In this document: one piece after another, positions 1-64,000 of the stretch | Layout of the letters: each line of letters starts with the position of its first letter | How positions within the stretch are numbered: position 1 is the stretch's first letter | Assembly: GCA_048881705.1 (NCBI GenBank) | Contig: JBHLSH010000005.1 | Coordinates: forward strand, 1 to 64,000 | Length of the DNA: 64,000 nucleotides | From: Candidatus Heimdallarchaeota archaeon | Lineage (GTDB): Archaea; Asgardarchaeota; Heimdallarchaeia; Hodarchaeales; Hodarchaeaceae | Direction: 5' to 3' | Notes under the pieces: generated by a model | Databases searched by the model: none | Told to the model about the DNA's origin: nothing | What the model saw: only the letters and a program-made list of their open reading frames with translations | Position numbers and translations under genes: made by a program

Positions 1-3
1 TTC

Positions 4-29
4 TTTTTTTTTTTTTTTTTTTTTTTTTT
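4..29 (+). repeat. 26-nt poly(T) tract
   Basis: Uninterrupted T run at the start of the window. Confidence 0.9.
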
Positions 30-335
30 AGACCTGATGTTTACAATCTGTTAGTAGGGAAATTCTCGTATCTTTTCAATTCCAATGGATGCAATTGCAA
101 AGGACTGATCTAATCTGGTTCAACAGAAAACACTATTATCATTATTTATGAGTCCTTTATCAGTACTATTAAAGTACACATTCTGGTTCAAAGTTCTAGA
201 TAGGATTTACCATCCTTGGATAAGGTGAATGTTGTTATTTATGAATCCATAAAATACCAAAAATCACCTTTGGTGTGTGATAAGAGGCACAAGATGCAAA
301 TATTCGAGATTGATAACCCGATCTTTCAGTAGGAG

Positions 336-1595
336 ATGACTCATATGGACAAACCGGCAATACAAGGAGGGAAACCAGTTCGGTCAAGCCCACTTCCCTT
401 ATTTGATGTAAGTCTTGGCGATGAAGAAATAGATAATGTATTAGATGTGTTAAAATCTAGAAAATTGGTTTCAACGCACGGAAATTGGGCAAATGAGTTT
501 GGAAAACTAGTTAAGGAATATTTGGGTTCCAAATACATAGTAATGGCAAATAACGGTACAAGTACGATCCATTTAGCGCTTATTGCCTTGGGTGTTGGGC
601 CTGGAGACGAAGTGATTTGCTCTCCGCTTGGATGGATTTCTTCTGGTACACCCGTTCTTTATCAAAACGCCATTCCCATCTATGCTGATACTGATAGCCA
701 ATATGGATTTATAGATCCAATAGATATTGAAAAGAAGATTACTCATAGAACTAAGGCTATCTGTGTAGTCCACACTTGGGGCCTTCCCGCAGATTTGGAT
801 CCAATCCTTGAAATCGGAGAAAAACATGGAATCCCAGTAATTGAGGATGCAGCAGAAGCACTCGGAGGAACTTATAAAAATAAAAAGATAGGTACAATGG
901 GGACATTTGGCAGCTTTTCTACGGTTTGGAATAAGATAATTACGACGGGAGAAGGAGGATTTCTTATATCTGAAAACGAAGAGCTCATTGAGAAGGCACG
1001 TCGATTTGGAAACTTTGCAAAGGTTCCCGGCAGAGGGGATTATTTTAGCGGATTAGGCTATAACTACCGGATGACAGAGTTAATGGGGGCTTTGGGTTTT
1101 GCGCAAATTAAACGAATTGATGAGTTAGTGACGAAAAGAAGAAAAAATGCTGCATATCTTACGAAACAACTTGATTCACTCAATATTGAAGGGCTTATCA
1201 CGCCAAAGGAACCTAAATGGGGTAATAATTCCGGAACAAAGGGTGTTTACTGGAAATATACAGTAATCTTGGAACCAGATAAATTTTTTACCTCACGAGA
1301 TCAGATCCTAAAAGCAATACAAGCTGAAGGGGTCTTGAGTGCCGGCCCAGTGGAGCCTGATAATCTCCAGCCCTTTTACCTCAAGAAAGAAGTTTATGGA
1401 AGGACTAAATGTCCTTGGGAGTGTAAATATGCTGACGTTCCTCAAGATATAGATTATGCTAATATGTGTCCTACAGCTAAGGTATATTCTGACAAAATTA
1501 TATGGTTAACAGGTTGTAGTCCAAATCTAACACAGAATGATCTCGACTCTATTGTTGATGCTGTTGAAAAGGTTGCGAAATGGTATCAAACTTAG
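336..1595 (+). CDS. DegT/DnrJ/EryC1/StrS family PLP-dependent sugar aminotransferase
   Basis: NNGTSTIHLAL, AICVVHTWG, VIEDAAEA, SFSTVWNKIITTGEGG (PLP lysine), GYNYRMTE; AGGAG just upstream of the ATG. Confidence 0.93.
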   Translation: MTHMDKPAIQGGKPVRSSPLPLFDVSLGDEEIDNVLDVLKSRKLVSTHGNWANEFGKLVKEYLGSKYIVMANNGTSTIHLALIALGVGPGDEVICSPLGWISSGTPVLYQNAIPIYADTDSQYGFIDPIDIEKKITHRTKAICVVHTWGLPADLDPILEIGEKHGIPVIEDAAEALGGTYKNKKIGTMGTFGSFSTVWNKIITTGEGGFLISENEELIEKARRFGNFAKVPGRGDYFSGLGYNYRMTELMGALGFAQIKRIDELVTKRRKNAAYLTKQLDSLNIEGLITPKEPKWGNNSGTKGVYWKYTVILEPDKFFTSRDQILKAIQAEGVLSAGPVEPDNLQPFYLKKEVYGRTKCPWECKYADVPQDIDYANMCPTAKVYSDKIIWLTGCSPNLTQNDLDSIVDAVEKVAKWYQT

Positions 1596-2028
1596 ATTAG
1601 AGGGATATCTTGGAGTGATTTGAGAGGACACTAGTGGAATTCGTCATATTGGAGAAGTTTTGTAACATGTATATGTACGAGCAAACCAAATCGAAATCTC
1701 TTCCTTATTTCATATTTTGCGTCAATGTAGTTTTAAAACAGCCTCAAGAAAACCCTTAAAAATAAAACGTTTTGTTGGTCTTACGGATTTCGGAATTTTC
1801 GCGATTTGGCTTCATCAATGATATCAGGTTTTCCTTCAACCTAGATCATTGTTAAATTAGTTTTCCTAGTAGTGATATGCGTAATAGTGAATTCTCTATC
1901 CTTTTTTCAAGATATAAATTAGATAGATTTAAATATATGTTTGTTATTAATCCATGATTCGTAATTTAGGGATCTATACCCCCTGAATTCAGTTAAACCA
2001 TATAAAAACAAAAATTGGTGAAGAAAAA

Positions 2029-3642
2029 TTGGCAATAATGCAATTTGAGATCATCAACGATATCCTTTCACTACCTATTAACTTTCTGTTCAACGGCGGC
2101 CCCGTGATTTTTATGCCCGTCATTATTGTAATCTTGGGCCTCATTTTCAGACAGAGTTTATCAAAGTCAATACGTAGTGGTATTCTCATCGGCATTGGTT
2201 TCATCGGGATTTTCACTTTTGCCTTTGATGTATTTGGAGGAACGATAGGACCCGCAGCTGTGGCATTTGTTGAAAATACTGGAGTTTCCTTAAGTGTGAT
2301 CGATGTGGGCTGGGGCTTAGCTAGTAGTATTACTTGGGCGATGCCAACAGCATTTGGAGTAATTATCGTGTGTTTCCTAGTGAATCTAATTATGTTAGCA
2401 ATCGGAACTAGGAAATTCGACTTTCCTGAAGGTCTCCCCATCTTTGGTGGTAGATCAGTCGGTCTTGGTACAATGACATTGGACGTGGATCTTTGGAATT
2501 ATTGGGCCTTTGGATTTACAGCCGCTTTAACCTATGTAGTAACCCAATCCTACCTTGGCGAGCTCATGGCCTATGTTGTCGCAATGATAGCAGCAATAAT
2601 TCATGCAATCATGGCCTATAAGATTTCGGATTGGATTGCTCCATGTATGGCGGATCCTGAGAACTTTAATCTTCCAGGAATTTCACTTCCTCATGGAAAC
2701 GCAATGATGGCACCGTATGCTTTTGGGATCGACAAAGTATTACGGAAAATCCCCGTCATTGGAACGGCTAAAGCAGACCCCGAATCAGTTCAAGAAAGAT
2801 TTGGTCTTATTGGTGAACCAATTTTCCTTGGATTGGTGATAGGAGGTTTTATAGCGATATTAGGTTACTACCCGCTACTAACGCCATTCACCGTCGATAA
2901 TTTATTGGACTTTCTGCTCACAGTGTCAAACGTTGCAATGACAGCTGCTGCAGTTATGTATTTGATACCCAAAATGGTTGCAGTGCTGATGGAAGGATTG
3001 ATACCACTTTCGGAAGGTATTCGGGACTATATCACTCAAAAGTATCCAGGCCGTGAATTCATCATAGGAATGGATATGGCAATTATTGTGGGATATCCTG
3101 CTGTTGTCGCAGTAGCCCTCATCATGATTCCTATATCTATTGTGTTGTCGGTTGCTCTTAGCGTCATCCCAGCACCATTTGGAATGGTAGTACTTCCGTT
3201 TGCAGACCTAGCTGGTATGGTGTTTTATTCCGTATTAGCTGTAATGCCATCCAAAGGTAATATCGTTCGCGGAGTTATCTCAGGGACAATTCAGCTTGTC
3301 GTTATTTTATATACTGCTGGTATAATGGCCCCGTTAATGACCGCAGCTGGAGCAGTAGCAATAAGTGCAGGAACATTCGCTATCGATCCGGACATCACGG
3401 CTCTGTTTGGCACAGATCTTACTATTACGTCGCTGGATGCAGGAAGTAATTCCGTTCACTGGATGATCATTCTGCTATTCTTCTGGCTATTCCCGCTCGC
3501 AGAATGGACTACGCTGTTTACAGATTTAGGATATTTGGCATGGTTTGCAATCGATATCGCCTGGTGGGTTGGATACATTCTTCTTTGGATGTACTTGAAG
3601 GACGAACCAACCAAGATTTCGGAGGAGAAACTTCATTCCTAG
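2029..3642 (+). CDS. gatC: PTS galactitol-family EIIC component (GatC/SgcC-like); start may be ATG at 2038
   Basis: Multi-TM protein with GatC motifs: IDVGWG, LDVDLWNYW, GISLPHG, IGEPIFLG, PLSEGIR, EFIIGMDMAIIVG, LPFADLA. Confidence 0.9.
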   Translation: MAIMQFEIINDILSLPINFLFNGGPVIFMPVIIVILGLIFRQSLSKSIRSGILIGIGFIGIFTFAFDVFGGTIGPAAVAFVENTGVSLSVIDVGWGLASSITWAMPTAFGVIIVCFLVNLIMLAIGTRKFDFPEGLPIFGGRSVGLGTMTLDVDLWNYWAFGFTAALTYVVTQSYLGELMAYVVAMIAAIIHAIMAYKISDWIAPCMADPENFNLPGISLPHGNAMMAPYAFGIDKVLRKIPVIGTAKADPESVQERFGLIGEPIFLGLVIGGFIAILGYYPLLTPFTVDNLLDFLLTVSNVAMTAAAVMYLIPKMVAVLMEGLIPLSEGIRDYITQKYPGREFIIGMDMAIIVGYPAVVAVALIMIPISIVLSVALSVIPAPFGMVVLPFADLAGMVFYSVLAVMPSKGNIVRGVISGTIQLVVILYTAGIMAPLMTAAGAVAISAGTFAIDPDITALFGTDLTITSLDAGSNSVHWMIILLFFWLFPLAEWTTLFTDLGYLAWFAIDIAWWVGYILLWMYLKDEPTKISEEKLHS

Positions 3643-3643
3643 T

Positions 3644-3712
3644 TTTTTCGGGAAATAGCTTTTTCCTCTTCCCTTCCTTTTCTTTTTTTCAAAAAGCGAC
3701 TTCTTTTTTTTT
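3644..3712 (+). terminator. Pyrimidine/oligo-T tract between EIIC and EIIB genes, possible archaeal intrinsic terminator
   Basis: Several T runs (T6-T9) directly after the gatC stop codon. Confidence 0.35.
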
Positions 3713-3805
3713 GTAAAATTCAGGTCATCAAAGTATTTGGTCACTAAGATTTTAAAACGAAAAACTGTTTACGTTATGATAACCTATTCTTAGAGAGATC
3801 TCACG

Positions 3806-4126
3806 TTGTCCATAAAAAAAGTACTAGTTGCATGTGGAACAGCGATCGCTACGGCTACTGTCGTGGCATCAAAAATCAAGGAAGAATGTAAAGCCAATAA
3901 AATAAGAGTAGATGTCTCTCAATGCAAATCATTTGAAGTTAAAGCGAAAGTTAATTATCAAAAGTACGATTTGGTTGTTTCATCAACCAAAGTTTCTGGT
4001 GAAACAACGACAGAAGATGGGAAAAGAGTAATAAATAATGTTCCAATTCTTAACGCCATTCCTTATCTTTCTGGTGTAAATAAAGATAAATTAACTCAAG
4101 ATATAATTGCTATTCTCAAAGAATAA
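3806..4126 (+). CDS. gatB: PTS galactitol-family EIIB component
   Basis: VLVACGTAIATAT phospho-Cys loop matches GatB (ACGGAVATST); 106 aa; TTG start. Confidence 0.9.
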   Translation: MSIKKVLVACGTAIATATVVASKIKEECKANKIRVDVSQCKSFEVKAKVNYQKYDLVVSSTKVSGETTTEDGKRVINNVPILNAIPYLSGVNKDKLTQDIIAILKE

Positions 4127-4305
4127 TTAATCAGGCTCTTCCTCCTGCTGTTTGACCCTTCACATCTAATTTTCACTCTATTAGTCTCAGATAATGCAAT
4201 TCAGACAATTTCGTTACTTTGTGGTTAATTGCTATTACTTATAATTAATATAATGCTCTTTGAAAATATAATTCATGGAATTAATAACATCTGGTAGGAT
4301 TATTA

Positions 4306-4935
4306 ATGGGTAAAAAATCGATTCTTAAAACTAAACGCGAAATGGCAACAATTAGTCGTCAAATCTATGATAAGGGGCTCACTTATAGCACGGGTGGAAA
4401 TATTAGTGTAAAGCTAGGAGATGACCAGTTCCTAATTAAACCCGCAGATTTCTGTTTTGGCGATATGCGGGCTAAGGATTTTATAACTATTAACAAAAAA
4501 GGAGAAATTTTGGATGGTCAACCAGGAAATAGGCCATCAAGCGAAACTAAAATGCATCTAGCTGTTTATCGTGACATTAAAGATGCCAAGGCCGTGATTC
4601 ATACTCATTCTCCTTATACAATGGTGTTTGCAACAAGTGGAAAACCGATTGAAGCTGCAACAACGTTTGCAGAGGAAGAAATTGGCTTGGTACCAGTAGC
4701 GCCTTATCGAGATCCAGGTACACAAGCTTTAGCGGATATTGTTGGTAAAACATTACAAAACGTGGAAAAAGGATTCTATCCCCCACCTAACCAACCCGCT
4801 ATCGCATGTCTATTGGAACGACACGGTGTCTTATTAGCTGGTAAGAATCTCAAACAGACCTTTTATGCTTTAGAATCATTAGAAACTACTGCAAGAACTC
4901 TATTGTGGATGAAAGTCCTTGAAATTGCTGGCTGA
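4306..4935 (+). CDS. Class II aldolase/adducin family protein (FucA-like)
   Basis: GGNISV, PSSETKMH, VIHTHSPY and LLERHGV provide the Glu + 3 His Zn site. Confidence 0.9.
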   Translation: MGKKSILKTKREMATISRQIYDKGLTYSTGGNISVKLGDDQFLIKPADFCFGDMRAKDFITINKKGEILDGQPGNRPSSETKMHLAVYRDIKDAKAVIHTHSPYTMVFATSGKPIEAATTFAEEEIGLVPVAPYRDPGTQALADIVGKTLQNVEKGFYPPPNQPAIACLLERHGVLLAGKNLKQTFYALESLETTARTLLWMKVLEIAG

Positions 4936-4950
4936 TTCAAAGTGATCTAA

Positions 4951-6015
4951 ATGATCCCTTCTAAGATGAAAGCAGGTCTAATGTATGGACCAGGGGATGT
5001 TCGAATTGAAATGGTGCCTACTCCTAAACCTGAGGACAATGGAGTGCTCATTAGAGTCGAAGCTGTTGGAATTTGCGCAACTGACGTGAAAAAATATATA
5101 GGTCTCTCATCTGTTAGTTTTCCTATTATTCTAGGCCACGAGTTCGCGGGAACGATCGTTTCAATGGGAAAAAATGTCAATGGATACAAAATTGGAGAAA
5201 AAGTGAGTGCAAACCCAGATATTCCCTGTTTTCAGTGTAAATATTGTATTCAATCTAAATACAATCTCTGCACTCAATTATCAGTAATTGGTTATGGTAC
5301 CGAGGAAATCGAACCGATTAATGGTGCCTTTGCTCAGTATGTGAAAGTTCCAACTTGGAACTTAATCCGATTACAACATTCAATCACCTTTGAGGAAGCT
5401 ACCTTCATAGAACCATTTGCTTGCGTTATCCGAAGCTTCAATCAAGGAAGAGTTTCAATTTCAGATGAGATAGTCATTTTAGGGGACGGAAGGATCGGTT
5501 TACTTCACATTCAACTTGCAAGGGAGTATGGAGTAAAAGGAATCTATGTGACAGGTCTGTCGGATAATAGACTTGCAATAGCTAGGGAATTAGGGGTAAA
5601 ATCAGCAATCAATGTTCAAAATACAGATCCTGTGGATTTTATTTCAAAAGTGACCTATGATGGGGCCGATGTTGTCTTTGACACAACTGGCAGTGTTCCC
5701 GCAGCTGAACAAGGTGTCCAAATGCTTGCACCACATGGTAGATTCGTGTCTTTTGCGGGATTTCCAAAGTCTCAATCATCCATGAAGATAAATCCTCGCG
5801 ATTTACACTATAAAGAGATAACATTAACCGGATCCTTCGGATATGGATCATTAATGGATTATTATTTGGCAGAACAGTTAATTAATTCTAGAAAAATTGA
5901 TGTAGATATACTAACGACTTACACACGACCTCTAGACGATTTAGAGAAGGGATTAAAAGAAATTGCAGAATTAAAGAGTATAAGAACTATTCTTAAGCCG
6001 AATATGAATTCTTAG
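4951..6015 (+). CDS. Zn-dependent polyol(-phosphate) dehydrogenase (MDR family)
   Basis: GICATD, GHEFAG, structural Zn motif CFQCKYCIQSKYNLC, IEPFAC, GDGRIG. Confidence 0.92.
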   Translation: MIPSKMKAGLMYGPGDVRIEMVPTPKPEDNGVLIRVEAVGICATDVKKYIGLSSVSFPIILGHEFAGTIVSMGKNVNGYKIGEKVSANPDIPCFQCKYCIQSKYNLCTQLSVIGYGTEEIEPINGAFAQYVKVPTWNLIRLQHSITFEEATFIEPFACVIRSFNQGRVSISDEIVILGDGRIGLLHIQLAREYGVKGIYVTGLSDNRLAIARELGVKSAINVQNTDPVDFISKVTYDGADVVFDTTGSVPAAEQGVQMLAPHGRFVSFAGFPKSQSSMKINPRDLHYKEITLTGSFGYGSLMDYYLAEQLINSRKIDVDILTTYTRPLDDLEKGLKEIAELKSIRTILKPNMNS

Positions 6016-6029
6016 CGGAAGGATCCACA

Positions 6030-7088
6030 ATGGTTTCAGAGACAAAAAATCATGAAAACATTATCAAATTCATACATCTACTTGACAAATGGAGAAAACA
6101 TTATCCCACTGATCAGGAAATCGTCGCTTTAACCGCTGCTGGTTCTAAGAAGTATTCTAGAGAAGTAAATAGATCGGTTAAGATTGCTCGGGATCTTCAA
6201 ATTCCTGATAATTTTCCATTATTAGACCGTCTTCTTCCCCCCGCGGAAACGATTACTGCGGCTTTATTGATCGTTTTCGTTGTTGTAATACTGTCATCCT
6301 TTTGGAGTATTTTTTCGTGGGCTGATGATCTCCTTTCTAATCCGCTGTATGTATTTACCACACTTATTTCTGTCCTTTTTACTGCCACAATTAGGTACCA
6401 ACATCGTCAAAAGACCAAGGAATATTCAGAAGAAAATAAAACACAGTTGAGAGAATTTAAACACATCGCAGATGATTTGGTTAATCAACTCTTACCTCTT
6501 GCCATTGCAGGGGAGTTTGAACCACGATCCTATCCCTTTCAACTCAACTATGATGATTATAAGGGATTACGGTTGATGGGACGAAGTAGTGGTACGTTTA
6601 AGTTAATGTTTTCCACTCCTCATACCATATTGGGGCCATCAAAAGATGCAAAAATTATGACCTCTTTTGGGCGTTTAGGATTTTACGACGGACTTAGAGG
6701 ATTTCAAGGGGGAAGGCCAGCAATTAAAATGGTCGTTAGCAAAATAGCTGGAGAATATAAAGCTTATTTGAAAAGATGTGCAGATTGGAGGCAGACTGGA
6801 GTTGATATTCTAGTCCGTAAAGCGGGAGAGGATGATATCAAGCAAACTTACCTGATTATTGATGATCGTGATGTTTGGACTACTGATCTTTTACTGGAAG
6901 AGATGGATATCAAAACTCCAACTAAAATCCAAAAAATCCAGAACAATTCGAAAAGATTGAATGTTCTTGAAAATTTTGAAAAACTCTGGCAGCAGTCACA
7001 AGTTGCAACAGAGCTGGAAGCAATTTCCTGGCGAGCGTATTTCAAAGAGAAGGCCGAGTTCGAACGTAAGAAGAAAGGAGAAATTTAG
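6030..7088 (+). CDS. Hypothetical membrane protein (2 TM) with possible C-terminal TrmB/PLD-like domain
   Basis: Two hydrophobic helices near aa 75-122; the C-terminal pattern (VDILVR...YLIIDDRDVW...NFEKLWQQS) resembles the TrmB effector fold. Confidence 0.6.
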   Translation: MVSETKNHENIIKFIHLLDKWRKHYPTDQEIVALTAAGSKKYSREVNRSVKIARDLQIPDNFPLLDRLLPPAETITAALLIVFVVVILSSFWSIFSWADDLLSNPLYVFTTLISVLFTATIRYQHRQKTKEYSEENKTQLREFKHIADDLVNQLLPLAIAGEFEPRSYPFQLNYDDYKGLRLMGRSSGTFKLMFSTPHTILGPSKDAKIMTSFGRLGFYDGLRGFQGGRPAIKMVVSKIAGEYKAYLKRCADWRQTGVDILVRKAGEDDIKQTYLIIDDRDVWTTDLLLEEMDIKTPTKIQKIQNNSKRLNVLENFEKLWQQSQVATELEAISWRAYFKEKAEFERKKKGEI

Positions 7089-7120
7089 TTATCAGCATCT
7101 ACCTAACTGGATTTAGTTAT

Positions 7121-8887
7121 TCAATTCTGGAAATCCTTCAATAATTGATAGATATCTTCTGGATCGTTTGATCTTAAGACCTTCTCTCCTAGAATCTTAC
7201 ATTCTAAATAAGTAATTTCAGTAATAATTTTCTTAGCACGTAGAAGTGAATGTGGTTGCATACTTAATTCATCGATTCCTAATCCTATTAGAAGAGGAAT
7301 CGCCAGAGGTTCACTAGCCAATTCTCCACAAACTCCAACCCATTTTCCATGAGAATGAGCTCCTTCAATAACTCCCTGAATTAATCTGATTACTGAAGGA
7401 TGGTAATGGTCATACAAATAAGCAACTGACTCATTTGTCCTGTCAGTAGCTAGTGTATACTGAGTCAGATCATTGGTTCCAATGCTAAAGAAATCGACAA
7501 AAGGGGCGATAATATCCGCGCAAATAGCTACAGAGGGAACCTCAACCATAATTCCAACTTCTACGGCCCTATTAATCTCGTAACCTTCGTTCTGGAGGTT
7601 TTGCTTTGTAGTCCCCATTAAACGCATTAAGCTACTAACTTCTTTTGCTGTTGTAATCATAGGAAACATTATTTTTAGATTACCGTGGACCGAAGCTCTT
7701 AATGCAGCTCTAATCTGAGTCGTGAGTATCTGTTTAAATTCGCTCTGGGATGCCAGGCGGGTACCTCGAAGCCCCAAGAATGGATTTACCTCTTTAGGGA
7801 GATTAATATAAGCTAGTTCCTTATCTCCCCCTATATCTAAGGTTCGTATAATAACTGGGTATTTTTCCATTCCTTCTAAAAATTTTCTAAAAATTGAGAA
7901 CAATTCCTCTTCTGTTGGAAGGTTTATCCGATTTAAATACATGAATTCCGTTCTAAGAAGACCCACTCCTTCGGCACCGACTTTCATTGCGGAACCTAAA
8001 TCATCTATTGATCCAAGATTTACATTAAGTTGAATTTCATGATTATCTTTTGTTATTGCTCGTACTTCCTTATATCTTTGTAGGAGCTTCTCCTCCTCGG
8101 CATACTGAACTTTTTTAGACTCGTATGATTGGATGGTATCAAGATCGGGATCAATAATGACCTCTCCATTGGAGCCATCAACTACAAGTGTATCAGAGTT
8201 GGAAATAGTTTCTAATAAAGTTGAAGTTCCAGTACCGACCACCGCAGGTATATTAAGAGATCTTGACAATATAACAGCGTGGGAGGTAGGGCCTCCCGTC
8301 TCGGTTGCGATTGCTAAGACCATCGATTTGTTCATTTCAGCTGTATCAGATGGGGTAAGTTCATCAGCTACAATTATCACCGCTTCGTCAAGATCTGACA
8401 GTTCCGAAGTGTATTGATCAAGAAGAGCCTGTAAAATTTGATTTCCAGCATCTTTTATATCCTGGCCTCGTTCCTTGAAATAGTCATCCTCCATTGCCTC
8501 GAATTTTCTTTGCCATTTCTCTGAAACGCTTTTGATGGAGTCTACAAGTTGTATATTATTCTTAATCTTTTCTATAATCTCTGATTGAAAATCCTCGTCC
8601 TCTATCATCAGCATTTGCGCATCAAAAACGCCTGCTTCATCACTACCGATTTCTTCTTCAACTTTAGAAACAATTCGCGACAATCTCTCTAATGCTTTAT
8701 TCGTAGCGTTCTTAAACAGGATTATTGCCTCATTAGGATTAAGATCCTGAAATTCCCCCCCAATTATCATTTGAATATCTGGTGCTTTAAATACTCGTGC
8801 CTTCCCAATTGCAATGCCAGGGGAACCAGGGATCCCGATAATTTTTTTCATTTTGGGCCCAAGTAGTTGATCTTCAATCTTCGCCAA
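7121..8887 (-). CDS. ptsI: PTS Enzyme I (PEP-protein phosphotransferase)
   Basis: GGPTSHAVILSRSL (phospho-His), GVGLLRTEF, RTLDIGGDK, NPFLGLRG, SIGTNDLTQY, GVCGELA. Confidence 0.97.
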   Translation of the reverse strand: MAKIEDQLLGPKMKKIIGIPGSPGIAIGKARVFKAPDIQMIIGGEFQDLNPNEAIILFKNATNKALERLSRIVSKVEEEIGSDEAGVFDAQMLMIEDEDFQSEIIEKIKNNIQLVDSIKSVSEKWQRKFEAMEDDYFKERGQDIKDAGNQILQALLDQYTSELSDLDEAVIIVADELTPSDTAEMNKSMVLAIATETGGPTSHAVILSRSLNIPAVVGTGTSTLLETISNSDTLVVDGSNGEVIIDPDLDTIQSYESKKVQYAEEEKLLQRYKEVRAITKDNHEIQLNVNLGSIDDLGSAMKVGAEGVGLLRTEFMYLNRINLPTEEELFSIFRKFLEGMEKYPVIIRTLDIGGDKELAYINLPKEVNPFLGLRGTRLASQSEFKQILTTQIRAALRASVHGNLKIMFPMITTAKEVSSLMRLMGTTKQNLQNEGYEINRAVEVGIMVEVPSVAICADIIAPFVDFFSIGTNDLTQYTLATDRTNESVAYLYDHYHPSVIRLIQGVIEGAHSHGKWVGVCGELASEPLAIPLLIGLGIDELSMQPHSLLRAKKIITEITYLECKILGEKVLRSNDPEDIYQLLKDFQN

Positions 8888-9146
8888 ATCTATTCTGAAT
8901 TAATTCCCAAAGGACATTCCTTGCTTCTTCTGCATCCGTTCCATCTATAGTGACGATAATTTCATCATTCATGGCTGCACCTAACGCCAAGACACCCAGT
9001 ATTTTCTTAGCATCAACAACTTTGCCGTTTTTTTCAACGGTGATCTTTGAGTCGTATTTTTTGGAGGTTCTAACGAAAATCGCTGCGGGCCGGGCGTGCA
9101 AGCCCACCTTGTTTTTCAAGACCGTGGTAAACTGCAGTTTCGCCAT
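8874..9146 (-). CDS. ptsH: Phosphocarrier protein HPr
   Basis: GLHARPAA (His17); 90 aa; overlaps the ptsI start by 14 nt. Confidence 0.96.
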   Translation of the reverse strand: MAKLQFTTVLKNKVGLHARPAAIFVRTSKKYDSKITVEKNGKVVDAKKILGVLALGAAMNDEIIVTIDGTDAEEARNVLWELIQNRFGED

Positions 9147-9171
9147 AGGTGGTTCGTCTCAGACTTTACTG

Positions 9172-9624
9172 TCATTTTGGAGTAATTAAAGACTTTAAGG
9201 TTTCCTGAATCTCCTCAAAATCGTCGTGTGTTGCTATCTTTTGAATCAGATCAGGTTTACTGAAAACGTTTTCTGTCATGGCTGAAAGATTCGGTACAAC
9301 CATCTCTGGATTCTCAATTGCAAGTAGAAAGACAAGGTGCACAAAAATGCTGACCTCTGGATCCTCCATACACTCCCATTGAATTGGATCCTTGAGAATT
9401 CCGACTGCAATTGCCGATTTCTTTACGTGTTCAGTTTCGGCGTGAGGAATTGCAACATTGTGTGGACCTTCCAGTTCAAGTGCGGTAGGAAATTCCAGCT
9501 CCCGCTTATGAATCGCGTCCTCGTAAGAGTCCATGACATACCCGGTACTGCTAAGATAGCGAACGAGTTCGTGAATAATCTCACGCTTATTCCCTGCAGT
9601 TGATCTTTTTACAAAAATATCCAA
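9172..9624 (-). CDS. gatA: PTS EIIA component (GatA/fructose-mannitol fold)
   Basis: RELEFPTAL and VAIPHAE (phospho-His); TTG start with AGGAG upstream. Confidence 0.88.
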   Translation of the reverse strand: MDIFVKRSTAGNKREIIHELVRYLSSTGYVMDSYEDAIHKRELEFPTALELEGPHNVAIPHAETEHVKKSAIAVGILKDPIQWECMEDPEVSIFVHLVFLLAIENPEMVVPNLSAMTENVFSKPDLIQKIATHDDFEEIQETLKSLITPK

Positions 9625-9806
9625 TTATGCTCTCCTACTTCAGTGATTCACATCGACTAAACTTCTACTCTGACCATTGATTGGCATTCTCTTTCTTATT
9701 TTCATTTTTTATTAAAATTCAGTAGGGAGAAATGTCGGAGACATCATCTGGAGAATGATATCTGATGTATTGCACAATCGCATTTCCTAACAAGATCTGA
9801 ACCAAT

Positions 9807-10247
9807 TTACATTTTACTTCCAAATAACAATACAAAGACTTTTCGTTCACGAGGCTCGTTGTATTCAATGAAGTAAACACGTTGCCATGGACCAAGTACC
9901 AGTTTACCATTTTCAATACCCAAAAAAACCGAATTCCCGATTACCTGTGCTTTCACATGAGATGCAGCGTCTAACGGAGTTTCTTCAGTATGGTGCCAGT
10001 TCCTGGTTTCTGGTATCAATTCCCATAGCACTTCAGAAACATCCATTCCCACCCCCGGATCTGAACCTTCGTTGATAACAACACCTGTGGTAGTATGCAG
10101 GCTATACGCGACCATAAGGCCCGCCTTGATAGGATTTTCTTCACTGAAATCTATAAGGTCCTGGGTGATATCATAATATTCTCCAGCTTTTTTCGTTTTC
10201 ACGACAATGTATCTGGTGAGGAATTCAATATCTGGCATCAGGATCAC
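9807..10247 (-). CDS. yjbQ: YjbQ (UPF0047) family protein
   Basis: SLHTTTGVVINE, AASHVKAQVIG, LVLGPWQRVYFIE. Confidence 0.9.
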   Translation of the reverse strand: MILMPDIEFLTRYIVVKTKKAGEYYDITQDLIDFSEENPIKAGLMVAYSLHTTTGVVINEGSDPGVGMDVSEVLWELIPETRNWHHTEETPLDAASHVKAQVIGNSVFLGIENGKLVLGPWQRVYFIEYNEPRERKVFVLLFGSKM

Positions 10248-10311
10248 TTGTTTTACAGATGGAATAAAAAGAATAGTATAGGTTATTGTGGTTGATTATG
10301 GGCGTCACTTT

Positions 10312-10330
10312 ATAACTCAAATTGAGTTAT
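10312..10330. promoter_or_regulatory. Perfect 9-1-9 inverted repeat ATAACTCAA-A-TTGAGTTAT, candidate operator
   Basis: Read directly from the sequence; lies in the divergent intergenic region between yjbQ and sgcQ. Confidence 0.55.
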
Positions 10331-10462
10331 CTAGTGTGCATAACCTCGTATATTTTTAAAGAAAAGCTCTAACAAAAAAAACAAAATTACCACCTGATTT
10401 GTTCGTCAGGAATAATCTCCGACGGATCCACATTATCAAATTTCATTTAGTTACACACAGTC

Positions 10463-10470
10463 TTATATAA
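10463..10470 (+). promoter_or_regulatory. Candidate archaeal TATA box for sgcQ
   Basis: TTATATAA about 20-25 nt upstream of ATG 10489. Confidence 0.35.
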
Positions 10471-10488
10471 TACTCAAGGCGAACAAAA

Positions 10489-11292
10489 ATGACACTTTTG
10501 AAAGATTTATTCCAAGCTGAAAAGCCCGTTATTGGTATGGTTCACTTCCCACCGCTTCCTAGTACATATGAATACGATGATGTAGCGGGAATGGAAAAAA
10601 TTGTATCTAGTGCTCTTTCCGATATAAAAGCCTTACAAGATGGAGATATCGACGGCTTACTGTTTTGTAATGAAGGGGATCGCCCATATGCCAAAGGAGT
10701 GGACAAAATAATCGCCGCATCAATGGCAGCTGCGATAGGTGAACTGAAAACAGAAATATCCATCCCTTTTGGCGTGGACATTATGTGGGATCCGATTGCG
10801 GCTCTCGCAGTTGCGAAAGCGACTGGAGCTAAATATGTACGTGGAGTATTCACAGGCGCCTTCGCGGGAGATATGGGTTTTTTTGATCCACCGGGCGCGG
10901 AAGCTTTTCGCTATAAAAAGGCAATCGAAGCTTTTGATGTCAAAGTTTTCAGCATTGTAAATGCAGAATTTGCCCATCCCCTGGATAGGCGTTCACTTGC
11001 CCTCATCGCAAAAGGCACCGTGTTTGTTGGAATTGCGGACGCTCTTTGTGTTTCTGGCCCAATGACTGGAATGGAAGCTCGGTTAGAGGAGCTACGAATT
11101 GTAAAAGAAAATTCTATGGGGGCACCTGTCATGATAAATACAGGGGCAAGAAAAGACAATATTTCAAAGCAACTAGATATTGCTGACGGTGTGATTGTTG
11201 GTACAAGTCTTAAATTTGATGGGGACACATGGAAAAATGTTGATCCAAAAAGGGTGGCAGATTTCATGGAGGTTGTAAAAACCAAAAGATGA
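10489..11292 (+). CDS. sgcQ: BtpA/SgcQ family TIM-barrel protein
   Basis: KPVIGMVHFPPLP, NEGDRPY, PFGVDIMWD, DALCVSGPMTG, ADGVIVGTSLKFDG. Confidence 0.92.
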   Translation: MTLLKDLFQAEKPVIGMVHFPPLPSTYEYDDVAGMEKIVSSALSDIKALQDGDIDGLLFCNEGDRPYAKGVDKIIAASMAAAIGELKTEISIPFGVDIMWDPIAALAVAKATGAKYVRGVFTGAFAGDMGFFDPPGAEAFRYKKAIEAFDVKVFSIVNAEFAHPLDRRSLALIAKGTVFVGIADALCVSGPMTGMEARLEELRIVKENSMGAPVMINTGARKDNISKQLDIADGVIVGTSLKFDGDTWKNVDPKRVADFMEVVKTKR

Positions 11293-11441
11293 AAGGAGTT
11301 CGGTCGGACAGTTTACGATAGAAAAGTGATTCTTTATTAGAAAAACTTGAAACTGTGTCTTTTACTCGGTATTTCTTGCGGTTTCCGTTTGAAGTGGCTA
11401 TCTAGAATTTCTAGGTCCATGTTTGTTGGAGTTAATAGGAT

Positions 11442-13202
11442 ATGAACAAGATTCTAAGAATTAATATGACAGATTTGGCTGTAAATTGGGAGGATGTGCC
11501 CAAAAAGTACTCAGAATTAGGCGGAAGAGGTTTGACTTCTAGCCTTATATATGATGAAGTCGATCCAACGTGTGATGCATTGGATTCTCAAAATAAGTTT
11601 GTAGTTGCTCCAGGGTTTATTACAGGAACAAGTGCACCTACATCGGGACGTTTATCGGCTGGAGCGAAGTCTCCCCTAACCGGAACCATCAAGGAAGCAA
11701 ATGCTGGAGGTCTGAGTCCCCAAAAACTAGCACGGCTCGGAATAAAGGCACTGATAATTGAGGGAATGCCTCAATCGAATGATTGGTACAATATTTATAT
11801 CACGAAAGAGAAATGTGAGATCGTTAAGGCCAACGAATATGCTGGAATGGGATTATACAAGCTTATAGAGAGGTTATGGGAAAAGTACCCAAATAAGCCA
11901 GGGATTTTCGGATGTGGTTTAGCCGGTCAAAAATTAATGCTTTCTGCTGGGATTTTTGGAAATAATCCAGACAATACAGATCCAGGTCGGTACGCTGCGA
12001 GAGGTGGACTGGGTGCCGTGCTCGGATCGAAGAGAGTTATTGCGATAGTAGTGGATGATTCTGGTACAACAAGATTGAAAGCTCAAAATCAAGAAATGTT
12101 TGATGCCGGCAGAAAAAAGTTGGTAGAGGGTCTAGTTAAGCATGAAGCCAAAGAAGCTCTCGCAGATTATGGTACGGAAGGATTAATGAACGTCATGAAC
12201 GAATCAGGAGGATTACCCACAAGAAGTTGGCATAGAGGTCATTTCTCAAAGGCAGATAAGATTTCTGGGGAGGTAATTCATGAGCTTGTGGCACGCACGA
12301 AAAAGAAGTTTCCGAAGTCTCAGGCTAGAACTGGTTGGCCGTGTAATCCTGGCTGTGTTATTGCGTGTGCAAATAAAGTCCCGTACCCATTAGATCATAA
12401 AAAGGCAGGAGAAGTTCATGTGTCCACTCTTGAATACGAAACTGCAATGGCGCTAGGGTCTTTGTGTGAAATCGATTCCTTGTATCATTTAGCTGAATTA
12501 AATCGGATTTGTAATGATCTGGGAGTAGATACCATTGAAACAGGGAATACACTGGCATTGGCTATGGAGGCAGGTTTGTTAGAATTTGGCGATGGGTCTG
12601 CTGCGGTGGATTTGTTGAATAAAATCGCATCTGACGAACCAATAGGCCGATTACTTGGTTTGGGGGCCTTAAGATTCGGCCAAGCATATGGAATAAGCAC
12701 GAAAGTTGCCCATGCCAAGGGCCAATCCTTACCTGCATTCGATCCAAGACCACTCAAAGGAATAGGCATAACTTACGCTACAAGTCCCCAAGGAGGAGAT
12801 CATACTGCGGGATACACCATCTTTTCTGAAGTTGAAGGGGTTAATCCTGTGGATCCGATGGATCCCAAAAAAGGTGAAATGTCTCGATTCTATCAATCGT
12901 TCACCGCTTTTATTGACTCAATTGGATATTGCTTGTTTACGGCTTATGCATTATTAGATATTCCATCTGCAATGGAAGGAATGGTTGAAACAGCAAAGGC
13001 GATGCTCAATTTAGATGATTTAGATATTGAAGAATACGGAATGAAAATCCTCAAACTGGAACGTGAATTCAACATGAAAGCTGGATTCACCACGAAACAT
13101 GACAAGATTCCTGAATTCTTTTATGAAATTCCTCTCCCCCCTCATAATGTCATATTTGATGTTCCAAAGGACGAAATAAGAAAAGTGTTTAAAGACGATT
13201 AA
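11442..13202 (+). CDS. aor: Aldehyde:ferredoxin oxidoreductase (W/Mo-pterin AOR family)
   Basis: KSPLTGTIKEANAGG, RGGLGAVLGSK, CNPGCVIAC, EYET, CNDLGVDTI, GGDHTAG. Confidence 0.94.
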   Translation: MNKILRINMTDLAVNWEDVPKKYSELGGRGLTSSLIYDEVDPTCDALDSQNKFVVAPGFITGTSAPTSGRLSAGAKSPLTGTIKEANAGGLSPQKLARLGIKALIIEGMPQSNDWYNIYITKEKCEIVKANEYAGMGLYKLIERLWEKYPNKPGIFGCGLAGQKLMLSAGIFGNNPDNTDPGRYAARGGLGAVLGSKRVIAIVVDDSGTTRLKAQNQEMFDAGRKKLVEGLVKHEAKEALADYGTEGLMNVMNESGGLPTRSWHRGHFSKADKISGEVIHELVARTKKKFPKSQARTGWPCNPGCVIACANKVPYPLDHKKAGEVHVSTLEYETAMALGSLCEIDSLYHLAELNRICNDLGVDTIETGNTLALAMEAGLLEFGDGSAAVDLLNKIASDEPIGRLLGLGALRFGQAYGISTKVAHAKGQSLPAFDPRPLKGIGITYATSPQGGDHTAGYTIFSEVEGVNPVDPMDPKKGEMSRFYQSFTAFIDSIGYCLFTAYALLDIPSAMEGMVETAKAMLNLDDLDIEEYGMKILKLEREFNMKAGFTTKHDKIPEFFYEIPLPPHNVIFDVPKDEIRKVFKDD

Positions 13203-13575
13203 TTTGCCAGGAAACGGGTTAACCCAGGCTTCATCCATCTTGCGGATTCTAATTTGGCATCCTTTTTTCCAGGGGTTCAGAAATGAAGTTCTCAATCGTT
13301 TAGGATTAGTACTCTATGTTCCTGCTCACCATGAGTCTGGGTAAAATGTCGTAAAATACGGGGTTTTCCGACAATATCTAGCTGATTTTCCTTGTGGCAT
13401 ACGCCCCTTCCACCTGATTCTATTCAACCTTCTCCCCAGTTTTTTGTTTGATACACGTTCTGTACCCAAAAGATGTACCAAATATGAATTGATAATCTGA
13501 GTATTTATTTCACCAAGAGGTGTGTCATCCAACCCTATTTTAGTATATTTGACTGGGAAGTCATTTGTGAGATAA

Positions 13576-13767
13576 ATGATAAAGGACTATGTGGCAATTC
13601 CCAAAAAACTAAGGACAATTCAGGCACCAGGAAAGAAGATCAAATTATGGATCAATGATAGGCCAATCTCTCGTTTGTTGGATTTACCTACAAATGAAAG
13701 GCCATTTGTTCGTGATTTTATCCGAAATATGGAGGATTTGGGATGGAAAGTTCTGGTAAAAGATTAG
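13576..13767 (+). CDS. Small hypothetical protein
   Basis: 63-aa ATG ORF filling an intergenic gap; no family recognised. Confidence 0.45.
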   Translation: MIKDYVAIPKKLRTIQAPGKKIKLWINDRPISRLLDLPTNERPFVRDFIRNMEDLGWKVLVKD

Positions 13768-13771
13768 CTGA

Positions 13772-15043
13772 CTACTGAGGGGGAATATTGGGTGCTTGTA
13801 AATCATCTATGAGAGAATCAAGGACCTGATGAAGGCCGATGAACTCCTCATCATTTTCAGGGGTGTGCTCTTTCAGTATTTGCACAAGGTGTAGAATTGT
13901 TGAGTCATCCTTGGTCTTGCGTAGCTGTGTGAAGAATTGACCATAACTTTTTGCTCCTTCCTCTGCTAGAATGTCCCCAATTCGCTCATAGTAAGTCTCT
14001 GAAATCGTTTTATCAGCCAGCAATTCGATAAGAATTGGAAAACAGATCTCTTTGTTTGCCAAACACACTGTTTTGATCATGGAATGTTCTTCTGTTTGAG
14101 CGGTTTCAAGTTGGGCGATTAATCGTTTAAAGGCTGTTTCGCTTCCAATGGTTCGAAGGGCGTACAAGGCTTGCATACGTGTGAATTCACCCTTGGTGGT
14201 GTCATTGAGGATTTGATCAAGTGCAGGTACACCTTTGTCGTTTTTAATCCGCCCTATTGTTTCAACCAAGGATCCACAGATAATATCGGAGTCACAAAGT
14301 TGAAGGGCATTGATAAGATCCGGAAGCGCAGTTTCGCCATATCGGGCAACAACTGATTGAACAAGCTTATCTGCTTGCTGATCAAGACGACCTATCATTC
14401 CCACTAGTGTAGTTATGGCAGAATCTTCTTTCATTTCCTCCAAAGCATAACCTGCGGTAATGCGAACTTGCGTATCGATATCCTCGTTGTTCAACACTTC
14501 GAGCATCTTTGTTGCGGCAGGCTTGGCATATTCCTTCATGGCAGCCAAGATAAATCCCAAGCGTTGTTGTCTTTCCGCGGTTTCCATATCAAATACCTCC
14601 AAAATCGATGGAATCCGCTCTTGCCAGCACAATTCCCACAGGGGTTGATTGTGGCATCTGTTGAAGACAGTTAGATCAAAAGGAGCGAGTTGCTCTGCCA
14701 TACATGTAAAATTTAGCTGACGACGCTGCAAAAACTGGCATTTGGTGGGATAGTTCAAATAGGGAAGCTGGGTTTGACTCGCTGCTCTTTGGTAGGCGAC
14801 TGCCTCGAATAGACGATTGACTCCTGAAAAAGTGTAAGGCAGCAACCACAATATTGCAACGATAACGATTATGAGTCCCAGAATTCCCAAACTTAAGAAA
14901 AACGGCATGTATGTAAATAAAATGATCCAGGTAAGTCCACTCAAGGATAGCGTTAGAAGACCGCGCACAAGATCCCCAGAGAACGTTGGAACTTTCGGGG
15001 GTAATTTAACAGGATCAGGAAGGGAGTGTTCTTCTAGTGTCAT
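13772..15043 (-). CDS. Membrane-anchored HEAT-repeat protein
   Basis: Two N-terminal TM helices followed by PBS-lyase-type HEAT repeats (VRITAGYALEEM, TRMQALYALRTIG). Confidence 0.8.
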   Translation of the reverse strand: MTLEEHSLPDPVKLPPKVPTFSGDLVRGLLTLSLSGLTWIILFTYMPFFLSLGILGLIIVIVAILWLLPYTFSGVNRLFEAVAYQRAASQTQLPYLNYPTKCQFLQRRQLNFTCMAEQLAPFDLTVFNRCHNQPLWELCWQERIPSILEVFDMETAERQQRLGFILAAMKEYAKPAATKMLEVLNNEDIDTQVRITAGYALEEMKEDSAITTLVGMIGRLDQQADKLVQSVVARYGETALPDLINALQLCDSDIICGSLVETIGRIKNDKGVPALDQILNDTTKGEFTRMQALYALRTIGSETAFKRLIAQLETAQTEEHSMIKTVCLANKEICFPILIELLADKTISETYYERIGDILAEEGAKSYGQFFTQLRKTKDDSTILHLVQILKEHTPENDEEFIGLHQVLDSLIDDLQAPNIPPQ

Positions 15044-15193
15044 GTTTCATCTTTTCCGGGCAGCATCATAAATATAGCTCTCTAAATAATATGGAGGTAC
15101 CAATTATACCGATTTTATTTGAGAGTTTTGAAGTATGAAAAAAAAAACGCGATAATATTTATAATCCGTCGCCTGCTGCAATCTGGGTTTAGG

Positions 15194-15622
15194 TCATTCC
15201 TCCTTACCCGAAATGCCTCGTTTACTGAGAAGCGTGCTTTTTAGCTTCGCTATAAACTCATTGTAATCGCTTTCACTCCATTCCTGAGAGATCATTCCTT
15301 CTTCTTCGAGCTGAATTAGAGTTTGTTCTATAATCTCTTCTACCAAGCTTGACTCTTCATGGTGAGATTCGAAGTGCTGTAACAAGGCGTCTTCGCCCCT
15401 CGGAGTTATTTTCACAAATGTTTTTTTACCTACTCGTTCCCTAACAACCAAGCCATCATCTTCAAGGTCTTTTAATGTAATATAAAGTCCTTTTTTGGAG
15501 ATCTGGAGTTTTTCCATCAGGGACCCGAAATTGATACTTGATTCTTCCGTTAGGATCTGTAGTAGGGGCAGCCCATATGATCTTCGTGACAAACTTTTCA
15601 GTGAATTCTTTTCTACCGACAT
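15194..15622 (-). CDS. Winged-helix transcriptional regulator (ArsR/MarR-like)
   Basis: LMEKLQISKKGLYITLKDLEDDGLVVRERVGKKTFVKITPRG. Confidence 0.85.
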   Translation of the reverse strand: MSVEKNSLKSLSRRSYGLPLLQILTEESSINFGSLMEKLQISKKGLYITLKDLEDDGLVVRERVGKKTFVKITPRGEDALLQHFESHHEESSLVEEIIEQTLIQLEEEGMISQEWSESDYNEFIAKLKSTLLSKRGISGKEE

Positions 15623-15680
15623 TCTTTACCCGGAACGTACACAGTTTAAAAATGGGAAAAAAGGAAAATCTAAGACGATC

Positions 15681-16187
15681 TTATGTCTCTGAGTAGCCTG
15701 GAACCGTCTTTAGCTGGCTGATGAACCAGTCTTTGTCCTCTTTTTTCTTGATTTTATCCCCTGCTTCATTCGCAAGATCAAGGTATTTCTTAACCTGATC
15801 TGGCTCATTACCGGAAATCGAGAAGGCTCGAGCCATCCCTTCGTAGGCAAATGCAAGGTCGAAATCGCCGATATTGTTTTCCTGACAAATTCTAAGGCAT
15901 CTCTGGGCGTGATATTTGGCGGATTCAGTGTTTTTAGTGAGACAATAGACACGGGAAATCTGCCAATCGCCCCTTTCGAGGTTAGTGGGCCCAGTTTTCG
16001 GGTACTTTCCAGAAGCTACGACAACTCCCCAATGATAGCGGGAAGCGTGAGCAGCATGAATCATTTCATCACTTTCTTCCTGATTTCTTTCTTCTTTATC
16101 CATCAAATCCCAAGTATGATTAAACAGCTTTGCAGCAATTTTTCGATGCCATTCCAATTCTGATAGTTTTTCATTTCCTTCAGACAT
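15681..16187 (-). CDS. Conserved hypothetical alpha-helical protein
   Basis: AHASRYHW, RGDWQISRVY and FDLAFAYEGMARA look like a conserved uncharacterised family. Confidence 0.75.
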   Translation of the reverse strand: MSEGNEKLSELEWHRKIAAKLFNHTWDLMDKEERNQEESDEMIHAAHASRYHWGVVVASGKYPKTGPTNLERGDWQISRVYCLTKNTESAKYHAQRCLRICQENNIGDFDLAFAYEGMARAFSISGNEPDQVKKYLDLANEAGDKIKKKEDKDWFISQLKTVPGYSET

Positions 16188-16215
16188 TTGCAGACCTCTT
16201 CTAATTCACTTGATA

Positions 16216-16301
16216 TTCAAGACACAAAGAGCGTCTTGAAACAAGTTCTTATGCTGAGTACCCCTGAGTACCCTTTATATGATTACCCCTGAGTACCCTT
16301 T
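16216..16301. repeat. 8-bp inverted repeat plus tandem CTGAGTACCC direct repeats in a divergent intergenic region
   Basis: TTCAAGAC-N9-GTCTTGAA at 16216-16240; CTGAGTACCC at 16254, 16264 and 16289. Confidence 0.75.
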
Positions 16302-16370
16302 TCGCCGCAGAAATGCGTTTGTACGTTCGATTTGTCGGCATATTATTTGAAGTAAAGAGCGGATTATTGT

Positions 16371-17231
16371 TTGGTTGGCTATTTTATGGAATATGAAACA
16401 GAGGAATTAACGGATAAGGCCAGGGCGACGATTTCAGGAGATTTCATTGAACTCACAGATGGAATCGTTCATTACGAGCTGGCGGGCCCATTAGATGGCA
16501 AGAATGTAGTTTTGGTTCACGGATTTTCTTCTCCCATGAGTCCAGTTTGGGATAATAATTTCCCTTATTTGTCAAGAAAATTCAGGGTTTTGAGATATGA
16601 CCTGTTTGGACGCGGTTACTCGGATAAACCGGATACTCAATACGATGTCAGTTTGTACATTCGTCAGCTTGAAGAGCTATTGACTCGATTAGAGCTAATA
16701 AAAAAACGAATTAATCTTGTTGGATTATCCATGGGTGGTATTATCTGTGTTGTGTTCGCAGTTTCACATCATGAGATGGTTGAAAAACTCTCCTTGATAG
16801 ATCCCGCGGGGTGTGAGACCACTGCTGAGCTAATACCCTCTGAAGATATTTGGAAAACGTGGGATCATGAAGATTTGATCGAAGGTCAACGAGAAGATTT
16901 TTATGACACCGATCAGCAGGTTATTGAAGAATATCTCAAGAAATATCAAGAGCAAACACGATTTAATGGGTTCCTAAGAGCTATTAAATCTACAATCGAA
17001 CATATTCCATTCACAAAGTTTGGTGCAGATTACAGGAAGGTAGAGAAATTCAACATCCCTGCTCAGTTAATTTGGGGTAAGGAAGATCGAACAATACCAT
17101 TTTCCTCTAGTTCTGCCGTCATTAGAGCAATCCCTCATATCCAGTTCTATCCAATAGAAGGAGCGGGCCATATTCCAAATTACACACATTCACGCCAAGT
17201 AAATCAATTGCTTGGGGATTTCTTATCCTAA
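16371..17231 (+). CDS. Alpha/beta hydrolase; start probably ATG 16386
   Basis: VLVHGFSS, YDLFGRGYS, GLSMGG nucleophile elbow, IWGKED, GAGHIP. Confidence 0.92.
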   Translation: MVGYFMEYETEELTDKARATISGDFIELTDGIVHYELAGPLDGKNVVLVHGFSSPMSPVWDNNFPYLSRKFRVLRYDLFGRGYSDKPDTQYDVSLYIRQLEELLTRLELIKKRINLVGLSMGGIICVVFAVSHHEMVEKLSLIDPAGCETTAELIPSEDIWKTWDHEDLIEGQREDFYDTDQQVIEEYLKKYQEQTRFNGFLRAIKSTIEHIPFTKFGADYRKVEKFNIPAQLIWGKEDRTIPFSSSSAVIRAIPHIQFYPIEGAGHIPNYTHSRQVNQLLGDFLS

Positions 17232-17442
17232 GCGGAGAATATATGAAGAGGATGGGCACATTACGTTGGCAGCACTATTTTCTTGATATTTCTGGACATT
17301 GAAGAATTTCTATAGCCAATAAAATTCGTTATGTGATTAGGCATTTAATGAAGACCAAATATGAGAAAAATATCAAAAAGAAAACTCAGTAGACGGTGTT
17401 TATGGAATTCTTTATTCAAATATATCCCCTTGGGACGTTACT

Positions 17443-18690
17443 TTGAACAATTCTCGACCTAATAATATTAAAATTCCCTCTAAAAGGATCCCAATCCTAT
17501 TTCGTCATTCGGTGGCCGAGATCCCAACTACCACGTATGGAGCGTTCGCAATATACAAATATCCAGCCAAATTTATACCTCAGGTAATTGCGTACGTTTT
17601 AAAGAATTTTGCTAAACCTGGTATGAAAATATTCGACCCTTTTGCAGGGTACGGTACTGTTGGAGTCGTATCACGGGTATATGGGTTTGATTATGAATTA
17701 TGGGATCTCAATCCATTACTTGGAACTATTCATGACACCATATTGTCAGAAGAGTCCAAACTTAGTGTTGCCAAACTATTGAATGATCTGAAGCATTCCT
17801 CAGAAGAGTTCGTGCCGAAATGGAAGAATCTCGAATACTGGTTTCCCGAAGAATTTCTTTCTACTCTTATTAAAACTTGGGGTTATATTCATAATCTACC
17901 CAAGAACAGTAGTTTGCAGAAAAAACTGACCATTCCTATGATTAATGTAACCCGTTACTTCTCCTGGTGCGATGAAAAGGTTCATAAATTATATAAGTCT
18001 AAATATTCAAAAAAAAAGGTTGACGAACTTTTACAGGGGAATTGGAAATCAAGATTCTATTTAATGCTGGAGAAGGAGATTCGAGACCTTCTAGCCAAAT
18101 TGGATGAATATAAATTTTTAAAACCAAAACCCGTCAATTACACGGTAAGACATGGCGTAGATACCCTCGAAACGGTTTTGGATGAGGAAAAACATATTCT
18201 TCTTACGTCTCCACCGTATTTACAGGCCCAAGAATATATTAGATCAACGAAATTGGGTTTATATTGGTTAGGATATGATGATGCAACGATTAGGGCCCTT
18301 GGCAAAAAAGAAATCCCCTATCGATCCGTTGATAAAATTAGGATAAAATCAAATCTATATTACGAGTGTAAGGATAAGATAGATTCTAAAAAGCTAAAGG
18401 AATTGTATGAGAGGTATTTTCACTCAATCTTGAAAGCTATTACAAATCTGGCACAGAAAATCAGTGATTATTTGTGTATTTTCATCGGTCCCGCCTCTAT
18501 ACGAACCGTTCCAGTTCCTATTGACGATATTATTGTAGAACATATGCAAGAACACGGATGGATTCACGACGTGACCTTCATCGACACAATAGTTGGCCAT
18601 GTGATGTTTAAATCGCGAATAAATCCCGCTACTGGCCTTAAAAATCAGCGAATTCAATATGAACATCTTGCTATTCTTAAGAAAGAATGA
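17443..18690 (+). CDS. Amino-DNA methyltransferase, probably N4-cytosine (alpha order)
   Basis: YPAKFIPQV, DPFAGYGT (motif I) before TSPPY (motif IV). Confidence 0.82.
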   Translation: MNNSRPNNIKIPSKRIPILFRHSVAEIPTTTYGAFAIYKYPAKFIPQVIAYVLKNFAKPGMKIFDPFAGYGTVGVVSRVYGFDYELWDLNPLLGTIHDTILSEESKLSVAKLLNDLKHSSEEFVPKWKNLEYWFPEEFLSTLIKTWGYIHNLPKNSSLQKKLTIPMINVTRYFSWCDEKVHKLYKSKYSKKKVDELLQGNWKSRFYLMLEKEIRDLLAKLDEYKFLKPKPVNYTVRHGVDTLETVLDEEKHILLTSPPYLQAQEYIRSTKLGLYWLGYDDATIRALGKKEIPYRSVDKIRIKSNLYYECKDKIDSKKLKELYERYFHSILKAITNLAQKISDYLCIFIGPASIRTVPVPIDDIIVEHMQEHGWIHDVTFIDTIVGHVMFKSRINPATGLKNQRIQYEHLAILKKE

Positions 18691-18705
18691 TACAGGCTTT
18701 GAGAA

Positions 18706-21297
18706 ATGGATACCAGCAATTCAAGCGCTCATATTGCGAAAGAACGCTTCTATAATGCCCTCAGAGATCTCTTTATTGGGGCTGATGTTGAGGGGATTTC
18801 AGGTTACATCCACTTTATGAAAATAAAATCTAGATATTTTGAAAATGTATTTCGTAGCCTACACCAGGATATCGATAACAGGCTTATGGAATTTCCTGAG
18901 TTTCAGGAAGAATTTTTTGATAAAATATACAGTTTTTTCAAGCGATATTTTAGTGAAACAGGGTCGGTTTACTTTAGGCGAACACCCTTTAGTGAACAAG
19001 TCTTTGACCGTGTTTACACAGATCGAAAAGATGTATCATTATTCTGGAAAACCCATATGTTATACTATGTAAAAACCGATTTCATTCTAAAGAGTATGGA
19101 AGTAAGCATTGATAATCAGACTTTCTTCTTCGATGTATCTGGTTTAGAATATAAGGAAGGTTGGGAAAAGCGTCATTTTGTGTATTCATTACAAAATATT
19201 GATGAAAAAGGGCGGATAATCTTCAAGGTACAATATTCACGAAGGGGAAAAAAAACCAAAATAAACCCGATCTTGAAACATCTGAAGGAAACCGAAGGTT
19301 TTGCTGGGGACGAAGAACTCTTGAAACGGGCGTTCCGAGTTTTCGAAAAGCAGAACGAAGTCGATTACTTCATTAATAAAAATCCACGGAAATTTCTCCG
19401 TGAACAATTTAATCTATGGCTATACCAGTATATGTTCGATGAAGGGACAAACTTTAGTGAAACAAGAGTTAAACAATTGAAGCTAATCCAATGTGCTGTA
19501 TATGGTATTATCGATTTTATTTCACAGTTCGAAGAAGAATTGTTGAAGATATGGCGTAAACCAAAATTATCAATAAATAGCAATTATGTCATTACTCTGG
19601 ATAGAATTATAGAGAAGAAAGGGGGCGCCAATGTTATCGGTAGGATAGTTGGTCATTCAGGAATACACCGACAGTTGAATGAATGGAAAGCTCTTGGCAT
19701 AGTTTCTGATAAAACGCGGCCCGAGCATATATTTCATAAAAGCGGCAGAAAAGTCCAGAACCGATATCGATCCTTGCCACTTGATACACAATATTTCAAG
19801 GATTTAGAAGAATTAATCCTTTCTCTTTTTTCTAATGGGCTGGATAGAGAATTAAATGGATGGCTCATCAAGTCTGAAAATTGGCAAGCTTTGAACACGG
19901 TTATAAATAAGTTTAGAAACAAGATAAAGCTGATATATATAGATCCTCCATTTAATACTGGAACAAACGAGTTTACTATGTATATAAATCGTTTTTTGGA
20001 TTCTGCTTGGCTAACAATGATGGAAAACCGACTTCAACTTGCCAAAGAATTCCTACATCCTTCTGGAAGCATCTATGTTCGAATTGACCATCACGCCAAT
20101 CATTACGTACGGATGCTCCTAGAAGATATATTTGGAAGTGATAATTTCCGAAACGAATTAATTATCAAACGAACCGAAGGGAAAAGTAGGGTCGAGGGAA
20201 AAGCATTTTCAGTCGGAACTGAATCCTTGATGTTTTTTTCCAAAGGATCAGAAACCAAATTGAAAATCCCAGTAAAAAAGACTGATCTTAGCGTGCAAAC
20301 GCAAGAGTTCCTTTCTCGATTGAAAAAGGTAGAACCAGAAGTTTATACTCATGTAAATGATCTGATAGATGAGATTTTTTGGCTCGATCTTGATCATCGT
20401 CCTGGCTATCGATCAACGTCTACGGAAATTTCAGTGTTCGGTCAGAAGTTCAGGGCTCCTGAGGGGAGACATTGGCTTCTTAACCAGAAAAGAATTGACG
20501 AAGCATTAGAACAGGGACGTGTGAGACTCTCATGTGACTCATGCGGATCCAAGATTCAAACGGATTCAGTTAGACACGATGAATCGTGTCGAAATCCCCA
20601 ACACAAGGTTCAAATTTACTACGCTGAAGAAAGCGTCACCTCAAATTGGACTGATCTCCAAAGTTATGCACAGTCGAACTTTTGGGGAAAAAAGTTTTCT
20701 ACAGAGAATGCGGAGGTTTTATTGCAGAGGATAATGCAGGCCGCAACTGAATCAAAAGATGATATCGTTCTTGACTTTTTCCTCGGATCAGGAACGACCA
20801 TCGCCGCAGCTCACAAATTTCAAAGAAAATGGATTGGGATAGAGATGGGAGAACATTTTTACGACATTGTTCTTCCACGAATGAAAACGGTTCTTGCGGG
20901 TAAGCAATCTGGTATTTCACAAAATGTAAAATGGAAGGGGGGTGGGTTTTTCAAATACTTCGAGCTGGAGCAGTTCGAGCAAGCGCTAAGAAAGGTTAAA
21001 TACGAGGATAGTGATCCATTGGAAGCGTTCGGTGCTGATCTCTATTCCCAGTATATTTTCCTAAAGGATTTAAAACTCCTAAAAGCTCTAGAGATCGATT
21101 ATAAGGCTAAGAAGGTTCACATCAATTGGGATCGACTATATTCAAACGTCGATATATCTGAAACACTATCACATCTCTTGGGCCGTAGGATTAAGACTAT
21201 TACCAAGACGGATTTAGAATTTGAAGATGGTTCAAAGTTTGATATAACAGAGCTCGATTACCAATTGGTAAAACCGTTACTATGGTGGGAAGGATGA
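18706..21297 (+). CDS. mod: Type III R-M modification subunit (m6A methyltransferase)
   Basis: IYIDPPFNTG (motif IV) before VLDFFLGSGTT (motif I), beta order; directly abuts res. Confidence 0.88.
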   Translation: MDTSNSSAHIAKERFYNALRDLFIGADVEGISGYIHFMKIKSRYFENVFRSLHQDIDNRLMEFPEFQEEFFDKIYSFFKRYFSETGSVYFRRTPFSEQVFDRVYTDRKDVSLFWKTHMLYYVKTDFILKSMEVSIDNQTFFFDVSGLEYKEGWEKRHFVYSLQNIDEKGRIIFKVQYSRRGKKTKINPILKHLKETEGFAGDEELLKRAFRVFEKQNEVDYFINKNPRKFLREQFNLWLYQYMFDEGTNFSETRVKQLKLIQCAVYGIIDFISQFEEELLKIWRKPKLSINSNYVITLDRIIEKKGGANVIGRIVGHSGIHRQLNEWKALGIVSDKTRPEHIFHKSGRKVQNRYRSLPLDTQYFKDLEELILSLFSNGLDRELNGWLIKSENWQALNTVINKFRNKIKLIYIDPPFNTGTNEFTMYINRFLDSAWLTMMENRLQLAKEFLHPSGSIYVRIDHHANHYVRMLLEDIFGSDNFRNELIIKRTEGKSRVEGKAFSVGTESLMFFSKGSETKLKIPVKKTDLSVQTQEFLSRLKKVEPEVYTHVNDLIDEIFWLDLDHRPGYRSTSTEISVFGQKFRAPEGRHWLLNQKRIDEALEQGRVRLSCDSCGSKIQTDSVRHDESCRNPQHKVQIYYAEESVTSNWTDLQSYAQSNFWGKKFSTENAEVLLQRIMQAATESKDDIVLDFFLGSGTTIAAAHKFQRKWIGIEMGEHFYDIVLPRMKTVLAGKQSGISQNVKWKGGGFFKYFELEQFEQALRKVKYEDSDPLEAFGADLYSQYIFLKDLKLLKALEIDYKAKKVHINWDRLYSNVDISETLSHLLGRRIKTITKTDLEFEDGSKFDITELDYQLVKPLLWWEG

Positions 21298-23472
21298 ATG
21301 GAACCGGTCTATCCCCTGTTACAAAAAATGGTGGAGAATTTAGATTTTGATACTCTCCCTTCTCACTGGCGCGCTCTCTGCACGTCTTCGTTTTCCAAGC
21401 GCATAAGCCTGTATGGCTATCAGCTTCAGGCCCTTAAAAATATAATAAGGGGCTTATATTTGTTTTTCAAGATTGATAGAGCTGATAAAAGCCAGTTTTA
21501 TTATAGGTACCTTGATTATGGGCTGACTCCAGATACGGAAAGTTGTCTCAATCTCCAGATTGCTGCCTACGACATGGCCACCTCAAAAATCATTCAGGAA
21601 TACCTCTCCCCAGTCCAAGGAAAAGTCCTGTTTCAACGAATTCTCCAACGAGCCGCATTCTGGATGGCAACAGGATCAGGTAAAACCCTTGTCATCATAA
21701 AACTAGTTGAAATCTTGAAAAATTTAATGGATATGGGAGAGATTCCGGAAAAAGATATTCTAATCTTAACACACAGGGATGATTTGCTCACCCAGATAAT
21801 GAACCACGTTAACGAGTTCAATACATCTTTAATGGAAAAGGGTTTTTCTATTAATTTGACAAACCTGCAAAATTACGAGAATTTAAAAAGAGAGGGACTT
21901 TCGCCATTTTTGGACACCGCGAGAGTATTTTATTATCGCTCTGATCTCATTGGTGACGATCAGAAGGAGAAAATCGTAGATTTCAGGAATTATGATATCA
22001 ACGGCAATTGGTACCTCATACTCGATGAGGCACATAAAGGAGATAAGAATGAATCCAAACGCCAACTTTACTACTCCATCCTATCACGAAATGGCTTCTT
22101 GTTTAATTTTTCTGCGACATTTGTGGATCCTCAAGACATGGTCACAACAGTCTACAATTTTAATCTTGAGAAATTTATAACCCGTGGTTATGGAAAACAC
22201 CTTTTGTTGCTTCAGGATGAATCGGATATATTTCGGGAAAAATCTGACTTCAACTCAAAGGAAAAGCAGAAAATCGTCTTGAAGGCTTTGATTCTTCTAA
22301 CCTACATTAAGAAGATAGTTATGAATATCACTCAAATCCGGGAGGGTATATATTGGGAACCGCTAATGCTAACACTGGTGAATACGGTTAACCTTTCCAG
22401 AAAACAGAGAAGGCCAGATTTGATCATGTTTTTCAAGGAAATAGAAGATATAGCGAAAGGGGATATAGATTCAATCTTATATGGCAATGCTATCAATGAG
22501 TTAATTCGGACAGAGGAATCCCATTATCTTTTTGAAGATACCCGCCTCCAGATTGATTGTCAACTAATCAAGACGATCTCAATCCAAGACATATTATTCC
22601 ATATATTTAATTCAACCGAATTCAGTGCAATCGAAGTAATCACAATTCCAGATAGTCGAAAGGAAGTAATTTTCAAGCTAAAATCAACAGATAAACCTTT
22701 TGCGTTAATCAAAATTGGAGATGTGACCAAGTGGATAAAGGAAAATCTTCCTGGATATGAAATAATTGAAAGTTACGACGACAGGAGCATCTTTTCTGAT
22801 ATCGAAAATCGGAACGATATCAGTTTGCTAATGGGTTCTAGAGCATTTTATGAAGGGTGGGATTCAAACCGTCCTAATCTGATTATGTTTATAAATATTG
22901 GAAGGGGTATAGAGGCAAGAAAATTCGTAATGCAAAGTATTGGGCGGGGTGTTCGAGTAGAACCGATTATGGGTAAACGACGCCGATTAAAAAGCCTATA
23001 TGAGGTAAAAAAGGATAATAACCTATATCCACAAATGAAAAACTTAATAGAACCTTTAGAAACTCTTTTCATTTTTGGGACTAATCGTGAAATTCTCAAA
23101 CAAGTCTTTAAAACTCTAAAAATTGAAAAAAAACCGAAAGAAGTCCACGAACCTGAAGATGTGGATGTCAGCGCAGCTCCAAAAAGGAAAAAATCCGGAA
23201 AGAATGAAATTATACGTGGCAGTTTAGGAAGGTTAGAGATTCCAGAATCTTATTTTCGGATTCTATCAGAACTTTTTCAATCGTGTGATGATCGCATTCT
23301 AATTTCCATAAGTGGACTATCTTTAAATTCCGTAGAAAAGATAAGACGCTACCTTCAAGAACCTTCCAAATATTTCTTAAGAACGAGAGATCCTGTAACA
23401 GACGTTCCTCCAAGAATGGTTATTAAAATCGTGGTCAACCATTTTCGCGAAGATTCAAACGATTTCCTTTAA
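21298..23472 (+). CDS. res: Type III R-M restriction subunit (SF2 helicase-like ATPase), apparently C-terminally short
   Basis: MATGSGKT, LDEAH, FSATF, EGWD, QSIGRGVR; TGA-ATG junction with mod. Confidence 0.85.
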   Translation: MEPVYPLLQKMVENLDFDTLPSHWRALCTSSFSKRISLYGYQLQALKNIIRGLYLFFKIDRADKSQFYYRYLDYGLTPDTESCLNLQIAAYDMATSKIIQEYLSPVQGKVLFQRILQRAAFWMATGSGKTLVIIKLVEILKNLMDMGEIPEKDILILTHRDDLLTQIMNHVNEFNTSLMEKGFSINLTNLQNYENLKREGLSPFLDTARVFYYRSDLIGDDQKEKIVDFRNYDINGNWYLILDEAHKGDKNESKRQLYYSILSRNGFLFNFSATFVDPQDMVTTVYNFNLEKFITRGYGKHLLLLQDESDIFREKSDFNSKEKQKIVLKALILLTYIKKIVMNITQIREGIYWEPLMLTLVNTVNLSRKQRRPDLIMFFKEIEDIAKGDIDSILYGNAINELIRTEESHYLFEDTRLQIDCQLIKTISIQDILFHIFNSTEFSAIEVITIPDSRKEVIFKLKSTDKPFALIKIGDVTKWIKENLPGYEIIESYDDRSIFSDIENRNDISLLMGSRAFYEGWDSNRPNLIMFINIGRGIEARKFVMQSIGRGVRVEPIMGKRRRLKSLYEVKKDNNLYPQMKNLIEPLETLFIFGTNREILKQVFKTLKIEKKPKEVHEPEDVDVSAAPKRKKSGKNEIIRGSLGRLEIPESYFRILSELFQSCDDRILISISGLSLNSVEKIRRYLQEPSKYFLRTRDPVTDVPPRMVIKIVVNHFREDSNDFL

Positions 23473-23592
23473 ATCAGAACAACCTTACCCTAGGAGTTAG
23501 AACCGTCTCGGTTTTATTAGGAAGGCAATGTATTTTACCTGTCATAACATAAGTATGGGCTATCAATAGAATTTAACTGGAATTGTTGTGAA

Positions 23593-25104
23593 ATGAGTAT
23601 AGATGCATTTTATCAGCATTTAAACAAGGGCAATCTCAGCGAAGCAGATCGCATAGCTGCCATGCTCTACGGTGAAGAAAGAGATGAAGCAGAACTGATA
23701 ATGGCGGTATTTAAATTGAATAACTTTGGTCCAGGACCGGTGGCGCCCTTTGTAAATCGGATCCTGTCAGAAAGCCAGAATATTCCGCGTATCCATAGCA
23801 TGGCCAGAATTGTATCAGCAGGAATCCTCTTTTGGCAAGCTAAATATGAAGAGGCCCAGGCGGAACTTGAAATAGCCGAAAATTTATTGATAATGGCATC
23901 AAAGAATTCAGAAAAGGGAACTCGGCATATAAAGGCGATTCTTCTTCTTTTTAAAGGAGTTATTCATCACGGCCTAGTTGATATTAATGATGATTTGGTT
24001 TTGAAAAATTACCAAAAGGCGCTGGAAATTTGTTTCGAGGAGGGATTTCCTTTAAAAATTCTAGTCGCTACCATTTACAATAATATATCCGTTTTTTATA
24101 AGAGAAAGGGAGATTGGCCAATAGTAATAGAATATAATCAAAAAATTCTGGATCTTTGCGATAGAATCGGAAATCAAGCGCTTCAATTATATCCCCTAAT
24201 TCAGTTAGGAATTATTCAGTTCGTTCAGGGCGATCTAGCATTAGCTCAAGAATTATTTCAAAAAGCATTACATTTTTCTGAACAATATCCCGATAAACGA
24301 GGAGCTGCATGGGCCTTGGAGAATTTGGGCGCGGTTCATCAGAGTAAGGGGGAATTCCAAAATGCTTTGGATTGTTATCAACGGGCTCTTCAGTTAACTC
24401 AATCAATAAAACTTGCGGGAGGTGCTGATCTTTCGGCTATCTATTACAGGCTGTTCCAACTTCAATTGGCCATGGAAAGTTCTAATCAGGCACAAGAATA
24501 TCTGAGAAAGCTGCAGGAGCAAAGTCAGATTGACCAAAGTCTAAATGCCCAAATTCATTTTCAAATGGCAAAAGCCCTATTTTTGAGAACCAGCCAGCGA
24601 TTCAAAGATAAAGCACAGGCGCAAGATCTTTTTAGAACTGTTATGGAGAACAAAGGAACGAGCGAAGGAATAAGGTTCCTGGCCATGCTGCATCTATGTG
24701 ATTTATTATTACAAGAGGCAAAGGTTTCTGGTGAAGAAAAATTGCTTGTGGAGGTCCAAACGATAACGGACTACGTCATCGAACAGGCACAAGTTTGGAA
24801 ATTTGCTCCCGATCTTATCAACACCTTCATCTTGAAGGCAAAATTCCTATTGATTACCGGCGCTGCACAAGAAGCGTCTAACATACTTAAAGAGGCCCTT
24901 CAAATTGCCGAAGATAGGGCATTAATTTATCTAGCTGATCAGGTTAGAAAAGAACAGGAAAACTTGAAAGATGAGCTTAAAAAGTGGAAGGAATTTACGG
25001 AACGGAATGCATCCTTACAGGAACGCCTTGCTTTTGCTGAACTGGAGGATTATCTTCAAATGGCCATCAAAATGCGGGATTTGAAGGCTGATCCTTCAAA
25101 ATAG
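23593..25104 (+). CDS. Tetratricopeptide-repeat protein
   Basis: Repeated TPR units, e.g. AAWALENLGAVHQSKGEFQNALDCYQRAL. Confidence 0.88.
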   Translation: MSIDAFYQHLNKGNLSEADRIAAMLYGEERDEAELIMAVFKLNNFGPGPVAPFVNRILSESQNIPRIHSMARIVSAGILFWQAKYEEAQAELEIAENLLIMASKNSEKGTRHIKAILLLFKGVIHHGLVDINDDLVLKNYQKALEICFEEGFPLKILVATIYNNISVFYKRKGDWPIVIEYNQKILDLCDRIGNQALQLYPLIQLGIIQFVQGDLALAQELFQKALHFSEQYPDKRGAAWALENLGAVHQSKGEFQNALDCYQRALQLTQSIKLAGGADLSAIYYRLFQLQLAMESSNQAQEYLRKLQEQSQIDQSLNAQIHFQMAKALFLRTSQRFKDKAQAQDLFRTVMENKGTSEGIRFLAMLHLCDLLLQEAKVSGEEKLLVEVQTITDYVIEQAQVWKFAPDLINTFILKAKFLLITGAAQEASNILKEALQIAEDRALIYLADQVRKEQENLKDELKKWKEFTERNASLQERLAFAELEDYLQMAIKMRDLKADPSK

Positions 25105-25155
25105 TGATCACTCTTCTATCAATCTTGTGAAAAAAGGGAAAATCATGTTTCAAGG

Positions 25156-27558
25156 CTAATCGCAAAGAATCGAGCGGCTCAGTTTTTGCAGGATTTCCAT
25201 TTTCTGGTTTGTACTCCCTTTTCTTCTAACTTTGGAAACTTCTTTTACCAATAACCTGTGCAGTTCCAAGCTGGGATCATATTCGGGTAACTTCAGGTTT
25301 CTAAGTAACTTTGTCGTCGTGGAGGTACCCAATTTTTTTGCAGATACAAATCTCCGAACACGTGGCGAATTGACCAATCCTGCAATAAAAAGTAATTCCT
25401 CTTTGCTCGAAAAAGAGGTGTACATCACCTTATTGTTGGGTACTAAAGGTTTTACCCCTAGGTAAGTATCTCTTGTTGGTACAACAATAGAGCAACGAAA
25501 TTCACCCATTTCAGGCCAAAATAACTTGTATGGAGAGAATAAATCCTTGTTGACGTTGTAGATTGAATAGAAAGGATCATTGGATTTGAAGTATTTTTGT
25601 ACCCCAGGCCGTCCACATAGCTCATGCTTAAACGTTTTTAGATAGGAATAGGTTGCGGGGTACTTCTTCCGCATTGTAGCTACGTCGATCCCTCTCCTCG
25701 TTAACGGATTATTCGTCACGATTACGTGATAGTTATCTGTGGATCGGATATTCCATAATCCAATATCTCGGCCCCGAACGAGCGGAAAAAGCAGATCAGG
25801 TTCAATCTTTGCGTGAACAATCTTTACTTTTTTCCTCCCAATATTGCCAAGATTCTCAATCAACATGTTTCCGTCCTCAGATCTCTCGATAATTCGAACC
25901 CAAAACACGCCATTCAACCAAGTGCAAATGCCTGCTTTACCTAAATACTTGGAGCGGCCTCTCAACTTTTTTATAAGTACAGGAACTTCTTCGTCAGAAA
26001 AAGGGTAAATTATCCATGATGATTCTGGCTTTTCTCCTGAAGGTTCCGCTAAGAGTTTCGTATTGCTGATAGATGCTCTAACGTGTTCTAATGTTTGTGC
26101 ATTATCAGCCAGTTCAATTTTGTTATTCTTGCTCCAAATACGGTAATTTACTGGGTAAATAGTTTTTTTTCCTTTGGTACAATAAACGATGGCAGTTCGG
26201 GTTACGGCTTTGAAAGGTTTGAGACCTACCATATCGTCAACCAAATCTATGCTGAAAAACTGGTCACTTCCAAAAGAAAATTCTCGAAATCCCTCCCCTG
26301 CCTTCATCGATTGGAAGACATTTTGGTTAATTAGAAAAATTAATTTCCCGTTCTTCCTAAGATAGAGATCAATGCATCTATAAAGAAAAAGCATAGAAAG
26401 ATCTTTTTTTCCTCCACCGAGTCTCGCTTCCGAACCTTTTTTGATAGAAAACAGACTGTACCGCTTCCAGAGGTTGAATGTTTCAGTTCGGTAACTTTTT
26501 GAGAGGAATTCCCATCCCACCCATGGCGGGTTACCCAAAACATAGTCGAAACTACCAGTCCATCCTTTAATTCTCGGATTTACAGCATCTGATAGGAAGA
26601 TAGGGAGAATCTTATTATCTTCTCCGCATGGCATAATATCAGAAACTGCGATTAGATAGTTTGCTCGGGCTGTAGTTACAGCTATTGGGTTAATATCAAT
26701 TCCAACAACCTGATCTCGAATCAACTCAAATAGCTCTTCCTCCAGGATAGATGCCCGAAACTGTCTCTTGAGCTTATTTATTACGTGAATAATGAATGTT
26801 CCTGAACCGCAGCACGGGTCTAGAACTCTAGTTTTCTCCCCGATCTCAATTTGATCGCTAACATATTCAGCAAGCCAATTAGGAGTGTAATATTCGCCCA
26901 GATCGTGACGAATCCCTTTAGGTATCAGACTTTCATATAATTCCTTGAATAGATCCAAAGCTTCATAAGAGTTCGAATCTGCATGTATTGATCGATAGCT
27001 ATCCAAGGATTTAAGTATTTCAAAAATCATATTCGCTAGGCTGTCTGACCACTCATCGGTAAACCACCAGTAGAAATTATCAGTAACTATATCAAATAAG
27101 CCGGAATATTCATTAATATGGCCAGCAGGAACATTTTTCAACAGTTCACACAATTCAGACGGGTTTTTACATAATAGCTGACGTAGATATCCATGATCAC
27201 CCAAATTTCTGTTTGAAAAAACGGCTTCGGAGGCCAATAATGTTATTATCAAGGAATAATACGTATGAATACAGAAAATGACTTCAGTACATCTAAGACG
27301 GCTCCTTTCAAACCTCTTTGCTAGATTTAGCATACTCTTTTTAGGGGATTGGAAATTATATCTGCAGAAACGGGAAAGGTGCTCTTTCCATGCCCTAAAC
27401 CTTTTTTTTGTACGTGCTTTTACGGGGTTCTCGATTGCTCGTAGTAAAACAGATACCAAATTTGTACAATTGGAGGATCCCAGTCCGAAATCATTGGTAA
27501 GATTAAATGAAGAAAGGGGGCGTCGATCTGAGACGAGCATATACAAACAACATTCCAC
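25156..27558 (-). CDS. Eco57I/type IIG-like N6-adenine DNA methyltransferase with TRD, apparently lacking the N-terminal nuclease
   Basis: RHDLGEYYTPNWLA, VLDPCCGSGTF, GIDINPIAV, GNPPW; C-terminal TRD-like region. Confidence 0.85.
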   Translation of the reverse strand: MECCLYMLVSDRRPLSSFNLTNDFGLGSSNCTNLVSVLLRAIENPVKARTKKRFRAWKEHLSRFCRYNFQSPKKSMLNLAKRFERSRLRCTEVIFCIHTYYSLIITLLASEAVFSNRNLGDHGYLRQLLCKNPSELCELLKNVPAGHINEYSGLFDIVTDNFYWWFTDEWSDSLANMIFEILKSLDSYRSIHADSNSYEALDLFKELYESLIPKGIRHDLGEYYTPNWLAEYVSDQIEIGEKTRVLDPCCGSGTFIIHVINKLKRQFRASILEEELFELIRDQVVGIDINPIAVTTARANYLIAVSDIMPCGEDNKILPIFLSDAVNPRIKGWTGSFDYVLGNPPWVGWEFLSKSYRTETFNLWKRYSLFSIKKGSEARLGGGKKDLSMLFLYRCIDLYLRKNGKLIFLINQNVFQSMKAGEGFREFSFGSDQFFSIDLVDDMVGLKPFKAVTRTAIVYCTKGKKTIYPVNYRIWSKNNKIELADNAQTLEHVRASISNTKLLAEPSGEKPESSWIIYPFSDEEVPVLIKKLRGRSKYLGKAGICTWLNGVFWVRIIERSEDGNMLIENLGNIGRKKVKIVHAKIEPDLLFPLVRGRDIGLWNIRSTDNYHVIVTNNPLTRRGIDVATMRKKYPATYSYLKTFKHELCGRPGVQKYFKSNDPFYSIYNVNKDLFSPYKLFWPEMGEFRCSIVVPTRDTYLGVKPLVPNNKVMYTSFSSKEELLFIAGLVNSPRVRRFVSAKKLGTSTTTKLLRNLKLPEYDPSLELHRLLVKEVSKVRRKGSTNQKMEILQKLSRSILCD

Positions 27559-27569
27559 TGGTTAAATCT

Positions 27570-28163
27570 CTAGCTCTCTAAATACATACAAAACGATTGG
27601 TTACGTACCGGAAGCGGTAAGGCATGAAATTGGGAAGTGTGGACAAGATGAAGATCAAGGTTTTTGAAAAGTTCCTTCCAATCATCTAATTTTCGAAAAT
27701 TAAAAGGGATGGGCATTTGAGCTGAAAATGTTCGATTTTCAAGTAAATCGAAAAATTTTAGGAAAAAGCGCTCTAACCTATTATTAAAGACATCTTCAAT
27801 AATTATTAGTTTTTTTCTACTAACTCGCATCATTTCTTTTAATATACTACCAACATTGGGACAATGATGAAGGACAAAAACACCTATGCATACATCAAAC
27901 GAATCATCTGGAAATGGAATCGGTTCATTCCCATCATAAAGGCGCAATGGGATACCTGGAACACGATATTTTGGATAGGCTAAGATATCCAAACCCTGAA
28001 TCTCTACGCCTGTTTTTTCTTGAATTCGGAGAGAAACGTATCCATCCCCATCGCCAACGCTCAACATCGATTCGCCTGATTCCAAAAAAAAATGGATATG
28101 CTTTAAAATCTGATTTGCCCGATAATTTCGAATTGGTTCTGCAATTCTTGTAAGTAGAGACAA
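27570..28163 (-). CDS. Class I SAM-dependent small-molecule methyltransferase
   Basis: LSVGDGDG, IPFPDDSFDV, VLHHC, LKEMMRV. Confidence 0.88.
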   Translation of the reverse strand: MSLLTRIAEPIRNYRANQILKHIHFFLESGESMLSVGDGDGYVSLRIQEKTGVEIQGLDILAYPKYRVPGIPLRLYDGNEPIPFPDDSFDVCIGVFVLHHCPNVGSILKEMMRVSRKKLIIIEDVFNNRLERFFLKFFDLLENRTFSAQMPIPFNFRKLDDWKELFKNLDLHLVHTSQFHALPLPVRNQSFCMYLES

Positions 28164-28509
28164 ACTTTTGGCTCCCGTTAATGTCCCAGTATTTGATCGA
28201 ATGTTAAATCAGCGCAGATTCAGTTCCTTCTAAATCTTTTTCTTCGTGTTCCAAATCATAATGAACAACTTCGATGTAGAATGCTCATAGGATCCTCTTC
28301 CAATAGAATGTCTTATTCTGGAATAATGTGTCTCACTAGAAAGAGGAAATTGCCATTTTGTCGGTTTATGAAACGAAATGGCCCTTTAATGACATATTTT
28401 ATGCTGATATTGACAAATAACTTTTGAAAGAGCTTCATTCATTTAAATACGGATTATTCGCAAGTATATTTTTAATCCTTATACAAAAAGCTATTTTGGT
28501 GTCAAATTA

Positions 28510-28947
28510 ATGGTAAGAATAGTTCCTTATTTAACGGTAAAAAATGGTAAAGAGGCCATCGAGTTATATAAAAGGATTTTTAACGCTAAATTAGTAGATC
28601 ACGAAGCTTTTAGCCCTGAAACAACAGCTGGCTTTAATTTTCCTAAAGATTTCGATTATGAGAACTCTACGATGCACGCTGAACTGGATATTGGAGGATC
28701 AGCCATTTTCTTATCTGATAATGTAGGCCCTCCTGCCGAATCATCCACTCGACTAGTCGAAGTAGTTCTGGATTTCGAAACAAAAGAGGAAATCGAAAAT
28801 ATCTACAAAAAAGCCCAAGAAAACGGGTGTGAGATTATGATGGAGTTACAACAGACTTTTTGGGGCGCATTATATTCACGATTCTCGGATCCTTTTGGTA
28901 TCGGTTGGCAGCTGAATCATGATCTGCCTCAGGAAGAGTCCAAGTAA
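28510..28947 (+). CDS. VOC/PhnB-like glyoxalase family protein
   Basis: PYLTV, MHAEL, TFWGALY, DPFGIGWQL. Confidence 0.9.
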   Translation: MVRIVPYLTVKNGKEAIELYKRIFNAKLVDHEAFSPETTAGFNFPKDFDYENSTMHAELDIGGSAIFLSDNVGPPAESSTRLVEVVLDFETKEEIENIYKKAQENGCEIMMELQQTFWGALYSRFSDPFGIGWQLNHDLPQEESK

Positions 28948-29264
28948 TCCTTTACTTAAATCCAAACGAAAAGCTTACCTCTTTCTTTCTATTCTGGTTT
29001 CGCTTGGTATCGAAATTCACCTCCTTTGATATGATCCGCTCGGTGGATTACGGAGTATTGAGCGTACATTAATTATTGGAATTGGTACGTGGATCAATGT
29101 CATCCTTTACAGCTATTTTCGTAAGTAAAGGTTTGATAAGTTATCTTTCACCTTGCTTTCAATAACCATCAGCGATCTATATCAGTGGAAATCCTGCTAT
29201 TGCCGCTTAAACAGATATCTCTGATTACTAAGGTGAAGTGAATCTTTCCACTATAAGTTGATTC

Positions 29265-30563
29265 GTGGTTCTGTTCAGGAAAAAAATTGTAAAGTGGAAA
29301 ACCATGGTAAAAAGAATTAGCCTTTCGAAATTGCAGCAATCATTGAAGCAAAATCCGCAATTCATCTTACTTGATGTCCGAACCTATCAGGAATATCGAA
29401 CTGGACACATCCCTGGAGCCAAATCTGTCCCATTACACGAAATCAGCCGAAACGCAGAGAATTTTCCTCAAGATAAGGAAATTGTGGTTTACTGCCAAAA
29501 TGGACCGTGTTCGATGTCGATGAAAGCTGCTTTCGAACTAAAAAAGCTTGGATTTCAAAATATAGCTAAGCTCGAAGGTGGATATGATGAATGGAACATT
29601 AACGGTTATCCTATCGAAAGCGACCAGAAACAACTACAAATATCTCGTGCCTTATCTTATAGACCAATTGATGCTCCAAATCTGGATGCAGTGAAAAACC
29701 TCCATCAATCATTTTCGAAGGATTTTATTCCCTCTGACAAAGTTACAGACTTTCTCGAAGACCTTTCTCCAATCCATACGTTTGAATATTCTCATATAAA
29801 ACGAAAAGATTCCAAATTATCGCTCGGATATGAAATCAAAACTGTAGATGATATTAACGCCATTTATCTAATGGTTAATCCCGATCCACGTAATATTGCA
29901 ACGGTTCCAAGCAATAGCCTGGTTATTTCCCATCATAAAATTAGTTGTTATGATAATTGGATATATGCGGGGATGCTTGATCAAGCACGAGATAATCAGT
30001 TTAATATTTATAACTTTCATTTGGCTTGGGATACGATGGTAGACGGTATTGGGGATTCTTTTTTGTTCCATCTCGAGATTCCGAGAGAACAGATCCGAAA
30101 AGTTGACCTAACTTATAAAGGAGTAAATATTCCAAGATTAGGATCAATTCTTGAATCTACAGTCCCTCTAGAAGAACTCATAACGCGTATGAATGCACTG
30201 AATGTAAATCCTTCAGTCATCGTGAATCCGAAATGTCAAAATGCAACAATCGGGTATGTACCCGGGGGAGGTTTTGTGGACAAAATGATTATTCAAATGG
30301 CGGACTATGGGGTCGATGTCCTGATTAGTAGCGATCCAAATTGGGTGGTCGAAATCATTGCTCGGGAGCTTGGGATGACCCTAGTTGTCATTGATCACTA
30401 TAAAAGCGAACGATATGGTTTGCAGGCAATGCAACAAATCCTGAACGAAGCTTTTCAGGAAACACCCACCATCATCTTGGAAAATTTAGATTCTATTCAG
30501 TGTCCTCCAGACGATTGTCCTTGTTGTGTTGAAGGGCAGATACAAAGCGTACCTGTAAAATAG
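29265..30563 (+). CDS. Rhodanese-NIF3 (YbgI/DUF34) fusion protein; start probably ATG 29304
   Basis: LLDVRT, GHIPGA, VVYCQNG, LEGGYDEW (rhodanese); ISHH, YNFHLAWD, IDHYKSE (NIF3). Confidence 0.82.
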   Translation: MVLFRKKIVKWKTMVKRISLSKLQQSLKQNPQFILLDVRTYQEYRTGHIPGAKSVPLHEISRNAENFPQDKEIVVYCQNGPCSMSMKAAFELKKLGFQNIAKLEGGYDEWNINGYPIESDQKQLQISRALSYRPIDAPNLDAVKNLHQSFSKDFIPSDKVTDFLEDLSPIHTFEYSHIKRKDSKLSLGYEIKTVDDINAIYLMVNPDPRNIATVPSNSLVISHHKISCYDNWIYAGMLDQARDNQFNIYNFHLAWDTMVDGIGDSFLFHLEIPREQIRKVDLTYKGVNIPRLGSILESTVPLEELITRMNALNVNPSVIVNPKCQNATIGYVPGGGFVDKMIIQMADYGVDVLISSDPNWVVEIIARELGMTLVVIDHYKSERYGLQAMQQILNEAFQETPTIILENLDSIQCPPDDCPCCVEGQIQSVPVK

Positions 30564-30619
30564 TAAGGAATTTAGAACAGATGAGCCTGAAAGGGACTCT
30601 CCTGGCTCTGCTATCAAAA

Positions 30620-31141
30620 TCAATCCTTGTAATGCCCGTGTAGGAGTTCAAGCGTTTTCTCATGCGATAACTTTAATACATCAATTAGCTCACAAAACTT
30701 CGTGATCATTGACGCTAGCTCTTGATTGCGAGTATTGCTTTCTCTTGGGATATTCTCAAAGATCTTGAGGAGATCGGCCTTGAGAGAAGCGTCTTGGGCC
30801 ATACTCTGTGTGATTCTATCGACCGTTAATTCCTTGAAGTTTCCCTTTACAAAGTATTTCCTTTCAGCTCTAGCGTTTTCATTGTCTTCTAACATGTATT
30901 TACAAAATCGAAGTTCTAAGAGAAAATCAAGTACTCGCGAGACGGAGCTTTTCGATTTTCCAATTAAGGCGGCAATTTCCTTTTGGGATAGTCCTCTTTC
31001 TGGCGAAGGGGCCCTTAAGAATATAAGGCCAAACACCTGGCCCAACGTTTCGGATCTACCCTTTAATTCATAAAATTTGCTAAATGAATTTATGAAATCT
31101 TTTTCATATTGGTTTAGTTTATTGTATTTGAGCGATACCAC
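30620..31141 (-). CDS. GbsR/MarR-family transcriptional regulator
   Basis: GLSQKEIAALIGKSKSSVSRVLDFL HTH; RKYF wing. Confidence 0.85.
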   Translation of the reverse strand: MVSLKYNKLNQYEKDFINSFSKFYELKGRSETLGQVFGLIFLRAPSPERGLSQKEIAALIGKSKSSVSRVLDFLLELRFCKYMLEDNENARAERKYFVKGNFKELTVDRITQSMAQDASLKADLLKIFENIPRESNTRNQELASMITKFCELIDVLKLSHEKTLELLHGHYKD

Positions 31142-31314
31142 AAGTTATCCCTCGTAATTTTGACTTTCACACTGTTCCAGGTCTATATTATTGGGTAGAA
31201 ATGCATGCAGAACCTTTTTAAACTTTTTCAAAATCGAGAAACTGAATTGCATTAATCTAAGAATGAGTCCTATCATTCTGAAACTTTGTCAATAAGGGCT
31301 TCATGTGATGAAAA

Positions 31315-31929
31315 ATGGACCAACCTAAGATCTTAATAGCATATGGGAGTCGATATGGATGTACCGAAGAAATTTCAATTAAAATCGCAGATTTTTTACA
31401 AGAAAAGGAGCTCCTAACAGCTAAAGTAGTGAATCTAAGAACCACACCTGAGGAGTTTTGGCCCATACCAGATGATTATCAGGGAGTTTTACTTGGGACT
31501 GGAATCCGAATTGGAAAGTGGACAACGGAGGTGGAGTCTTTTCTTAACAGAGTAAAAAGCTCATATTTTACCGAAAAAGGTGTCATTGGGTTCTTCATAA
31601 GCTGCGGTTATGCTGCGGATCCGAAACATTATCCAATAGCAGTACGGACTTTCCTTGAGAAAAAATTTAATGAGATGGCAATTCAACCCGATATCTACGA
31701 AGCATTCGGCGGGATTTTCGATTTTTCATCATCCTCAAGGATTAAGAGTATTGACAAACAGATTCTGAAATGGGGGTCTCGGGATCTACATTTAGAGATC
31801 GATTATGGCAATTATAATGATTATCGAAATTGGGGACGTATTTTCGATTTCAGTCATTCCTTTGCAGAATTGGCAAGGAAGTCCATTATAACACGGAACC
31901 AAAAGCACTCGCTCGTTCATTCCAATTAG
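31315..31929 (+). CDS. Flavodoxin-domain protein (HemG/Flavodoxin_5-like)
   Basis: ILIAYGSRYGCTEEI FMN loop; FGG; DYRNWGRI. Confidence 0.85.
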   Translation: MDQPKILIAYGSRYGCTEEISIKIADFLQEKELLTAKVVNLRTTPEEFWPIPDDYQGVLLGTGIRIGKWTTEVESFLNRVKSSYFTEKGVIGFFISCGYAADPKHYPIAVRTFLEKKFNEMAIQPDIYEAFGGIFDFSSSSRIKSIDKQILKWGSRDLHLEIDYGNYNDYRNWGRIFDFSHSFAELARKSIITRNQKHSLVHSN

Positions 31930-32113
31930 GTCAGCTAAATGACGCGGAAGTTTTCTTTAATCTTGTGCGATGTCGTTCTCCATCAATGCGGTAATTTCAG
32001 GTATAAAACAAACTATGGCTTCTAAAAAAAATGCAGACAAAACTGAGTTTGATTCCCACACTATGTTCTAGGGATAAAAAAAGGATCGTAACCCCCTCCT
32101 CAAACTGCGGAAC

Positions 32114-32383
32114 CTAAATTGTAACTGGGGTGATAGAAACCACTTCAGGGATTACCGCTTTAAGACGTTCAAGAATCCCCCTCTGAAGGGTGATCGATTG
32201 TATCCCACACCCTATACATGCTCCTTCCATGTACACCTGAACGTCTCCGGTTTCTTCGTCAAAATTGACGAAAGTGATTCCACCACCGTGCATTCTCAGA
32301 TATGCACTCATATCCTCTAAGACACGTTCAATTTTTTCGTCCATAGGAAGTTCTTCAAATGGTAATTCTGGTTTTGTGCTCAT
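32114..32383 (-). CDS. NifU/Nfu C-terminal-type Fe-S carrier
   Basis: LRMHGGGI, GACIGC (CxxC), TLQRGI; ATG 32383 preferred over 32434. Confidence 0.9.
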   Translation of the reverse strand: MSTKPELPFEELPMDEKIERVLEDMSAYLRMHGGGITFVNFDEETGDVQVYMEGACIGCGIQSITLQRGILERLKAVIPEVVSITPVTI

Positions 32384-32420
32384 GTTATTTCCTTTCCTTT
32401 CTTTATAATGTCTTATTGAA

Positions 32421-33182
32421 TCAAGCAACGGCAAATTTTTCTATGTAAGGTTCATATCCTTTGTCTTCTAGTTGTAAAGCCAGTTCCGGGCCTCCTGATT
32501 TTACGATCCGTCCATCGACAAATACGTGCACATAATCCGGTTTGATCCATTCCAATATACGCTGGTAATGGGTAATAATAAGAACACCAACACCTTCCTC
32601 CTCTCTGAGTTTGTTTACCCCGTAGGCGACCACTTTAAGAGCGTCAATGTCTAGCCCAGAATCGGGTTCATCTAGGATCGCGATTTCAGGTTTCAGGAGC
32701 AACATCTGAAGAATTTCATTTTTCTTCCGTTCTCCGCCGCTGAATCCTTCATTCACGTAACGATTTATAAATCCAGAGCTCATATCAAGCTCCTTTAGAA
32801 CACGCCGCGTCTCCTTGATTAGTTTTGGAGCTGAGGGCGCCTTTCCCGTCCTTCCTTTAATGGCCGCTAACAAGAAGCTCAATGTGTTCAAACCACTGAT
32901 CGCATGCGGATGTTGAAATCCAAGATATAAGCCTAGATTTGCACGTTCATCAGTGGATAACTCCAAGAGATCTTTTCCCTTATAAGTAAGAGAGCCCTGG
33001 TTTATCTCGTATTTTGGATGGCCCATTATCGCCAGTGCGAGCGTACTTTTCCCCGATCCGTTGGGTCCCATCATCGCATGAGTTTCACCTTTATGCACTT
33101 TGAGGTTCAGCCCTTTGATGATCTTTTTCCCTTCCACAGACACGTGAAGGTTCTTAATCTCTAAAAAGATATCTTCTGACAT
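32421..33182 (-). CDS. sufC: Fe-S assembly ATPase SufC
   Basis: GPNGSGKST, NEGFSGGERKKNE, LDEPDSGLD, LIITHYQRIL. Confidence 0.96.
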   Translation of the reverse strand: MSEDIFLEIKNLHVSVEGKKIIKGLNLKVHKGETHAMMGPNGSGKSTLALAIMGHPKYEINQGSLTYKGKDLLELSTDERANLGLYLGFQHPHAISGLNTLSFLLAAIKGRTGKAPSAPKLIKETRRVLKELDMSSGFINRYVNEGFSGGERKKNEILQMLLLKPEIAILDEPDSGLDIDALKVVAYGVNKLREEEGVGVLIITHYQRILEWIKPDYVHVFVDGRIVKSGGPELALQLEDKGYEPYIEKFAVA

Positions 33183-33206
33183 ATTGATTTCGTCCGTATT
33201 ACAAGA

Positions 33207-33629
33207 TTATGTTCCATTCTTTTCTTTTAACGCGCTAATAGCTCCCTTACGCCCATACTCAGAATAAAGATTTGCTCCTGCTTTAACTATATGCAATCCT
33301 AAAATTGCGCATTTCGTTCTCGTCGGTGTAATTTGTATTCCTAGCAGATCTAACATGAACTGATTGTCCAGTTTCTGTATCTCTTCTAATGTCATTTCCT
33401 CTAGAGCTTCGGCTAAGATATCAGCAGACGCTAAGGAAATTGTACATCCCCGGCCTTCGTAAGAAACTTCTTCTACTTTTTGATCTGGTCCTATGCGGAT
33501 ATAAAATGTAAGTTTATCCCCGCACGAAATGTTTTCGTCACCATGGGCAATATCGGGGTTTTCAAGAATGCCTCGGTACTGTGGATTCTTGAACCGATCT
33601 ATAATGATCTGCCGATACATTTGACTCAT
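33207..33629 (-). CDS. sufU: U-type Fe-S scaffold / sulfur acceptor (SufU/IscU-like)
   Basis: ISCGD, GRGCTIS, RTKCAIL (C36, D38, C62, C107). Confidence 0.88.
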   Translation of the reverse strand: MSQMYRQIIIDRFKNPQYRGILENPDIAHGDENISCGDKLTFYIRIGPDQKVEEVSYEGRGCTISLASADILAEALEEMTLEEIQKLDNQFMLDLLGIQITPTRTKCAILGLHIVKAGANLYSEYGRKGAISALKEKNGT

Positions 33630-33648
33630 CTGACGTTTTCCTCCATCG

Positions 33649-34911
33649 TTATAGGTCGAAGAGTTCTTTAATTTCGTTTAATCCTTCTATCAGACGATCA
33701 ATATCTGCACGCGAATTATAAATGTAGAAACTGGCTCTGGTGGTTGCTGCCAAATCCATACAGGCTAGCAGAGGATGAGCACAGTGCTGTCCAGCTCGGA
33801 CGCAAATGCCGTGTTCATCCAGGATCGAAGCGACATCATGACTATGAACTTCTTTAACGTTGAATGATACCACGCCAGCTCTCCTAACGGGTGGAGGACC
33901 ATATGATTCAATGAAATCAAGCTCTGCAAATCTATTTAGACAGTAGTTTAGGAGATCTTGTTCAATCTTGTGAACTCGTTCCATCCCTATGTTTTCAAGA
34001 TAATCGATCGCGGCTCCGAATCCAATTCCACCTGCAATATTGGATGTTCCTGCCTCAAACTTCCATGGTAGTTCGTTCCACTTAGACTGGTCTACCGTTA
34101 CAGATGAAATCATATCACCACCATATAGAAACGGCGGCATAGTTTCAAGGATATCCCTTTTTCCATATAATGCTCCGACTCCAGTAGGCCCAAGCATTTT
34201 ATGAGCTGAAAATGCAAAAAAATCGGCATCTAGGTCCTTAACGTCAATATTTATGTGGGGCGCGCTTTGTGCGCCGTCGACTACTGCTACTGCTCCGTGG
34301 TCATGCGCAAGTTTAACTAATTCTTTAACGGGAGTAATCGTACCGAGAACATTGCTGACATGGGTAATGGCAAATATCTTGGTTTGATCTGTGATCAGAC
34401 GCTCTGCTTCGCCTACTTCGATTTCGCCATAATCATTAACAGGAATTACCTTGAAATTCGCCCCCGTAAATCCAGCGAGCTGCTGCCAAGGTACAAAATT
34501 GCTATGGTGTTCTAAGTGACTAACAACAATCTCATCCTTCCTAGTGACATTATTCATGCCATACGAATACATGACTAGGTTGAGGGATTCTGTTGCATTT
34601 CGGGTAAAGACTACTTCTTCAAAATCTGCCTTGATAAAGTCTGCAACCTTTTTATGAGCACCCTCATATTCGATTGTCGAACGTTCGCTAATTTCATAAA
34701 TTCCTCGGTGAATGTTAGCATTATATTCTGCATAGTAGGCCTGAACAGCCTCAATAACTTGACGGGGCCTTTGTGAACTTGCCGCGCTGTCCAGATAGAC
34801 CAGGCGCTTGCCATTCCTGCGTGAATTCTTTAGAAGAGGAAAATCATCCAAGATACAATTATGGAATTCTGAAGAATCCGATTCGCTGCTGGAATATTGA
34901 AGATCACTCAA
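33649..34911 (-). CDS. sufS: Cysteine desulfurase SufS
   Basis: YLDSAAS, EHHSN, FSAHKMLGPTG, EAGT, VRAGQHCA. Confidence 0.95.
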   Translation of the reverse strand: MSDLQYSSSESDSSEFHNCILDDFPLLKNSRRNGKRLVYLDSAASSQRPRQVIEAVQAYYAEYNANIHRGIYEISERSTIEYEGAHKKVADFIKADFEEVVFTRNATESLNLVMYSYGMNNVTRKDEIVVSHLEHHSNFVPWQQLAGFTGANFKVIPVNDYGEIEVGEAERLITDQTKIFAITHVSNVLGTITPVKELVKLAHDHGAVAVVDGAQSAPHINIDVKDLDADFFAFSAHKMLGPTGVGALYGKRDILETMPPFLYGGDMISSVTVDQSKWNELPWKFEAGTSNIAGGIGFGAAIDYLENIGMERVHKIEQDLLNYCLNRFAELDFIESYGPPPVRRAGVVSFNVKEVHSHDVASILDEHGICVRAGQHCAHPLLACMDLAATTRASFYIYNSRADIDRLIEGLNEIKELFDL

Positions 34912-35254
34912 CTTTTAGAAACACCTCGTTGTTACGAACGATCACTGGATAAACAGGCAACGGGTTTATTGCAGGAGGTTGGATTACCTCGCCGGTCGTC
35001 ATGTCAAATGTCGCTAAATGGTTCTTGCATGTCACATATTCATCTTGAAATATGCCTTGTTCGGTCAAATCCACTGCCTTATGGGTGCAGAATGCAGATG
35101 TTGCATAAATCTGATTTTCGATCTTTCGTACCATGATCTTACTCTTAGTGTCATCTACCACGACCGAAATCACCTTACCATCTGAGAGATCATCCACGGT
35201 ACACACACGCACTTCCATTGGCTTAACCAATTGTTTTGGGCTTCTGAGTATCAT
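34904..35254 (-). CDS. Rieske-type ferredoxin
   Basis: CTH ... CKNH ligand set; overlaps both neighbouring suf genes. Confidence 0.9.
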   Translation of the reverse strand: MILRSPKQLVKPMEVRVCTVDDLSDGKVISVVVDDTKSKIMVRKIENQIYATSAFCTHKAVDLTEQGIFQDEYVTCKNHLATFDMTTGEVIQPPAINPLPVYPVIVRNNEVFLKVE

Positions 35255-36666
35255 TATTCATCAATACTATAAAAAGCCCCATAGGTCTCTAGATCTTTCG
35301 ATTGAGGTAATCCTTTGAATTGCCAGCCGTAAGCTCTTTCCTGGTGCCACTTTTCAAGGGCTGCTTGCCGTATAAGGTGAGATATACGTTTTTCCCCAAA
35401 CTTAGACAAGATCGGTTCCAAATAGCTCAATAAAACCAATCTGCGTGCCCTAGATTCCGGAATTCCGCGTGATAAAAGGTAAAAAATCTGTTCTTCATCC
35501 ACCTGACTTACAGTTGCCGCATGAGCGGCCCGTACCTCGTTATTATCGATAGCCAAGGCGGGCACAGCATTAAATTGCCCCTTATCTTGCAACAATCCCT
35601 CCGCTTTAAGCCAAGAGTCGGCATTTTTTCCTTTGGCTTCGATATGAATCAAACCTCGCAAGGTACTCTCTGCTCGATCCCGCATAATACATCGAGCGTT
35701 GGTGGCCCCGATCGTGCTTTCAGCTTGGTGAGTAAGCTGGGATTTGATATCGAATCGTTGGCGTTCGGTGCCGTGCATCGTGTATAAATCGTGTGCATCA
35801 CACCCAGAACCACTTAGAAACAATTCATTGGACATTCGCGTGAATGCACTTCCTTGAAGGTGACAAAGCGATTCAAACTTCCCGCTCGGTTTAAAACCTA
35901 CTCGTCTACTCACAAAAAGGCCCGCTGATAATGCCAGATTTTGAAGTTGCCCCATCTTTACTTGAGCATTTGCTCCGACATGAACTTCTTCTACGAGACT
36001 TAGCAGATGTGGGGTTTTTACTATCTGGTCGGAATAAAGTTCTTCGATTAAACTGATTGAACTATTCGATTCAGTGTAGATTAGAAGTTCGGAAAACATT
36101 CCAGCAGATGGCGCATCGTGAATCACCAGTCGCCTGATTGGGTTTTCCAAGATAACGTTTTTTGGGACATAAAGTAGAGTTCTATTCGTAGCTAGTGCGC
36201 CATTTAGAGCTGCAAGTTTATCGTCATGTTTTCCATACAACCGTTTGTTTAACAGCGGTGAAACTGTCTCATAGCTGTTTTTTATGGCTTCTTTGAGTTC
36301 AGTGAGAATTATTCCACCATCAAGAGCAGCTTTGGATAAATAAACATTTTTAACTCCAGCACTTGTCTCTATAATCAAAGCAGAGGTGTCTCGTTTCAAA
36401 ATGTCTAATCTCTGTTTAATCTCAGCGGGAATAGGCGTTGATTTCAAGGATGGGATGGAAGGCCTCAATTGCGTGAAATCGAGTCCTGTGAATTTTGTGT
36501 ATTTGTAGAATAGAGTATCTCTATCTACTGGTAGGCTTTGATAGGCCTTGAATGCGTTCTTTCGGTACTGAAGGAAAGACTTTGGTTCCTCACGACTCTC
36601 TGCGATAGAGAGAGGGGTGGTTCCATCTACTTCAGCCAATTGAATCTCTTGCACTTGGCTGGACAT
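35254..36666 (-). CDS. sufD: Fe-S assembly protein SufD
   Basis: SufBD beta-helix; RGLIHI, PALAIDNNEVRAAHAATV, FYLLSRGI. Confidence 0.9.
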   Translation of the reverse strand: MSSQVQEIQLAEVDGTTPLSIAESREEPKSFLQYRKNAFKAYQSLPVDRDTLFYKYTKFTGLDFTQLRPSIPSLKSTPIPAEIKQRLDILKRDTSALIIETSAGVKNVYLSKAALDGGIILTELKEAIKNSYETVSPLLNKRLYGKHDDKLAALNGALATNRTLLYVPKNVILENPIRRLVIHDAPSAGMFSELLIYTESNSSISLIEELYSDQIVKTPHLLSLVEEVHVGANAQVKMGQLQNLALSAGLFVSRRVGFKPSGKFESLCHLQGSAFTRMSNELFLSGSGCDAHDLYTMHGTERQRFDIKSQLTHQAESTIGATNARCIMRDRAESTLRGLIHIEAKGKNADSWLKAEGLLQDKGQFNAVPALAIDNNEVRAAHAATVSQVDEEQIFYLLSRGIPESRARRLVLLSYLEPILSKFGEKRISHLIRQAALEKWHQERAYGWQFKGLPQSKDLETYGAFYSIDE

Positions 36667-36679
36667 CGTTTCCCTGTCC

Positions 36680-38074
36680 TTACCCTACGCTACCTTCCAT
36701 TTGAAGTTGAACCAGTCTATTGAGTTCTACAGCGTAGTCCATTGGTAATTCTTTGACGAATGGCTCAAAGAATCCCATAACGATCATACTGAGGGCATCA
36801 TTCTCATTAATGCCTCGAGACATGAGGTAGAAAAGCTGATCCTCTCCTATCTTACCGACGGTTGCTTCGTGACTAATGGTCGCATCTTCTCGATTTGTTT
36901 CGATATATGGGAATGTATCAGAGGTACTCTCCTCGTTCAAAAGCAGGGCGTCACATACAACGTTGGATGATATATTCTTCGCCGTAGGGGATACTCTAAC
37001 AAGACCCCGATAGGTAGTCTTGCCTGATCCTCGGGAAATGGACTTATTGATGATTCGAGATTTTGTATCGGGTGCAAGATGGATCATCTTGGCCCCAGCA
37101 TCTTGATGTTGACCCGTTCCTGCATAAGCCACAGAAATAACCTCGCCGCGAGCACCCTGGCCCATCAAGTAAATAGAGGGATATTTCATTGTAAGTTTGC
37201 TGCCGAGATTTCCGTCAATCCATTCTATGTGCGCGTTTTTATACGCAAACCCACGTTTCGTTACCAGATTATAGACATTATTCGACCAATTCTGAATGGT
37301 TGTATATCGGATCCTTGCGTCTTCCATTGCGATTAATTCAACCACGGCAGAGTGTAAGGAATCCGTACTATAAATTGGGGCAGTACATCCCTCCACATAA
37401 TGTACATCTGCGCCTTTTTCTGCAATAATCAGAGTCCGTTCAAATTGGCCAACGTTTTTGGCATTAATCCGGAAATAAGCCTGGAGAGGAACATCTACTT
37501 TAGTATTGCGTGGCACTAGGATAAAAGAGCCTCCGCTCCACACTGCACTGTTTAATGATGCGAATTTATTGTCGTCCTTGGGAACTACGGTCCCGAAGTA
37601 TTCTAGGAACACGTCTTCATATTCCTTGAGCCCCGTGTCTGTGTCCAGGAACACCACTCCGAGCTTTTCTAGGTCTTCACGTAGTTTATGATAGACAACT
37701 TCTGAATCATACTGTGCTCCAAGTCCGGCCAGAAATTTACGTTCGGCTTCAGGAACACCCAATCTATCGAAAGTACTCTTAATTGCATCAGGGACGTCAT
37801 CCCAGGTTTTTTCGGCATGATCAGTATAGCGTACATAGTAGGTGAGATCATTAAAATCGATTTGTCCCAATTCGTCACCCCACCGCGGGAGGGGGGTGTC
37901 GGTGAAGTGTTTCAAGGATTCTAGCCGAAAATCGAGCATCCAACTCGGTTCATTCTTAATGCGAGAGATTTCACGGACAACTTTTTCCGTTAATCCTCTC
38001 TCAGTTCGAAATATATCTTCCTCTGGATCAGCCCATCCAGCCGTATACTCCTTTTCAGGAATGTCTTTATACAT
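36680..38074 (-). CDS. sufB: Fe-S assembly protein SufB
   Basis: [49 protein letters not shown]. Confidence 0.97.
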
Positions 38075-38187
38075 CTAATTAACCTTCTAAGACAGATAAC
38101 TTTTTATTTTTTCGGAAGATAATGTACCTAACGAAATTAGTGCTTCCTCAGCGTTGAATTTGGGATATTCAAAGGTATAGTGGGAGC

Positions 38188-38252
38188 TAACAGCGTTTTA
38201 GCTGTTAATCTAGCACAATGTTCGTAGTTCTTATCCAGTTAACAATTGTTAA
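38188..38252. promoter_or_regulatory. Two inverted repeats sharing TAACA/TGTTA half-sites in the sufB/htpG divergent region
   Basis: TAACAGC-N6-GCTGTTA (38188-38207) and the perfect palindrome TTAACAATTGTTAA (38239-38252). Confidence 0.45.
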
Positions 38253-38416
38253 TATCCCGTATTTAAAGTTAATTGTGTGAATACATGGTGTAAATTTCCG
38301 CGGAACTACCGATCAGAATTGGAAGCGTGGAGGAATTCATTACAATATGACCACGATTACTCGAATTACGGGAAGAAATCACTTGGTAAAAAACCATTCG
38401 ATTGGAGAGGCAATTC

Positions 38417-40318
38417 ATGAGTACTGAAAATAAAGCTACAGCAGAAACTTTTAAATTCCAGGCGGAGATCCAAAAGGTACTAGACATACTAATCAACCGA
38501 TTATACAAGAATAGAGAAATTTTTCTTCGTGAATTAATCTCTAACGCAGCTGATGCGTTACATAGGTTCCGCATCAAACGCTTCGAGGGATCAGAAAAGA
38601 TTCTGGATTCCGATGAAGAATTAGCGATCCATATACTGTTCGATGAAGATGAAAAGACCATTAGTGTTATTGATAATGGCCTGGGGATGGACTATGAAGA
38701 AATTATTGAAAACTTAGGGACCATTGCACAGAGTGGAACCTTGGAATTCTTCAACCAGCTAGAAAAATCGACTGATGCTATAAATCTGATTGGTCAATTT
38801 GGAGTTGGGTTTTACAGTTCGTTCATTGTCTCTAATGAGGTAGTGGTTAGGTCTCGCTCATATAAAGAAGATGCCCAAGGATTAGAATGGAAATCTGAAG
38901 GAACGGGGGAATTCACTGTTTCTCCATATGAAAAATCTAATCGTGGAACAGAAGTCATTCTTCATCTCAAAGAAGACGCAAACGAATTTCTGAATAAATT
39001 TAAATTGGAAGGAATCATCAAGAAATACAGCGACTTCGTTGGTTTCCCAATTAGGGTCGGTGACGATGAGAAAATCATTAATCGGCAAACGCCAATATGG
39101 CACCAGGCCGCTGATTCTCTAGAAGACAAGGATTACAATGAATTTTATCAACAAATCTCTATGGACTTCTCGGAACCCTTGCATCGTATACATTTTAGTG
39201 TTGATGCTCCTATTCAGTTTAGAGCCCTATTGTTTCTTCCGAGTCAGAAAAATCGAATGATGATGACCAATCTGTATTCGGATTATGGTTTGCGTTTATA
39301 TAGCAAGAAAATACTGGTTCAAGAAAAGGCCAAAGATCTACTACCGGAATATTTACGATTCGTAGTTGGGGTGGTTGACTCAGAAGATTTGCCACTTAAT
39401 GTCTCCAGGGAAGTAATCCAGGTAGATCGTTCTATAAGGAGAATTTCGAAAGCTTTAACTTCTAAAGTGCTTGATGAGTTAGAAAAGGTTGCAGATGATG
39501 ATGAAAACAAGTATTTAGAATGGTGGGAACAATTTGGGGTCTTCATAAAGGAAGGACTAACCTCTGATCAGAAAAGAAAGCAAAAACTGCTCAAGCATCT
39601 AAGAATCTATACATCCAAATCTACCGATAAGCAGATAACATTGGATCAATATCTAGAAAACATGCCTGAGGAACAAGAAGAAATTTTTTATCTCCTTGGC
39701 GAGAACTTAGATACCCTTAAGAGAAGCCCACACTTAGAACACTATAATAAACTTGATCTAGAAGTTATTCTATTTAACGAGCCAGTTGACACCTTTGTTA
39801 TGACTCATATAACTGAATATAGGGATAAAAAGTTCAAACTAGTAGATCAAGCGGAACCTGAGCCTGACTCTGAAGAGGAAAAGGAGGAGGAAGGCGAAAC
39901 AAAAAAGAAAGAACCCGAAAAAGATAAGTTTCTATCGAAAATGCTCGAGATACTTGGAGACAGAGTTATTGATGTGCGATACACAGATCTCCTAAGCGAA
40001 AGCCCATGCCGGCTTGTAAGTCCAAGTGGAACTGGAACATTCACGCGAATGCTCAAATACATGGACGAGAACTATGTTCCCCAGAAGAAAATCCTTGAAA
40101 TTAACCGAGATCATCCTTTAATAAAAGGACTCGATCCAAAATCCCCTAGGTTTCCGCTGCAGACGTTTATGTTGCTGGAAGGCCAAGAACTGTTGGAGGG
40201 AACATTACAAAATCCCACGGACATGGTCTCACGAATTCACGAGCTAATGATGACGAATGTAAGGTCACAGGTACAGCAGAAAGGCAAGGGAGGAAAAAAG
40301 AAGTCAAAAAAGAAATAA
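38417..40318 (+). CDS. htpG: Molecular chaperone HtpG (Hsp90); ATG 38417 follows a GGAGAGG SD
   Basis: FLRELISNAADA, DNGLGM, LGTIAQSGT, IGQFGVGFYS, DSEDLPLNVSRE, LEINRDHPLI. Confidence 0.96.
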   Translation: MSTENKATAETFKFQAEIQKVLDILINRLYKNREIFLRELISNAADALHRFRIKRFEGSEKILDSDEELAIHILFDEDEKTISVIDNGLGMDYEEIIENLGTIAQSGTLEFFNQLEKSTDAINLIGQFGVGFYSSFIVSNEVVVRSRSYKEDAQGLEWKSEGTGEFTVSPYEKSNRGTEVILHLKEDANEFLNKFKLEGIIKKYSDFVGFPIRVGDDEKIINRQTPIWHQAADSLEDKDYNEFYQQISMDFSEPLHRIHFSVDAPIQFRALLFLPSQKNRMMMTNLYSDYGLRLYSKKILVQEKAKDLLPEYLRFVVGVVDSEDLPLNVSREVIQVDRSIRRISKALTSKVLDELEKVADDDENKYLEWWEQFGVFIKEGLTSDQKRKQKLLKHLRIYTSKSTDKQITLDQYLENMPEEQEEIFYLLGENLDTLKRSPHLEHYNKLDLEVILFNEPVDTFVMTHITEYRDKKFKLVDQAEPEPDSEEEKEEEGETKKKEPEKDKFLSKMLEILGDRVIDVRYTDLLSESPCRLVSPSGTGTFTRMLKYMDENYVPQKKILEINRDHPLIKGLDPKSPRFPLQTFMLLEGQELLEGTLQNPTDMVSRIHELMMTNVRSQVQQKGKGGKKKSKKK

Positions 40319-40498
40319 AATGGCAATTTTATCACGCCTTCCAGAGAATATAGTTCACCCTAGTTTTCAGGTTCAATCCCAATAAAAAAACTTCAACCGT
40401 GTACACGGAATACAACCTTCTTAATAGTGCGCCAAAATAAGTAAAAACAAGAAAAGAAACTATAATTTCCATTGTAATACGCCTAATTGGCCTAAGGA

Positions 40499-41767
40499 AT
40501 GGCTCATATGAGTGCAGAGAACTACGATGCCTTACTTATTGTGATTTTCGAGATTGGAGCAGTTATAGTTTTCTCATTATTGACTGCGAACATTTTGGGG
40601 AAACGGGGAATTCCTCAAGTTTTAGGTTTGATTATCGGGGGTTTAGCGCTCCAATTCATAGCGGTAACGGGATTTCCTTCGCCTCCGACCCCAGAAATTC
40701 ATTTCATTATTACTACCTTTGCCCTCGGATTGATCGGGTATCAGATCGGGGCGAACTTAGATCTTTACAAACTGCGAGAGGCTTCTTGGGGTTTACCATT
40801 AATCCTTTTGGGAGAAGCAATTGGAAGTTTGATCGCTGTTACGGTCGTTATGGTAATTATATTTCAAGATATCATGTTGGCTATACTATTGGGGACAATA
40901 TCTATGGCTACCGCGCCCGCTTCGACTTCCGAGGTAATTCGTGAATACAAAGCCCACGGATCTCTCAGTCAAACTGTTCTTTTCGTTGTGGCCTTTGATA
41001 ACATCATTGCAATCATTTTTTTTAGCTTTGCTTTCGTATCAGCTGAAGCTTTCTATTCCTCATCTGCATTATCTTTAGCTGATGCTCTATTGCCTGTTGC
41101 CTGGGAAATCGGGGGAGCTGTAATTTTGGGTATTTTAATCGCACTAATGATGCGTCCCATTCACATTGAAGGAGTTGAGGTATATCGGAGCGCAGAATAT
41201 GTCTTCCCTGCAATCTTGATATGTATTGCGCTTGCGGGATTATTAGATTTTTCTGTAATGCTCAGTTGTATAGTTCTGGGACTGGTATTAAGTAATATGG
41301 CTCATTGTGAAAACATGGACTGCGTTCGATCCGTGGAACGGCTTAGTCAGCCTTTGGTTGCTCTTTTTTTCATTCTGGTGGGCTTTGAAATGGATTTGAC
41401 TTTACTGGTAACGCCTACCCTGATCGGAATTCTTTTATACTTCCTTTCGCGTGCTGCAGGGAAATCATTGGGTGCTTATGCTAGCGCGAGGATTTCTAAC
41501 CAACCTAGAAAAGTAACAACAAATTTACCTTTTACCTTATATACGCAGGCCGGAGTAGCTCTTGGATTGGTTGCATTTGCATATTCCAGGCTATCTGATA
41601 TTGGAACATTACATACAACTAGGATCGCGCATCTTTTACTGGATATTATTGTTGTTAGTGTGTTGCTGGCTGAGTTGGTGGGTCCTCTACTCATTAAGAA
41701 AGCTCTGTTCAGATCTGGAGAGGCCAAAAGCCCGATCAACGCTGCTAAAAGTTCTATATCAACCTAG
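40499..41767 (+). CDS. Cation:proton antiporter (CPA2/Kef-like)
   Basis: About 12 TM helices; ATAPAST, AFDN, QAGVALGL. Confidence 0.9.
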   Translation: MAHMSAENYDALLIVIFEIGAVIVFSLLTANILGKRGIPQVLGLIIGGLALQFIAVTGFPSPPTPEIHFIITTFALGLIGYQIGANLDLYKLREASWGLPLILLGEAIGSLIAVTVVMVIIFQDIMLAILLGTISMATAPASTSEVIREYKAHGSLSQTVLFVVAFDNIIAIIFFSFAFVSAEAFYSSSALSLADALLPVAWEIGGAVILGILIALMMRPIHIEGVEVYRSAEYVFPAILICIALAGLLDFSVMLSCIVLGLVLSNMAHCENMDCVRSVERLSQPLVALFFILVGFEMDLTLLVTPTLIGILLYFLSRAAGKSLGAYASARISNQPRKVTTNLPFTLYTQAGVALGLVAFAYSRLSDIGTLHTTRIAHLLLDIIVVSVLLAELVGPLLIKKALFRSGEAKSPINAAKSSIST

Positions 41768-42522
41768 AAGATTCTTTCGAACTTGATCGAAAAACCGATC
41801 TTTCTTAGTGATTTCAGAAAAATGGCAGCCTCATCTATCTCGGTTGTCTTGTAACTTGAAACAACCGCAGGAATCAAGCCTGCGCCTGCGGATTTTATTA
41901 ATTTAGCCGGTGTTGATTTTGTTTTATCTAATCTCTCTTCGATAATCTGTTTTCTTACTAAACTAGTTCTATCAATAAAACTCAAGATCAAGACTCCGTA
42001 TCTCTGTGATTTTTCCTTCTTGGTATCATCATCGGGCCTGGGATTCTCTTTTTCACTTCCAGAGAAGACTCCTTTAAGAGTTTCCTGTATTTTATTTCCC
42101 GTTTTTAGTGCCATATCTGATAATTGGTCGATTCCGCGAATTAATCCATCAACTATCCCCTGTGGTTGCCCCTTAGTATCAAAAAATAAGGTTTGATATA
42201 CGATTTCGTAAAATCTAGGCTCATAGATCATGTTGTATCTGGGTGGATAACCAACTTGGTCTTTTATCAGCCGATAAGCAAACGAACCACCGGGAATAAA
42301 TGAAAGAAGAGCTGAAAATGTTGATTCTAGGGCCACAATTTTGGCTACTTCTACAAGGCCTTCTATATTTTGTTTGTTAATCCAAAAACAACGGCCCTTC
42401 TTATCTACCAGTCCTCCAACTAGATAACCTTGGAAAACTTCCAGAACGGTACAATCTTTGAAACCTAGCCTTTGACGGGCAAAATCACATATCTTAAGCT
42501 CATCTTGCTCATTGAAGCCCAT
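41764..42522 (-). CDS. Hypothetical protein; C-terminus weakly resembles the L7/L12 C-terminal fold
   Basis: Long ATG ORF; only pattern-level similarity. Confidence 0.6.
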   Translation of the reverse strand: MGFNEQDELKICDFARQRLGFKDCTVLEVFQGYLVGGLVDKKGRCFWINKQNIEGLVEVAKIVALESTFSALLSFIPGGSFAYRLIKDQVGYPPRYNMIYEPRFYEIVYQTLFFDTKGQPQGIVDGLIRGIDQLSDMALKTGNKIQETLKGVFSGSEKENPRPDDDTKKEKSQRYGVLILSFIDRTSLVRKQIIEERLDKTKSTPAKLIKSAGAGLIPAVVSSYKTTEIDEAAIFLKSLRKIGFSIKFERIF

Positions 42523-42614
42523 TTAAAACCCGTGGAACCATCAATAAGTTCCCCCATTAAAAGTGTTCATGGCGATTAAGAGTACTTCTCCAATTTCCTA
42601 TGATGGAAGCTAGA

Positions 42615-43010
42615 TTAGCGCATCTTTAGAGCCTCTATTTGACCTGAAAGGCAGTTTTTTGCTGTTAGCTTAGCAAAACCTTAATTTTTGGTTCCTTGGC
42701 CAGCTATGCTAACTGCAGCATTCTGAGCAGGCGCCTATATAACAACAGAGTCCTCTGCTCCGCATATCATTATTTCCTCCATGTTTCCCCTGGCATATGT
42801 CTGTAGAATACGATTTGAAAGGCCTAAAGAAGACGCTTCCATAATAGAAATTACATTTTCGCGTTCCACAAAAGCAGAAGCTAATGGAAGGCCGTCTGGT
42901 GATAGAACTGTAATGGATTCGATTCCCGATATTTTTCCTAACTACCCCTCTAGTAATGTAGTGAGTTCCTGTAATGAAACACGACGTTTTTGATGGATGA
43001 TTGCGACCAT
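42615..43010 (-). pseudogene. Roadblock/LC7 (MglB-like) pseudogene, missing from the ORF track
   Basis: One frame from ATG 43010 reads MVAIIHQKRRVSLQELTTLLEG*LGKISGIESITVLSPDGLPLASAFVERENVISIMEASSLGLSNRILQTYARGNMEEIMICGAEDSVVI*APAQNAAVSIAGQGTKN*GFAKLTAK; stops at 42942-44 (TAG), 42735-37 (TAG) and 42681-83 (TAA). Confidence 0.8.
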
Positions 43011-43287
43011 AGGATTCTGGAGGGATAGAGTGGTGCTTCAAAAAAAACCCATCTCTAGCAAGTATCCGTTAAAAGCTCGTGACGTGTTTTATTGGTCATG
43101 CGACAAGCTAAGCACCTGTGTAGTGCGATAGCATCTCACGTTCGTATATTGAGCCCGTTAGGAGCCGCCCACTCCTTCAACCAATTAAGAAAACTATTTA
43201 ACCCTTGTAAGAGAGTTCGATCCTCAGTGTTACGAGAAAGCCCGTAATCTGTGACAATTTCTTCCTTATTCAACACTTTCTAAAATA

Positions 43288-44886
43288 ATGTCTAAGACCG
43301 TATGGACAATGACAGTAGACAGCCAAGATGACGCAATTCAAATCCTTTATTTCAAGGGTGAGCACTGTGCCCCGTGTAAACCCGTGGAGAAGCATTTGAA
43401 ACGGATAGTTGAAACTAGTCAAGGAAAAGCCCTTATGACGACCATTGACACGGATAAACATGCTGAAATTGCTTCTCGATACGGTGTCAAACAGGTTCCT
43501 CACGTCTTGTTCAATGAGGAGATAGTGTTAACTGCGGGACAAGCTAGTGGAATGGTGGGTTTCGGTGAATTTGACCAGTATGATTTATTCAACTACCTAT
43601 TTAACAAGCTGATTGAGGCCGGGGTTAAAGCGAGCGAAGCAGAACGTGATCGCTGGCGAAAGTTATCGATTATAACAGTATCTGAAAGGTTGATAGATGT
43701 AGAAGGAAGTGGTATTGTAACAAGACCCTCAGTAGGAGATTACGTTCATATCGGGCATCTTCAATCAATCGTAACGTCTTTACTAGCTATTAATCCTTCA
43801 GCCAAAACATACCTATTTCGTGCGGGAGAGATGGCTGGAAAATTCGGTGCAGCGCAATCTTGGCTAGGACGCTACAACCCGAACATTATGTCGACCAATC
43901 GGATGGGTGACCGATTCAAGGAGGTGTTGAAGGGCTTTCGAGTTCTTTATGGTAAGAATCCCATGGAATCAAAGGTAGCCTCGGAGTTGAACTACACCCA
44001 AACCTCTCCATATCACGCTACGCTTGAGATGATGGGTTCTGCTCATGCAGTTCGGAACTCCGAAATTGGGCAAGATGTATGTGGGTTCTTGGCTGGAGAG
44101 ATTTCAGGATTGCTAGAAGTCACCTTGGGGGAAAAAGCGGCGGTGGTTGAGACTAAATGTTGGGGCCTTGGGCACGATCATTGTGAATTCGATATACGGC
44201 TGAATGAAAGCTCAGATCACTATTTAGTCCCCTTCTCCAATGCTAAGGAATTTTTTGGAACTGATGATCGTCTTCGTTTTGAGCTTTCCCTAGCTGAAAT
44301 CTCGAGAAATATGTTTGACTCGATCTTACGCCGACCTTACGGACTTTTACGACCAGATATTGGGGACTACATCCATATTTCTTCTCTCCAACACATTCTA
44401 ACCTCATTGAAGTTTTCGGATCCATTCAATTCTACGCTTCTCTCGTATGCGGGATTACATTATGGACAGATTCTCGAGGACGTAGGCATTATTTCCAGGA
44501 TTATGACGCGTCGCAATCTCAAATACTCTTTTCCTATGGAATTTGATCAGGCATGTGAGGTTCTTGGATATTACTTCAGCACACCTGGAATGATTTATGC
44601 ACGTATCCACGCAGATATGACCGTTGAGATGGAGGATGATGAAACAGCCATCTTTAAGATGTGGGAAAGCGCCGCCACTTCTGGTATTGATCTTTCGACG
44701 GTTGATTTATCCGCGCTATTTCCTGGAACGGAAAAACCCGCTACCATAAACACATTGGATGATTTCATTGCGGGGTTTATTAACGGTCGATTGGACTTAT
44801 TGGTTGAGGAAGATGTGATTGTTCATGAAGCACGGTGTCAGGCTAGCGGTCACCCTTATTGCGAATTCGTAGCGGAGCTAGATTGA
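43288..44886 (+). CDS. Thioredoxin-like domain fused to two V4R domains
   Basis: HCAPC and VPHV (Trx); two repeats starting RPxxGDYxHI and ending C-x(7)-CEF. Confidence 0.85.
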   Translation: MSKTVWTMTVDSQDDAIQILYFKGEHCAPCKPVEKHLKRIVETSQGKALMTTIDTDKHAEIASRYGVKQVPHVLFNEEIVLTAGQASGMVGFGEFDQYDLFNYLFNKLIEAGVKASEAERDRWRKLSIITVSERLIDVEGSGIVTRPSVGDYVHIGHLQSIVTSLLAINPSAKTYLFRAGEMAGKFGAAQSWLGRYNPNIMSTNRMGDRFKEVLKGFRVLYGKNPMESKVASELNYTQTSPYHATLEMMGSAHAVRNSEIGQDVCGFLAGEISGLLEVTLGEKAAVVETKCWGLGHDHCEFDIRLNESSDHYLVPFSNAKEFFGTDDRLRFELSLAEISRNMFDSILRRPYGLLRPDIGDYIHISSLQHILTSLKFSDPFNSTLLSYAGLHYGQILEDVGIISRIMTRRNLKYSFPMEFDQACEVLGYYFSTPGMIYARIHADMTVEMEDDETAIFKMWESAATSGIDLSTVDLSALFPGTEKPATINTLDDFIAGFINGRLDLLVEEDVIVHEARCQASGHPYCEFVAELD

Positions 44887-46140
44887 TGATACTCCTGATG
44901 GCAGAATTTCCTTGGTTTGAGGATCATCAATGAGGGCCCGTATCGAGGAAATCGCGAGTATTCCCAGCCCTAGTATGCATACCAATGCGGAAATCGCAAA
45001 AAACGGATTTTCTGTTATTTTTGAATATGTTTCGATAGACCAAAGAAGTGACCACCAAACTTCTCCAATGTAAACCATACCAAGACCGCCGATTAGGCCT
45101 AAAAGTGTATAATCAGACCATAATGCAATATCAGTCTCACTGTCCTTTTTGATTCTTAAGACAAGCATAATGCTATAGAATGCAAAGAAAAACGGAACAT
45201 AGTGCGGATAAAGGATTCGATTAAACATCAAGAATATAGTCATCAAGGGAACAATTGCCTCCAAAACCCATCGTTGGGAAATCAAAGGGGATCGAAAGAC
45301 AAGATACATGAGACAAATTGCAAGCAATGTTAGCTGAATTAAAAATGGAAGTAGCGTGGTCGAAATTTCTGTGAAAAAGTATGTATATAACGACATGCTG
45401 GGATCTGGTCGGGTCGCGTGAATCAGAAAGGCATCCTCAATGTATTGCTCGGGAGTAAGAATTAGGAATGGAACGGAGACCATAAGAAATAATGCCCCTG
45501 CAATTGCCCAAGTCCACAGAACCTGCCATTTCCGTGTTCGAATCCCCCAAATCAAGAGAGGAATCATATATATACCTGCTGTTGGTTTGGTTAGCAGCGC
45601 ACAAGCGAATCCCACGCCGCCTAGTATGTAATTGTCATTCAAAATAGCAATAAACGCCATTAAAACAAAAATGAGCATAAATCCTTCATGATAACCTCCG
45701 AAAACAACTCCTAGTGTTGCTGGGTTCAGCAAAAACCAATTCATAGCTAGAAGGGAAATGGTTCGACTTTGGGGGATATTTTCGGTAATTTTAGAGACAA
45801 GTAGATAAAGTAAAATTCCGTTAATTAGATTACAAATAATTAAAAATATTTTGACTCCTTGCCAAGTAACGTTTTCGATCCCCACTATACCAATCAATGC
45901 TGCCAAGGTGTATAAATAGAGTGGGGGATATTGTGGCCTTGGAAGTATCTTCCCTTCCGATACAATAGCTCCTATGTCACGGTAAAGGAGTTTTCCTCGC
46001 GAAATTTCTTTTGCGGCTTCAAATTGAAGAACAAAATCCACTGGATTAAAGTATAAGAGCCCAACCACCAAATGTATAAGTAAATTTACAAAAAGGGAGG
46101 CCAGCATTCTATGAAAATGATTCGTATTGCTCACAGACAT
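44878..46140 (-). CDS. GT-C fold polytopic membrane glycosyltransferase (GT87/DUF2029-like)
   Basis: DFV and QYPPL in the first loop, LLNP, GYHE, TKP; many TM helices. Confidence 0.7.
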   Translation of the reverse strand: MSVSNTNHFHRMLASLFVNLLIHLVVGLLYFNPVDFVLQFEAAKEISRGKLLYRDIGAIVSEGKILPRPQYPPLYLYTLAALIGIVGIENVTWQGVKIFLIICNLINGILLYLLVSKITENIPQSRTISLLAMNWFLLNPATLGVVFGGYHEGFMLIFVLMAFIAILNDNYILGGVGFACALLTKPTAGIYMIPLLIWGIRTRKWQVLWTWAIAGALFLMVSVPFLILTPEQYIEDAFLIHATRPDPSMSLYTYFFTEISTTLLPFLIQLTLLAICLMYLVFRSPLISQRWVLEAIVPLMTIFLMFNRILYPHYVPFFFAFYSIMLVLRIKKDSETDIALWSDYTLLGLIGGLGMVYIGEVWWSLLWSIETYSKITENPFFAISALVCILGLGILAISSIRALIDDPQTKEILPSGVSSI

Positions 46141-46540
46141 ATAATTCCCTTTTCATCTGAATATTTGTTCTTAGCGAATATTAGAAGATCAAGATATTTT
46201 GGAAATAAATCATATCATGCCCTGAATAATTCTATCAGTAAGGGCTCTGTCCATCACATTTATCCTTTAATCCACCAGTTGGTATTGAGTTTATACGTGC
46301 GGCGCGAATAGTTCAGATGTAAAGTGCGGACCTACTTTCTTTTCTCGTTTAATCTAATTACTTGGAAAAAAGGAGCAATTCTCGGAAATAACCAAATTAA
46401 AAGGAATTTTCTGGCTACGTGTATTTGGGTTCAAATGGTAGCATGTGAATCTGTCTACTAGCATTGAAACTAGTAAACGATCTCTTCATGGTGCCAAGGT
46501 CGGCAAATATTCGAAACAGAAGAGATTGGTAAATTCTTGG

Positions 46541-47920
46541 CTACGCGACTTCGCCGTACAGACGTTTAATTTTGCTTCGCCAAGATAAGAACCCATCGGG
46601 ACTTCTTGGATAATCTTCATAGAGATCCCTTGCGTTATTCATTCTGTTAAGGATTCCACGAAATTTGAGAAGTGTCCCCAGCATGCTTCTGCCACGCCAT
46701 ACTCGTGCAAGGTTCTTTGTGAAACTACCAGCAGATAGCTGTCCCGTGGAATTACCGTATAGGAGATCGTCCTCCCCTAGTATCCGTTTATGAAAAACCT
46801 TATTTATGAGTTCACTGGGCATCGGAACAATAAAATCCTTCATAATTGCCAAAGGAGCGGTTACAGGCCCAATGGTTGTCATAAATTCAACACTGTAATC
46901 CCAAAGTCCAGCTTGTGAGACATCTCCGTTTTCTAATGCCTTAGTAATAGTTTTTGTAGCCATTGCCGCAGCATTGACGCTTATTCCTATTCCCCCACCA
47001 TCTGTGGGCTTAACCTGAGTCCCCGCATCACCTATCAACATAAAACCATTCCAAACTAAATTATCCTGTGGTCGTCTCAAAGGAACTGGCCAACCACCAC
47101 CATGTATGATCTCGGATTCTTTGTAAAATCCCTTCACAGATTCCATGAATACTTGAAATTGCTTTTGTGGACTCAAATTGTTGATCTTCATCACTCCTAA
47201 TCCGACATTCATACTCCTTGGCCCTCGTGGAAACTCCCAAATATACCCTCCGGGACAAATTTCTTGATCAAACATCAGGCGGATGAATTCGGGAGATTCA
47301 ATTTCGGTTTCCGTGTCCCGAAGTTCCCGATAGCATTTACAAATATCTTTTGGATCCAAAAACCGATCCATATAGGTTTTTTCGGGATCTAGATTCCTTC
47401 TGAGGAAGGCATTTATTCCTGTGGCGTCTATTGTAACTTTTGCAAAGTCTTCCTTAAGCGAATTATCTTTTGATCGATATCGGATCCCCACTACCCTATC
47501 CTTTTCCACAATGGGTTCCTTGACCCTCGTGTCATCAATGAGCTCGGCCCCATAGTCCATGGCGGTATCTAATGTACGCATGCCCATTTTAAAGCGATCA
47601 AGGATGACGCCAGTGCTATTTTTTTCGACGAGTTCAAGTTTTACTTCTCTGTCGGGGGAATATAGCCATGCGCCTTTAACTCGTTGAAGGATTTCATCTC
47701 CTTTCGGAGGAGAAACCCCTATTATCGATTCAATCTTTTTAAAATGATCAAGGCTTGAGGCATCACCACAAATTTTAACGCCAATATCATCTTTACGTAA
47801 TCGATCATAAAGGGCGACCTTTAATCCATGATGCGCCAGTCCTGCCGCCGCTACAGAACCCGCAGTGCCGGCACCAGCAACGATAACGTCGTAATTGGTC
47901 ATTTTCCTCACGTTAACCAT
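46541..47920 (-). CDS. Geranylgeranyl reductase family flavoprotein (archaeal lipid DGGR-like)
   Basis: VAGAGTAGS, KICGDA, GGYIWEFP, LIGDAG, DGGGI. Confidence 0.9.
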   Translation of the reverse strand: MVNVRKMTNYDVIVAGAGTAGSVAAAGLAHHGLKVALYDRLRKDDIGVKICGDASSLDHFKKIESIIGVSPPKGDEILQRVKGAWLYSPDREVKLELVEKNSTGVILDRFKMGMRTLDTAMDYGAELIDDTRVKEPIVEKDRVVGIRYRSKDNSLKEDFAKVTIDATGINAFLRRNLDPEKTYMDRFLDPKDICKCYRELRDTETEIESPEFIRLMFDQEICPGGYIWEFPRGPRSMNVGLGVMKINNLSPQKQFQVFMESVKGFYKESEIIHGGGWPVPLRRPQDNLVWNGFMLIGDAGTQVKPTDGGGIGISVNAAAMATKTITKALENGDVSQAGLWDYSVEFMTTIGPVTAPLAIMKDFIVPMPSELINKVFHKRILGEDDLLYGNSTGQLSAGSFTKNLARVWRGRSMLGTLLKFRGILNRMNNARDLYEDYPRSPDGFLSWRSKIKRLYGEVA

Positions 47921-48246
47921 GATGAATGAGATCTTATCAATTGCGCTGCATGAATTTAGTATAACCAGAAACCTCGATTATAAAACCTAGATAATGAACT
48001 GAAATTCCCAGTCTGGTGCAAACATCATCCAAACTCTTTGGTAAAACCTTCTAAAGTTAAACATGGATGTTCCGGGATCTCTCGAAAAAAACCGCTTTAG
48101 CATTGCTTTAAGAACCTGATCCATTAGTTCGCCTGTTTAAAGTTGCATTCTCTTTGATGCGAGAAACGGAAAACAACGTAAATAATTTGATTACGACGTT
48201 TACACTTTCCAGTTCTATTTACAGTAGTGACAAGAAGAGATAATCC

Positions 48247-49860
48247 ATGGCAACAAAATTACATCCAACAACACAATTCTATCTGTTTCTAGCCCTTCTT
48301 ATAGGGGTTGTTATTGGTTCTGGAGGAGGCTTTATCATGTTTTCAATAGTCAACCCTAACCAACCTGCTAGAGAATCAGTGACTTTTGATATTGGAGCTC
48401 ATCAATGGGGCTTTGATCCCAATAGAATTGAGGTAAAGCTCGACGATCACGTCGTCTTGAGATTTTCGAGTAATGCAACAACGGAACCTGCTTACACAAG
48501 ACACTCAATCATTATTCAGGCCTATAATATTAGTGTTGATTTACCTGTTGGTCAGATTACAGTTGTTGAATTTGATGCTACTATCCCAGGAGAATTTCTA
48601 GGTGAATGTGGTATCTTTTGTGGGCGAGATCATGCAGCTATGTCTATGACGATAGTTGTAAGCGGATCTGGGGAAGATATTCCTGAACAGGATTTACAAC
48701 CACTCACCCAACTTAGCCAAGGTGTTTCGGCTGGAAGTTGGAACAACTCTGACGTGATGGTCATAGTCGAAAGAGAAGCTCGAGCAATATCATTTATTGA
48801 TGGGAGCACCAATACTTATCTCGGAAGACTGTCCGGAATTGGCTATCAACCTCATACAGTTGTTTTCTCTAGTAATTTAACCTATGGCTACATCATCGGA
48901 CGAGGGGGATGGTTTGTGAAATTCGGTTTGGATGATTTTCAAGCTAAAGGGTGGATAAAGGTCGGCACATCAAGCAGGGGAACCGCAATTAGTAACGATG
49001 ACAACTATGTACTGATAAGTAACTACGAACCTTCTAGTTTTGTAATAGTCGATACGAGAACCATGGAAATTGCCAAAGATTACCAAATCCCGATCCCCTA
49101 CGATGAAAACGGAACTACGGAAGGATCCCGCGTTGCATCGATCATTGATACGCCGAACAACTTGATGGTGGTAGCAATGAAAGATCTAGGTGAAGTATGG
49201 GTAATTAATATGTCAGAACCGAATTTCCCCGTCACAAAGATATTTTACGGTGTTGGAGAGGTTCTTCATGACGCCTTTTTAACTGAAGACGGACGTTATT
49301 ACTTCCTAGCTAGCCAGGGGTCCAATTGGATTTGGGTTCTCGATACGGAGACCTTAACAGAGGTAACACGGATTCCTACAGGAGAAAAACCACATCCAGG
49401 TCCAGGGGCATTATGGGGTGATCTGGCCTTTTCCCCATCTGTTGGTGAAGGAAGATTAAACATCTGGAATACCACCTCATTTACGATGCATAGGAATATT
49501 ACACACGGTGGTCCTGGATTGTTTATTCGATCATACTCCAGAAATGCTTCCTATCCTTATGTTTGGTGGGATACCATTCTATCGTCAAACCCTGTTGAAA
49601 ACAGACTAATCCACGTCCTTGATGCAAGAACAATAGATGATCCTACTCCTCTGATATACGATCTAGATGCAGGAAATGGATCCCTTCATCCTGAGTTCAC
49701 CTATAATGGAAAATATGTCTATGTATCACTTTGGCACGAAAGTAAAGTCCTTGTATACGATGCTTACAATTTCAATGATGGTCCCATCACTTCATTTATT
49801 ATTACAACGCCAACAGGGATCTTTAATGCCGGTTTACGTGTCGAGGAAGTAGGATTGTAG
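48247..49860 (+). CDS. Membrane-anchored CuA-cupredoxin / heme d1 (NirS-type) beta-propeller fusion
   Basis: TM at about aa 11-35; CuA ligands H86, C121, C125, H129, M132; d1-domain motifs QPH, RVASII, LHDA, PHPG, TPTGIFN. Confidence 0.85.
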   Translation: MATKLHPTTQFYLFLALLIGVVIGSGGGFIMFSIVNPNQPARESVTFDIGAHQWGFDPNRIEVKLDDHVVLRFSSNATTEPAYTRHSIIIQAYNISVDLPVGQITVVEFDATIPGEFLGECGIFCGRDHAAMSMTIVVSGSGEDIPEQDLQPLTQLSQGVSAGSWNNSDVMVIVEREARAISFIDGSTNTYLGRLSGIGYQPHTVVFSSNLTYGYIIGRGGWFVKFGLDDFQAKGWIKVGTSSRGTAISNDDNYVLISNYEPSSFVIVDTRTMEIAKDYQIPIPYDENGTTEGSRVASIIDTPNNLMVVAMKDLGEVWVINMSEPNFPVTKIFYGVGEVLHDAFLTEDGRYYFLASQGSNWIWVLDTETLTEVTRIPTGEKPHPGPGALWGDLAFSPSVGEGRLNIWNTTSFTMHRNITHGGPGLFIRSYSRNASYPYVWWDTILSSNPVENRLIHVLDARTIDDPTPLIYDLDAGNGSLHPEFTYNGKYVYVSLWHESKVLVYDAYNFNDGPITSFIITTPTGIFNAGLRVEEVGL

Positions 49861-50047
49861 GTATTCCGTTATCCAAACTTGGCTCGTAACGAGCCAGTTT
49901 TTCCCTTTTTTCCTAATAATACGGGTTGTTTCTTAGCTATGAAAGCGGTACGGTCAGATGCAAGTCCAATCAAGAATGGTAGTGGGAGTTTAACAAGAGA
50001 ACTGCAAGATATGAATCTCAATTTTCCCAAATAAACCAAAAATCCTA

Positions 50048-51160
50048 TTAAATGAACCGCTGCAATGCCTCAATTACTTTGGATTGAGTTTGCTCTCGCT
50101 CTTCTAGTTCTCTTTTGAGGTAATCAATACTGTCAACGGTACTTGGATCCCTATGATTCAACATAGCCAAATAGATACTGATGAAGTCAAACAAGTATGT
50201 AATAGACAATAGTTGGCTAAGCAAGTGGGTCCCCCTAGTATGAATCTCGATGAGTTCGCATTTCGGTTTTACGATTCTCTTGCTGATCTCAAAACGTAAA
50301 CGAACGTTTGAATGCTCTGTTGGGAATCGTATAACCAGTACTAGGAAAGGATAATCATTCTTTTCGTATCCTTCCCATCCCACTATATGATTATGGTTCA
50401 GTTCTGGTAATTCCTCAGAGATCGCCAGCATCTTCGAATTCTCGTTGAACTGACACTTAATTCGATTTGCTATGCATCTGTACGGGGCCCAAACAACGGG
50501 GATTTTTTGAAATAATTTCATGGCAGTATTCTTTGCACTGTTTTCAGGCAAACTAATATCAAGGCGACATTGATCTCGTATATCTCGAAGGATATACAAT
50601 ATTTCATCGATTACGGTTTTTTGTAAACTTATCAGATCGAATGACTGAAGGATTTTAGCCAAAGCAAAAAAAATGAGTGGAAAGGCTGCTCGGGGCTGAA
50701 AACCAGGTGGGATTTCGAAATACGGTAGTGAGTTCTCCTCAAAAAATCTGGCAATATAACCGCCTGAAGATATCCCTACAACGCGACACCTTTTTTCGAG
50801 GGCGAAGAGAAGACAGGACAGGGTTTCCTCAGTGTTGCCAGAATAAGATACGAAACATACGAGTGTATCTTTACCAGCAAATGTAGGAAGTCTATAATTC
50901 CTGGTCACAGTAACGGGAATTTTAAGTGGAAATATTGCCTTAATATAATCACCACTAACAGCTGAACCTCCCATCCCGCAAATAATGATGTTATTCGGTC
51001 TTCCTCCATATAAAACTTGGAATCTGTTGGTTTCAATTTGAGATGGAATAGTGAAGTCACGGGAAAGGAGCTCTTCTATCATATCAGGCAGACGGTACAC
51101 CTGGTTCAACATGTTTTGGGGATCGTATTCTTTTATTTGAGCCATATTATTTAAATCCAT
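50048..51160 (-). CDS. Bifunctional phosphoglucose/phosphomannose isomerase (PGI/PMI); ATG 51160 preferred
   Basis: GMGGSAVSG, VSYSGNTEET, PRAAFP, QFNENSK, PELNHNHIVG. Confidence 0.92.
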   Translation of the reverse strand: MDLNNMAQIKEYDPQNMLNQVYRLPDMIEELLSRDFTIPSQIETNRFQVLYGGRPNNIIICGMGGSAVSGDYIKAIFPLKIPVTVTRNYRLPTFAGKDTLVCFVSYSGNTEETLSCLLFALEKRCRVVGISSGGYIARFFEENSLPYFEIPPGFQPRAAFPLIFFALAKILQSFDLISLQKTVIDEILYILRDIRDQCRLDISLPENSAKNTAMKLFQKIPVVWAPYRCIANRIKCQFNENSKMLAISEELPELNHNHIVGWEGYEKNDYPFLVLVIRFPTEHSNVRLRFEISKRIVKPKCELIEIHTRGTHLLSQLLSITYLFDFISIYLAMLNHRDPSTVDSIDYLKRELEEREQTQSKVIEALQRFI

Positions 51161-51284
51161 GGAGTTCGCTCCGGCGTTGATTTGATAGCAAAGACAGTTA
51201 CAACAAAAAACATGGACCTCATAATGTGTTCTAGGTACTATCTTTCCTTTTTGCATTTTTTTACGGTTATTGTTCTGATGTATT

Positions 51285-51746
51285 ATGCGAGGAACATTCC
51301 TCCGACTTCTTAGTTTTCTCGGCGAAACCGGATACTATGCACGAACGCAAAATGAAAAAGAAATTTTGTCCGAATTAACTGAGACGGGCGTCGTCCAATT
51401 AAAAAGGGGAACAAAAAACGTATATACGTTAACTGGTGAGGGGTATCAGATAGTTAGCGAGAGATCAGCGAATGCCCCCCAAGTATCTGATGACCAATTT
51501 CTCCAATGGCTAAGAAAAGCTTATCATCAATTGGCTAATCCTCTTAACCCATTGGTTAAAATACCTGATCTCAGAACTCGACTAAGCACTAAATGTCACG
51601 ATACTGTTTTTGAGAAAAAAATACTGGATTTTCATGAGCAAGGAGTCTTAACTCTTCACACAGCATTTTCAAAACAACATGCGGAAGGTGGGATAGAATC
51701 AAGAACCAAACCTGGGGTATACTACTACGTGATGTTTGAGGCATAG
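51285..51746 (+). CDS. Hypothetical tandem winged-helix-like protein
   Basis: LTETGVV...YTLTGEG wHTH pattern; second helical/wing unit; 5 nt upstream of the ATPase gene. Confidence 0.7.
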   Translation: MRGTFLRLLSFLGETGYYARTQNEKEILSELTETGVVQLKRGTKNVYTLTGEGYQIVSERSANAPQVSDDQFLQWLRKAYHQLANPLNPLVKIPDLRTRLSTKCHDTVFEKKILDFHEQGVLTLHTAFSKQHAEGGIESRTKPGVYYYVMFEA

Positions 51747-51751
51747 TTGCT

Positions 51752-53116
51752 ATGAGCCATACCACTACAATTATTACAGAAAATCCATTTCATACTTTTG
51801 TTGCACGCCCAGACGTTCCTGTACGTTTTAATCTTAACCGACCCAACCAAATGGCCTTAAAGAATGTCAAACGATTTTTAAAAATAATAAGAGCCAAAAA
51901 ACGAGAAAACGTTCTTCTTCCAATTATTGCAGAAGCAGGATCAGGCAAAACGCATCTCTTTCATGTAATTCGGGAAGTTGTGACGGATGCTTACCCGGTA
52001 TACATTCCAGTCCCCATTAATACGGAGCGGATATTTGCTCACATTTATTTTGAAACGGTGAAAGCAGGTGGGGCATTGCTTCTTGAATGGGTAGCGGATT
52101 ATCTAGAACAAACCTACAAATCTGTCGAAAATGCAGCTTTAGAATTCCCTGGAATGACCAATATAGTCATCACTGGTTTTTTCGCTCTCAAGGATCCCAA
52201 ACAGGCCAAAGTAGCCCTAAAATGGTTAACAGGTTTTGATGTCGACACTGAGACAGTTCATTTTAAGCGGACAATAATGGACGATGAAGATCTAGCATTT
52301 GCCGCGTTACAATTGATACTTAGGGTGATTGACAAACCCATTATCTTTTTTATAGATGAAGTCGAATCTCTATTTATTTCGCAGGGCCCTGAAGCAGAAC
52401 TTCGGTTTTTGGAGACAATAAAGAAATTAGTGAACGAGGCTTCAAATTTTCTTATGTGCCTTGCCTGTTTAATCACTCTATGGGATAAAATTCTGGATCT
52501 TTCAAGCACTGCTTTTCAAGGACGGATTGAACCTCCGATTGTACTAAAACATTTCACAAAAGAAGATATAACTGACTACTGTCAATCTGTTCTTCCTGAA
52601 TTCCACGTAAAGTTTGATGTTTCACCTTCAGATCCTCTTTGGCCATTAGAAAAGGGAGATATCGAATCTTCATACGCGTACTCACATGGAAATCCTAGAG
52701 AAGCCATCAAATGGTTAGCAGGAATAATAGAGAAGAGAAAAATCGCACTTCTGGAGTCTTTAGATACAAATCAACAGTACCTTACCAAAATTGGAGGAAG
52801 AGTAAAAATCACAATCGAACATGTTCTCAAAGGTACAGTTGGGCTCCTTCACAAAAATCATGGGCTTTTGGTACCTGTATCAAATGAAGAACTCAGGATA
52901 TTGGTCATAATACCTCCCCATAGCACCGTATCAGACCTATTTCAGGAGTCATTTTGGGCCGCAGTTATTCGTAGGACCACAAGCGAAGAATATGATAAAA
53001 TTATCTCGATAGGCGAAGAGGAAGATATGGGACAACATAGGATCGAGCTTGAATATGAATACTTCGCTGAAGGGGAATTTGAAGATGGTTTAGCTAGAAT
53101 CTTGAAAGTCAAATGA
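51752..53116 (+). CDS. P-loop AAA+-type ATPase of unknown function
   Basis: Walker A AEAGSGKT, Walker B FFIDEVE, FQGR arginine-finger region, SHGNPRE. Confidence 0.85.
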   Translation: MSHTTTIITENPFHTFVARPDVPVRFNLNRPNQMALKNVKRFLKIIRAKKRENVLLPIIAEAGSGKTHLFHVIREVVTDAYPVYIPVPINTERIFAHIYFETVKAGGALLLEWVADYLEQTYKSVENAALEFPGMTNIVITGFFALKDPKQAKVALKWLTGFDVDTETVHFKRTIMDDEDLAFAALQLILRVIDKPIIFFIDEVESLFISQGPEAELRFLETIKKLVNEASNFLMCLACLITLWDKILDLSSTAFQGRIEPPIVLKHFTKEDITDYCQSVLPEFHVKFDVSPSDPLWPLEKGDIESSYAYSHGNPREAIKWLAGIIEKRKIALLESLDTNQQYLTKIGGRVKITIEHVLKGTVGLLHKNHGLLVPVSNEELRILVIIPPHSTVSDLFQESFWAAVIRRTTSEEYDKIISIGEEEDMGQHRIELEYEYFAEGEFEDGLARILKVK

Positions 53117-53427
53117 TCTTAAAGACCAAAAGGAAATTGAAAGTTGAAAGGGCCCAAGGTTTGCTTGGGTTTGGATAGCTCAGGAAAGCAAAATCCGAAT
53201 AGTTTGTTTAAAATTGTTTAAAAAAAAGTAACCGCAAATAATTGTTGAAAATCAGTTTCAATATACTCGATTGAAATTTCATGGAAACCGTTTCATCAGG
53301 AGACAATATCTCGGTTCTTCTTTGGAAATGAATGATAAATTCAGATTAAAGAAAGGCCGTTAACTTCTCTCTATGGATGAGAATGACATAAAAAACATGA
53401 ATTGCCTAGTTCAATCTTAAAATCCTA

Positions 53428-54360
53428 ATGGTGAGTGCATTTAAAATGGTCAGTGGAATTTACATTTTGAATAAAGAGACAGGTATACCATTGTATTCCG
53501 TGCCTATCACAAAAGATGGTTTTAATCCGAGTAATGGTGATTTGGTATCAGGTTTGATGGGCGCGATAGTGAAGTTTAGCGAACACATCCAAATCGGGCA
53601 GATCACAAACTTTGACACACTAGAGCACAAAATTATAGTTGCAAGTTCGGCCAGTAATATCCTCAGTCTAGTTTACGACCAAAAACGCCAATCGATTAGG
53701 GACCCCCATTATCTTGCGGCCTATTTGTTGGATGAATTTGAGCGAAAATACCCTGAACTTGGGAATTCTGAACCACCTGTTGATTTTGACACCACTGGTT
53801 TTGATAAGATAATTACTGATGCGCTTTCTCTGAATATGCTTCCCTTTTTCTATAATGTAGTAAAATGGGCGAAAAAGGAATATGGAGGCGAGCCTCTTCT
53901 GCATCAACAGGCCTATACTGAAAATGAAGAACCCGTTGTCATAGATATAATGTTAGATCGTGGGGATCGTGATATAAAAGGGATATTAGATCGGGTAGCC
54001 AGTCGTGTTATCGGCGAGGACTTTTCAAAGGATATAATTTATATAAAAGTAGTTGATGGACAGGCTGGTGCGGGAGAAATTCGTGAATTTTTTAACATGT
54101 GTTCAGCATTTGGAAGACGTCGAGGACATGACTCCATGCCTTCCTACTTTCCCTCAATTGCAGTAGTAGTAGCTAGAAGTTATAGTCCAACAGTTCCGCG
54201 GATTTTTACGGAGCTTCAAAAGAATGGAGAAGCTCACTATCTCATTCCAGAAGCCGCCCCTAGAATTGCTAAATCAATTAACAAACCTCCGAAATCACAC
54301 CAATGCCTAATCCAATGTTGGCAATGGGATAAACAGTACCCTGATCTTGTCTATGAATAA
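53428..54360 (+). CDS. Longin-like domain protein with C-terminal restriction-endonuclease-like fold
   Basis: N-terminus IYILNKETGIPLYS...LVSGLMGAI...FERKY (Asgard longin pattern); C-terminus IDIMLD...IYIKVV. Confidence 0.65.
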   Translation: MVSAFKMVSGIYILNKETGIPLYSVPITKDGFNPSNGDLVSGLMGAIVKFSEHIQIGQITNFDTLEHKIIVASSASNILSLVYDQKRQSIRDPHYLAAYLLDEFERKYPELGNSEPPVDFDTTGFDKIITDALSLNMLPFFYNVVKWAKKEYGGEPLLHQQAYTENEEPVVIDIMLDRGDRDIKGILDRVASRVIGEDFSKDIIYIKVVDGQAGAGEIREFFNMCSAFGRRRGHDSMPSYFPSIAVVVARSYSPTVPRIFTELQKNGEAHYLIPEAAPRIAKSINKPPKSHQCLIQCWQWDKQYPDLVYE

Positions 54361-54362
54361 AT

Positions 54363-55679
54363 TTAGGCCCATTTCTTGGGCAATTCAGGTTCCCAGCCTT
54401 TAGGTATCGTTCCAGTAGCAAAAACCGTGAATCGATGCTTGAAGCTCTTCAGAAGAGAATCAGTCGCCTTTTGCATCTCTGATGGGTCTATTTGCACTAG
54501 TTCCGTATACATTTTCTCGGGGGGAATAGGTTCTCGGAATTTGAGGAATTTTTGGAGAAAATCCACACCGTAAGAAGAAGGATCTTCGATTTCGCTCAAA
54601 TAGCTCCCCCAAACTTCTTCAATCAAGGTATTAACCATCGGTTGGGTCCATTCAATATCCTCCAATCTGGCGATTGTATTCATCACTTCTTCAAACACGT
54701 TTGGAGTTTGATGAGGGGGAGCCACAAAAAAGATGGAAGCAGCAGAAATATCAAATAGAGGCTCAAAGCCATATCCACAGACACCTGCAATGCCTTTGCT
54801 AATTATTTCTCTGTATAAAAGAGAAGTTCTGGAGTTTCCGATATACGTGTTCAATAGGAGGAGCGGAAAAATATGTTCCGACGAGATGCCTGGTGCATCT
54901 ACGCAAAGTCCTACGTAACAGAGAGGTTTATCTGTAAGTTGGGTATGGTACTTTATATTTTCATCACGTTTCCCGAGAATGACGGGTGGGGGGTGTTCTG
55001 GGTTTACTCGTGGATTCTCGATATGGCTATCAAAGAGATCTGTGAGAAATTCTTTCCCTTCATCTACTTGAAGGCCACCACACAGACCCAACGCTGCATT
55101 GTCGAGGGTATAGTATTTGTTAACATATGTCTCGATCATTGGGATGTCGATACCCCGTACGGACTCAGGGCTACCAAGGATCGTATGCTCGAGAGGTGTA
55201 CCTTCAAAATGCAATTTGCGAGCGGTAAATAGTGTATGTCTTGCTGGATTATCTAGCGTTAACAAGATTTCCTGGATTACCACGTCTTTCTCGGATTTCA
55301 GTTCGCCCGAATCTAGTCTACGGTTGAGCAGTAAATCATGCCAGATCTGAGCTGCCGTCTTTAAGTGTCTTGTAGGAACCTTAGCGTAATAAATTGTATG
55401 ATCAAAACTGGTATAGGCATTCAGTTCCGCCCCCATACGAGTGAAGGCCTCATTTACTTCTTGGGTCGAGTATGAGGGGGTTCCTTTAAATGCCATATGC
55501 TCAAATAAGTGACTAATCCCGTCTGTAGAGCCAGTGCCGAATCCCATCTCCATCATAGAGCCTACATTGTACGCTATTGCGAATAAGGTTGTTCTTACCC
55601 TGGGAATTCCCACCAGATGCATTTGTAATCCATTGGGCAGAGAAACGGACTCTATTTCCTCCTCTACTTTGCTTTTCAC
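54363..55679 (-). CDS. M16 family zinc metallopeptidase, active subunit
   Basis: GISHLFEHMAFKGT (HxxEH), NAYTS, VVIQE. Confidence 0.93.
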   Translation of the reverse strand: MKSKVEEEIESVSLPNGLQMHLVGIPRVRTTLFAIAYNVGSMMEMGFGTGSTDGISHLFEHMAFKGTPSYSTQEVNEAFTRMGAELNAYTSFDHTIYYAKVPTRHLKTAAQIWHDLLLNRRLDSGELKSEKDVVIQEILLTLDNPARHTLFTARKLHFEGTPLEHTILGSPESVRGIDIPMIETYVNKYYTLDNAALGLCGGLQVDEGKEFLTDLFDSHIENPRVNPEHPPPVILGKRDENIKYHTQLTDKPLCYVGLCVDAPGISSEHIFPLLLLNTYIGNSRTSLLYREIISKGIAGVCGYGFEPLFDISAASIFFVAPPHQTPNVFEEVMNTIARLEDIEWTQPMVNTLIEEVWGSYLSEIEDPSSYGVDFLQKFLKFREPIPPEKMYTELVQIDPSEMQKATDSLLKSFKHRFTVFATGTIPKGWEPELPKKWA

Positions 55680-55685
55680 CTTGGT

Positions 55686-56936
55686 TCACCCTATGGTAAT
55701 TTCGATCTCGGTTTCCCATTGCTCATTAAGGACAGATGGGTTGATATTGCCTGAAGCGGCCAAACTAAAGTTTTCAGGAGCAAGAATGTCCTTCCACCAT
55801 AATGTTAGCTCTTTTGGATCAACCCTTTGGATTTCAGCGTAAATACTCTCGACTGATTCTTCTAATCCGTGAATACGACGATTGATCATCTTTCCCGTAA
55901 TCCCCAAGCAGCTATCGAAATCAAGATCCAGTCCGTTTATCAAGAAATCCTTTGTGGTTTCGAATTCCCGCTTTGAGACAGGCTTCCTTCCCAAATCTAC
56001 AATCAGATCAGCCAATCTTCCTAGAGCTTCCCCTACGCGTGCTGGATTAGTTTCCATAAAACACCTGAGAATCAGGTTATCGTTAATGACGCTCATATTT
56101 GACCCAGTAATATATCCCAATCCCAGTTCGTCTCGTAAAACACGAAACATGCGTGAACCATACGATTCACCCAGTAGTGCACTTGAAAAACGACACATTG
56201 CTACATTTAATGGAGTAGCAGTCGTAGTTACGTTTAAACAAAGATATGCATTCTGATCCGACGGTACTGGGGACAATACCGCGACTTTCTTTCCATTTTT
56301 CCGTTTGGGAAACTTGGTCTGCTCGCTAATGGGTAATTTTCTAGGGGAAAATTCTTCAAACTTCTGTTGTACCTTGGATAGAATAGTTCGATTGAAGTTT
56401 CCCACTAAAAAGCCAAACATATTCTCGCGAAACTTTGAGAGTGTGGAACTCAAATCCTCTATGCCAATTTTACTTAGAGATTCTTCATCACCAAATTGCG
56501 AACGACCCAACAGATGATTTGGTCCAAATATTGCTCTATCAGCATCAAAAAAGAGCATCTTTTGTAAGGAGCTCGCCTTAATTTGCTGAACGGTTTGGAT
56601 AAGTTTTTCGCGTTCAATTTCAAATGCCATTGGATTTAGGATGGGAGTGGAAATAAGATCGAACAGGAGATCCAACACGTCGTCAGAATACCTGGGAAGA
56701 ACGCGGCAACCAAATATTGAGTAATCTTTTTCTACAGCGGTGAAGAATACCCCACCCTTGCCATCAATGAGTTTCGCAACCTCTGGTTCAGAATAACGAG
56801 AACTACCACGTTTCATAACCTGAGCCAACACCGTGGTAGTTCCTCCTACTAAATCGTTCGCTGCTCCGTGTTTTGTTACTAAACCAAGAGTGCAAGTCCT
56901 GAAATGGTCATAAGGGTGCACCATTGACAATTCCAT
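55686..56936 (-). CDS. M16 family peptidase, inactive partner subunit
   Basis: M16 fold (SRMFRVLRDELGLGY) but HxxEH replaced by TVLAQ. Confidence 0.88.
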   Translation of the reverse strand: MELSMVHPYDHFRTCTLGLVTKHGAANDLVGGTTTVLAQVMKRGSSRYSEPEVAKLIDGKGGVFFTAVEKDYSIFGCRVLPRYSDDVLDLLFDLISTPILNPMAFEIEREKLIQTVQQIKASSLQKMLFFDADRAIFGPNHLLGRSQFGDEESLSKIGIEDLSSTLSKFRENMFGFLVGNFNRTILSKVQQKFEEFSPRKLPISEQTKFPKRKNGKKVAVLSPVPSDQNAYLCLNVTTTATPLNVAMCRFSSALLGESYGSRMFRVLRDELGLGYITGSNMSVINDNLILRCFMETNPARVGEALGRLADLIVDLGRKPVSKREFETTKDFLINGLDLDFDSCLGITGKMINRRIHGLEESVESIYAEIQRVDPKELTLWWKDILAPENFSLAASGNINPSVLNEQWETEIEITIG

Positions 56937-56985
56937 GTCTCATCCACCAAAGATTAGCAGAAAAAGGTACCGAGAAGGAAGAGGG

Positions 56986-58593
56986 TTAACTGGAAAGATT
57001 TAGGGCTGCCTTTTGGGTTGGAGCTAGTTTTGCTCGACCCTTTTTCCACCACCATATGCCTCCTAGGGCTAGTGCTCCAATGAATACAAGTACTTCTAAA
57101 GCTGTCACGACAATGTCCATTGAGATTGAATCTGCTAGTGTAGGAAGGACATATGCCAATTGGGCCGCCAATGTTGCCTGGAGGTTAACCCCAAACAAAA
57201 AATCAAGAGCAGGAAGAGTGCCTCCAGCCAAAGTTCCAAGACTCGCGATAAGTTGGCCGAATCGATGGCTACTTACACTCAGCCTTGGTAGAGTCATTTC
57301 TTGGAGTAAAGTCCCCCGCTCGTTTCTGATATAAATTTTTCCGTTTAACGGTGTTGATCTGAGACCAGGATCTACCAATGGTGTTACGAAGAATACAAGT
57401 TCAATAGGAAAGTTTTGTGATTCAATATTTACCCGTTGGTATGTTGGTTGGATCAAACATCCCGAAAGAAGAGGTTCCACATGCAATTGACGGGTCGGTT
57501 CTACTAGTTCAAATTTGTCTCGAACCTCTGTCTCTTGTTCACCTGAAAAGATGTGAGATTTGTCTCGCATGATTTCTCTTTCTCGAGCCGACAATGTTAC
57601 CGTAAAAGGATAGGTTTTCCGAGGATTCATACGAGAGAAATAATGGAGATGGGTATGTATCGTTCGAGGGGAGGGTATCTGCTCGATTGTTTCTTCATCC
57701 ACGAAGGTTTCGGCGTCGGACTCTCTTGGTTTGTCCCTAGATAATTCATCTGGAGCTGGCATACCTGCAGCGAGATCATCCCCCACGGCTGAAGATGAAA
57801 TTGAAATAACGGAGTCGTCCATTGGGGCAGGTTCGGCGGTAGTTGGAGGCGCTTCAGGAATAGCAGCCAAAGAGGGCGAACTTGGAGCCTTTCGACTTTT
57901 TTTCTGCTTTTCCTCAATTCCACTGGAACGTACGGAAGCAGGTATTGAAGGAGGTTGAGGTGGAGGTATAACCTGTTTAGAAGGAGGTGGAGAAGATGCC
58001 TCTACGCGAGCTGGGGCACTCCGACTTCTCAGCTCAAAGTGTTCTTCTTTTTCTTCCTCCCCTCGTTCTTCACTGGGCAGATCGCCTGATTCTTCCCATA
58101 AAGAAGATAGGGAATCAGGGGTAAATTCCGCATCTTCTTTGGCCAAAATCGGCTTGGGCGGAGTTTTTCTAGTTTCTTCTAGAAATTCTAAGTCCGTCTT
58201 ACTATCAAGAATCTCCTCTAGCTTCCTAGAAAGCTCTGCTGCTGCCTTTGAATAAATTATATCTGATGACAGGGCCATTTCAGTTAGAAGGGCCTGGAGT
58301 TCGGATTGTTCCGCGAGGAAGTGCCACGTAGCTACCGCCTTGAGTAGAACATTGATTAACATTAATTTTCCTGCATTTGTTCCGTTTTCTAGGACCGACA
58401 GAATCATGGGAACAAATCTTCGCGGAGAAGGAAGAAAATATTCTTGGAGTTTCGCAACCAAGTATTGCACAAATTCGTCGTGATCAATCCACGGTGAATC
58501 TTCGGGGAGAGATAAAAGAAAACTAGGAACAAAATCTAGAAAGTTCTCTGGGGAGTGTAATGAGAATGGAAAAATCATCAGAAAACCAACCAA
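56986..58593 (-). CDS. Hypothetical protein: helical N-terminus, Pro/Ser/Glu-rich linker, beta-rich domain, C-terminal TM helices
   Basis: Composition and hydrophobicity pattern of the translation. Confidence 0.75.
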   Translation of the reverse strand: MVGFLMIFPFSLHSPENFLDFVPSFLLSLPEDSPWIDHDEFVQYLVAKLQEYFLPSPRRFVPMILSVLENGTNAGKLMLINVLLKAVATWHFLAEQSELQALLTEMALSSDIIYSKAAAELSRKLEEILDSKTDLEFLEETRKTPPKPILAKEDAEFTPDSLSSLWEESGDLPSEERGEEEKEEHFELRSRSAPARVEASSPPPSKQVIPPPQPPSIPASVRSSGIEEKQKKSRKAPSSPSLAAIPEAPPTTAEPAPMDDSVISISSSAVGDDLAAGMPAPDELSRDKPRESDAETFVDEETIEQIPSPRTIHTHLHYFSRMNPRKTYPFTVTLSAREREIMRDKSHIFSGEQETEVRDKFELVEPTRQLHVEPLLSGCLIQPTYQRVNIESQNFPIELVFFVTPLVDPGLRSTPLNGKIYIRNERGTLLQEMTLPRLSVSSHRFGQLIASLGTLAGGTLPALDFLFGVNLQATLAAQLAYVLPTLADSISMDIVVTALEVLVFIGALALGGIWWWKKGRAKLAPTQKAALNLSS

Positions 58594-58672
58594 TAAGAGT
58601 CGAACAGTTTTCGGTGTTCAAAAATATTTCCCTTTCCCAGTAACACCAATGATAGATGGGAAATGGTGTTCA

Positions 58673-59122
58673 TCATCGAGATATCTCATTTTTCAAACTA
58701 GCCACACCGAGGATCTTTCCCAAAAGGCTCGAATTCACTTCTTCGGATATCAAGTAGAAATTCCTTGTGATCTGTTTGAGAGTTTCAGCCATCTCCATTC
58801 TCGGCGGGATTTCAAGTACTTGACGATACTCTAATATTTCTACATACAAATCATTTAACAAATGAAAGTTATTAAAGGAATTATCTAAAGAAAGAACTGA
58901 TTTTATTTCTTCAAAGGACTGATAAAGGGCAAATAACTCTAGTATGGATGTTTCTCTTGCGATGTTCAATTCAATTCTCATTCTGTCCAGGCCTCGCCAA
59001 AGTTTCAGGATATCCTGCCTAGCAAACTTACGGGAGTTACTCAGAAAATCCCGAAGGGATTGAATTTCATATCCTATTTGTACCCCCTCTTGTCGATCGG
59101 TAGAGCTTTGCCTTATTCTCAT
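58673..59122 (-). CDS. Hypothetical alpha-helical protein
   Basis: 149-aa ORF co-oriented with its neighbours. Confidence 0.65.
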   Translation of the reverse strand: MRIRQSSTDRQEGVQIGYEIQSLRDFLSNSRKFARQDILKLWRGLDRMRIELNIARETSILELFALYQSFEEIKSVLSLDNSFNNFHLLNDLYVEILEYRQVLEIPPRMEMAETLKQITRNFYLISEEVNSSLLGKILGVASLKNEISR

Positions 59123-59156
59123 AAAAACATCGGCCTATTGAACAGTCTTTGTTCAG

Positions 59157-59603
59157 TCATTTGAGGTTAAGACGTTCTTGATAGACAGTAAGTTCCCGTA
59201 AAATCTCTGAGATGATCTTATCATAAGGCCGCAAAAGTCGAATTAAAACTTTATCCTGAAACATTTCTGTTGGCGAGAGCCCCTGCCTAATTAATTCAGG
59301 CAGCCCACTTGGGACGTAAACGATTCCTTCCCGAATTAAGCGATAGATCTCCTGAAGTACCCGTGTCTTATCTTCTAAGGTTTTAATGTCTAGGGCGTCG
59401 AGAATCTCGGGAAGATTTTGCTGGGGAGCATCTTTAAACGAAAGAAGCAAAATTACTCGTTCCATTAACTGAGCTATTCGCTCTGCATCAGCTTTTTCTT
59501 TTGAGGAAATCTTTGGCTTCACTACGCCGTTATTTTCCTTCAAGAGAAATAATTTCCCGGGAATTCCATCATTATTCTCTTGTATATTTGATGTTGGGCA
59601 CAT
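59157..59603 (-). CDS. Hypothetical protein, possible wHTH
   Basis: LPEILDAL...LQEIYRLIREGIVYV. Confidence 0.65.
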   Translation of the reverse strand: MCPTSNIQENNDGIPGKLFLLKENNGVVKPKISSKEKADAERIAQLMERVILLLSFKDAPQQNLPEILDALDIKTLEDKTRVLQEIYRLIREGIVYVPSGLPELIRQGLSPTEMFQDKVLIRLLRPYDKIISEILRELTVYQERLNLK

Positions 59604-59877
59604 TAGAAATCCTGCTTAGTTTTGGCCGGCTCGAAGAAGCTTGCACGATAACGACCATGGAGTCTTCCAGAAAAGCTAGGAAAATATCTGGATAACATCT
59701 TCCCGTACCAAATCGTGAGGTGTATGGACAATTGAGGATGGCCTGTCTAACGCGTTTAAGCATCTAGATCTTATATGAAAACGCCATAAAAGGGAATTCT
59801 TTGAACTTCAAACATTTTCGAAAACCATTGAGGAAAGTAGTATTAAGCAAGCTCGAGTCGAAGTAAAACGGATAAAA

Positions 59878-60705
59878 ATGTCACAAATGCGTTTAATTGA
59901 TGAGGACGAGCAAGAGATTAGTTTCCAAAGTCAGAAAATAAAACGAAAAATCGTTGTTCTTTCTGGTAAAGGAGGAGTGGGTAAATCTACAGTAGCCACC
60001 AATCTTGCTCTCGCATTTGCTAAGAAATTTGGGAAAGGAAAGGTTGGAATCATCGATTTGGATCTCTCTGGTCCAAATATCCCCAAAATGCTTGGCATTG
60101 AGGATAAGAAGGTACAAGCTGCGGTTAAATCTCCTGTTGAAACAGGAAAGGAACTGTTAGAACCTGTAGAAGGACCATTGGGCCTCAAAGTGGTCTCCAT
60201 GGGTTTTTTTTTGGAAACCCGGTCTACGCCTGTGGTTTGGCGTGGCCCCATTAAAATCAAAGCACTTCGCCAATTTATGGACGATTTCGATTGGGGTGAC
60301 CTGGAGATGCTGATCTTTGATATGCCCCCGGGCACAGGAGATGAGGCGCTGTCCGTTATGCAACTACTTCCAGAAATGGATGGTGTTGTAATAGTAACTA
60401 CCCCCCAAGAGGTTGCCCTCTTAGATACGGGAAAATCGTTAACCATGTCGCGGGAAATGCAGCGACCAGTAATTGGCATCGTAGAGAACATGGCGACTTT
60501 TCGTTGTCCCGATTGTGGTACCCAACATCCCATCTTTGGCGAAGGTGGTGGGCAAAGGCTCGCAAAAGAGTTTAATACCGATTTGCTTGGTCAAATTCCT
60601 CTAGATCCCGTTATCCGGGTAAAGGAAGATCAGGGAATCTCCAAACCATTCGATTATTTCGTTCCCATTGTAGATCGGATACTTGAGAAGATTGACTCGA
60701 ATTAA
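59878..60705 (+). CDS. mrp: Mrp/NBP35 Fe-S cluster carrier ATPase
   Basis: GKGGVGKS, DLDLSGP, VWRGP, DMPPGTGD, VTTPQ, ENM, CPDC. Confidence 0.95.
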   Translation: MSQMRLIDEDEQEISFQSQKIKRKIVVLSGKGGVGKSTVATNLALAFAKKFGKGKVGIIDLDLSGPNIPKMLGIEDKKVQAAVKSPVETGKELLEPVEGPLGLKVVSMGFFLETRSTPVVWRGPIKIKALRQFMDDFDWGDLEMLIFDMPPGTGDEALSVMQLLPEMDGVVIVTTPQEVALLDTGKSLTMSREMQRPVIGIVENMATFRCPDCGTQHPIFGEGGGQRLAKEFNTDLLGQIPLDPVIRVKEDQGISKPFDYFVPIVDRILEKIDSN

Positions 60706-60731
60706 GTATCATAAAAACAATTATCTTCCCC

Positions 60732-60741
60732 TTTTTTTTTT
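60732..60741 (+). terminator. T10 tract after mrp, candidate archaeal terminator
   Basis: Oligo-T about 26 nt downstream of the stop codon. Confidence 0.4.
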
Positions 60742-60991
60742 CCATTTTACATTGCTGGTATTCTAATCGATGTTAAAATTCCGAGAAAGCGGGTTTCGGG
60801 AATCTAACCCAACAGTTTTCTGGGGATATCCCGAAGGGCATTATTCTCCGAAAATAGATGATGTTATAATTCCAAGATTCAATAAGTTGGTAACTCATCG
60901 AAAGTTGAATTGAGATAGGTCCTAATCTTAATTTATTGAATATGATGCTCTTTCTACATATCTTGTTCCATCATGTCGGCTTCATGCAGTA

Positions 60992-61447
60992 GTGTGGTCA
61001 TCCATGCCGAAGCTATTAATCTTTGAATCGGGATTGATCAGGAACGGATTGCCCCTAATTCGGAGGCAATATCTTGAGTCCGAAGATTTAAAAACCAATC
61101 CCACTCTTGTAGGGGGATTTTTGTCTGCCATTCAACAGTTTACAGCTGCAACGTTCAAAGATCTTCCAACTTTACTTAAAATGGAGAGATATATGGCTTG
61201 TCTTAAGAGGATCGATTGGTCTTCGGATCATTTCCTTCTATATGCCATCTGTGATGGTAAAGGTGACCCCAAGATAATCCAAAACGCACTTGCCAAGATC
61301 ACTAAGCGCTTGGTGGGATGGGAGACCGCATTAGAGAGCATAGATACAGAGGATTATAAAGGACTCTTTCCGATCTTTGATGAGGAGTTCTCATTGCTGA
61401 ATCGAAATTATGCAGATTCATTTGTGGATTGGTTAGCCGAGGTATGA
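60992..61447 (+). CDS. Longin-like domain protein; start probably ATG 61004
   Basis: LLIFESG...GLPLI...LVGGFLSAIQQF pattern. Confidence 0.7.
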   Translation: MWSSMPKLLIFESGLIRNGLPLIRRQYLESEDLKTNPTLVGGFLSAIQQFTAATFKDLPTLLKMERYMACLKRIDWSSDHFLLYAICDGKGDPKIIQNALAKITKRLVGWETALESIDTEDYKGLFPIFDEEFSLLNRNYADSFVDWLAEV

Positions 61448-61783
61448 CCAATTAAAGACGGATAATCGAAAATTCGTGGCAATGGGTTCGTTTCGGAATC
61501 AGTAATCTATTGTTTTGGAGGTTTGGTTAATTGGGACCTTTAATCTGAAGTCGAATCCAATGCTTTCCTGTACTTCTCTTCCGTGCCCATAACTCTGGAA
61601 AAGCTGACTCCGCTCTGTTTTATTGAATGCCTTTATCTTACGCCTTCCATATAGTGAGTGTCATAACCAGTCAAGATAAATCCCCGATCCAAGGAATAAA
61701 AAAATGAAGAGTAATTTATCGACTGGTTATTTGACGTGTAAGTTGTCCAGAAGCCGAAGAAGTCTAGAACAGAGCTCATATAG

Positions 61784-61993
61784 TTAGGTCTCTACTGGAT
61801 CTTTAGGTGAAACCAATATACGAGATTGAAAAGCGGCGAGAAGAAGTACGGCGCCAGGTATGAGAAGCAACATACTGGTGACACCATAGATCGTGTTAAC
61901 ACTAATGTCTGTCAGAAATATGAGCAGGGCGTGTACCCCAAAAGCCCAGAACATAATTGCAAGGGCCAGAAATATGTACTCTTGTCGATTCAT
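61784..61993 (-). CDS. Small 2-TM membrane protein
   Basis: Two hydrophobic helices in 69 aa. Confidence 0.6.
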   Translation of the reverse strand: MNRQEYIFLALAIMFWAFGVHALLIFLTDISVNTIYGVTSMLLLIPGAVLLLAAFQSRILVSPKDPVET

Positions 61994-62172
61994 GGTTACA
62001 GTTCAGTCAAAGATGTATTAATAATTTCCTCTTTCCGAACTCCCATTGTCACGAATATATAACCTAGTTCATTGTTGCTTTTTTCGCGACAATATCATCT
62101 TTCCTTTGTTTGGGATTTAAGCGCGGTAAACAGAGTTTATTTTCCCACTCTAAATCAAAACAATGATGAACT

Positions 62173-63366
62173 ATGAAGATGAATTTCTACATTTGTGGAT
62201 CGTCAGGCGACGCGTCAGATTCAAATTCATTAACTGTTGTCCAAAAGGAAGAATCCATCCAGATACTCCATAAACTCCTTGATAAACAAGGATCTACTGG
62301 ACGTAATCTTGATAATTTCTCAGAGGAAGAAAAAAAGACTATCGACCTTTTGATTCAGCTAAAAATTCTGCAAATTGATTCCACCAATCATGTTACTCTA
62401 AATTTTCCCTTTTTTACTCAAGCAGATCACAAAATCATGGATAAAGTGGTCAATAAGGCTGCTCAGACAATAGTAACGAAGTTAACAGAGAAATGGGATC
62501 AGATCAATAAGCTCATTGCTCAAGTTGGATTGCCCACAAAGAGATCACACAATGAGCGAGGTTTTTTGGTTCTTGGCTGTATCATTTTGGATTGGCAAGG
62601 ACTCCATTGGCTGTCTACAAATGATGTTTTAGTCGTAACCAAACCACAACCCAATGGTTCTCGTTTCTTGCTTATCGGGTCTCCTCATGAGGTCAGCGTT
62701 AATACATTTAAACGATATTGCTTCTCATCCACTCATGAGACGGTTTCTTGGAATTATACGGTGTTTGGACAAGCTTATCACTCACGTTGGGTGACCCCAA
62801 CCATTGAAATGTTCATTCAACAAAAATTATCAGGGTTGCAAGATATTCCTTCTCGAATAGCAAAAATAATCCCCAGATTTGTCTCAACAGCTATCGATCA
62901 ATACTTGGATCGGTTAGGGAACCTCTTGGCTTCCAAAACTGTATCAAAAAAGGAATTTGCGGATGACCTGAATCTAACTGATGAAGGTATCGAGAATTTA
63001 TCGAATTATCTCTTGAATAACGGGTTTATAGAGGAAGAGCAGAATGAGTGGAACAGGAGTGTCCTCGTTTTATCCCCTGAAGATCAACCGAAATTGGATG
63101 CCTTGATGTCGATTTGTAAGCAGCTAGTGGTTGAATCGATTCAAATATCATTACCAGAGCTTAAGGAACGATATCCCCAGACAACTGCAGGGAAACATCG
63201 AGTACCCTTCGAAGAAGCCATGAATGAATGGTGGCATGAGATCTTCTCTAGGGTAATTCAATTATTAATCATTGAGGGTAAGCTACAGCCAAGTTTTCAT
63301 AATCAAGACACTCACTTTGGTAGTTTCATATGGTCAAATTCCTTAGAACTGAAAGTACCTATGTAA
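62173..63366 (+). CDS. Hypothetical protein with wHTH-like segments
   Basis: 397-aa ORF; no catalytic motif recognised. Confidence 0.75.
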   Translation: MKMNFYICGSSGDASDSNSLTVVQKEESIQILHKLLDKQGSTGRNLDNFSEEEKKTIDLLIQLKILQIDSTNHVTLNFPFFTQADHKIMDKVVNKAAQTIVTKLTEKWDQINKLIAQVGLPTKRSHNERGFLVLGCIILDWQGLHWLSTNDVLVVTKPQPNGSRFLLIGSPHEVSVNTFKRYCFSSTHETVSWNYTVFGQAYHSRWVTPTIEMFIQQKLSGLQDIPSRIAKIIPRFVSTAIDQYLDRLGNLLASKTVSKKEFADDLNLTDEGIENLSNYLLNNGFIEEEQNEWNRSVLVLSPEDQPKLDALMSICKQLVVESIQISLPELKERYPQTTAGKHRVPFEEAMNEWWHEIFSRVIQLLIIEGKLQPSFHNQDTHFGSFIWSNSLELKVPM

Positions 63367-63444
63367 TAATGCCGAGGATTGGAATTCGGTCAAACTAATA
63401 CAATAATCCCCTTAAAACGTCCATATGTGAGTGTTCTCTTGGAT

Positions 63445-63999
63445 TTAATACGGGTTCCAATCCTTGATCTTAGGGTACGTCTCTTTTTCTCCATACTCAT
63501 ATTTTTGAAAGAGTTGCCCCCAGTCAGTTTCTTCAAAGGCCTTGATCTTGCGTTTTCCGATTAGAGGGTACCATAGCCAGTCGTGATAAATCCCAGATCC
63601 AAGAATAAAGAGCTTGAAGAAAGGCGTATAGAATAATAACCAATGGAGAGGTTTAAGAGGACGGTATCGATAGGTAGTACTTCTCAATCTTTGATCCCAG
63701 CGAACCACCAAGCTTCGTTTTGTCTTGAATCTGAAGTTTGTTGCTTTAAATTGCTCTTCTTCCCATCCTATTATATCGATTTGCTCTACATCCCCCTGCC
63801 CTAATCCCTGGTCATGGGCTAAAGCAATATATTTTATTGATAGAGGATCAAAGCCCATCAGTTTTGCTGCCACAGCATCGATAGCTACTTGGTCCTCGCT
63901 GGCCAGTAAAAGGTTTAAAGGGCGTGGTTCCATAACTCGAGGCCCAGCCCCGTCTCCAGCTACCGTACCATCCATCACTGCTAAAAGCCCAGGATGGAT
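63445..63999 (-). CDS. DUF362-family protein, C-terminal part (5' end lies beyond the window)
   Basis: AVMDGTVAGDGAGP, LLASEDQVAIDAVAAKLMGFDP; the frame stays open to the window edge. Confidence 0.85.
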   Translation of the reverse strand: MHPGLLAVMDGTVAGDGAGPRVMEPRPLNLLLASEDQVAIDAVAAKLMGFDPLSIKYIALAHDQGLGQGDVEQIDIIGWEEEQFKATNFRFKTKRSLVVRWDQRLRSTTYRYRPLKPLHWLLFYTPFFKLFILGSGIYHDWLWYPLIGKRKIKAFEETDWGQLFQKYEYGEKETYPKIKDWNPY

Positions 64000-64000
64000 T

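Follow-up and report, generated by a model that had tools for sequence, protein, structure and literature searches.

The window analysed here (the whole stretch of 64,000 nucleotides, from genome G000) probably represents chromosomal Hodarchaeales (Asgard) DNA carrying one complete galactitol-family phosphotransferase system (PTS), encoded in an island that would be a long-standing resident of the lineage, inherited vertically within the genus and repeatedly deleted. The PTS machinery is ordinary, yet according to a published survey (the one paper found that addresses the point) Asgard archaea have no PTS protein.

Judging from the conserved catalytic residues, phosphate would pass from PEP to His203 of EI, His17 of HPr, His61 of EIIA and Cys10 of EIIB, and end on a polyol-like or sugar-like substrate crossing EIIC. 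Most likely the zinc polyol-type dehydrogenase encoded alongside would then oxidise the phosphorylated product, leaving the class II aldolase-family enzyme to cleave or epimerise it. Accessory steps may come from the BtpA/SgcQ, YjbQ and DegT genes and perhaps from the aldehyde:ferredoxin oxidoreductase. EI and HPr would serve solely one permease, the foremost candidate for a local sensor would be the orphan membrane protein, and this genome would hold a reduced version of the island, from which the DeoC aldolase is absent.

Components and layout of the island

The five PTS components (EIIC, EIIB, EIIA, HPr and EI) lie where the first-pass annotation had placed them, intact and with their phospho-acceptor residues kept (Table 1). 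Read from the translations, the active sites are His203 (in GGPTSHAVI) and Cys520 (in GVCGELA) of EI, His17 (in VGLHARPA) of HPr and His61 (in VAIPHAE) of EIIA, and the phospho-acceptor of EIIB is Cys10 (in LVACGT). The ATG at 8851 (576 aa) is more likely the start of EI than 8887, because a relative has kept the MK-I-GIP N-terminus. Each component is single-copy in the genome, in agreement with the self-sufficiency claimed earlier, and neither a Dha kinase nor mannose-family PTS parts were found elsewhere in this genome.

Table 1. Features of the PTS island and its borders, with positions in the window.
Feature	Position	Strand	Basis or remark
DegT/DnrJ/EryC1-type PLP sugar aminotransferase, 419 aa, left island end	336-1595	+	PF01041 1.6e-86
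Spacer, 434 bp, site of a DeoC-family aldolase in relatives	1596-2028		likely EIIC promoter inside
EIIC permease, galactitol (Gat) family, 537 aa	2029-3642	+	PF03611 1.9e-60; TIGR00827 310 bits
EIIB, 106 aa	3806-4126	+	PF02302 8e-12; GatB model NF007643 64.5 bits
Class II aldolase/epimerase-family enzyme, 209 aa	4306-4935	+	PF00596 9e-49
Zinc-dependent medium-chain dehydrogenase, polyol-dehydrogenase group, 354 aa	4951-6015	+	ADH_N, ADH_zinc_N domains
Orphan membrane protein, lineage-restricted, 352 aa	6030-7088	+	no Pfam match; AlphaFold2 model
EI (PEP-protein phosphotransferase)	7121-8887	-	TIGR01417 619 bits vs cut-off 342
HPr, 90 aa	8874-9146	-	PF00381 2e-26; TIGR01003 89.5 bits vs cut-off 47.9
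EIIA, EIIA_2 type, 150 aa	9172-9624	-	PF00359 4.6e-27; GatA model 62.7 bits
YjbQ/UPF0047 protein	9807-10247	-	TIGR00149 116.6 bits vs cut-off 67.75
BtpA family protein (family of E. coli SgcQ), right island end	10489-11292	+	PF03437 1.9e-74
Aldehyde:ferredoxin oxidoreductase	11442-13202	+	AFOR_N, AFOR_C domains; 150 nt behind BtpA gene

EIIC exceeds its bacterial relatives by about 70 aa, the surplus mapping to a C-terminal extension and small inserts, and its TIGR00827 score stays below the cut-off of 542 bits. None of the three EII proteins, the aldolase or the dehydrogenase reaches an NCBIfam equivalog cut-off that would define a substrate; the polyol named at first pass is a family-level guess. 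No gatY or gatZ aldolase gene occurs among the island ORFs scanned.

The genes form two convergent rows, as first described, which meet at 7088/7121 around catabolic genes; the class II aldolase, the dehydrogenase and the orphan membrane protein lie between the PTS genes. The unit that is conserved goes beyond the PTS stretch first noted, from the DegT gene at one end to the BtpA/SgcQ gene at the other. The nearest solved structures are L-fuculose-phosphate aldolases for the class II aldolase, and xylitol, sorbitol and threonine dehydrogenases together with galactitol-1-phosphate 5-dehydrogenase (4a2c) for the dehydrogenase. YjbQ is the first gene of the minus-strand row YjbQ-EIIA-HPr-EI and keeps this position in all carriers, and the BtpA gene is confined to those genomes of the genus (9 of 22) that have the island or a remnant of it. 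The aldehyde:ferredoxin oxidoreductase, intact beside BtpA in this genome and in its sister species G001 and present only as fragments in G011, is possibly linked to the island. Upstream of DegT the contig breaks off after 335 bp, in a run of 27 T, and does not show the left border. The likely EIIC promoter is formed by TTTAAATAT at about 1928-1936, with GGTGA ahead of the TTG start; about 290 nt at the 3' end of the 1596-2028 spacer are conserved in G001.

The orphan protein has no match to any Pfam family, TrmB included, and only 10 close homologs besides the window's own among 5.8 billion proteins; where organism names are given, all are Asgard, mostly Hodarchaeales. Its AlphaFold2 model (pLDDT 79.9) comprises a three-helix N-domain, a transmembrane hairpin, a long helix and a C-terminal PLD-fold domain that lacks the HKD motif. 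The TrmB family (PDB 2f5t, 3qph; TrmBL2 5box) shares the fold of the C-terminal domain (about 123 residues at an rmsd of 3-4 Å; Foldseek E 1e-4 to 1e-2) and the order of small helical N-domain, long helix and PLD-like domain. However, the orphan protein shows no detectable sequence similarity to that family and has the hairpin inserted, and catalytic PLD nucleases (NucT, Nuc) outscore TrmB on its fold, the VIA-align Z being 13.7 for NucT, 12.9 for FAM83 and 10.8 for the TrmB sugar-binding domain. It is through fold similarity alone that this protein becomes the best candidate for a local, TrmB-like sensor.

Conceivably, the substrate is an amino- or deoxy-sugar or an amino-polyol entering an undescribed PTS-fed route, in which DegT would take the amino group off the phosphorylated substrate, the dehydrogenase adjust the oxidation state and aldolase-type enzymes split the product; we regard this scheme as tentative. 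DegT adjoins the PTS in all carriers and has been gained, kept and deleted along with it (a 56-aa remnant is left in one PTS-deleted relative), and the solved structures nearest to it (perosamine synthetase, scyllo-inosose aminotransferases) include enzymes working on free keto-cyclitols in addition to nucleotide sugars. The enzyme set is also unlike a gat or sgc operon, gatYZ, sgcE and sgcX being absent among the island ORFs scanned. Against the scheme, no enzyme reaches an equivalog cut-off, and DegT enzymes chiefly serve sugar synthesis rather than breakdown. Moreover, DegT stands 434 bp from EIIC and its dS between G000 and G001 is much above that of neighbour genes, so it may be a separate unit.

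Probable inheritance, deletion and function in the genus

The order DegT-EIIC-EIIB-aldolase-dehydrogenase-orphan-EI-HPr-EIIA-YjbQ-BtpA recurs in G021, G006, G011 and G004, and partly in G001, which makes six species of the genus with this genome counted. EI is missing from 16 of the 22 genus genomes, and G014, G020 and G002 bear deletion scars. Between G000 and G001, dN/dS is 0.02-0.12 for every island gene (EIIC 0.08); all are under purifying selection. A fresh acquisition is not borne out by this shared gene order, purifying selection and erosion by deletions, which fit the long residence preferred here.

G000 and G001 share a shorter island without DeoC between DegT and EIIC. The DeoC gene was scanned in G011 (PF01791) and has orthologs at the same spot in G002, G004, G006 and G021; the corresponding gap at the DegT-EIIC site in four relatives is about 1 kb, and tblastn detects no DeoC remnant at 1596-2028. 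An AbrB-PhoU gene flanks the island elsewhere, and no ortholog of it was found in G000 or G001. With neither DeoC at the locus nor an AbrB-PhoU ortholog, the pathway here may be incomplete or differently regulated. Together with the losses among relatives, this could be taken to mean that the island of this genome is a decaying relic, supporting no growth on its substrate and heading for the deletion seen elsewhere. We consider this improbable: all reading frames are intact, the catalytic residues are kept and the EIIC promoter region is conserved between G000 and G001. As both genomes already have the DeoC-less layout, their dN/dS values indicate that selection acted since DeoC was lost. A DeoC copy elsewhere in this genome is 63% identical to the island type (the paralog of other genomes, 42-47%), and the AbrB-PhoU gene, 80-83% conserved in relatives with the PTS deleted, is perhaps a mere neighbour that does not belong to the system.

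It is quite unlikely, too, that the phosphorelay is mainly regulatory, sensing PEP/pyruvate like the bacterial nitrogen PTS instead of feeding the cell. EI and HPr do serve a single permease, some other Asgard genomes couple them to a soluble dihydroxyacetone kinase, and the island encodes a sensor-like protein. Yet EIIC is a full-length permease under purifying selection, directly beside catabolic enzymes, and bacterial-style control parts were not found: HPr kinase and PRD domains or regulators are absent, and Lys occupies the position equivalent to the regulatory Ser46 of Gram-positive HPr.

Host and origin

An archaeal 16S gene (1382 bits) and a true actin (440 bits), both found in the genome, confirm the Asgard host proposed earlier, whose relatives are named Hodarchaeales, Hodarchaeota or Heimdallarchaeota. 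In Logan's own assembly of the sequencing runs, a single 8,720-bp contig spans 1895-10614 with a depth of 10-13 across island and flank, and in two further samples pieces of both occur at 100% identity. The runs listed as holding the sequence include no RNA run. At a distance of 4 kb from the island lies a HEAT-repeat gene that 20 of the 22 genus genomes, a closed one among them, carry in single copy. In tetranucleotide make-up the first 10 kb are not an outlier; they lie near the 5th percentile on the first principal axis.

That last value, a bin contamination estimate of 7.5%, the position of the island less than 10 kb from the contig end and the typically bacterial nature of PTS genes might suggest a bacterial contaminant or a chimera misjoined to an Asgard contig; this reading has a negligible chance and is rejected as far as these analyses reach, because island and flanks recur in assemblies of five other species (in G011, 240 kb inside a 631-kb contig), Logan's own assembly bridges them at even depth and the HEAT-repeat gene nearby belongs to the core of the genus, while the orphan-protein gene inside the island has close homologs that are Asgard wherever named and bacterial EI or EIIC identity never exceeds 47%.

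In trees of EI and EIIC (unrooted, with biased bacterial sampling) the Hodarchaeales sequences form their own deep clades, each with 100% support, and the nearest relatives outside are 43-47% identical, so that a donor cannot be named; the nearest named EI relatives are Bacillota. A distribution that is wide in bacteria and patchy in archaea leads us to infer that bacteria were the source of the island, which would have reached this lineage long ago. Of 400 Asgard genomes sampled, about 4% have EI; they belong to at least five genera and combine it with three different partner systems, so the case is rare, but not unique. Such a patchy, genus-level distribution says nothing on the eukaryote ancestor.

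Comparison with known systems

The islands of sister Hodarchaeales genomes share the genus-level lineage, gene order and components, and G000 and G001 differ from them in the loss of DeoC, the AbrB-PhoU neighbour not found and the intact aldehyde:ferredoxin oxidoreductase behind BtpA.

E. coli GatABC with GatD and GatYZ (TC 4.A.5) likewise has EIIA (EIIA_2), EIIB (Cys near the N-terminus) and EIIC (PF03611/TIGR00827) as separate polypeptides and a zinc medium-chain dehydrogenase adjoining the permease, and among NCBIfam models those of GatA, GatB and GatC score best on the island proteins. However, all scores lie below the equivalog cut-offs, no bacterial EIIC exceeds 40% identity, the archaeal EIIC is the longer one by about 70 aa, a class II FucA/AraD-family enzyme is present with no GatY/GatZ tagatose-bisphosphate aldolase among the ORFs scanned, and EI and HPr are encoded inside the archaeal island. 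The E. coli sgc operon (SgcA, SgcB, SgcC, SgcQ, SgcE, SgcX and SgcR) also combines a Gat-family EIIA/B/C set with a BtpA-family (SgcQ-type) gene. The SgcE epimerase, SgcX peptidase and SgcR regulator have no counterpart among the island ORFs scanned; the archaeal island has DegT, YjbQ, the dehydrogenase and the class II aldolase instead.

Gat-type pentitol/arabitol PTS operons of Bacillota (Listeria, Enterococcus, Bacillus methanolicus) carry polyol-phosphate dehydrogenases. In both these operons and the island, a Gat-family permease lies directly beside a zinc medium-chain dehydrogenase with a presumed role in oxidising the polyol phosphate, but none of the pentose-phosphate enzymes (epimerase, isomerase, transketolase) belongs to the island, and the sequences share little identity.

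In archaea the PTS is regarded as rare, and one operon of Haloferax volcanii has been suggested to be laterally acquired (PMC2841640). This haloarchaeon (fructose PTS HVO_1494-1499, HVO_2101-2106 and a Dha kinase operon) resembles the present case in having a complete bacterial-type EI/HPr/EII set, and a PF03611 match was also obtained in it as a control. By contrast, the host described here belongs to the Asgard archaea and not to the Halobacteria phylum, its EI forms a separate lineage, and its single permease stands without a Dha kinase, among other catabolic neighbours.

Components and distribution of the phosphotransferase system

The PTS found here is of the standard Gat-family kind, in a host lineage from which none had been reported before. 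ORF listing, profile scans and translations recover, at the same positions, all five components named in the first-pass annotation, with their phospho-acceptor residues kept (see table). Profile scans divide EI into N-terminal HPr-binding, mobile His and PEP-binding domains, and its translation includes the catalytic residues His203 (GGPTSH) and Cys520 (GVCGELA). For EI, the ATG at 8851 is the likelier start codon, given that a relative shares the N-terminus MK-I-GIP. In HPr, the equivalent of the phospho-acceptor His15 is His17, within the motif VGLHARP, and the translations likewise keep His61 of EIIA and the N-terminal Cys10 of EIIB.

The sole NCBIfam match of EIIC is TIGR00827 (310 bits, under its 542-bit cut-off), which makes it Gat-type (PF03611/TIGR00827) by model match and not ascorbate-type (Ula/Sga). 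EIIB scores 64.5 bits to the GatB model vs 21.8 to the ascorbate IIB model, and the scores of EIIA and EIIB are both under the NCBIfam equivalog cut-offs. The genes are convergent around catabolic genes, as had been described: EIIA, HPr and EI on the minus strand run towards the row from EIIC to the orphan gene on the plus strand. Every relay protein is present and single-copy in the genome, which agrees with the earlier view of a self-contained PTS. Phosphate would pass from PEP through EI, HPr, EIIA and EIIB in turn, reaching the substrate at EIIC.

Features of the island and the adjoining oxidoreductase gene
Feature	Position	Strand	Remarks
DegT-type aminotransferase	336-1595		upstream of EIIC
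EIIC	2029-3642	+	PF03611 at 1.9e-60, 205 bits
EIIB	3806-4126	+	GatB model; Cys10
Class II aldolase-family protein	4306-4935	+	PF00596, FucA/AraD family
Zinc medium-chain dehydrogenase	4951-6015	+	
Orphan protein	6030-7088	+	352 aa, no family match
EI	7121-8887	-	TIGR01417 619.5 bits vs cut-off 341.7; three Pfam domains
HPr	8874-9146	-	TIGR01003 89.5 bits vs cut-off 47.9
EIIA (EIIA_2 type)	9172-9624	-	GatA model 62.7 bits; His61
YjbQ	9807-10247	-	EIIA's strand, upstream of EIIA
BtpA (family of E. coli SgcQ)	10489-11292		diverges from YjbQ; PF03437 at 1.9e-74
Aldehyde:ferredoxin oxidoreductase	11442-13202		diverges from YjbQ

Complete PTS operons are known in archaea from Haloferax volcanii (PMC2841640). 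One paper states that Asgard MAGs and strain MK-D1 yielded not one PTS protein (PMC7997004), and the papers searched gave no further report of a PTS in Asgard archaea or Hodarchaeales. The island corrects that published statement. Among 400 sampled Asgard genomes, EI exceeds the cut-off in 15, from five genera, and a Gat-type EIIC is present in 11, from three genera; EI is thus rare, but not limited to one genus. The Asgard EI sequences form three separate groups in the tree, with unlike partners. The first is the Gat island; the second, a mannose-family PTS, is seen in a genus relative (G006:C329) that has a second EI/HPr pair beside mannose-family EIIA and EIIB genes; the third, in another Heimdallarchaeia family (G034:C1), is an operon that combines a glycerol facilitator and DhaK-DhaL-DhaM with EI and HPr. 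With the latter two loci counted, EI-dependent systems of at least three kinds exist in Asgard archaea. The genome that holds the window gave no match to a Dha kinase or a mannose-family PTS part, and the Gat-type EIIC of another Asgard family is a separate lineage in the tree.

Host, origin and history of the island

The window forms the initial 64 kb of a contig of 83 kb; the assembly totals 3.96 Mb (90.9% complete, 7.5% contaminated). The host, at first called a probable Asgard archaeon, is one: in its genome a 16S rRNA gene of archaeal type (1382 bits) occurs together with a true actin (440 bits to PF00022), and submitters gave the names Candidatus Hodarchaeales, Hodarchaeota or Heimdallarchaeota to the closest relatives of the island's proteins. 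A sister MAG that its submitter labeled Thorarchaeota belongs to the same genus according to the genome collection.

Within the reach of the tools used, five lines of evidence exclude contamination or mis-assembly of the segment. In tetranucleotide make-up, the first 10 kb lie inside the genome's range. The order DegT-EIIC-EIIB-aldolase-dehydrogenase-orphan-EI-HPr-EIIA-YjbQ-BtpA recurs in four further species of the genus and partly in a fifth; in Heimdallarchaeota archaeon SZ_4_bin2.246 (G011) the island lies 240 kb inside a 631-kb contig. Ribosomal protein S8e, sought as an archaeal marker, is not on that contig, which is tied to archaea by gene order and a genus-wide flank gene instead. Logan's own assembly of the sequencing runs yields an 8,720-bp contig that spans 1895-10614, from EIIC into BtpA, with a depth of 10-13 over both island and flank, and two more samples contain island and flank pieces at 100% identity; the two best runs may be source data, which makes the Logan evidence only partly independent. 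Of the 22 genus genomes, 20, among them a closed 4.9-Mb genome, have a single copy of the HEAT-repeat gene that lies here 4 kb from the island. Finally, the close homologs of the orphan gene all carry Asgard names where a name is given, mostly Hodarchaeales.

Trees of EIIC and EI each recover a clade with 100% support and pin no donor. The Hodarchaeales EIIC clade has a long stem; the nearest EIIC outside it (P0030) is 47% identical, and none of the named bacterial relatives exceeds 40% identity. The nearest named relatives of the genus EI clade belong to Bacillota (Thermovenabulum, Desulfurispora, Bacillales; 43-46%). A Bacillota donor was nevertheless not adopted, because the Hodarchaeales EI clade falls outside the sampled Bacillota clade, in an unrooted tree whose sample was picked by similarity to the query. 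The direction from bacteria to archaea is read from the distribution (wide in bacteria, patchy in archaea) and not from a rooted tree. We infer an old transfer from bacteria, with no donor assigned; the horizontal acquisition proposed in the first-pass annotation stands to this extent, but it was not recent, the island being ancestral in at least part of the genus and repeatedly deleted since.

Within the genus, EI is found in 6, EIIC in 7 and BtpA in 9 of the 22 genomes. The island goes back to an ancestor of at least part of the genus, and deletion scars in relatives show that it has been lost repeatedly: one retains the AbrB-PhoU gene, a 56-codon DegT stump, YjbQ and BtpA (G014), another has AbrB-PhoU joined straight to BtpA (G020), and a third keeps DegT-DeoC-EIIC-EIIB only (G002). 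Against the sister species (G001), dN/dS is 0.02-0.12 in every island gene, and alike in flanking genes. Synonymous divergence is lowest in the flanks (YjbQ, BtpA and the oxidoreductase, AFOR), at 0.3-0.5; EIIC, the dehydrogenase and the orphan gene come to 0.6-0.7, and EI, the aldolase and DegT reach 1.4-2.2. Such unevenness along 336-11292 hints at an exchange of some island parts with more distant alleles.

The island of this genome is a reduced version of the genus island. In relatives a DeoC-family aldolase gene sits between DegT and EIIC; here and in the sister species the DegT-EIIC spacer of about 430 bp holds no detected DeoC remnant. A DeoC copy off the island (C19:26539-27201; L136:8540-9211), 62-63% identical to the island type and neighboring pyruvate phosphate dikinase, glucose/sorbosone dehydrogenase and class I lysyl-tRNA synthetase genes, may be a relocated island gene. 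Seven relatives have an AbrB-PhoU gene (80-83% identity) on the flank of the island, of which no ortholog was found in this genome or the sister species; the gene may be a neighbor and not a part of the system, because it is conserved where the PTS is deleted. The contig opens with a run of 27 T (1-29), 335 bp before DegT, and a contig of the sister species (L133) likewise breaks just upstream of DegT, so that the island's left border is out of sight. With AbrB-PhoU found in neither genome, a rearrangement of the left flank in this sub-lineage is probable.

Run X4, from another sediment sample of the same study, contains over 2082-3483 an EIIC variant with 2.5-4.7% DNA difference, which indicates a second strain or close species with the island in that sample.

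Several other genes of the window deserve mention. Positions 17443-27558 encode a DNA methyltransferase cluster (two N6_N4_Mtase, one Eco57I/MmeI-like) with ResIII/SNF2 helicase and TPR protein genes, and 20-30 kb is the contig's most atypical stretch in tetranucleotide make-up; on both grounds this is probably a restriction or defence island. A full-length Hsp90/HtpG homolog lies at 38402-40318 (PF00183 at 7.8e-102), and a 532-aa protein with a thioredoxin domain fused to two V4R domains at 43288-44886. The membrane protein at 44878-46140 might be eukaryote-like: it weakly matches the GPI-transamidase subunit PIG-U (E 3.2e-5, 23.6 bits vs cut-off 24.5). The 537-aa product of 48247-49860 combines an N-terminal cupredoxin/CuA-like domain with a cytochrome d1-type beta-propeller (PF02239 at 1.7e-58), a layout that is unusual for a redox enzyme.

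Catabolic enzymes, orphan membrane protein and regulation

The solved structures nearest to the dehydrogenase are xylitol, sorbitol and threonine dehydrogenases and galactitol-1-phosphate 5-dehydrogenase, which suggests grouping it with the polyol dehydrogenases. It scores 143 bits against the GatD equivalog NF007642 (cut-off 550), and threonine, xylitol and sorbitol dehydrogenases match it as well as or better than GatD. The solved relatives nearest to the class II enzyme are fuculose-phosphate aldolases; it is the only aldolase-type gene among the scanned ORFs of 336-13202, where no GatY/GatZ tagatose-1,6-bisphosphate aldolase was found. Neither catabolic enzyme attains an equivalog cut-off. 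BtpA occurs within the genus only in genomes with the island or a remnant of it.

These enzymes suggest a coherent route, in which the dehydrogenase would oxidize a polyol phosphate to a ketose phosphate, which would then be split into triose phosphate and an aldehyde, and the aldehyde might be taken by the adjacent aldehyde:ferredoxin oxidoreductase. Because the enzymes miss their equivalog cut-offs and DegT travels with the island, the substrate may, from sequence, instead be an amino- or deoxy-compound. The oxidoreductase gene next to BtpA is intact in this genome and in the sister species; in G011 (L100:5464-5966) it occurs near BtpA only as fragments (101 + 42 codons, 64-68% identical), and it may therefore once have been an island member.

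In a set of 5.8 billion proteins the orphan protein has, itself aside, 10 close homologs; a profile search against 1.84 billion representatives gave only 23 relatives. A Pfam scan to E 10 and a PDB-sequence profile search returned transmembrane-segment noise only. An initial AlphaFold2 model built on 10 sequences rendered the C-domain poorly (pLDDT 62) and had insignificant Foldseek matches; it gave way to a 12-sequence model, in which the addition of three distant full-length relatives raised pLDDT to 79.9. This model predicts an N-domain of 50 residues in three helices, then a transmembrane hairpin and a long helix; residues 156-330 form a C-terminal domain with a PLD fold. By VIA-align, this domain reaches Z 13.7 with NucT, 13.1 with Nuc, 12.9 with the PLD-like domain of FAM83 and 10.8 with the sugar-binding (effector) domain of TrmB, with a Foldseek E of about 1e-4 for the model; a second, independent Atlas model likewise points to TrmB-family and PLD-like clusters. 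The catalytic HxK(x)4D motif was not seen in alignments inspected by eye, there being no His-x-Lys before the conserved IIDD strand, and the TrmB winged-helix (PF01978) gives no match to the orphan up to E 10. The preferred, if doubtful, reading of the modeled fold is a non-catalytic sensor like TrmB.

The HPr translation has Lys at the position of the regulatory Ser46 of Gram-positive HPr, and a profile search of the 90.9% complete genome gave no match to HPr kinase (PF07475) or PRD (PF00874). The region upstream of EIIC is conserved with the sister species and includes a TATA-like TTTAAATAT and GGTGA ahead of the TTG start; a sigma-70 promoter scan was set aside because the host is archaeal. 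An alignment of seven species revealed no conserved operator-like motif between YjbQ and BtpA, and tRNA and Rfam scans of the 64-kb window gave no matches. An archaeal rewiring of the PTS is conceivable and on balance unlikely: the relay and permease would feed an undescribed DegT/dehydrogenase/aldolase/BtpA/YjbQ/AFOR catabolic route, and the lineage-specific, membrane-tethered protein, whose TrmB-like PLD fold is without the catalytic motif, would sense sugar at the permease, replacing PRD/HPr kinase control.

A complete bacterial group-translocation system has thus been kept long under selection in Hodarchaeales, the order now placed nearest to eukaryotes. The island has no bearing on the origin of eukaryotes, because it is limited to part of one genus and often deleted. 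The module is compact and testable: it comprises the five PTS proteins, between three and five enzymes, and a single orphan membrane protein that resembles a sensor. Since its PTS parts are of the standard kind, expression in a bacterial host could show what these uncultured archaea eat.

Comparison with known systems

The E. coli sgc operon includes SgcE, of the ribulose-phosphate 3-epimerase type, and SgcX, of the M42 peptidase type. The island resembles this operon in the linkage of a BtpA-family, SgcQ-type gene to Gat-type EII genes, and differs from it in that the SgcE- and SgcX-type Pfam families are absent among the island ORFs scanned. With the Gat permeases of TC 4.A.5 it shares an EIIC of the PF03611/TIGR00827 type and separate EIIB and EIIA_2-type EIIA proteins. 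Unlike the E. coli gat operon, its dehydrogenase falls short of the GatD equivalog and GatY/GatZ are not among its scanned ORFs, while island relatives, though not the present locus or that of the sister species, have a DeoC-family aldolase in addition to the class II aldolase. Its control also departs from that of Gram-positive PTSs, in which Ser46 stands where this HPr has Lys, and the genome gives no match to an HPr kinase/phosphorylase or PRD.

Follow-up and report, generated by a model that had tools for sequence, protein, structure and literature searches.

Domain architecture and the CuA cupredoxin

The gene described here lies in a 64,000-nucleotide stretch (the window) of contig JBHLSH010000005.1 from the genome of a Candidatus Heimdallarchaeota archaeon (GenBank GCA_048881705.1). 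The ORF list and translation gave an uninterrupted reading frame for a 537-amino-acid product, in which an N-terminal transmembrane helix, a CuA-type cupredoxin domain and an eight-bladed propeller of the Cytochrom_D1 type follow one another (Table 1); it is referred to below as the CuA::D1 protein. A profile search identified it as the single PF02239 gene in the genome. No CxxCH motif was found in a motif search of the protein. The helix, the CuA ligand set, the NirS-like propeller and the lack of CxxCH had been noted in a preliminary description made from the sequence, and the translation, Pfam searches, AF2 model and alignments agree with it. Homologues have equivalent hydrophobic N-termini (alignment A1), and the anchored protein presumably faces outward.

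Table 1. Features of the CuA::D1 gene and its product.
Feature	Coordinates	Strand	Evidence or details
Whole CuA::D1 gene: TM anchor, CuA cupredoxin, 8-bladed D1-type propeller	48247..49860	+	537 aa plus stop
N-terminal TM helix, residues 7-34, single-pass anchor	48265..48348	+	Hydrophobic stretch in translation; AF2 helix
Cupredoxin domain, residues 44-139, CuA-type ligand set	48376..48663	+	Pfam, NCBIfam and PDB matches
CuA ligand loop C121-x3-C125-x3-H129-x2-M132	48607..48642	+	Read from translation
8-bladed Cytochrom_D1 (NirS/NirN/NirF-type) propeller, residues 166-528	48742..49830	+	PF02239, AF2, Foldseek
Propeller pocket residues R176, H203, R219, R244, R295, H341, D342, H383, R428, H481			Residue table
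C-terminal tail GLRVEEVGL	49831..49857	+	phmmer alignment to 6tv2
Terminator-like hairpin TGGCTCG/CGAGCCA, then T-runs, 20 nt past the stop	49880..49913	+	By eye

The five ligand residues of the cupredoxin domain (H86, C121, C125, H129 and M132) are invariant across 13 homologues (alignment A1), and the pattern C.{3}C.{3}H.{2}M is present in all CuA::D1 homologues. The spacing of 35 residues between the first histidine and the first cysteine is the same as in the CuA domain of Thermus ba3 oxidase (His114/Cys149). CuA centres are mixed-valence Cu2 sites, purple in colour and with a seven-line EPR signal. The domain matched COX2 CuA domains in the PDB (E 3e-9 to 7e-6) and the CuA ends of the NCBIfam L-NosZ and CoxB profiles, while its scores with Pfam Cupredoxin_1 (24.8 against a cut-off of 27) and COX2 (21.6 against 22) were slightly below threshold; a PF00116 match was placed at 48493–48654 in the genome scan. 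The complete L-NosZ profile scored 59.7 bits against a cut-off of 700, with a good match at the CuA end only. In the AF2 model this region folds as a beta-sandwich with pLDDT of about 90–95. The domain is predicted to bind copper, and it takes the place that a cytochrome c domain has in NirS and NirN, a replacement already suggested in the preliminary description together with the single-helix anchor.

Since its features are conserved in relatives at 40–57% identity and the dN/dS ratio relative to the sister species is about 0.05, the CuA::D1 architecture is real and not a chance arrangement. The sister species carries a syntenic orthologue with 94% identity; at a dS of 0.58, dN/dS was 0.049 for the whole gene, with 0.086 in the CuA domain and 0.038 in the propeller, and the gene is under strong purifying selection. 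Contamination was ruled out by the GC content of the contig, which equals that of the genome window, by its archaeal genes and by its synteny with a contig of the sister species.

The D1 propeller and its placement among NirS, NirN and NirF

The propeller matched PF02239 with an E-value of 1.7e-58, and the AF2 model of the protein had a pLDDT of 92.2. The top folds retrieved by Foldseek were NirF (6tv2), NirN (6rtd) and NirS (6tpo and 1nir), with E-values of about 1e-27 compared with 7e-18 for the next fold. NirF was the best match in both structure (TM 0.85) and sequence (E 5e-36), followed in sequence by NirN (E 3e-34); the NirS structures gave TM values of 0.62–0.64 (E 1e-25 to 1e-27).

The motifs QPH (H203), RVASII, LHDA (H341), PHPG (H383) and TPTGIFN were found in the propeller. 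H203 aligns with the axial histidine of NirS (His182), H341 and H383 align with its two distal histidines, and all three are invariant. The H341–H383 spacing of 42 residues equals that of His327 and His369 in P. aeruginosa NirS (PMC8756737, PMC7278500). Alignments to NirS thus uphold the motifs and the spacing listed in the preliminary description, and its own counter-case, in which these histidines would not face a haem pocket, was not what we found. All pocket residues in Table 1 are invariant among the Asgard, Poseidoniales and Patescibacteria members (alignment A3); the invariant arginines include the equivalents of NirS R156/R198 and NirF R21/R65/R372, although the members share only 40–45% identity. 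The propeller would be expected to bind a tetrapyrrole.

The distal signature of the pocket, LHDAF plus PHPGPG, is of the NirS type, while NirF has PYDAL and PHLEGW, with Tyr/Phe at the place of the catalytic His341, and NirN has LDDF and PHLGSG, with Asp at this place. Arg372 of NirS, which in the PHPGRG motif contacts a carboxylate of haem d1, corresponds to Pro386 in the CuA::D1 protein. This substitution had been flagged in the preliminary description and is real, but PHPGPG also occurs in two deep members of the NirS clade, P0161 and P0164. The resemblance of the C-terminal RVEEVGL to NirF/NirN was likewise pointed out there: R531 aligns with R372 of NirF in the phmmer alignment to 6tv2, and R531, E534 and G536 are invariant (alignment A3). 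R372 of NirF is one of the arginines that bind dihydro-haem d1 (bioRxiv 10.1101/2020.01.13.904656).

In an unrooted propeller tree (MAFFT on propeller envelopes, quick LG+G4), the CuA::D1 propeller was placed outside the NirS and NirN clades (100% support each) and outside the NirF clade (99% support). It belongs to a separate CuA/MCO/b5 clade, which lies on the same side as NirF at a split supported at 99%, and its own clade there is sister to the cytochrome b5::D1 fusions of Patescibacteria.

With NirS (EC 1.7.2.1; P. aeruginosa 1nir, P. pantotrophus 1aof) the CuA::D1 protein shares the eight-bladed d1 propeller, the axial and distal histidines, the LHD and PHPG motifs, the equivalents of Arg156 and Arg198 and an electron-transfer domain fused to the N-terminus. 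It differs in the CuA cupredoxin in place of cytochrome c, the membrane anchor, the proline in place of Arg372, an identity of only about 25%, its position in the tree and a host that lacks the haem d1 pathway and any other tetrapyrrole pathway. NirN also has a fused electron-transfer domain, but the CuA::D1 protein has no CxxCH and has His instead of Asp at position 341, together with PHPGPG. NirF is membrane-anchored in some species and shares R531, but it has neither a fused CuA domain nor the LHDAF/PHPGPG signature. Moreover, the NirF and NirN genes lie in nir operons beside the d1 pathway, while the CuA::D1 gene has no nir neighbours. The cupredoxin fold, the H...C-x3-C-x3-H-x2-M ligand set and the role in electron entry are common to the CuA domains of COX2 and NosZ, and in NosZ, including the clade III L-NosZ, CuA is also paired with a catalytic propeller. 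However, the partner here is an eight-bladed haem propeller of the D1 type, not COX1 or the seven-bladed CuZ propeller, and the domain order is the reverse of that in NosZ, where CuA is C-terminal.

Literature searches turned up no account of a CuA::D1 or b5::D1 enzyme, and the papers retrieved on Poseidoniales had no bearing on it; the nearest was a report on cupredoxin-C1-C2-NirS chimeras of Chloroflexi (Microbiologyopen 2022, PMC8756737). Like the CuA::D1 protein, these combine a copper domain and a NirS-type propeller in one polypeptide and are encoded outside nir operons, but in them the cupredoxin and the propeller are still separated by one or two cytochrome c domains (PMC8756737), and they fall within or next to proteobacterial NirS, while in the CuA::D1 protein CuA is the only electron-entry site. 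The b5::D1 proteins of Patescibacteria and the multicopper oxidase fusion MCO::D1 P0014 form sister clades (96–99% support) with the same invariant pocket and hosts without HemB; they differ in the electron-transfer module and are uncharacterised.

Tetrapyrrole supply, distribution and gene neighbourhood

Profile searches for HemB, HemC and NirJ returned no match above the cut-off in the host genome, which is 91% complete, and no tblastn matches to Pseudomonas NirD, NirL, NirG, NirH and NirE were obtained in it. The d1 genes are also absent next to the CuA::D1 gene, so the lack of flanking d1 biosynthesis genes recorded in the preliminary description extends to the rest of the genome; that description had regarded such a genome-wide lack as speaking against its proposal. 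Two carrier relatives of the host have no tetrapyrrole route either. The sister species, whose genome is 94% complete, lacks HemB, as do 20 of the 21 genomes of the genus, some of them closed; the same search detected HemB in other Asgard families. Nevertheless, the host genome encodes COX1/COX2, CtaA and CtaB; their presence together with the absence of HemB and HemC indicates that the host already runs on haem that it salvages. The sole PF00115 match in the host genome is COX1, and hence NOR was not found; neither was a plastocyanin or azurin-type donor (PF00127 blue copper).

The occurrence of the gene is patchy. It is present in 3 of 61 relatives, all three of which are COX-positive. Among genomes with this kind of propeller, HemB is absent in 34 of 36, spanning at least five separate lineages; the pocket-bearing lineages that make no tetrapyrroles comprise Asgard archaea, Poseidoniales, Thermofilaceae, Patescibacteria and Dehalococcoidales. 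The carrier lineages are known haem auxotrophs (bioRxiv 10.1101/2021.01.11.426183). In the homologues the same propeller is fused to CuA (Asgard and Poseidoniales archaea), a two-domain multicopper oxidase (another archaeon), cytochrome b5 (Patescibacteria) or cytochrome c.

In the window, the gene is surrounded by genes for a geranylgeranyl reductase, PGI and an M16 peptidase, with a thioredoxin-V4R protein encoded about 3.4 kb upstream, and no functionally related neighbour was found. The closest homologues likewise lack functionally related neighbours, there are no conserved partner genes around P0003, P0004 and P0014, and no linked transporter or haem-handling gene was found. In Poseidoniales the gene lies 1–5 kb from a COX3-COX2-COX1 operon, and in a Thermofilaceae MAG a CuA::D1 gene of a different clade is followed by genes for a CuA::NapH-like polyferredoxin and a small CuA protein.

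Possible function of the CuA::D1 protein

The preliminary description proposed a copper/haem-d1 nitrite (or O2) reductase. The NirS-type signature and the CuA entry site agree with this proposal, but the protein is outside the NirS clade and, since the host lacks any pathway to haem d1 or another tetrapyrrole, the proposal is not acceptable as written. We favour, with about even confidence, an outward-facing redox enzyme in which CuA passes electrons to an imported iron tetrapyrrole, with nitrite, O2 or another compound as the candidate substrate. The protein would work as an oxidoreductase, tethered to the membrane's outer face through its single helix. Electrons from the respiratory chain would enter the binuclear CuA centre and continue to an iron tetrapyrrole at the centre of the propeller, held by His203 and a ring of arginines, above which the His341/His383 pair would bind and protonate a small oxidised substrate. 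By analogy with cd1 enzymes, nitrite (reduced to NO) and O2 would be the most likely substrates. Since the host makes no tetrapyrroles, the cofactor would have to be exogenous, taken up from outside like the haem of the host cytochrome oxidase. The architecture, ligand sets, fold, missing biosynthesis genes and purifying selection are observed, and what we infer from them is that copper and a tetrapyrrole are bound, which way the electrons flow, which cofactor is used (haem b or a d1-type isobacteriochlorin) and which substrate. As one propeller type is joined to several electron-transfer modules, the data fit a constant catalytic module with interchangeable electron entry. The invariant CuA and pocket residues, the confidently modelled D1 fold, the low dN/dS, the salvaged haem of the host, the COX-positive carriers, the nearby COX operon in Poseidoniales and the CuA genes next to the Thermofilaceae homologue also count in favour of this reading. 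If true, CuA in place of haem c would give cd1-type active sites a third kind of wiring, parallel to NosZ and haem-copper oxidases.

Several observations count against the imported-cofactor enzyme. The cofactor has no known source, and we know of no salvage of haem d1. The alternative cofactor, haem b, would make a poor nitrite reductase, since in the ferrous state it binds NO tightly (chemistry summarised in PMC7278500). The lack of NOR, of a blue copper donor and of related neighbours, as well as Pro386 in place of Arg372 of NirS, also weigh against it. Finally, both the overall sequence and the tree place the propeller closer to NirF and NirN, whose role is to process tetrapyrroles and not to use them.

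This last point underlies a rather unlikely alternative, in which the tetrapyrrole is the substrate and the fused redox domain carries electrons away from it; outside the cell, the enzyme would turn a polycarboxylated tetrapyrrole from the environment into something that the auxotroph could import or use. NirN, to which a haem c is fused, acts as a dihydro-haem d1 dehydrogenase, and the partner of NirF is the cytochrome NirC. In a recent study the NirF/NirC pair was shown to be oxidoreductases that act on the tetrapyrrole while it is bound (PMC13168839). The NirF and NirN matches in sequence and fold, the position on the NirF side of the split, the match of R531 to R372, an arginine specific to NirF, and the missing HemB in nearly all carrier genomes argue for such an enzyme, and the five to six invariant pocket arginines would go well with a tetrapyrrole that bears more than two carboxylates. 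On the other hand, the distal signature is NirS-like (His341 and PHPGPG) and not NirN-like or NirF-like, and there is no linked transporter or haem-handling gene. The link with auxotrophy may be largely taxonomic, since Patescibacteria dominate the carriers, and such salvage chemistry is, to our knowledge, without precedent. More broadly, it is possible, but doubtful, that the CuA/MCO/b5 clade as a whole is a 'borrowed tetrapyrrole' system of haem auxotrophs, based either on NirN/NirF-style remodelling into usable haem or on cofactor piracy; in the latter variant an exogenous d1-type or other polycarboxylated tetrapyrrole would be caught and used as a catalytic cofactor outside the cell. If true, this would connect haem auxotrophy with the NirS/NirN/NirF superfamily in a way not known before, and 'nirS' calls in these lineages would be no sign of denitrification.

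It is improbable that the protein is a haem-free metalloenzyme, with H203, H341, H383 and H481 binding copper or iron directly in a NosZ-like manner. The inability of the hosts to make tetrapyrroles, the NosZ plan of CuA plus a propeller, the best score of the CuA domain, which was to the CuA end of L-NosZ, and the multicopper oxidase fusion within the same CuA-bearing clade are compatible with this idea. However, a bare metal site would leave unexplained why all the carboxylate-binding residues of NirS and NirF are also invariant; moreover, there are four histidines against the seven of CuZ, the full-length L-NosZ score is far below its cut-off, the propeller is eight-bladed and of the D1 type, and the cytochrome b5 carried by the sister clade needs haem itself.

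A true CuA-d1 nitrite reductase, supplied with haem d1 that the host makes by means of genes absent from the assembly or of an unrecognised pathway, is very improbable: the NirS-type catalytic residues, the automatic JGI name of the homologues (nitrite reductase, NO-forming) and the location of a different CuA::D1 gene in a tetrapyrrole biosynthesis cluster would support it, but HemB, HemC, NirE, NirDLGH and NirJ are missing, HemB is also missing from the sister species and nearly the whole genus, and the gene is outside the NirS clade. That the gene is a decaying, now functionless relic of a transferred nir gene, as its patchy distribution and the absent cofactor pathway might suggest, is barely credible given the low dN/dS, the intact ligands, the synteny in the sister species and the contrast with a Natrinema plasmid copy, which is visibly frameshifted.

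At least five lineages without tetrapyrrole synthesis strictly conserve a d1-type pocket under strong purifying selection. This paradox points to the salvage of a cofactor or the remodelling of tetrapyrroles in abundant microbes that are still uncultured. Since automatic pipelines label such proteins NirS/K15864 or NirF, these names may be over-read in surveys where Asgard, MGII or CPR genomes are assigned the reduction of nitrite to NO. In one Heimdall paper, 'NirS' is listed solely on the basis of automatic annotation.

The idea of a CuA-d1 nitrite reductase is probably realised elsewhere, in a CuA::D1 gene (P0139) of the sirohaem-branch cluster L061, which is distinct from the gene studied here and probably of haloarchaeal origin. 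This cluster also encodes two NirF/N-like propellers, two NirJ/AhbC-type radical SAM enzymes, HemA, CbiX, SUMT and two AhbA/B-type decarboxylases. Because P0139 is located amid tetrapyrrole biosynthesis genes, the CuA-d1 enzyme type probably exists, and this gene offers a tractable system for demonstrating a genuine CuA-d1 nitrite reductase.

Domain architecture and propeller pocket of the CuA fusion

Translation of the CuA::D1 gene gives an uninterrupted open reading frame (Table). The gene is apparently transcribed on its own; read by eye, the sequence has a 326-nt AT-rich spacer upstream and, beyond the stop codon, a hairpin followed by a T-run. The preliminary description of a CuA cupredoxin joined to a NirS-type propeller, with no CxxCH motif, was borne out by the domain scan: residues 166–528 matched Cytochrom_D1 in Pfam (E 1.7e-58), residues 31–136 matched Cupredoxin_1 and COX2 slightly below the cut-offs, and residues 47–138 matched the CuA end of the clade III L-NosZ, CoxB, and further NosZ models of NCBIfam, with scores all far under the whole-protein cut-offs, while a motif search of the protein found no CxxCH. 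Among PDB sequences, the propeller matched NirF (6tv2, 4.9e-36), NirN (6rtd, 2.9e-34), and NirS (about 4e-18), and the N-terminal domain matched oxidase subunit II proteins in their CuA domains (3e-9 to 7e-6). The AlphaFold2 model, built from a 49-row alignment, was confident (pLDDT 92.2, pTM 0.83), and its top Foldseek folds were NirF, NirN, and NirS (E 1e-27 to 1e-25), followed by a YVTN S-layer propeller (7e-18).

Table. Coordinates of the CuA::D1 gene, its parts, and other loci
Feature	Location	Remarks
CuA::D1 gene	window 48247-49860 (+)	537 aa
N-terminal helix	residues 7-34	AlphaFold2 model
Beta-sandwich	residues 44-139	AlphaFold2 model
Propeller	from about residue 170	AlphaFold2 model
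COX1/COX2	host contig C94	
CtaB	host contig C53	
Short CtaA	host contig C9	
Thioredoxin-V4R gene	window 43288-44886 (+)	532 aa
Poseidoniales-type CuA::D1 locus	L026:4305-4799 and 8424-12261	
Thermofilaceae P0011 locus	L005:941-6734 / L028:153-5904	JALURH010000038.1
P0139 cluster	L061:4994-21679	GCA_964469475.1, contig CAYYBS010000001.1
P0014	L065:1596-3836	
Cytochrome-b5::D1 example	L007/L008:10001-12085	
Natrinema thermotolerans plasmid copy	L010:7914-9106	CP031304.1

The full CuA ligand set and the proximal and two distal NirS histidines, also proposed earlier, were both recovered by alignment. H86, C121, C125, H129, and M132 are unchanged across 13 homologues; H203 occupies the axial His position of NirS, NirN, and NirF, and H341/H383 that of the distal catalytic pair His327/His369 of Pseudomonas aeruginosa NirS (numbering from PMC8756737, PMC7278500). 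Around the distal pair the sequence reads LHDAF and PHPGPG. Bona fide NirS has LHDG(F/W) and PHPG(R/P)G, NirN LDDF and PHLGSG, and NirF P(Y/F)DAL and PH(L/M/F)xxW. R176 and R219 correspond to Arg156/Arg198 of NirS (PMC7278500) and R21/R65 of NirF (bioRxiv 10.1101/2020.01.13.904656), which bind acetate or propionate groups; R244 corresponds to the arginine touching ring B in NirS and NirN, replaced by Ile in NirF, and R531 in the C-terminal tail to NirF R372. None of these His and Arg positions varies, nor do R428, H481, and D342, among 23 aligned propellers of Asgard, Poseidoniales, and Patescibacteria origin, whose mutual identity is only 38–62%. The pocket is thus a mosaic of NirS-type catalytic and NirF-type binding residues, and it looks suited to a tetrapyrrole with several carboxylates.

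Relatives in the propeller superfamily

Of 1.8 billion cluster representatives searched, only 47 matched at E <= 1e-30. In a maximum-likelihood tree of 72 propellers, with references taken from an annotated plasmid of Pseudomonas mandelii, NirS, NirN, and NirF each formed one clade (support 99–100%). The protein lies outside the NirF and NirN clades, and membership in the NirS clade was not supported either. It forms one group with seven further CuA fusions (97% support), which joins the multicopper-oxidase::D1 fusion P0014 (99%) and then 14 cytochrome-b5::D1 fusions (96%). Together these make up 23 rows, which a split with 99% support places on the same side as NirF. The remaining CuA::D1 fusions (P0011-13, P0129/136/148, and P0139) branch elsewhere, and these separate positions indicate at least two origins or reshufflings of the CuA–propeller combination. 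The propeller is constant and the attached modules vary (CuA, multicopper oxidase, b5, or c), which argues that it houses a redox-active site needing electrons supplied or removed.

P0014, sister to the CuA clade, carries a two-domain, weakly NirK-like multicopper oxidase (Cu-oxidase_3 and Cu-oxidase_2) fused to the same type of D1 propeller, in an archaeal context with adjoining PCNA. Cytochrome-b5::D1 proteins number in the hundreds, are about 694 aa long, of which the N-terminal 230 or so carry no annotation, and occur in Patescibacteria with genomes of 0.6–1.1 Mb lacking HemB (e.g., loci L029-L057); in the tabulated example, cell-wall/division genes (mraZ to murE) lie on one side and housekeeping genes on the other.

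In Poseidoniales, the CuA::D1 gene is located 1–5 kb from a COX3-COX2-COX1 operon and is flanked by a CopD-like or multicopper-oxidase-like gene. In one Poseidoniales-type MAG, the flanking gene encodes a CopD-like membrane protein, the operon is about 1.2 kb away, and COX1 has an N-terminal 'choice-of-anchor V' domain. The Thermofilaceae P0011, of a clade other than that of our protein, is preceded by hemerythrin and PNPOx-like genes and followed by a 122-aa ORF, a 642-aa CuA::NapH-like polyferredoxin membrane protein, and a 140-aa CuA cupredoxin; this locus looks like an all-CuA relay with a quinol-to-CuA electron path.

No description of a CuA::D1 or b5::D1 enzyme was found in the literature searched. 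The nearest report is a Chloroflexi cupredoxin-C1-C2-NirS chimera (PMC8756737), which, unlike the protein studied here, retains c haems. Databases label such proteins 'cytochrome D1 domain-containing', NirF, YncE, or NirS.

Cofactor supply in the host and other carriers

The main interest of the protein is a cofactor paradox. The window is contig C5 of the host genome (3.96 Mb, 155 contigs, 90.9% complete, 7.5% contamination), which gave no match above cut-off to profile models of HemB, HemC, and NirJ, and none to Pseudomonas NirD, L, G, H, and E used as tblastn queries; the d1 pathway looked for there was thus not found. COX1 and COX2 are present, as are haem O synthase, which scored above cut-off, and CtaA in a short form; by gene content the host is an aerobic-capable Asgard archaeon. 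Since it has these oxidase subunits and haem O/A synthases and HemB and HemC were not found, it evidently needs haem and must import it. Within the genus, COX1 is patchy and occurs in roughly half the genomes.

The search that detects HemB in other families of Asgard archaea found it in just one of the 21 further genomes of the genus, and in no closed genome. A gene of this type is present in only 3 of 61 relatives, all three lacking HemB and possessing COX1. More widely, relatives of the propeller occur in 36 species genomes, including Poseidoniales, a Thermofilaceae MAG, Dehalococcoidales, and many Patescibacteria of 0.6–1.1 Mb; 34 of them lack HemB, a count in which kin are non-independent and Patescibacteria dominate, with at least five separate lineages showing the same pattern. 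Two cases depart from this pattern: one is a 1.1-kb contig of a KSB1 MAG, the other a gammaproteobacterial match with 28% identity. The carrier lineages have separately been reported as haem auxotrophs (bioRxiv 10.1101/2021.01.11.426183).

Possible function

We give about an even chance to the protein being an outward-facing oxidoreductase, in which CuA would hand electrons to an iron tetrapyrrole, imported and bound in the propeller, with an acid-base pair like that of NirS lying over its iron. By analogy, nitrite and O2 would be the obvious candidate substrates. Nitrite reduction using haem b would be chemically awkward, since ferrous haem b holds NO (PMC7278500), and no NOR was found in the host genome.

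The main rival, clearly less probable, is a NirN/NirF-like enzyme for which the bound tetrapyrrole is the substrate; it is favoured by work from 2026 identifying NirF and NirC as an oxidoreductase pair (PMC13168839) and by the association of the propeller with auxotrophy. A haem-free metal site in the propeller is doubtful, given a pocket resembling a tetrapyrrole site.

A true d1 enzyme with cofactor supplied by the host itself is very improbable in a genome where no d1 genes were found. The 'CuA-d1 nitrite reductase' of the preliminary description most plausibly exists instead at the cluster of P0139, a CuA::D1 protein of 639 aa whose contig is probably haloarchaeal, judging by its 60% GC and an HTH_10/DmsR-type regulator. 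In this single co-directional cluster, SCO1/SenC, redoxin, and a 565-aa multicopper oxidase lie upstream; downstream are two NirF/N-like propellers, two radical SAM enzymes of the NirJ/AhbC family, HemA, CbiX chelatase, SUMT, and two fused AhbA/B-type sirohaem decarboxylases. As NirJ and AhbC are not separated by the radical SAM scores, the cluster is only a candidate d1 pathway; with its CuA::D1 gene, it may form a self-sufficient system for CuA-d1 nitrite reduction.

A relic is in practice ruled out. The closest named relative, an Asgard MAG under the label Candidatus Thorarchaeota, has a 94%-identical copy in full synteny; against the sister-species orthologue, dN/dS is 0.049 overall (CuA domain 0.086, propeller 0.038; dS about 0.58), and all ligands are unchanged. 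In contrast, the Natrinema thermotolerans plasmid copy is frameshifted and unannotated. It is a P0139-type D1 propeller, a type probably haloarchaeal, with 40–52% identity to P0139, P0151, and P0154, and no tetrapyrrole genes were found nearby.

Elsewhere in the window, one gene product joins a thioredoxin domain at its N-terminus to two V4R domains, an unusual pairing.
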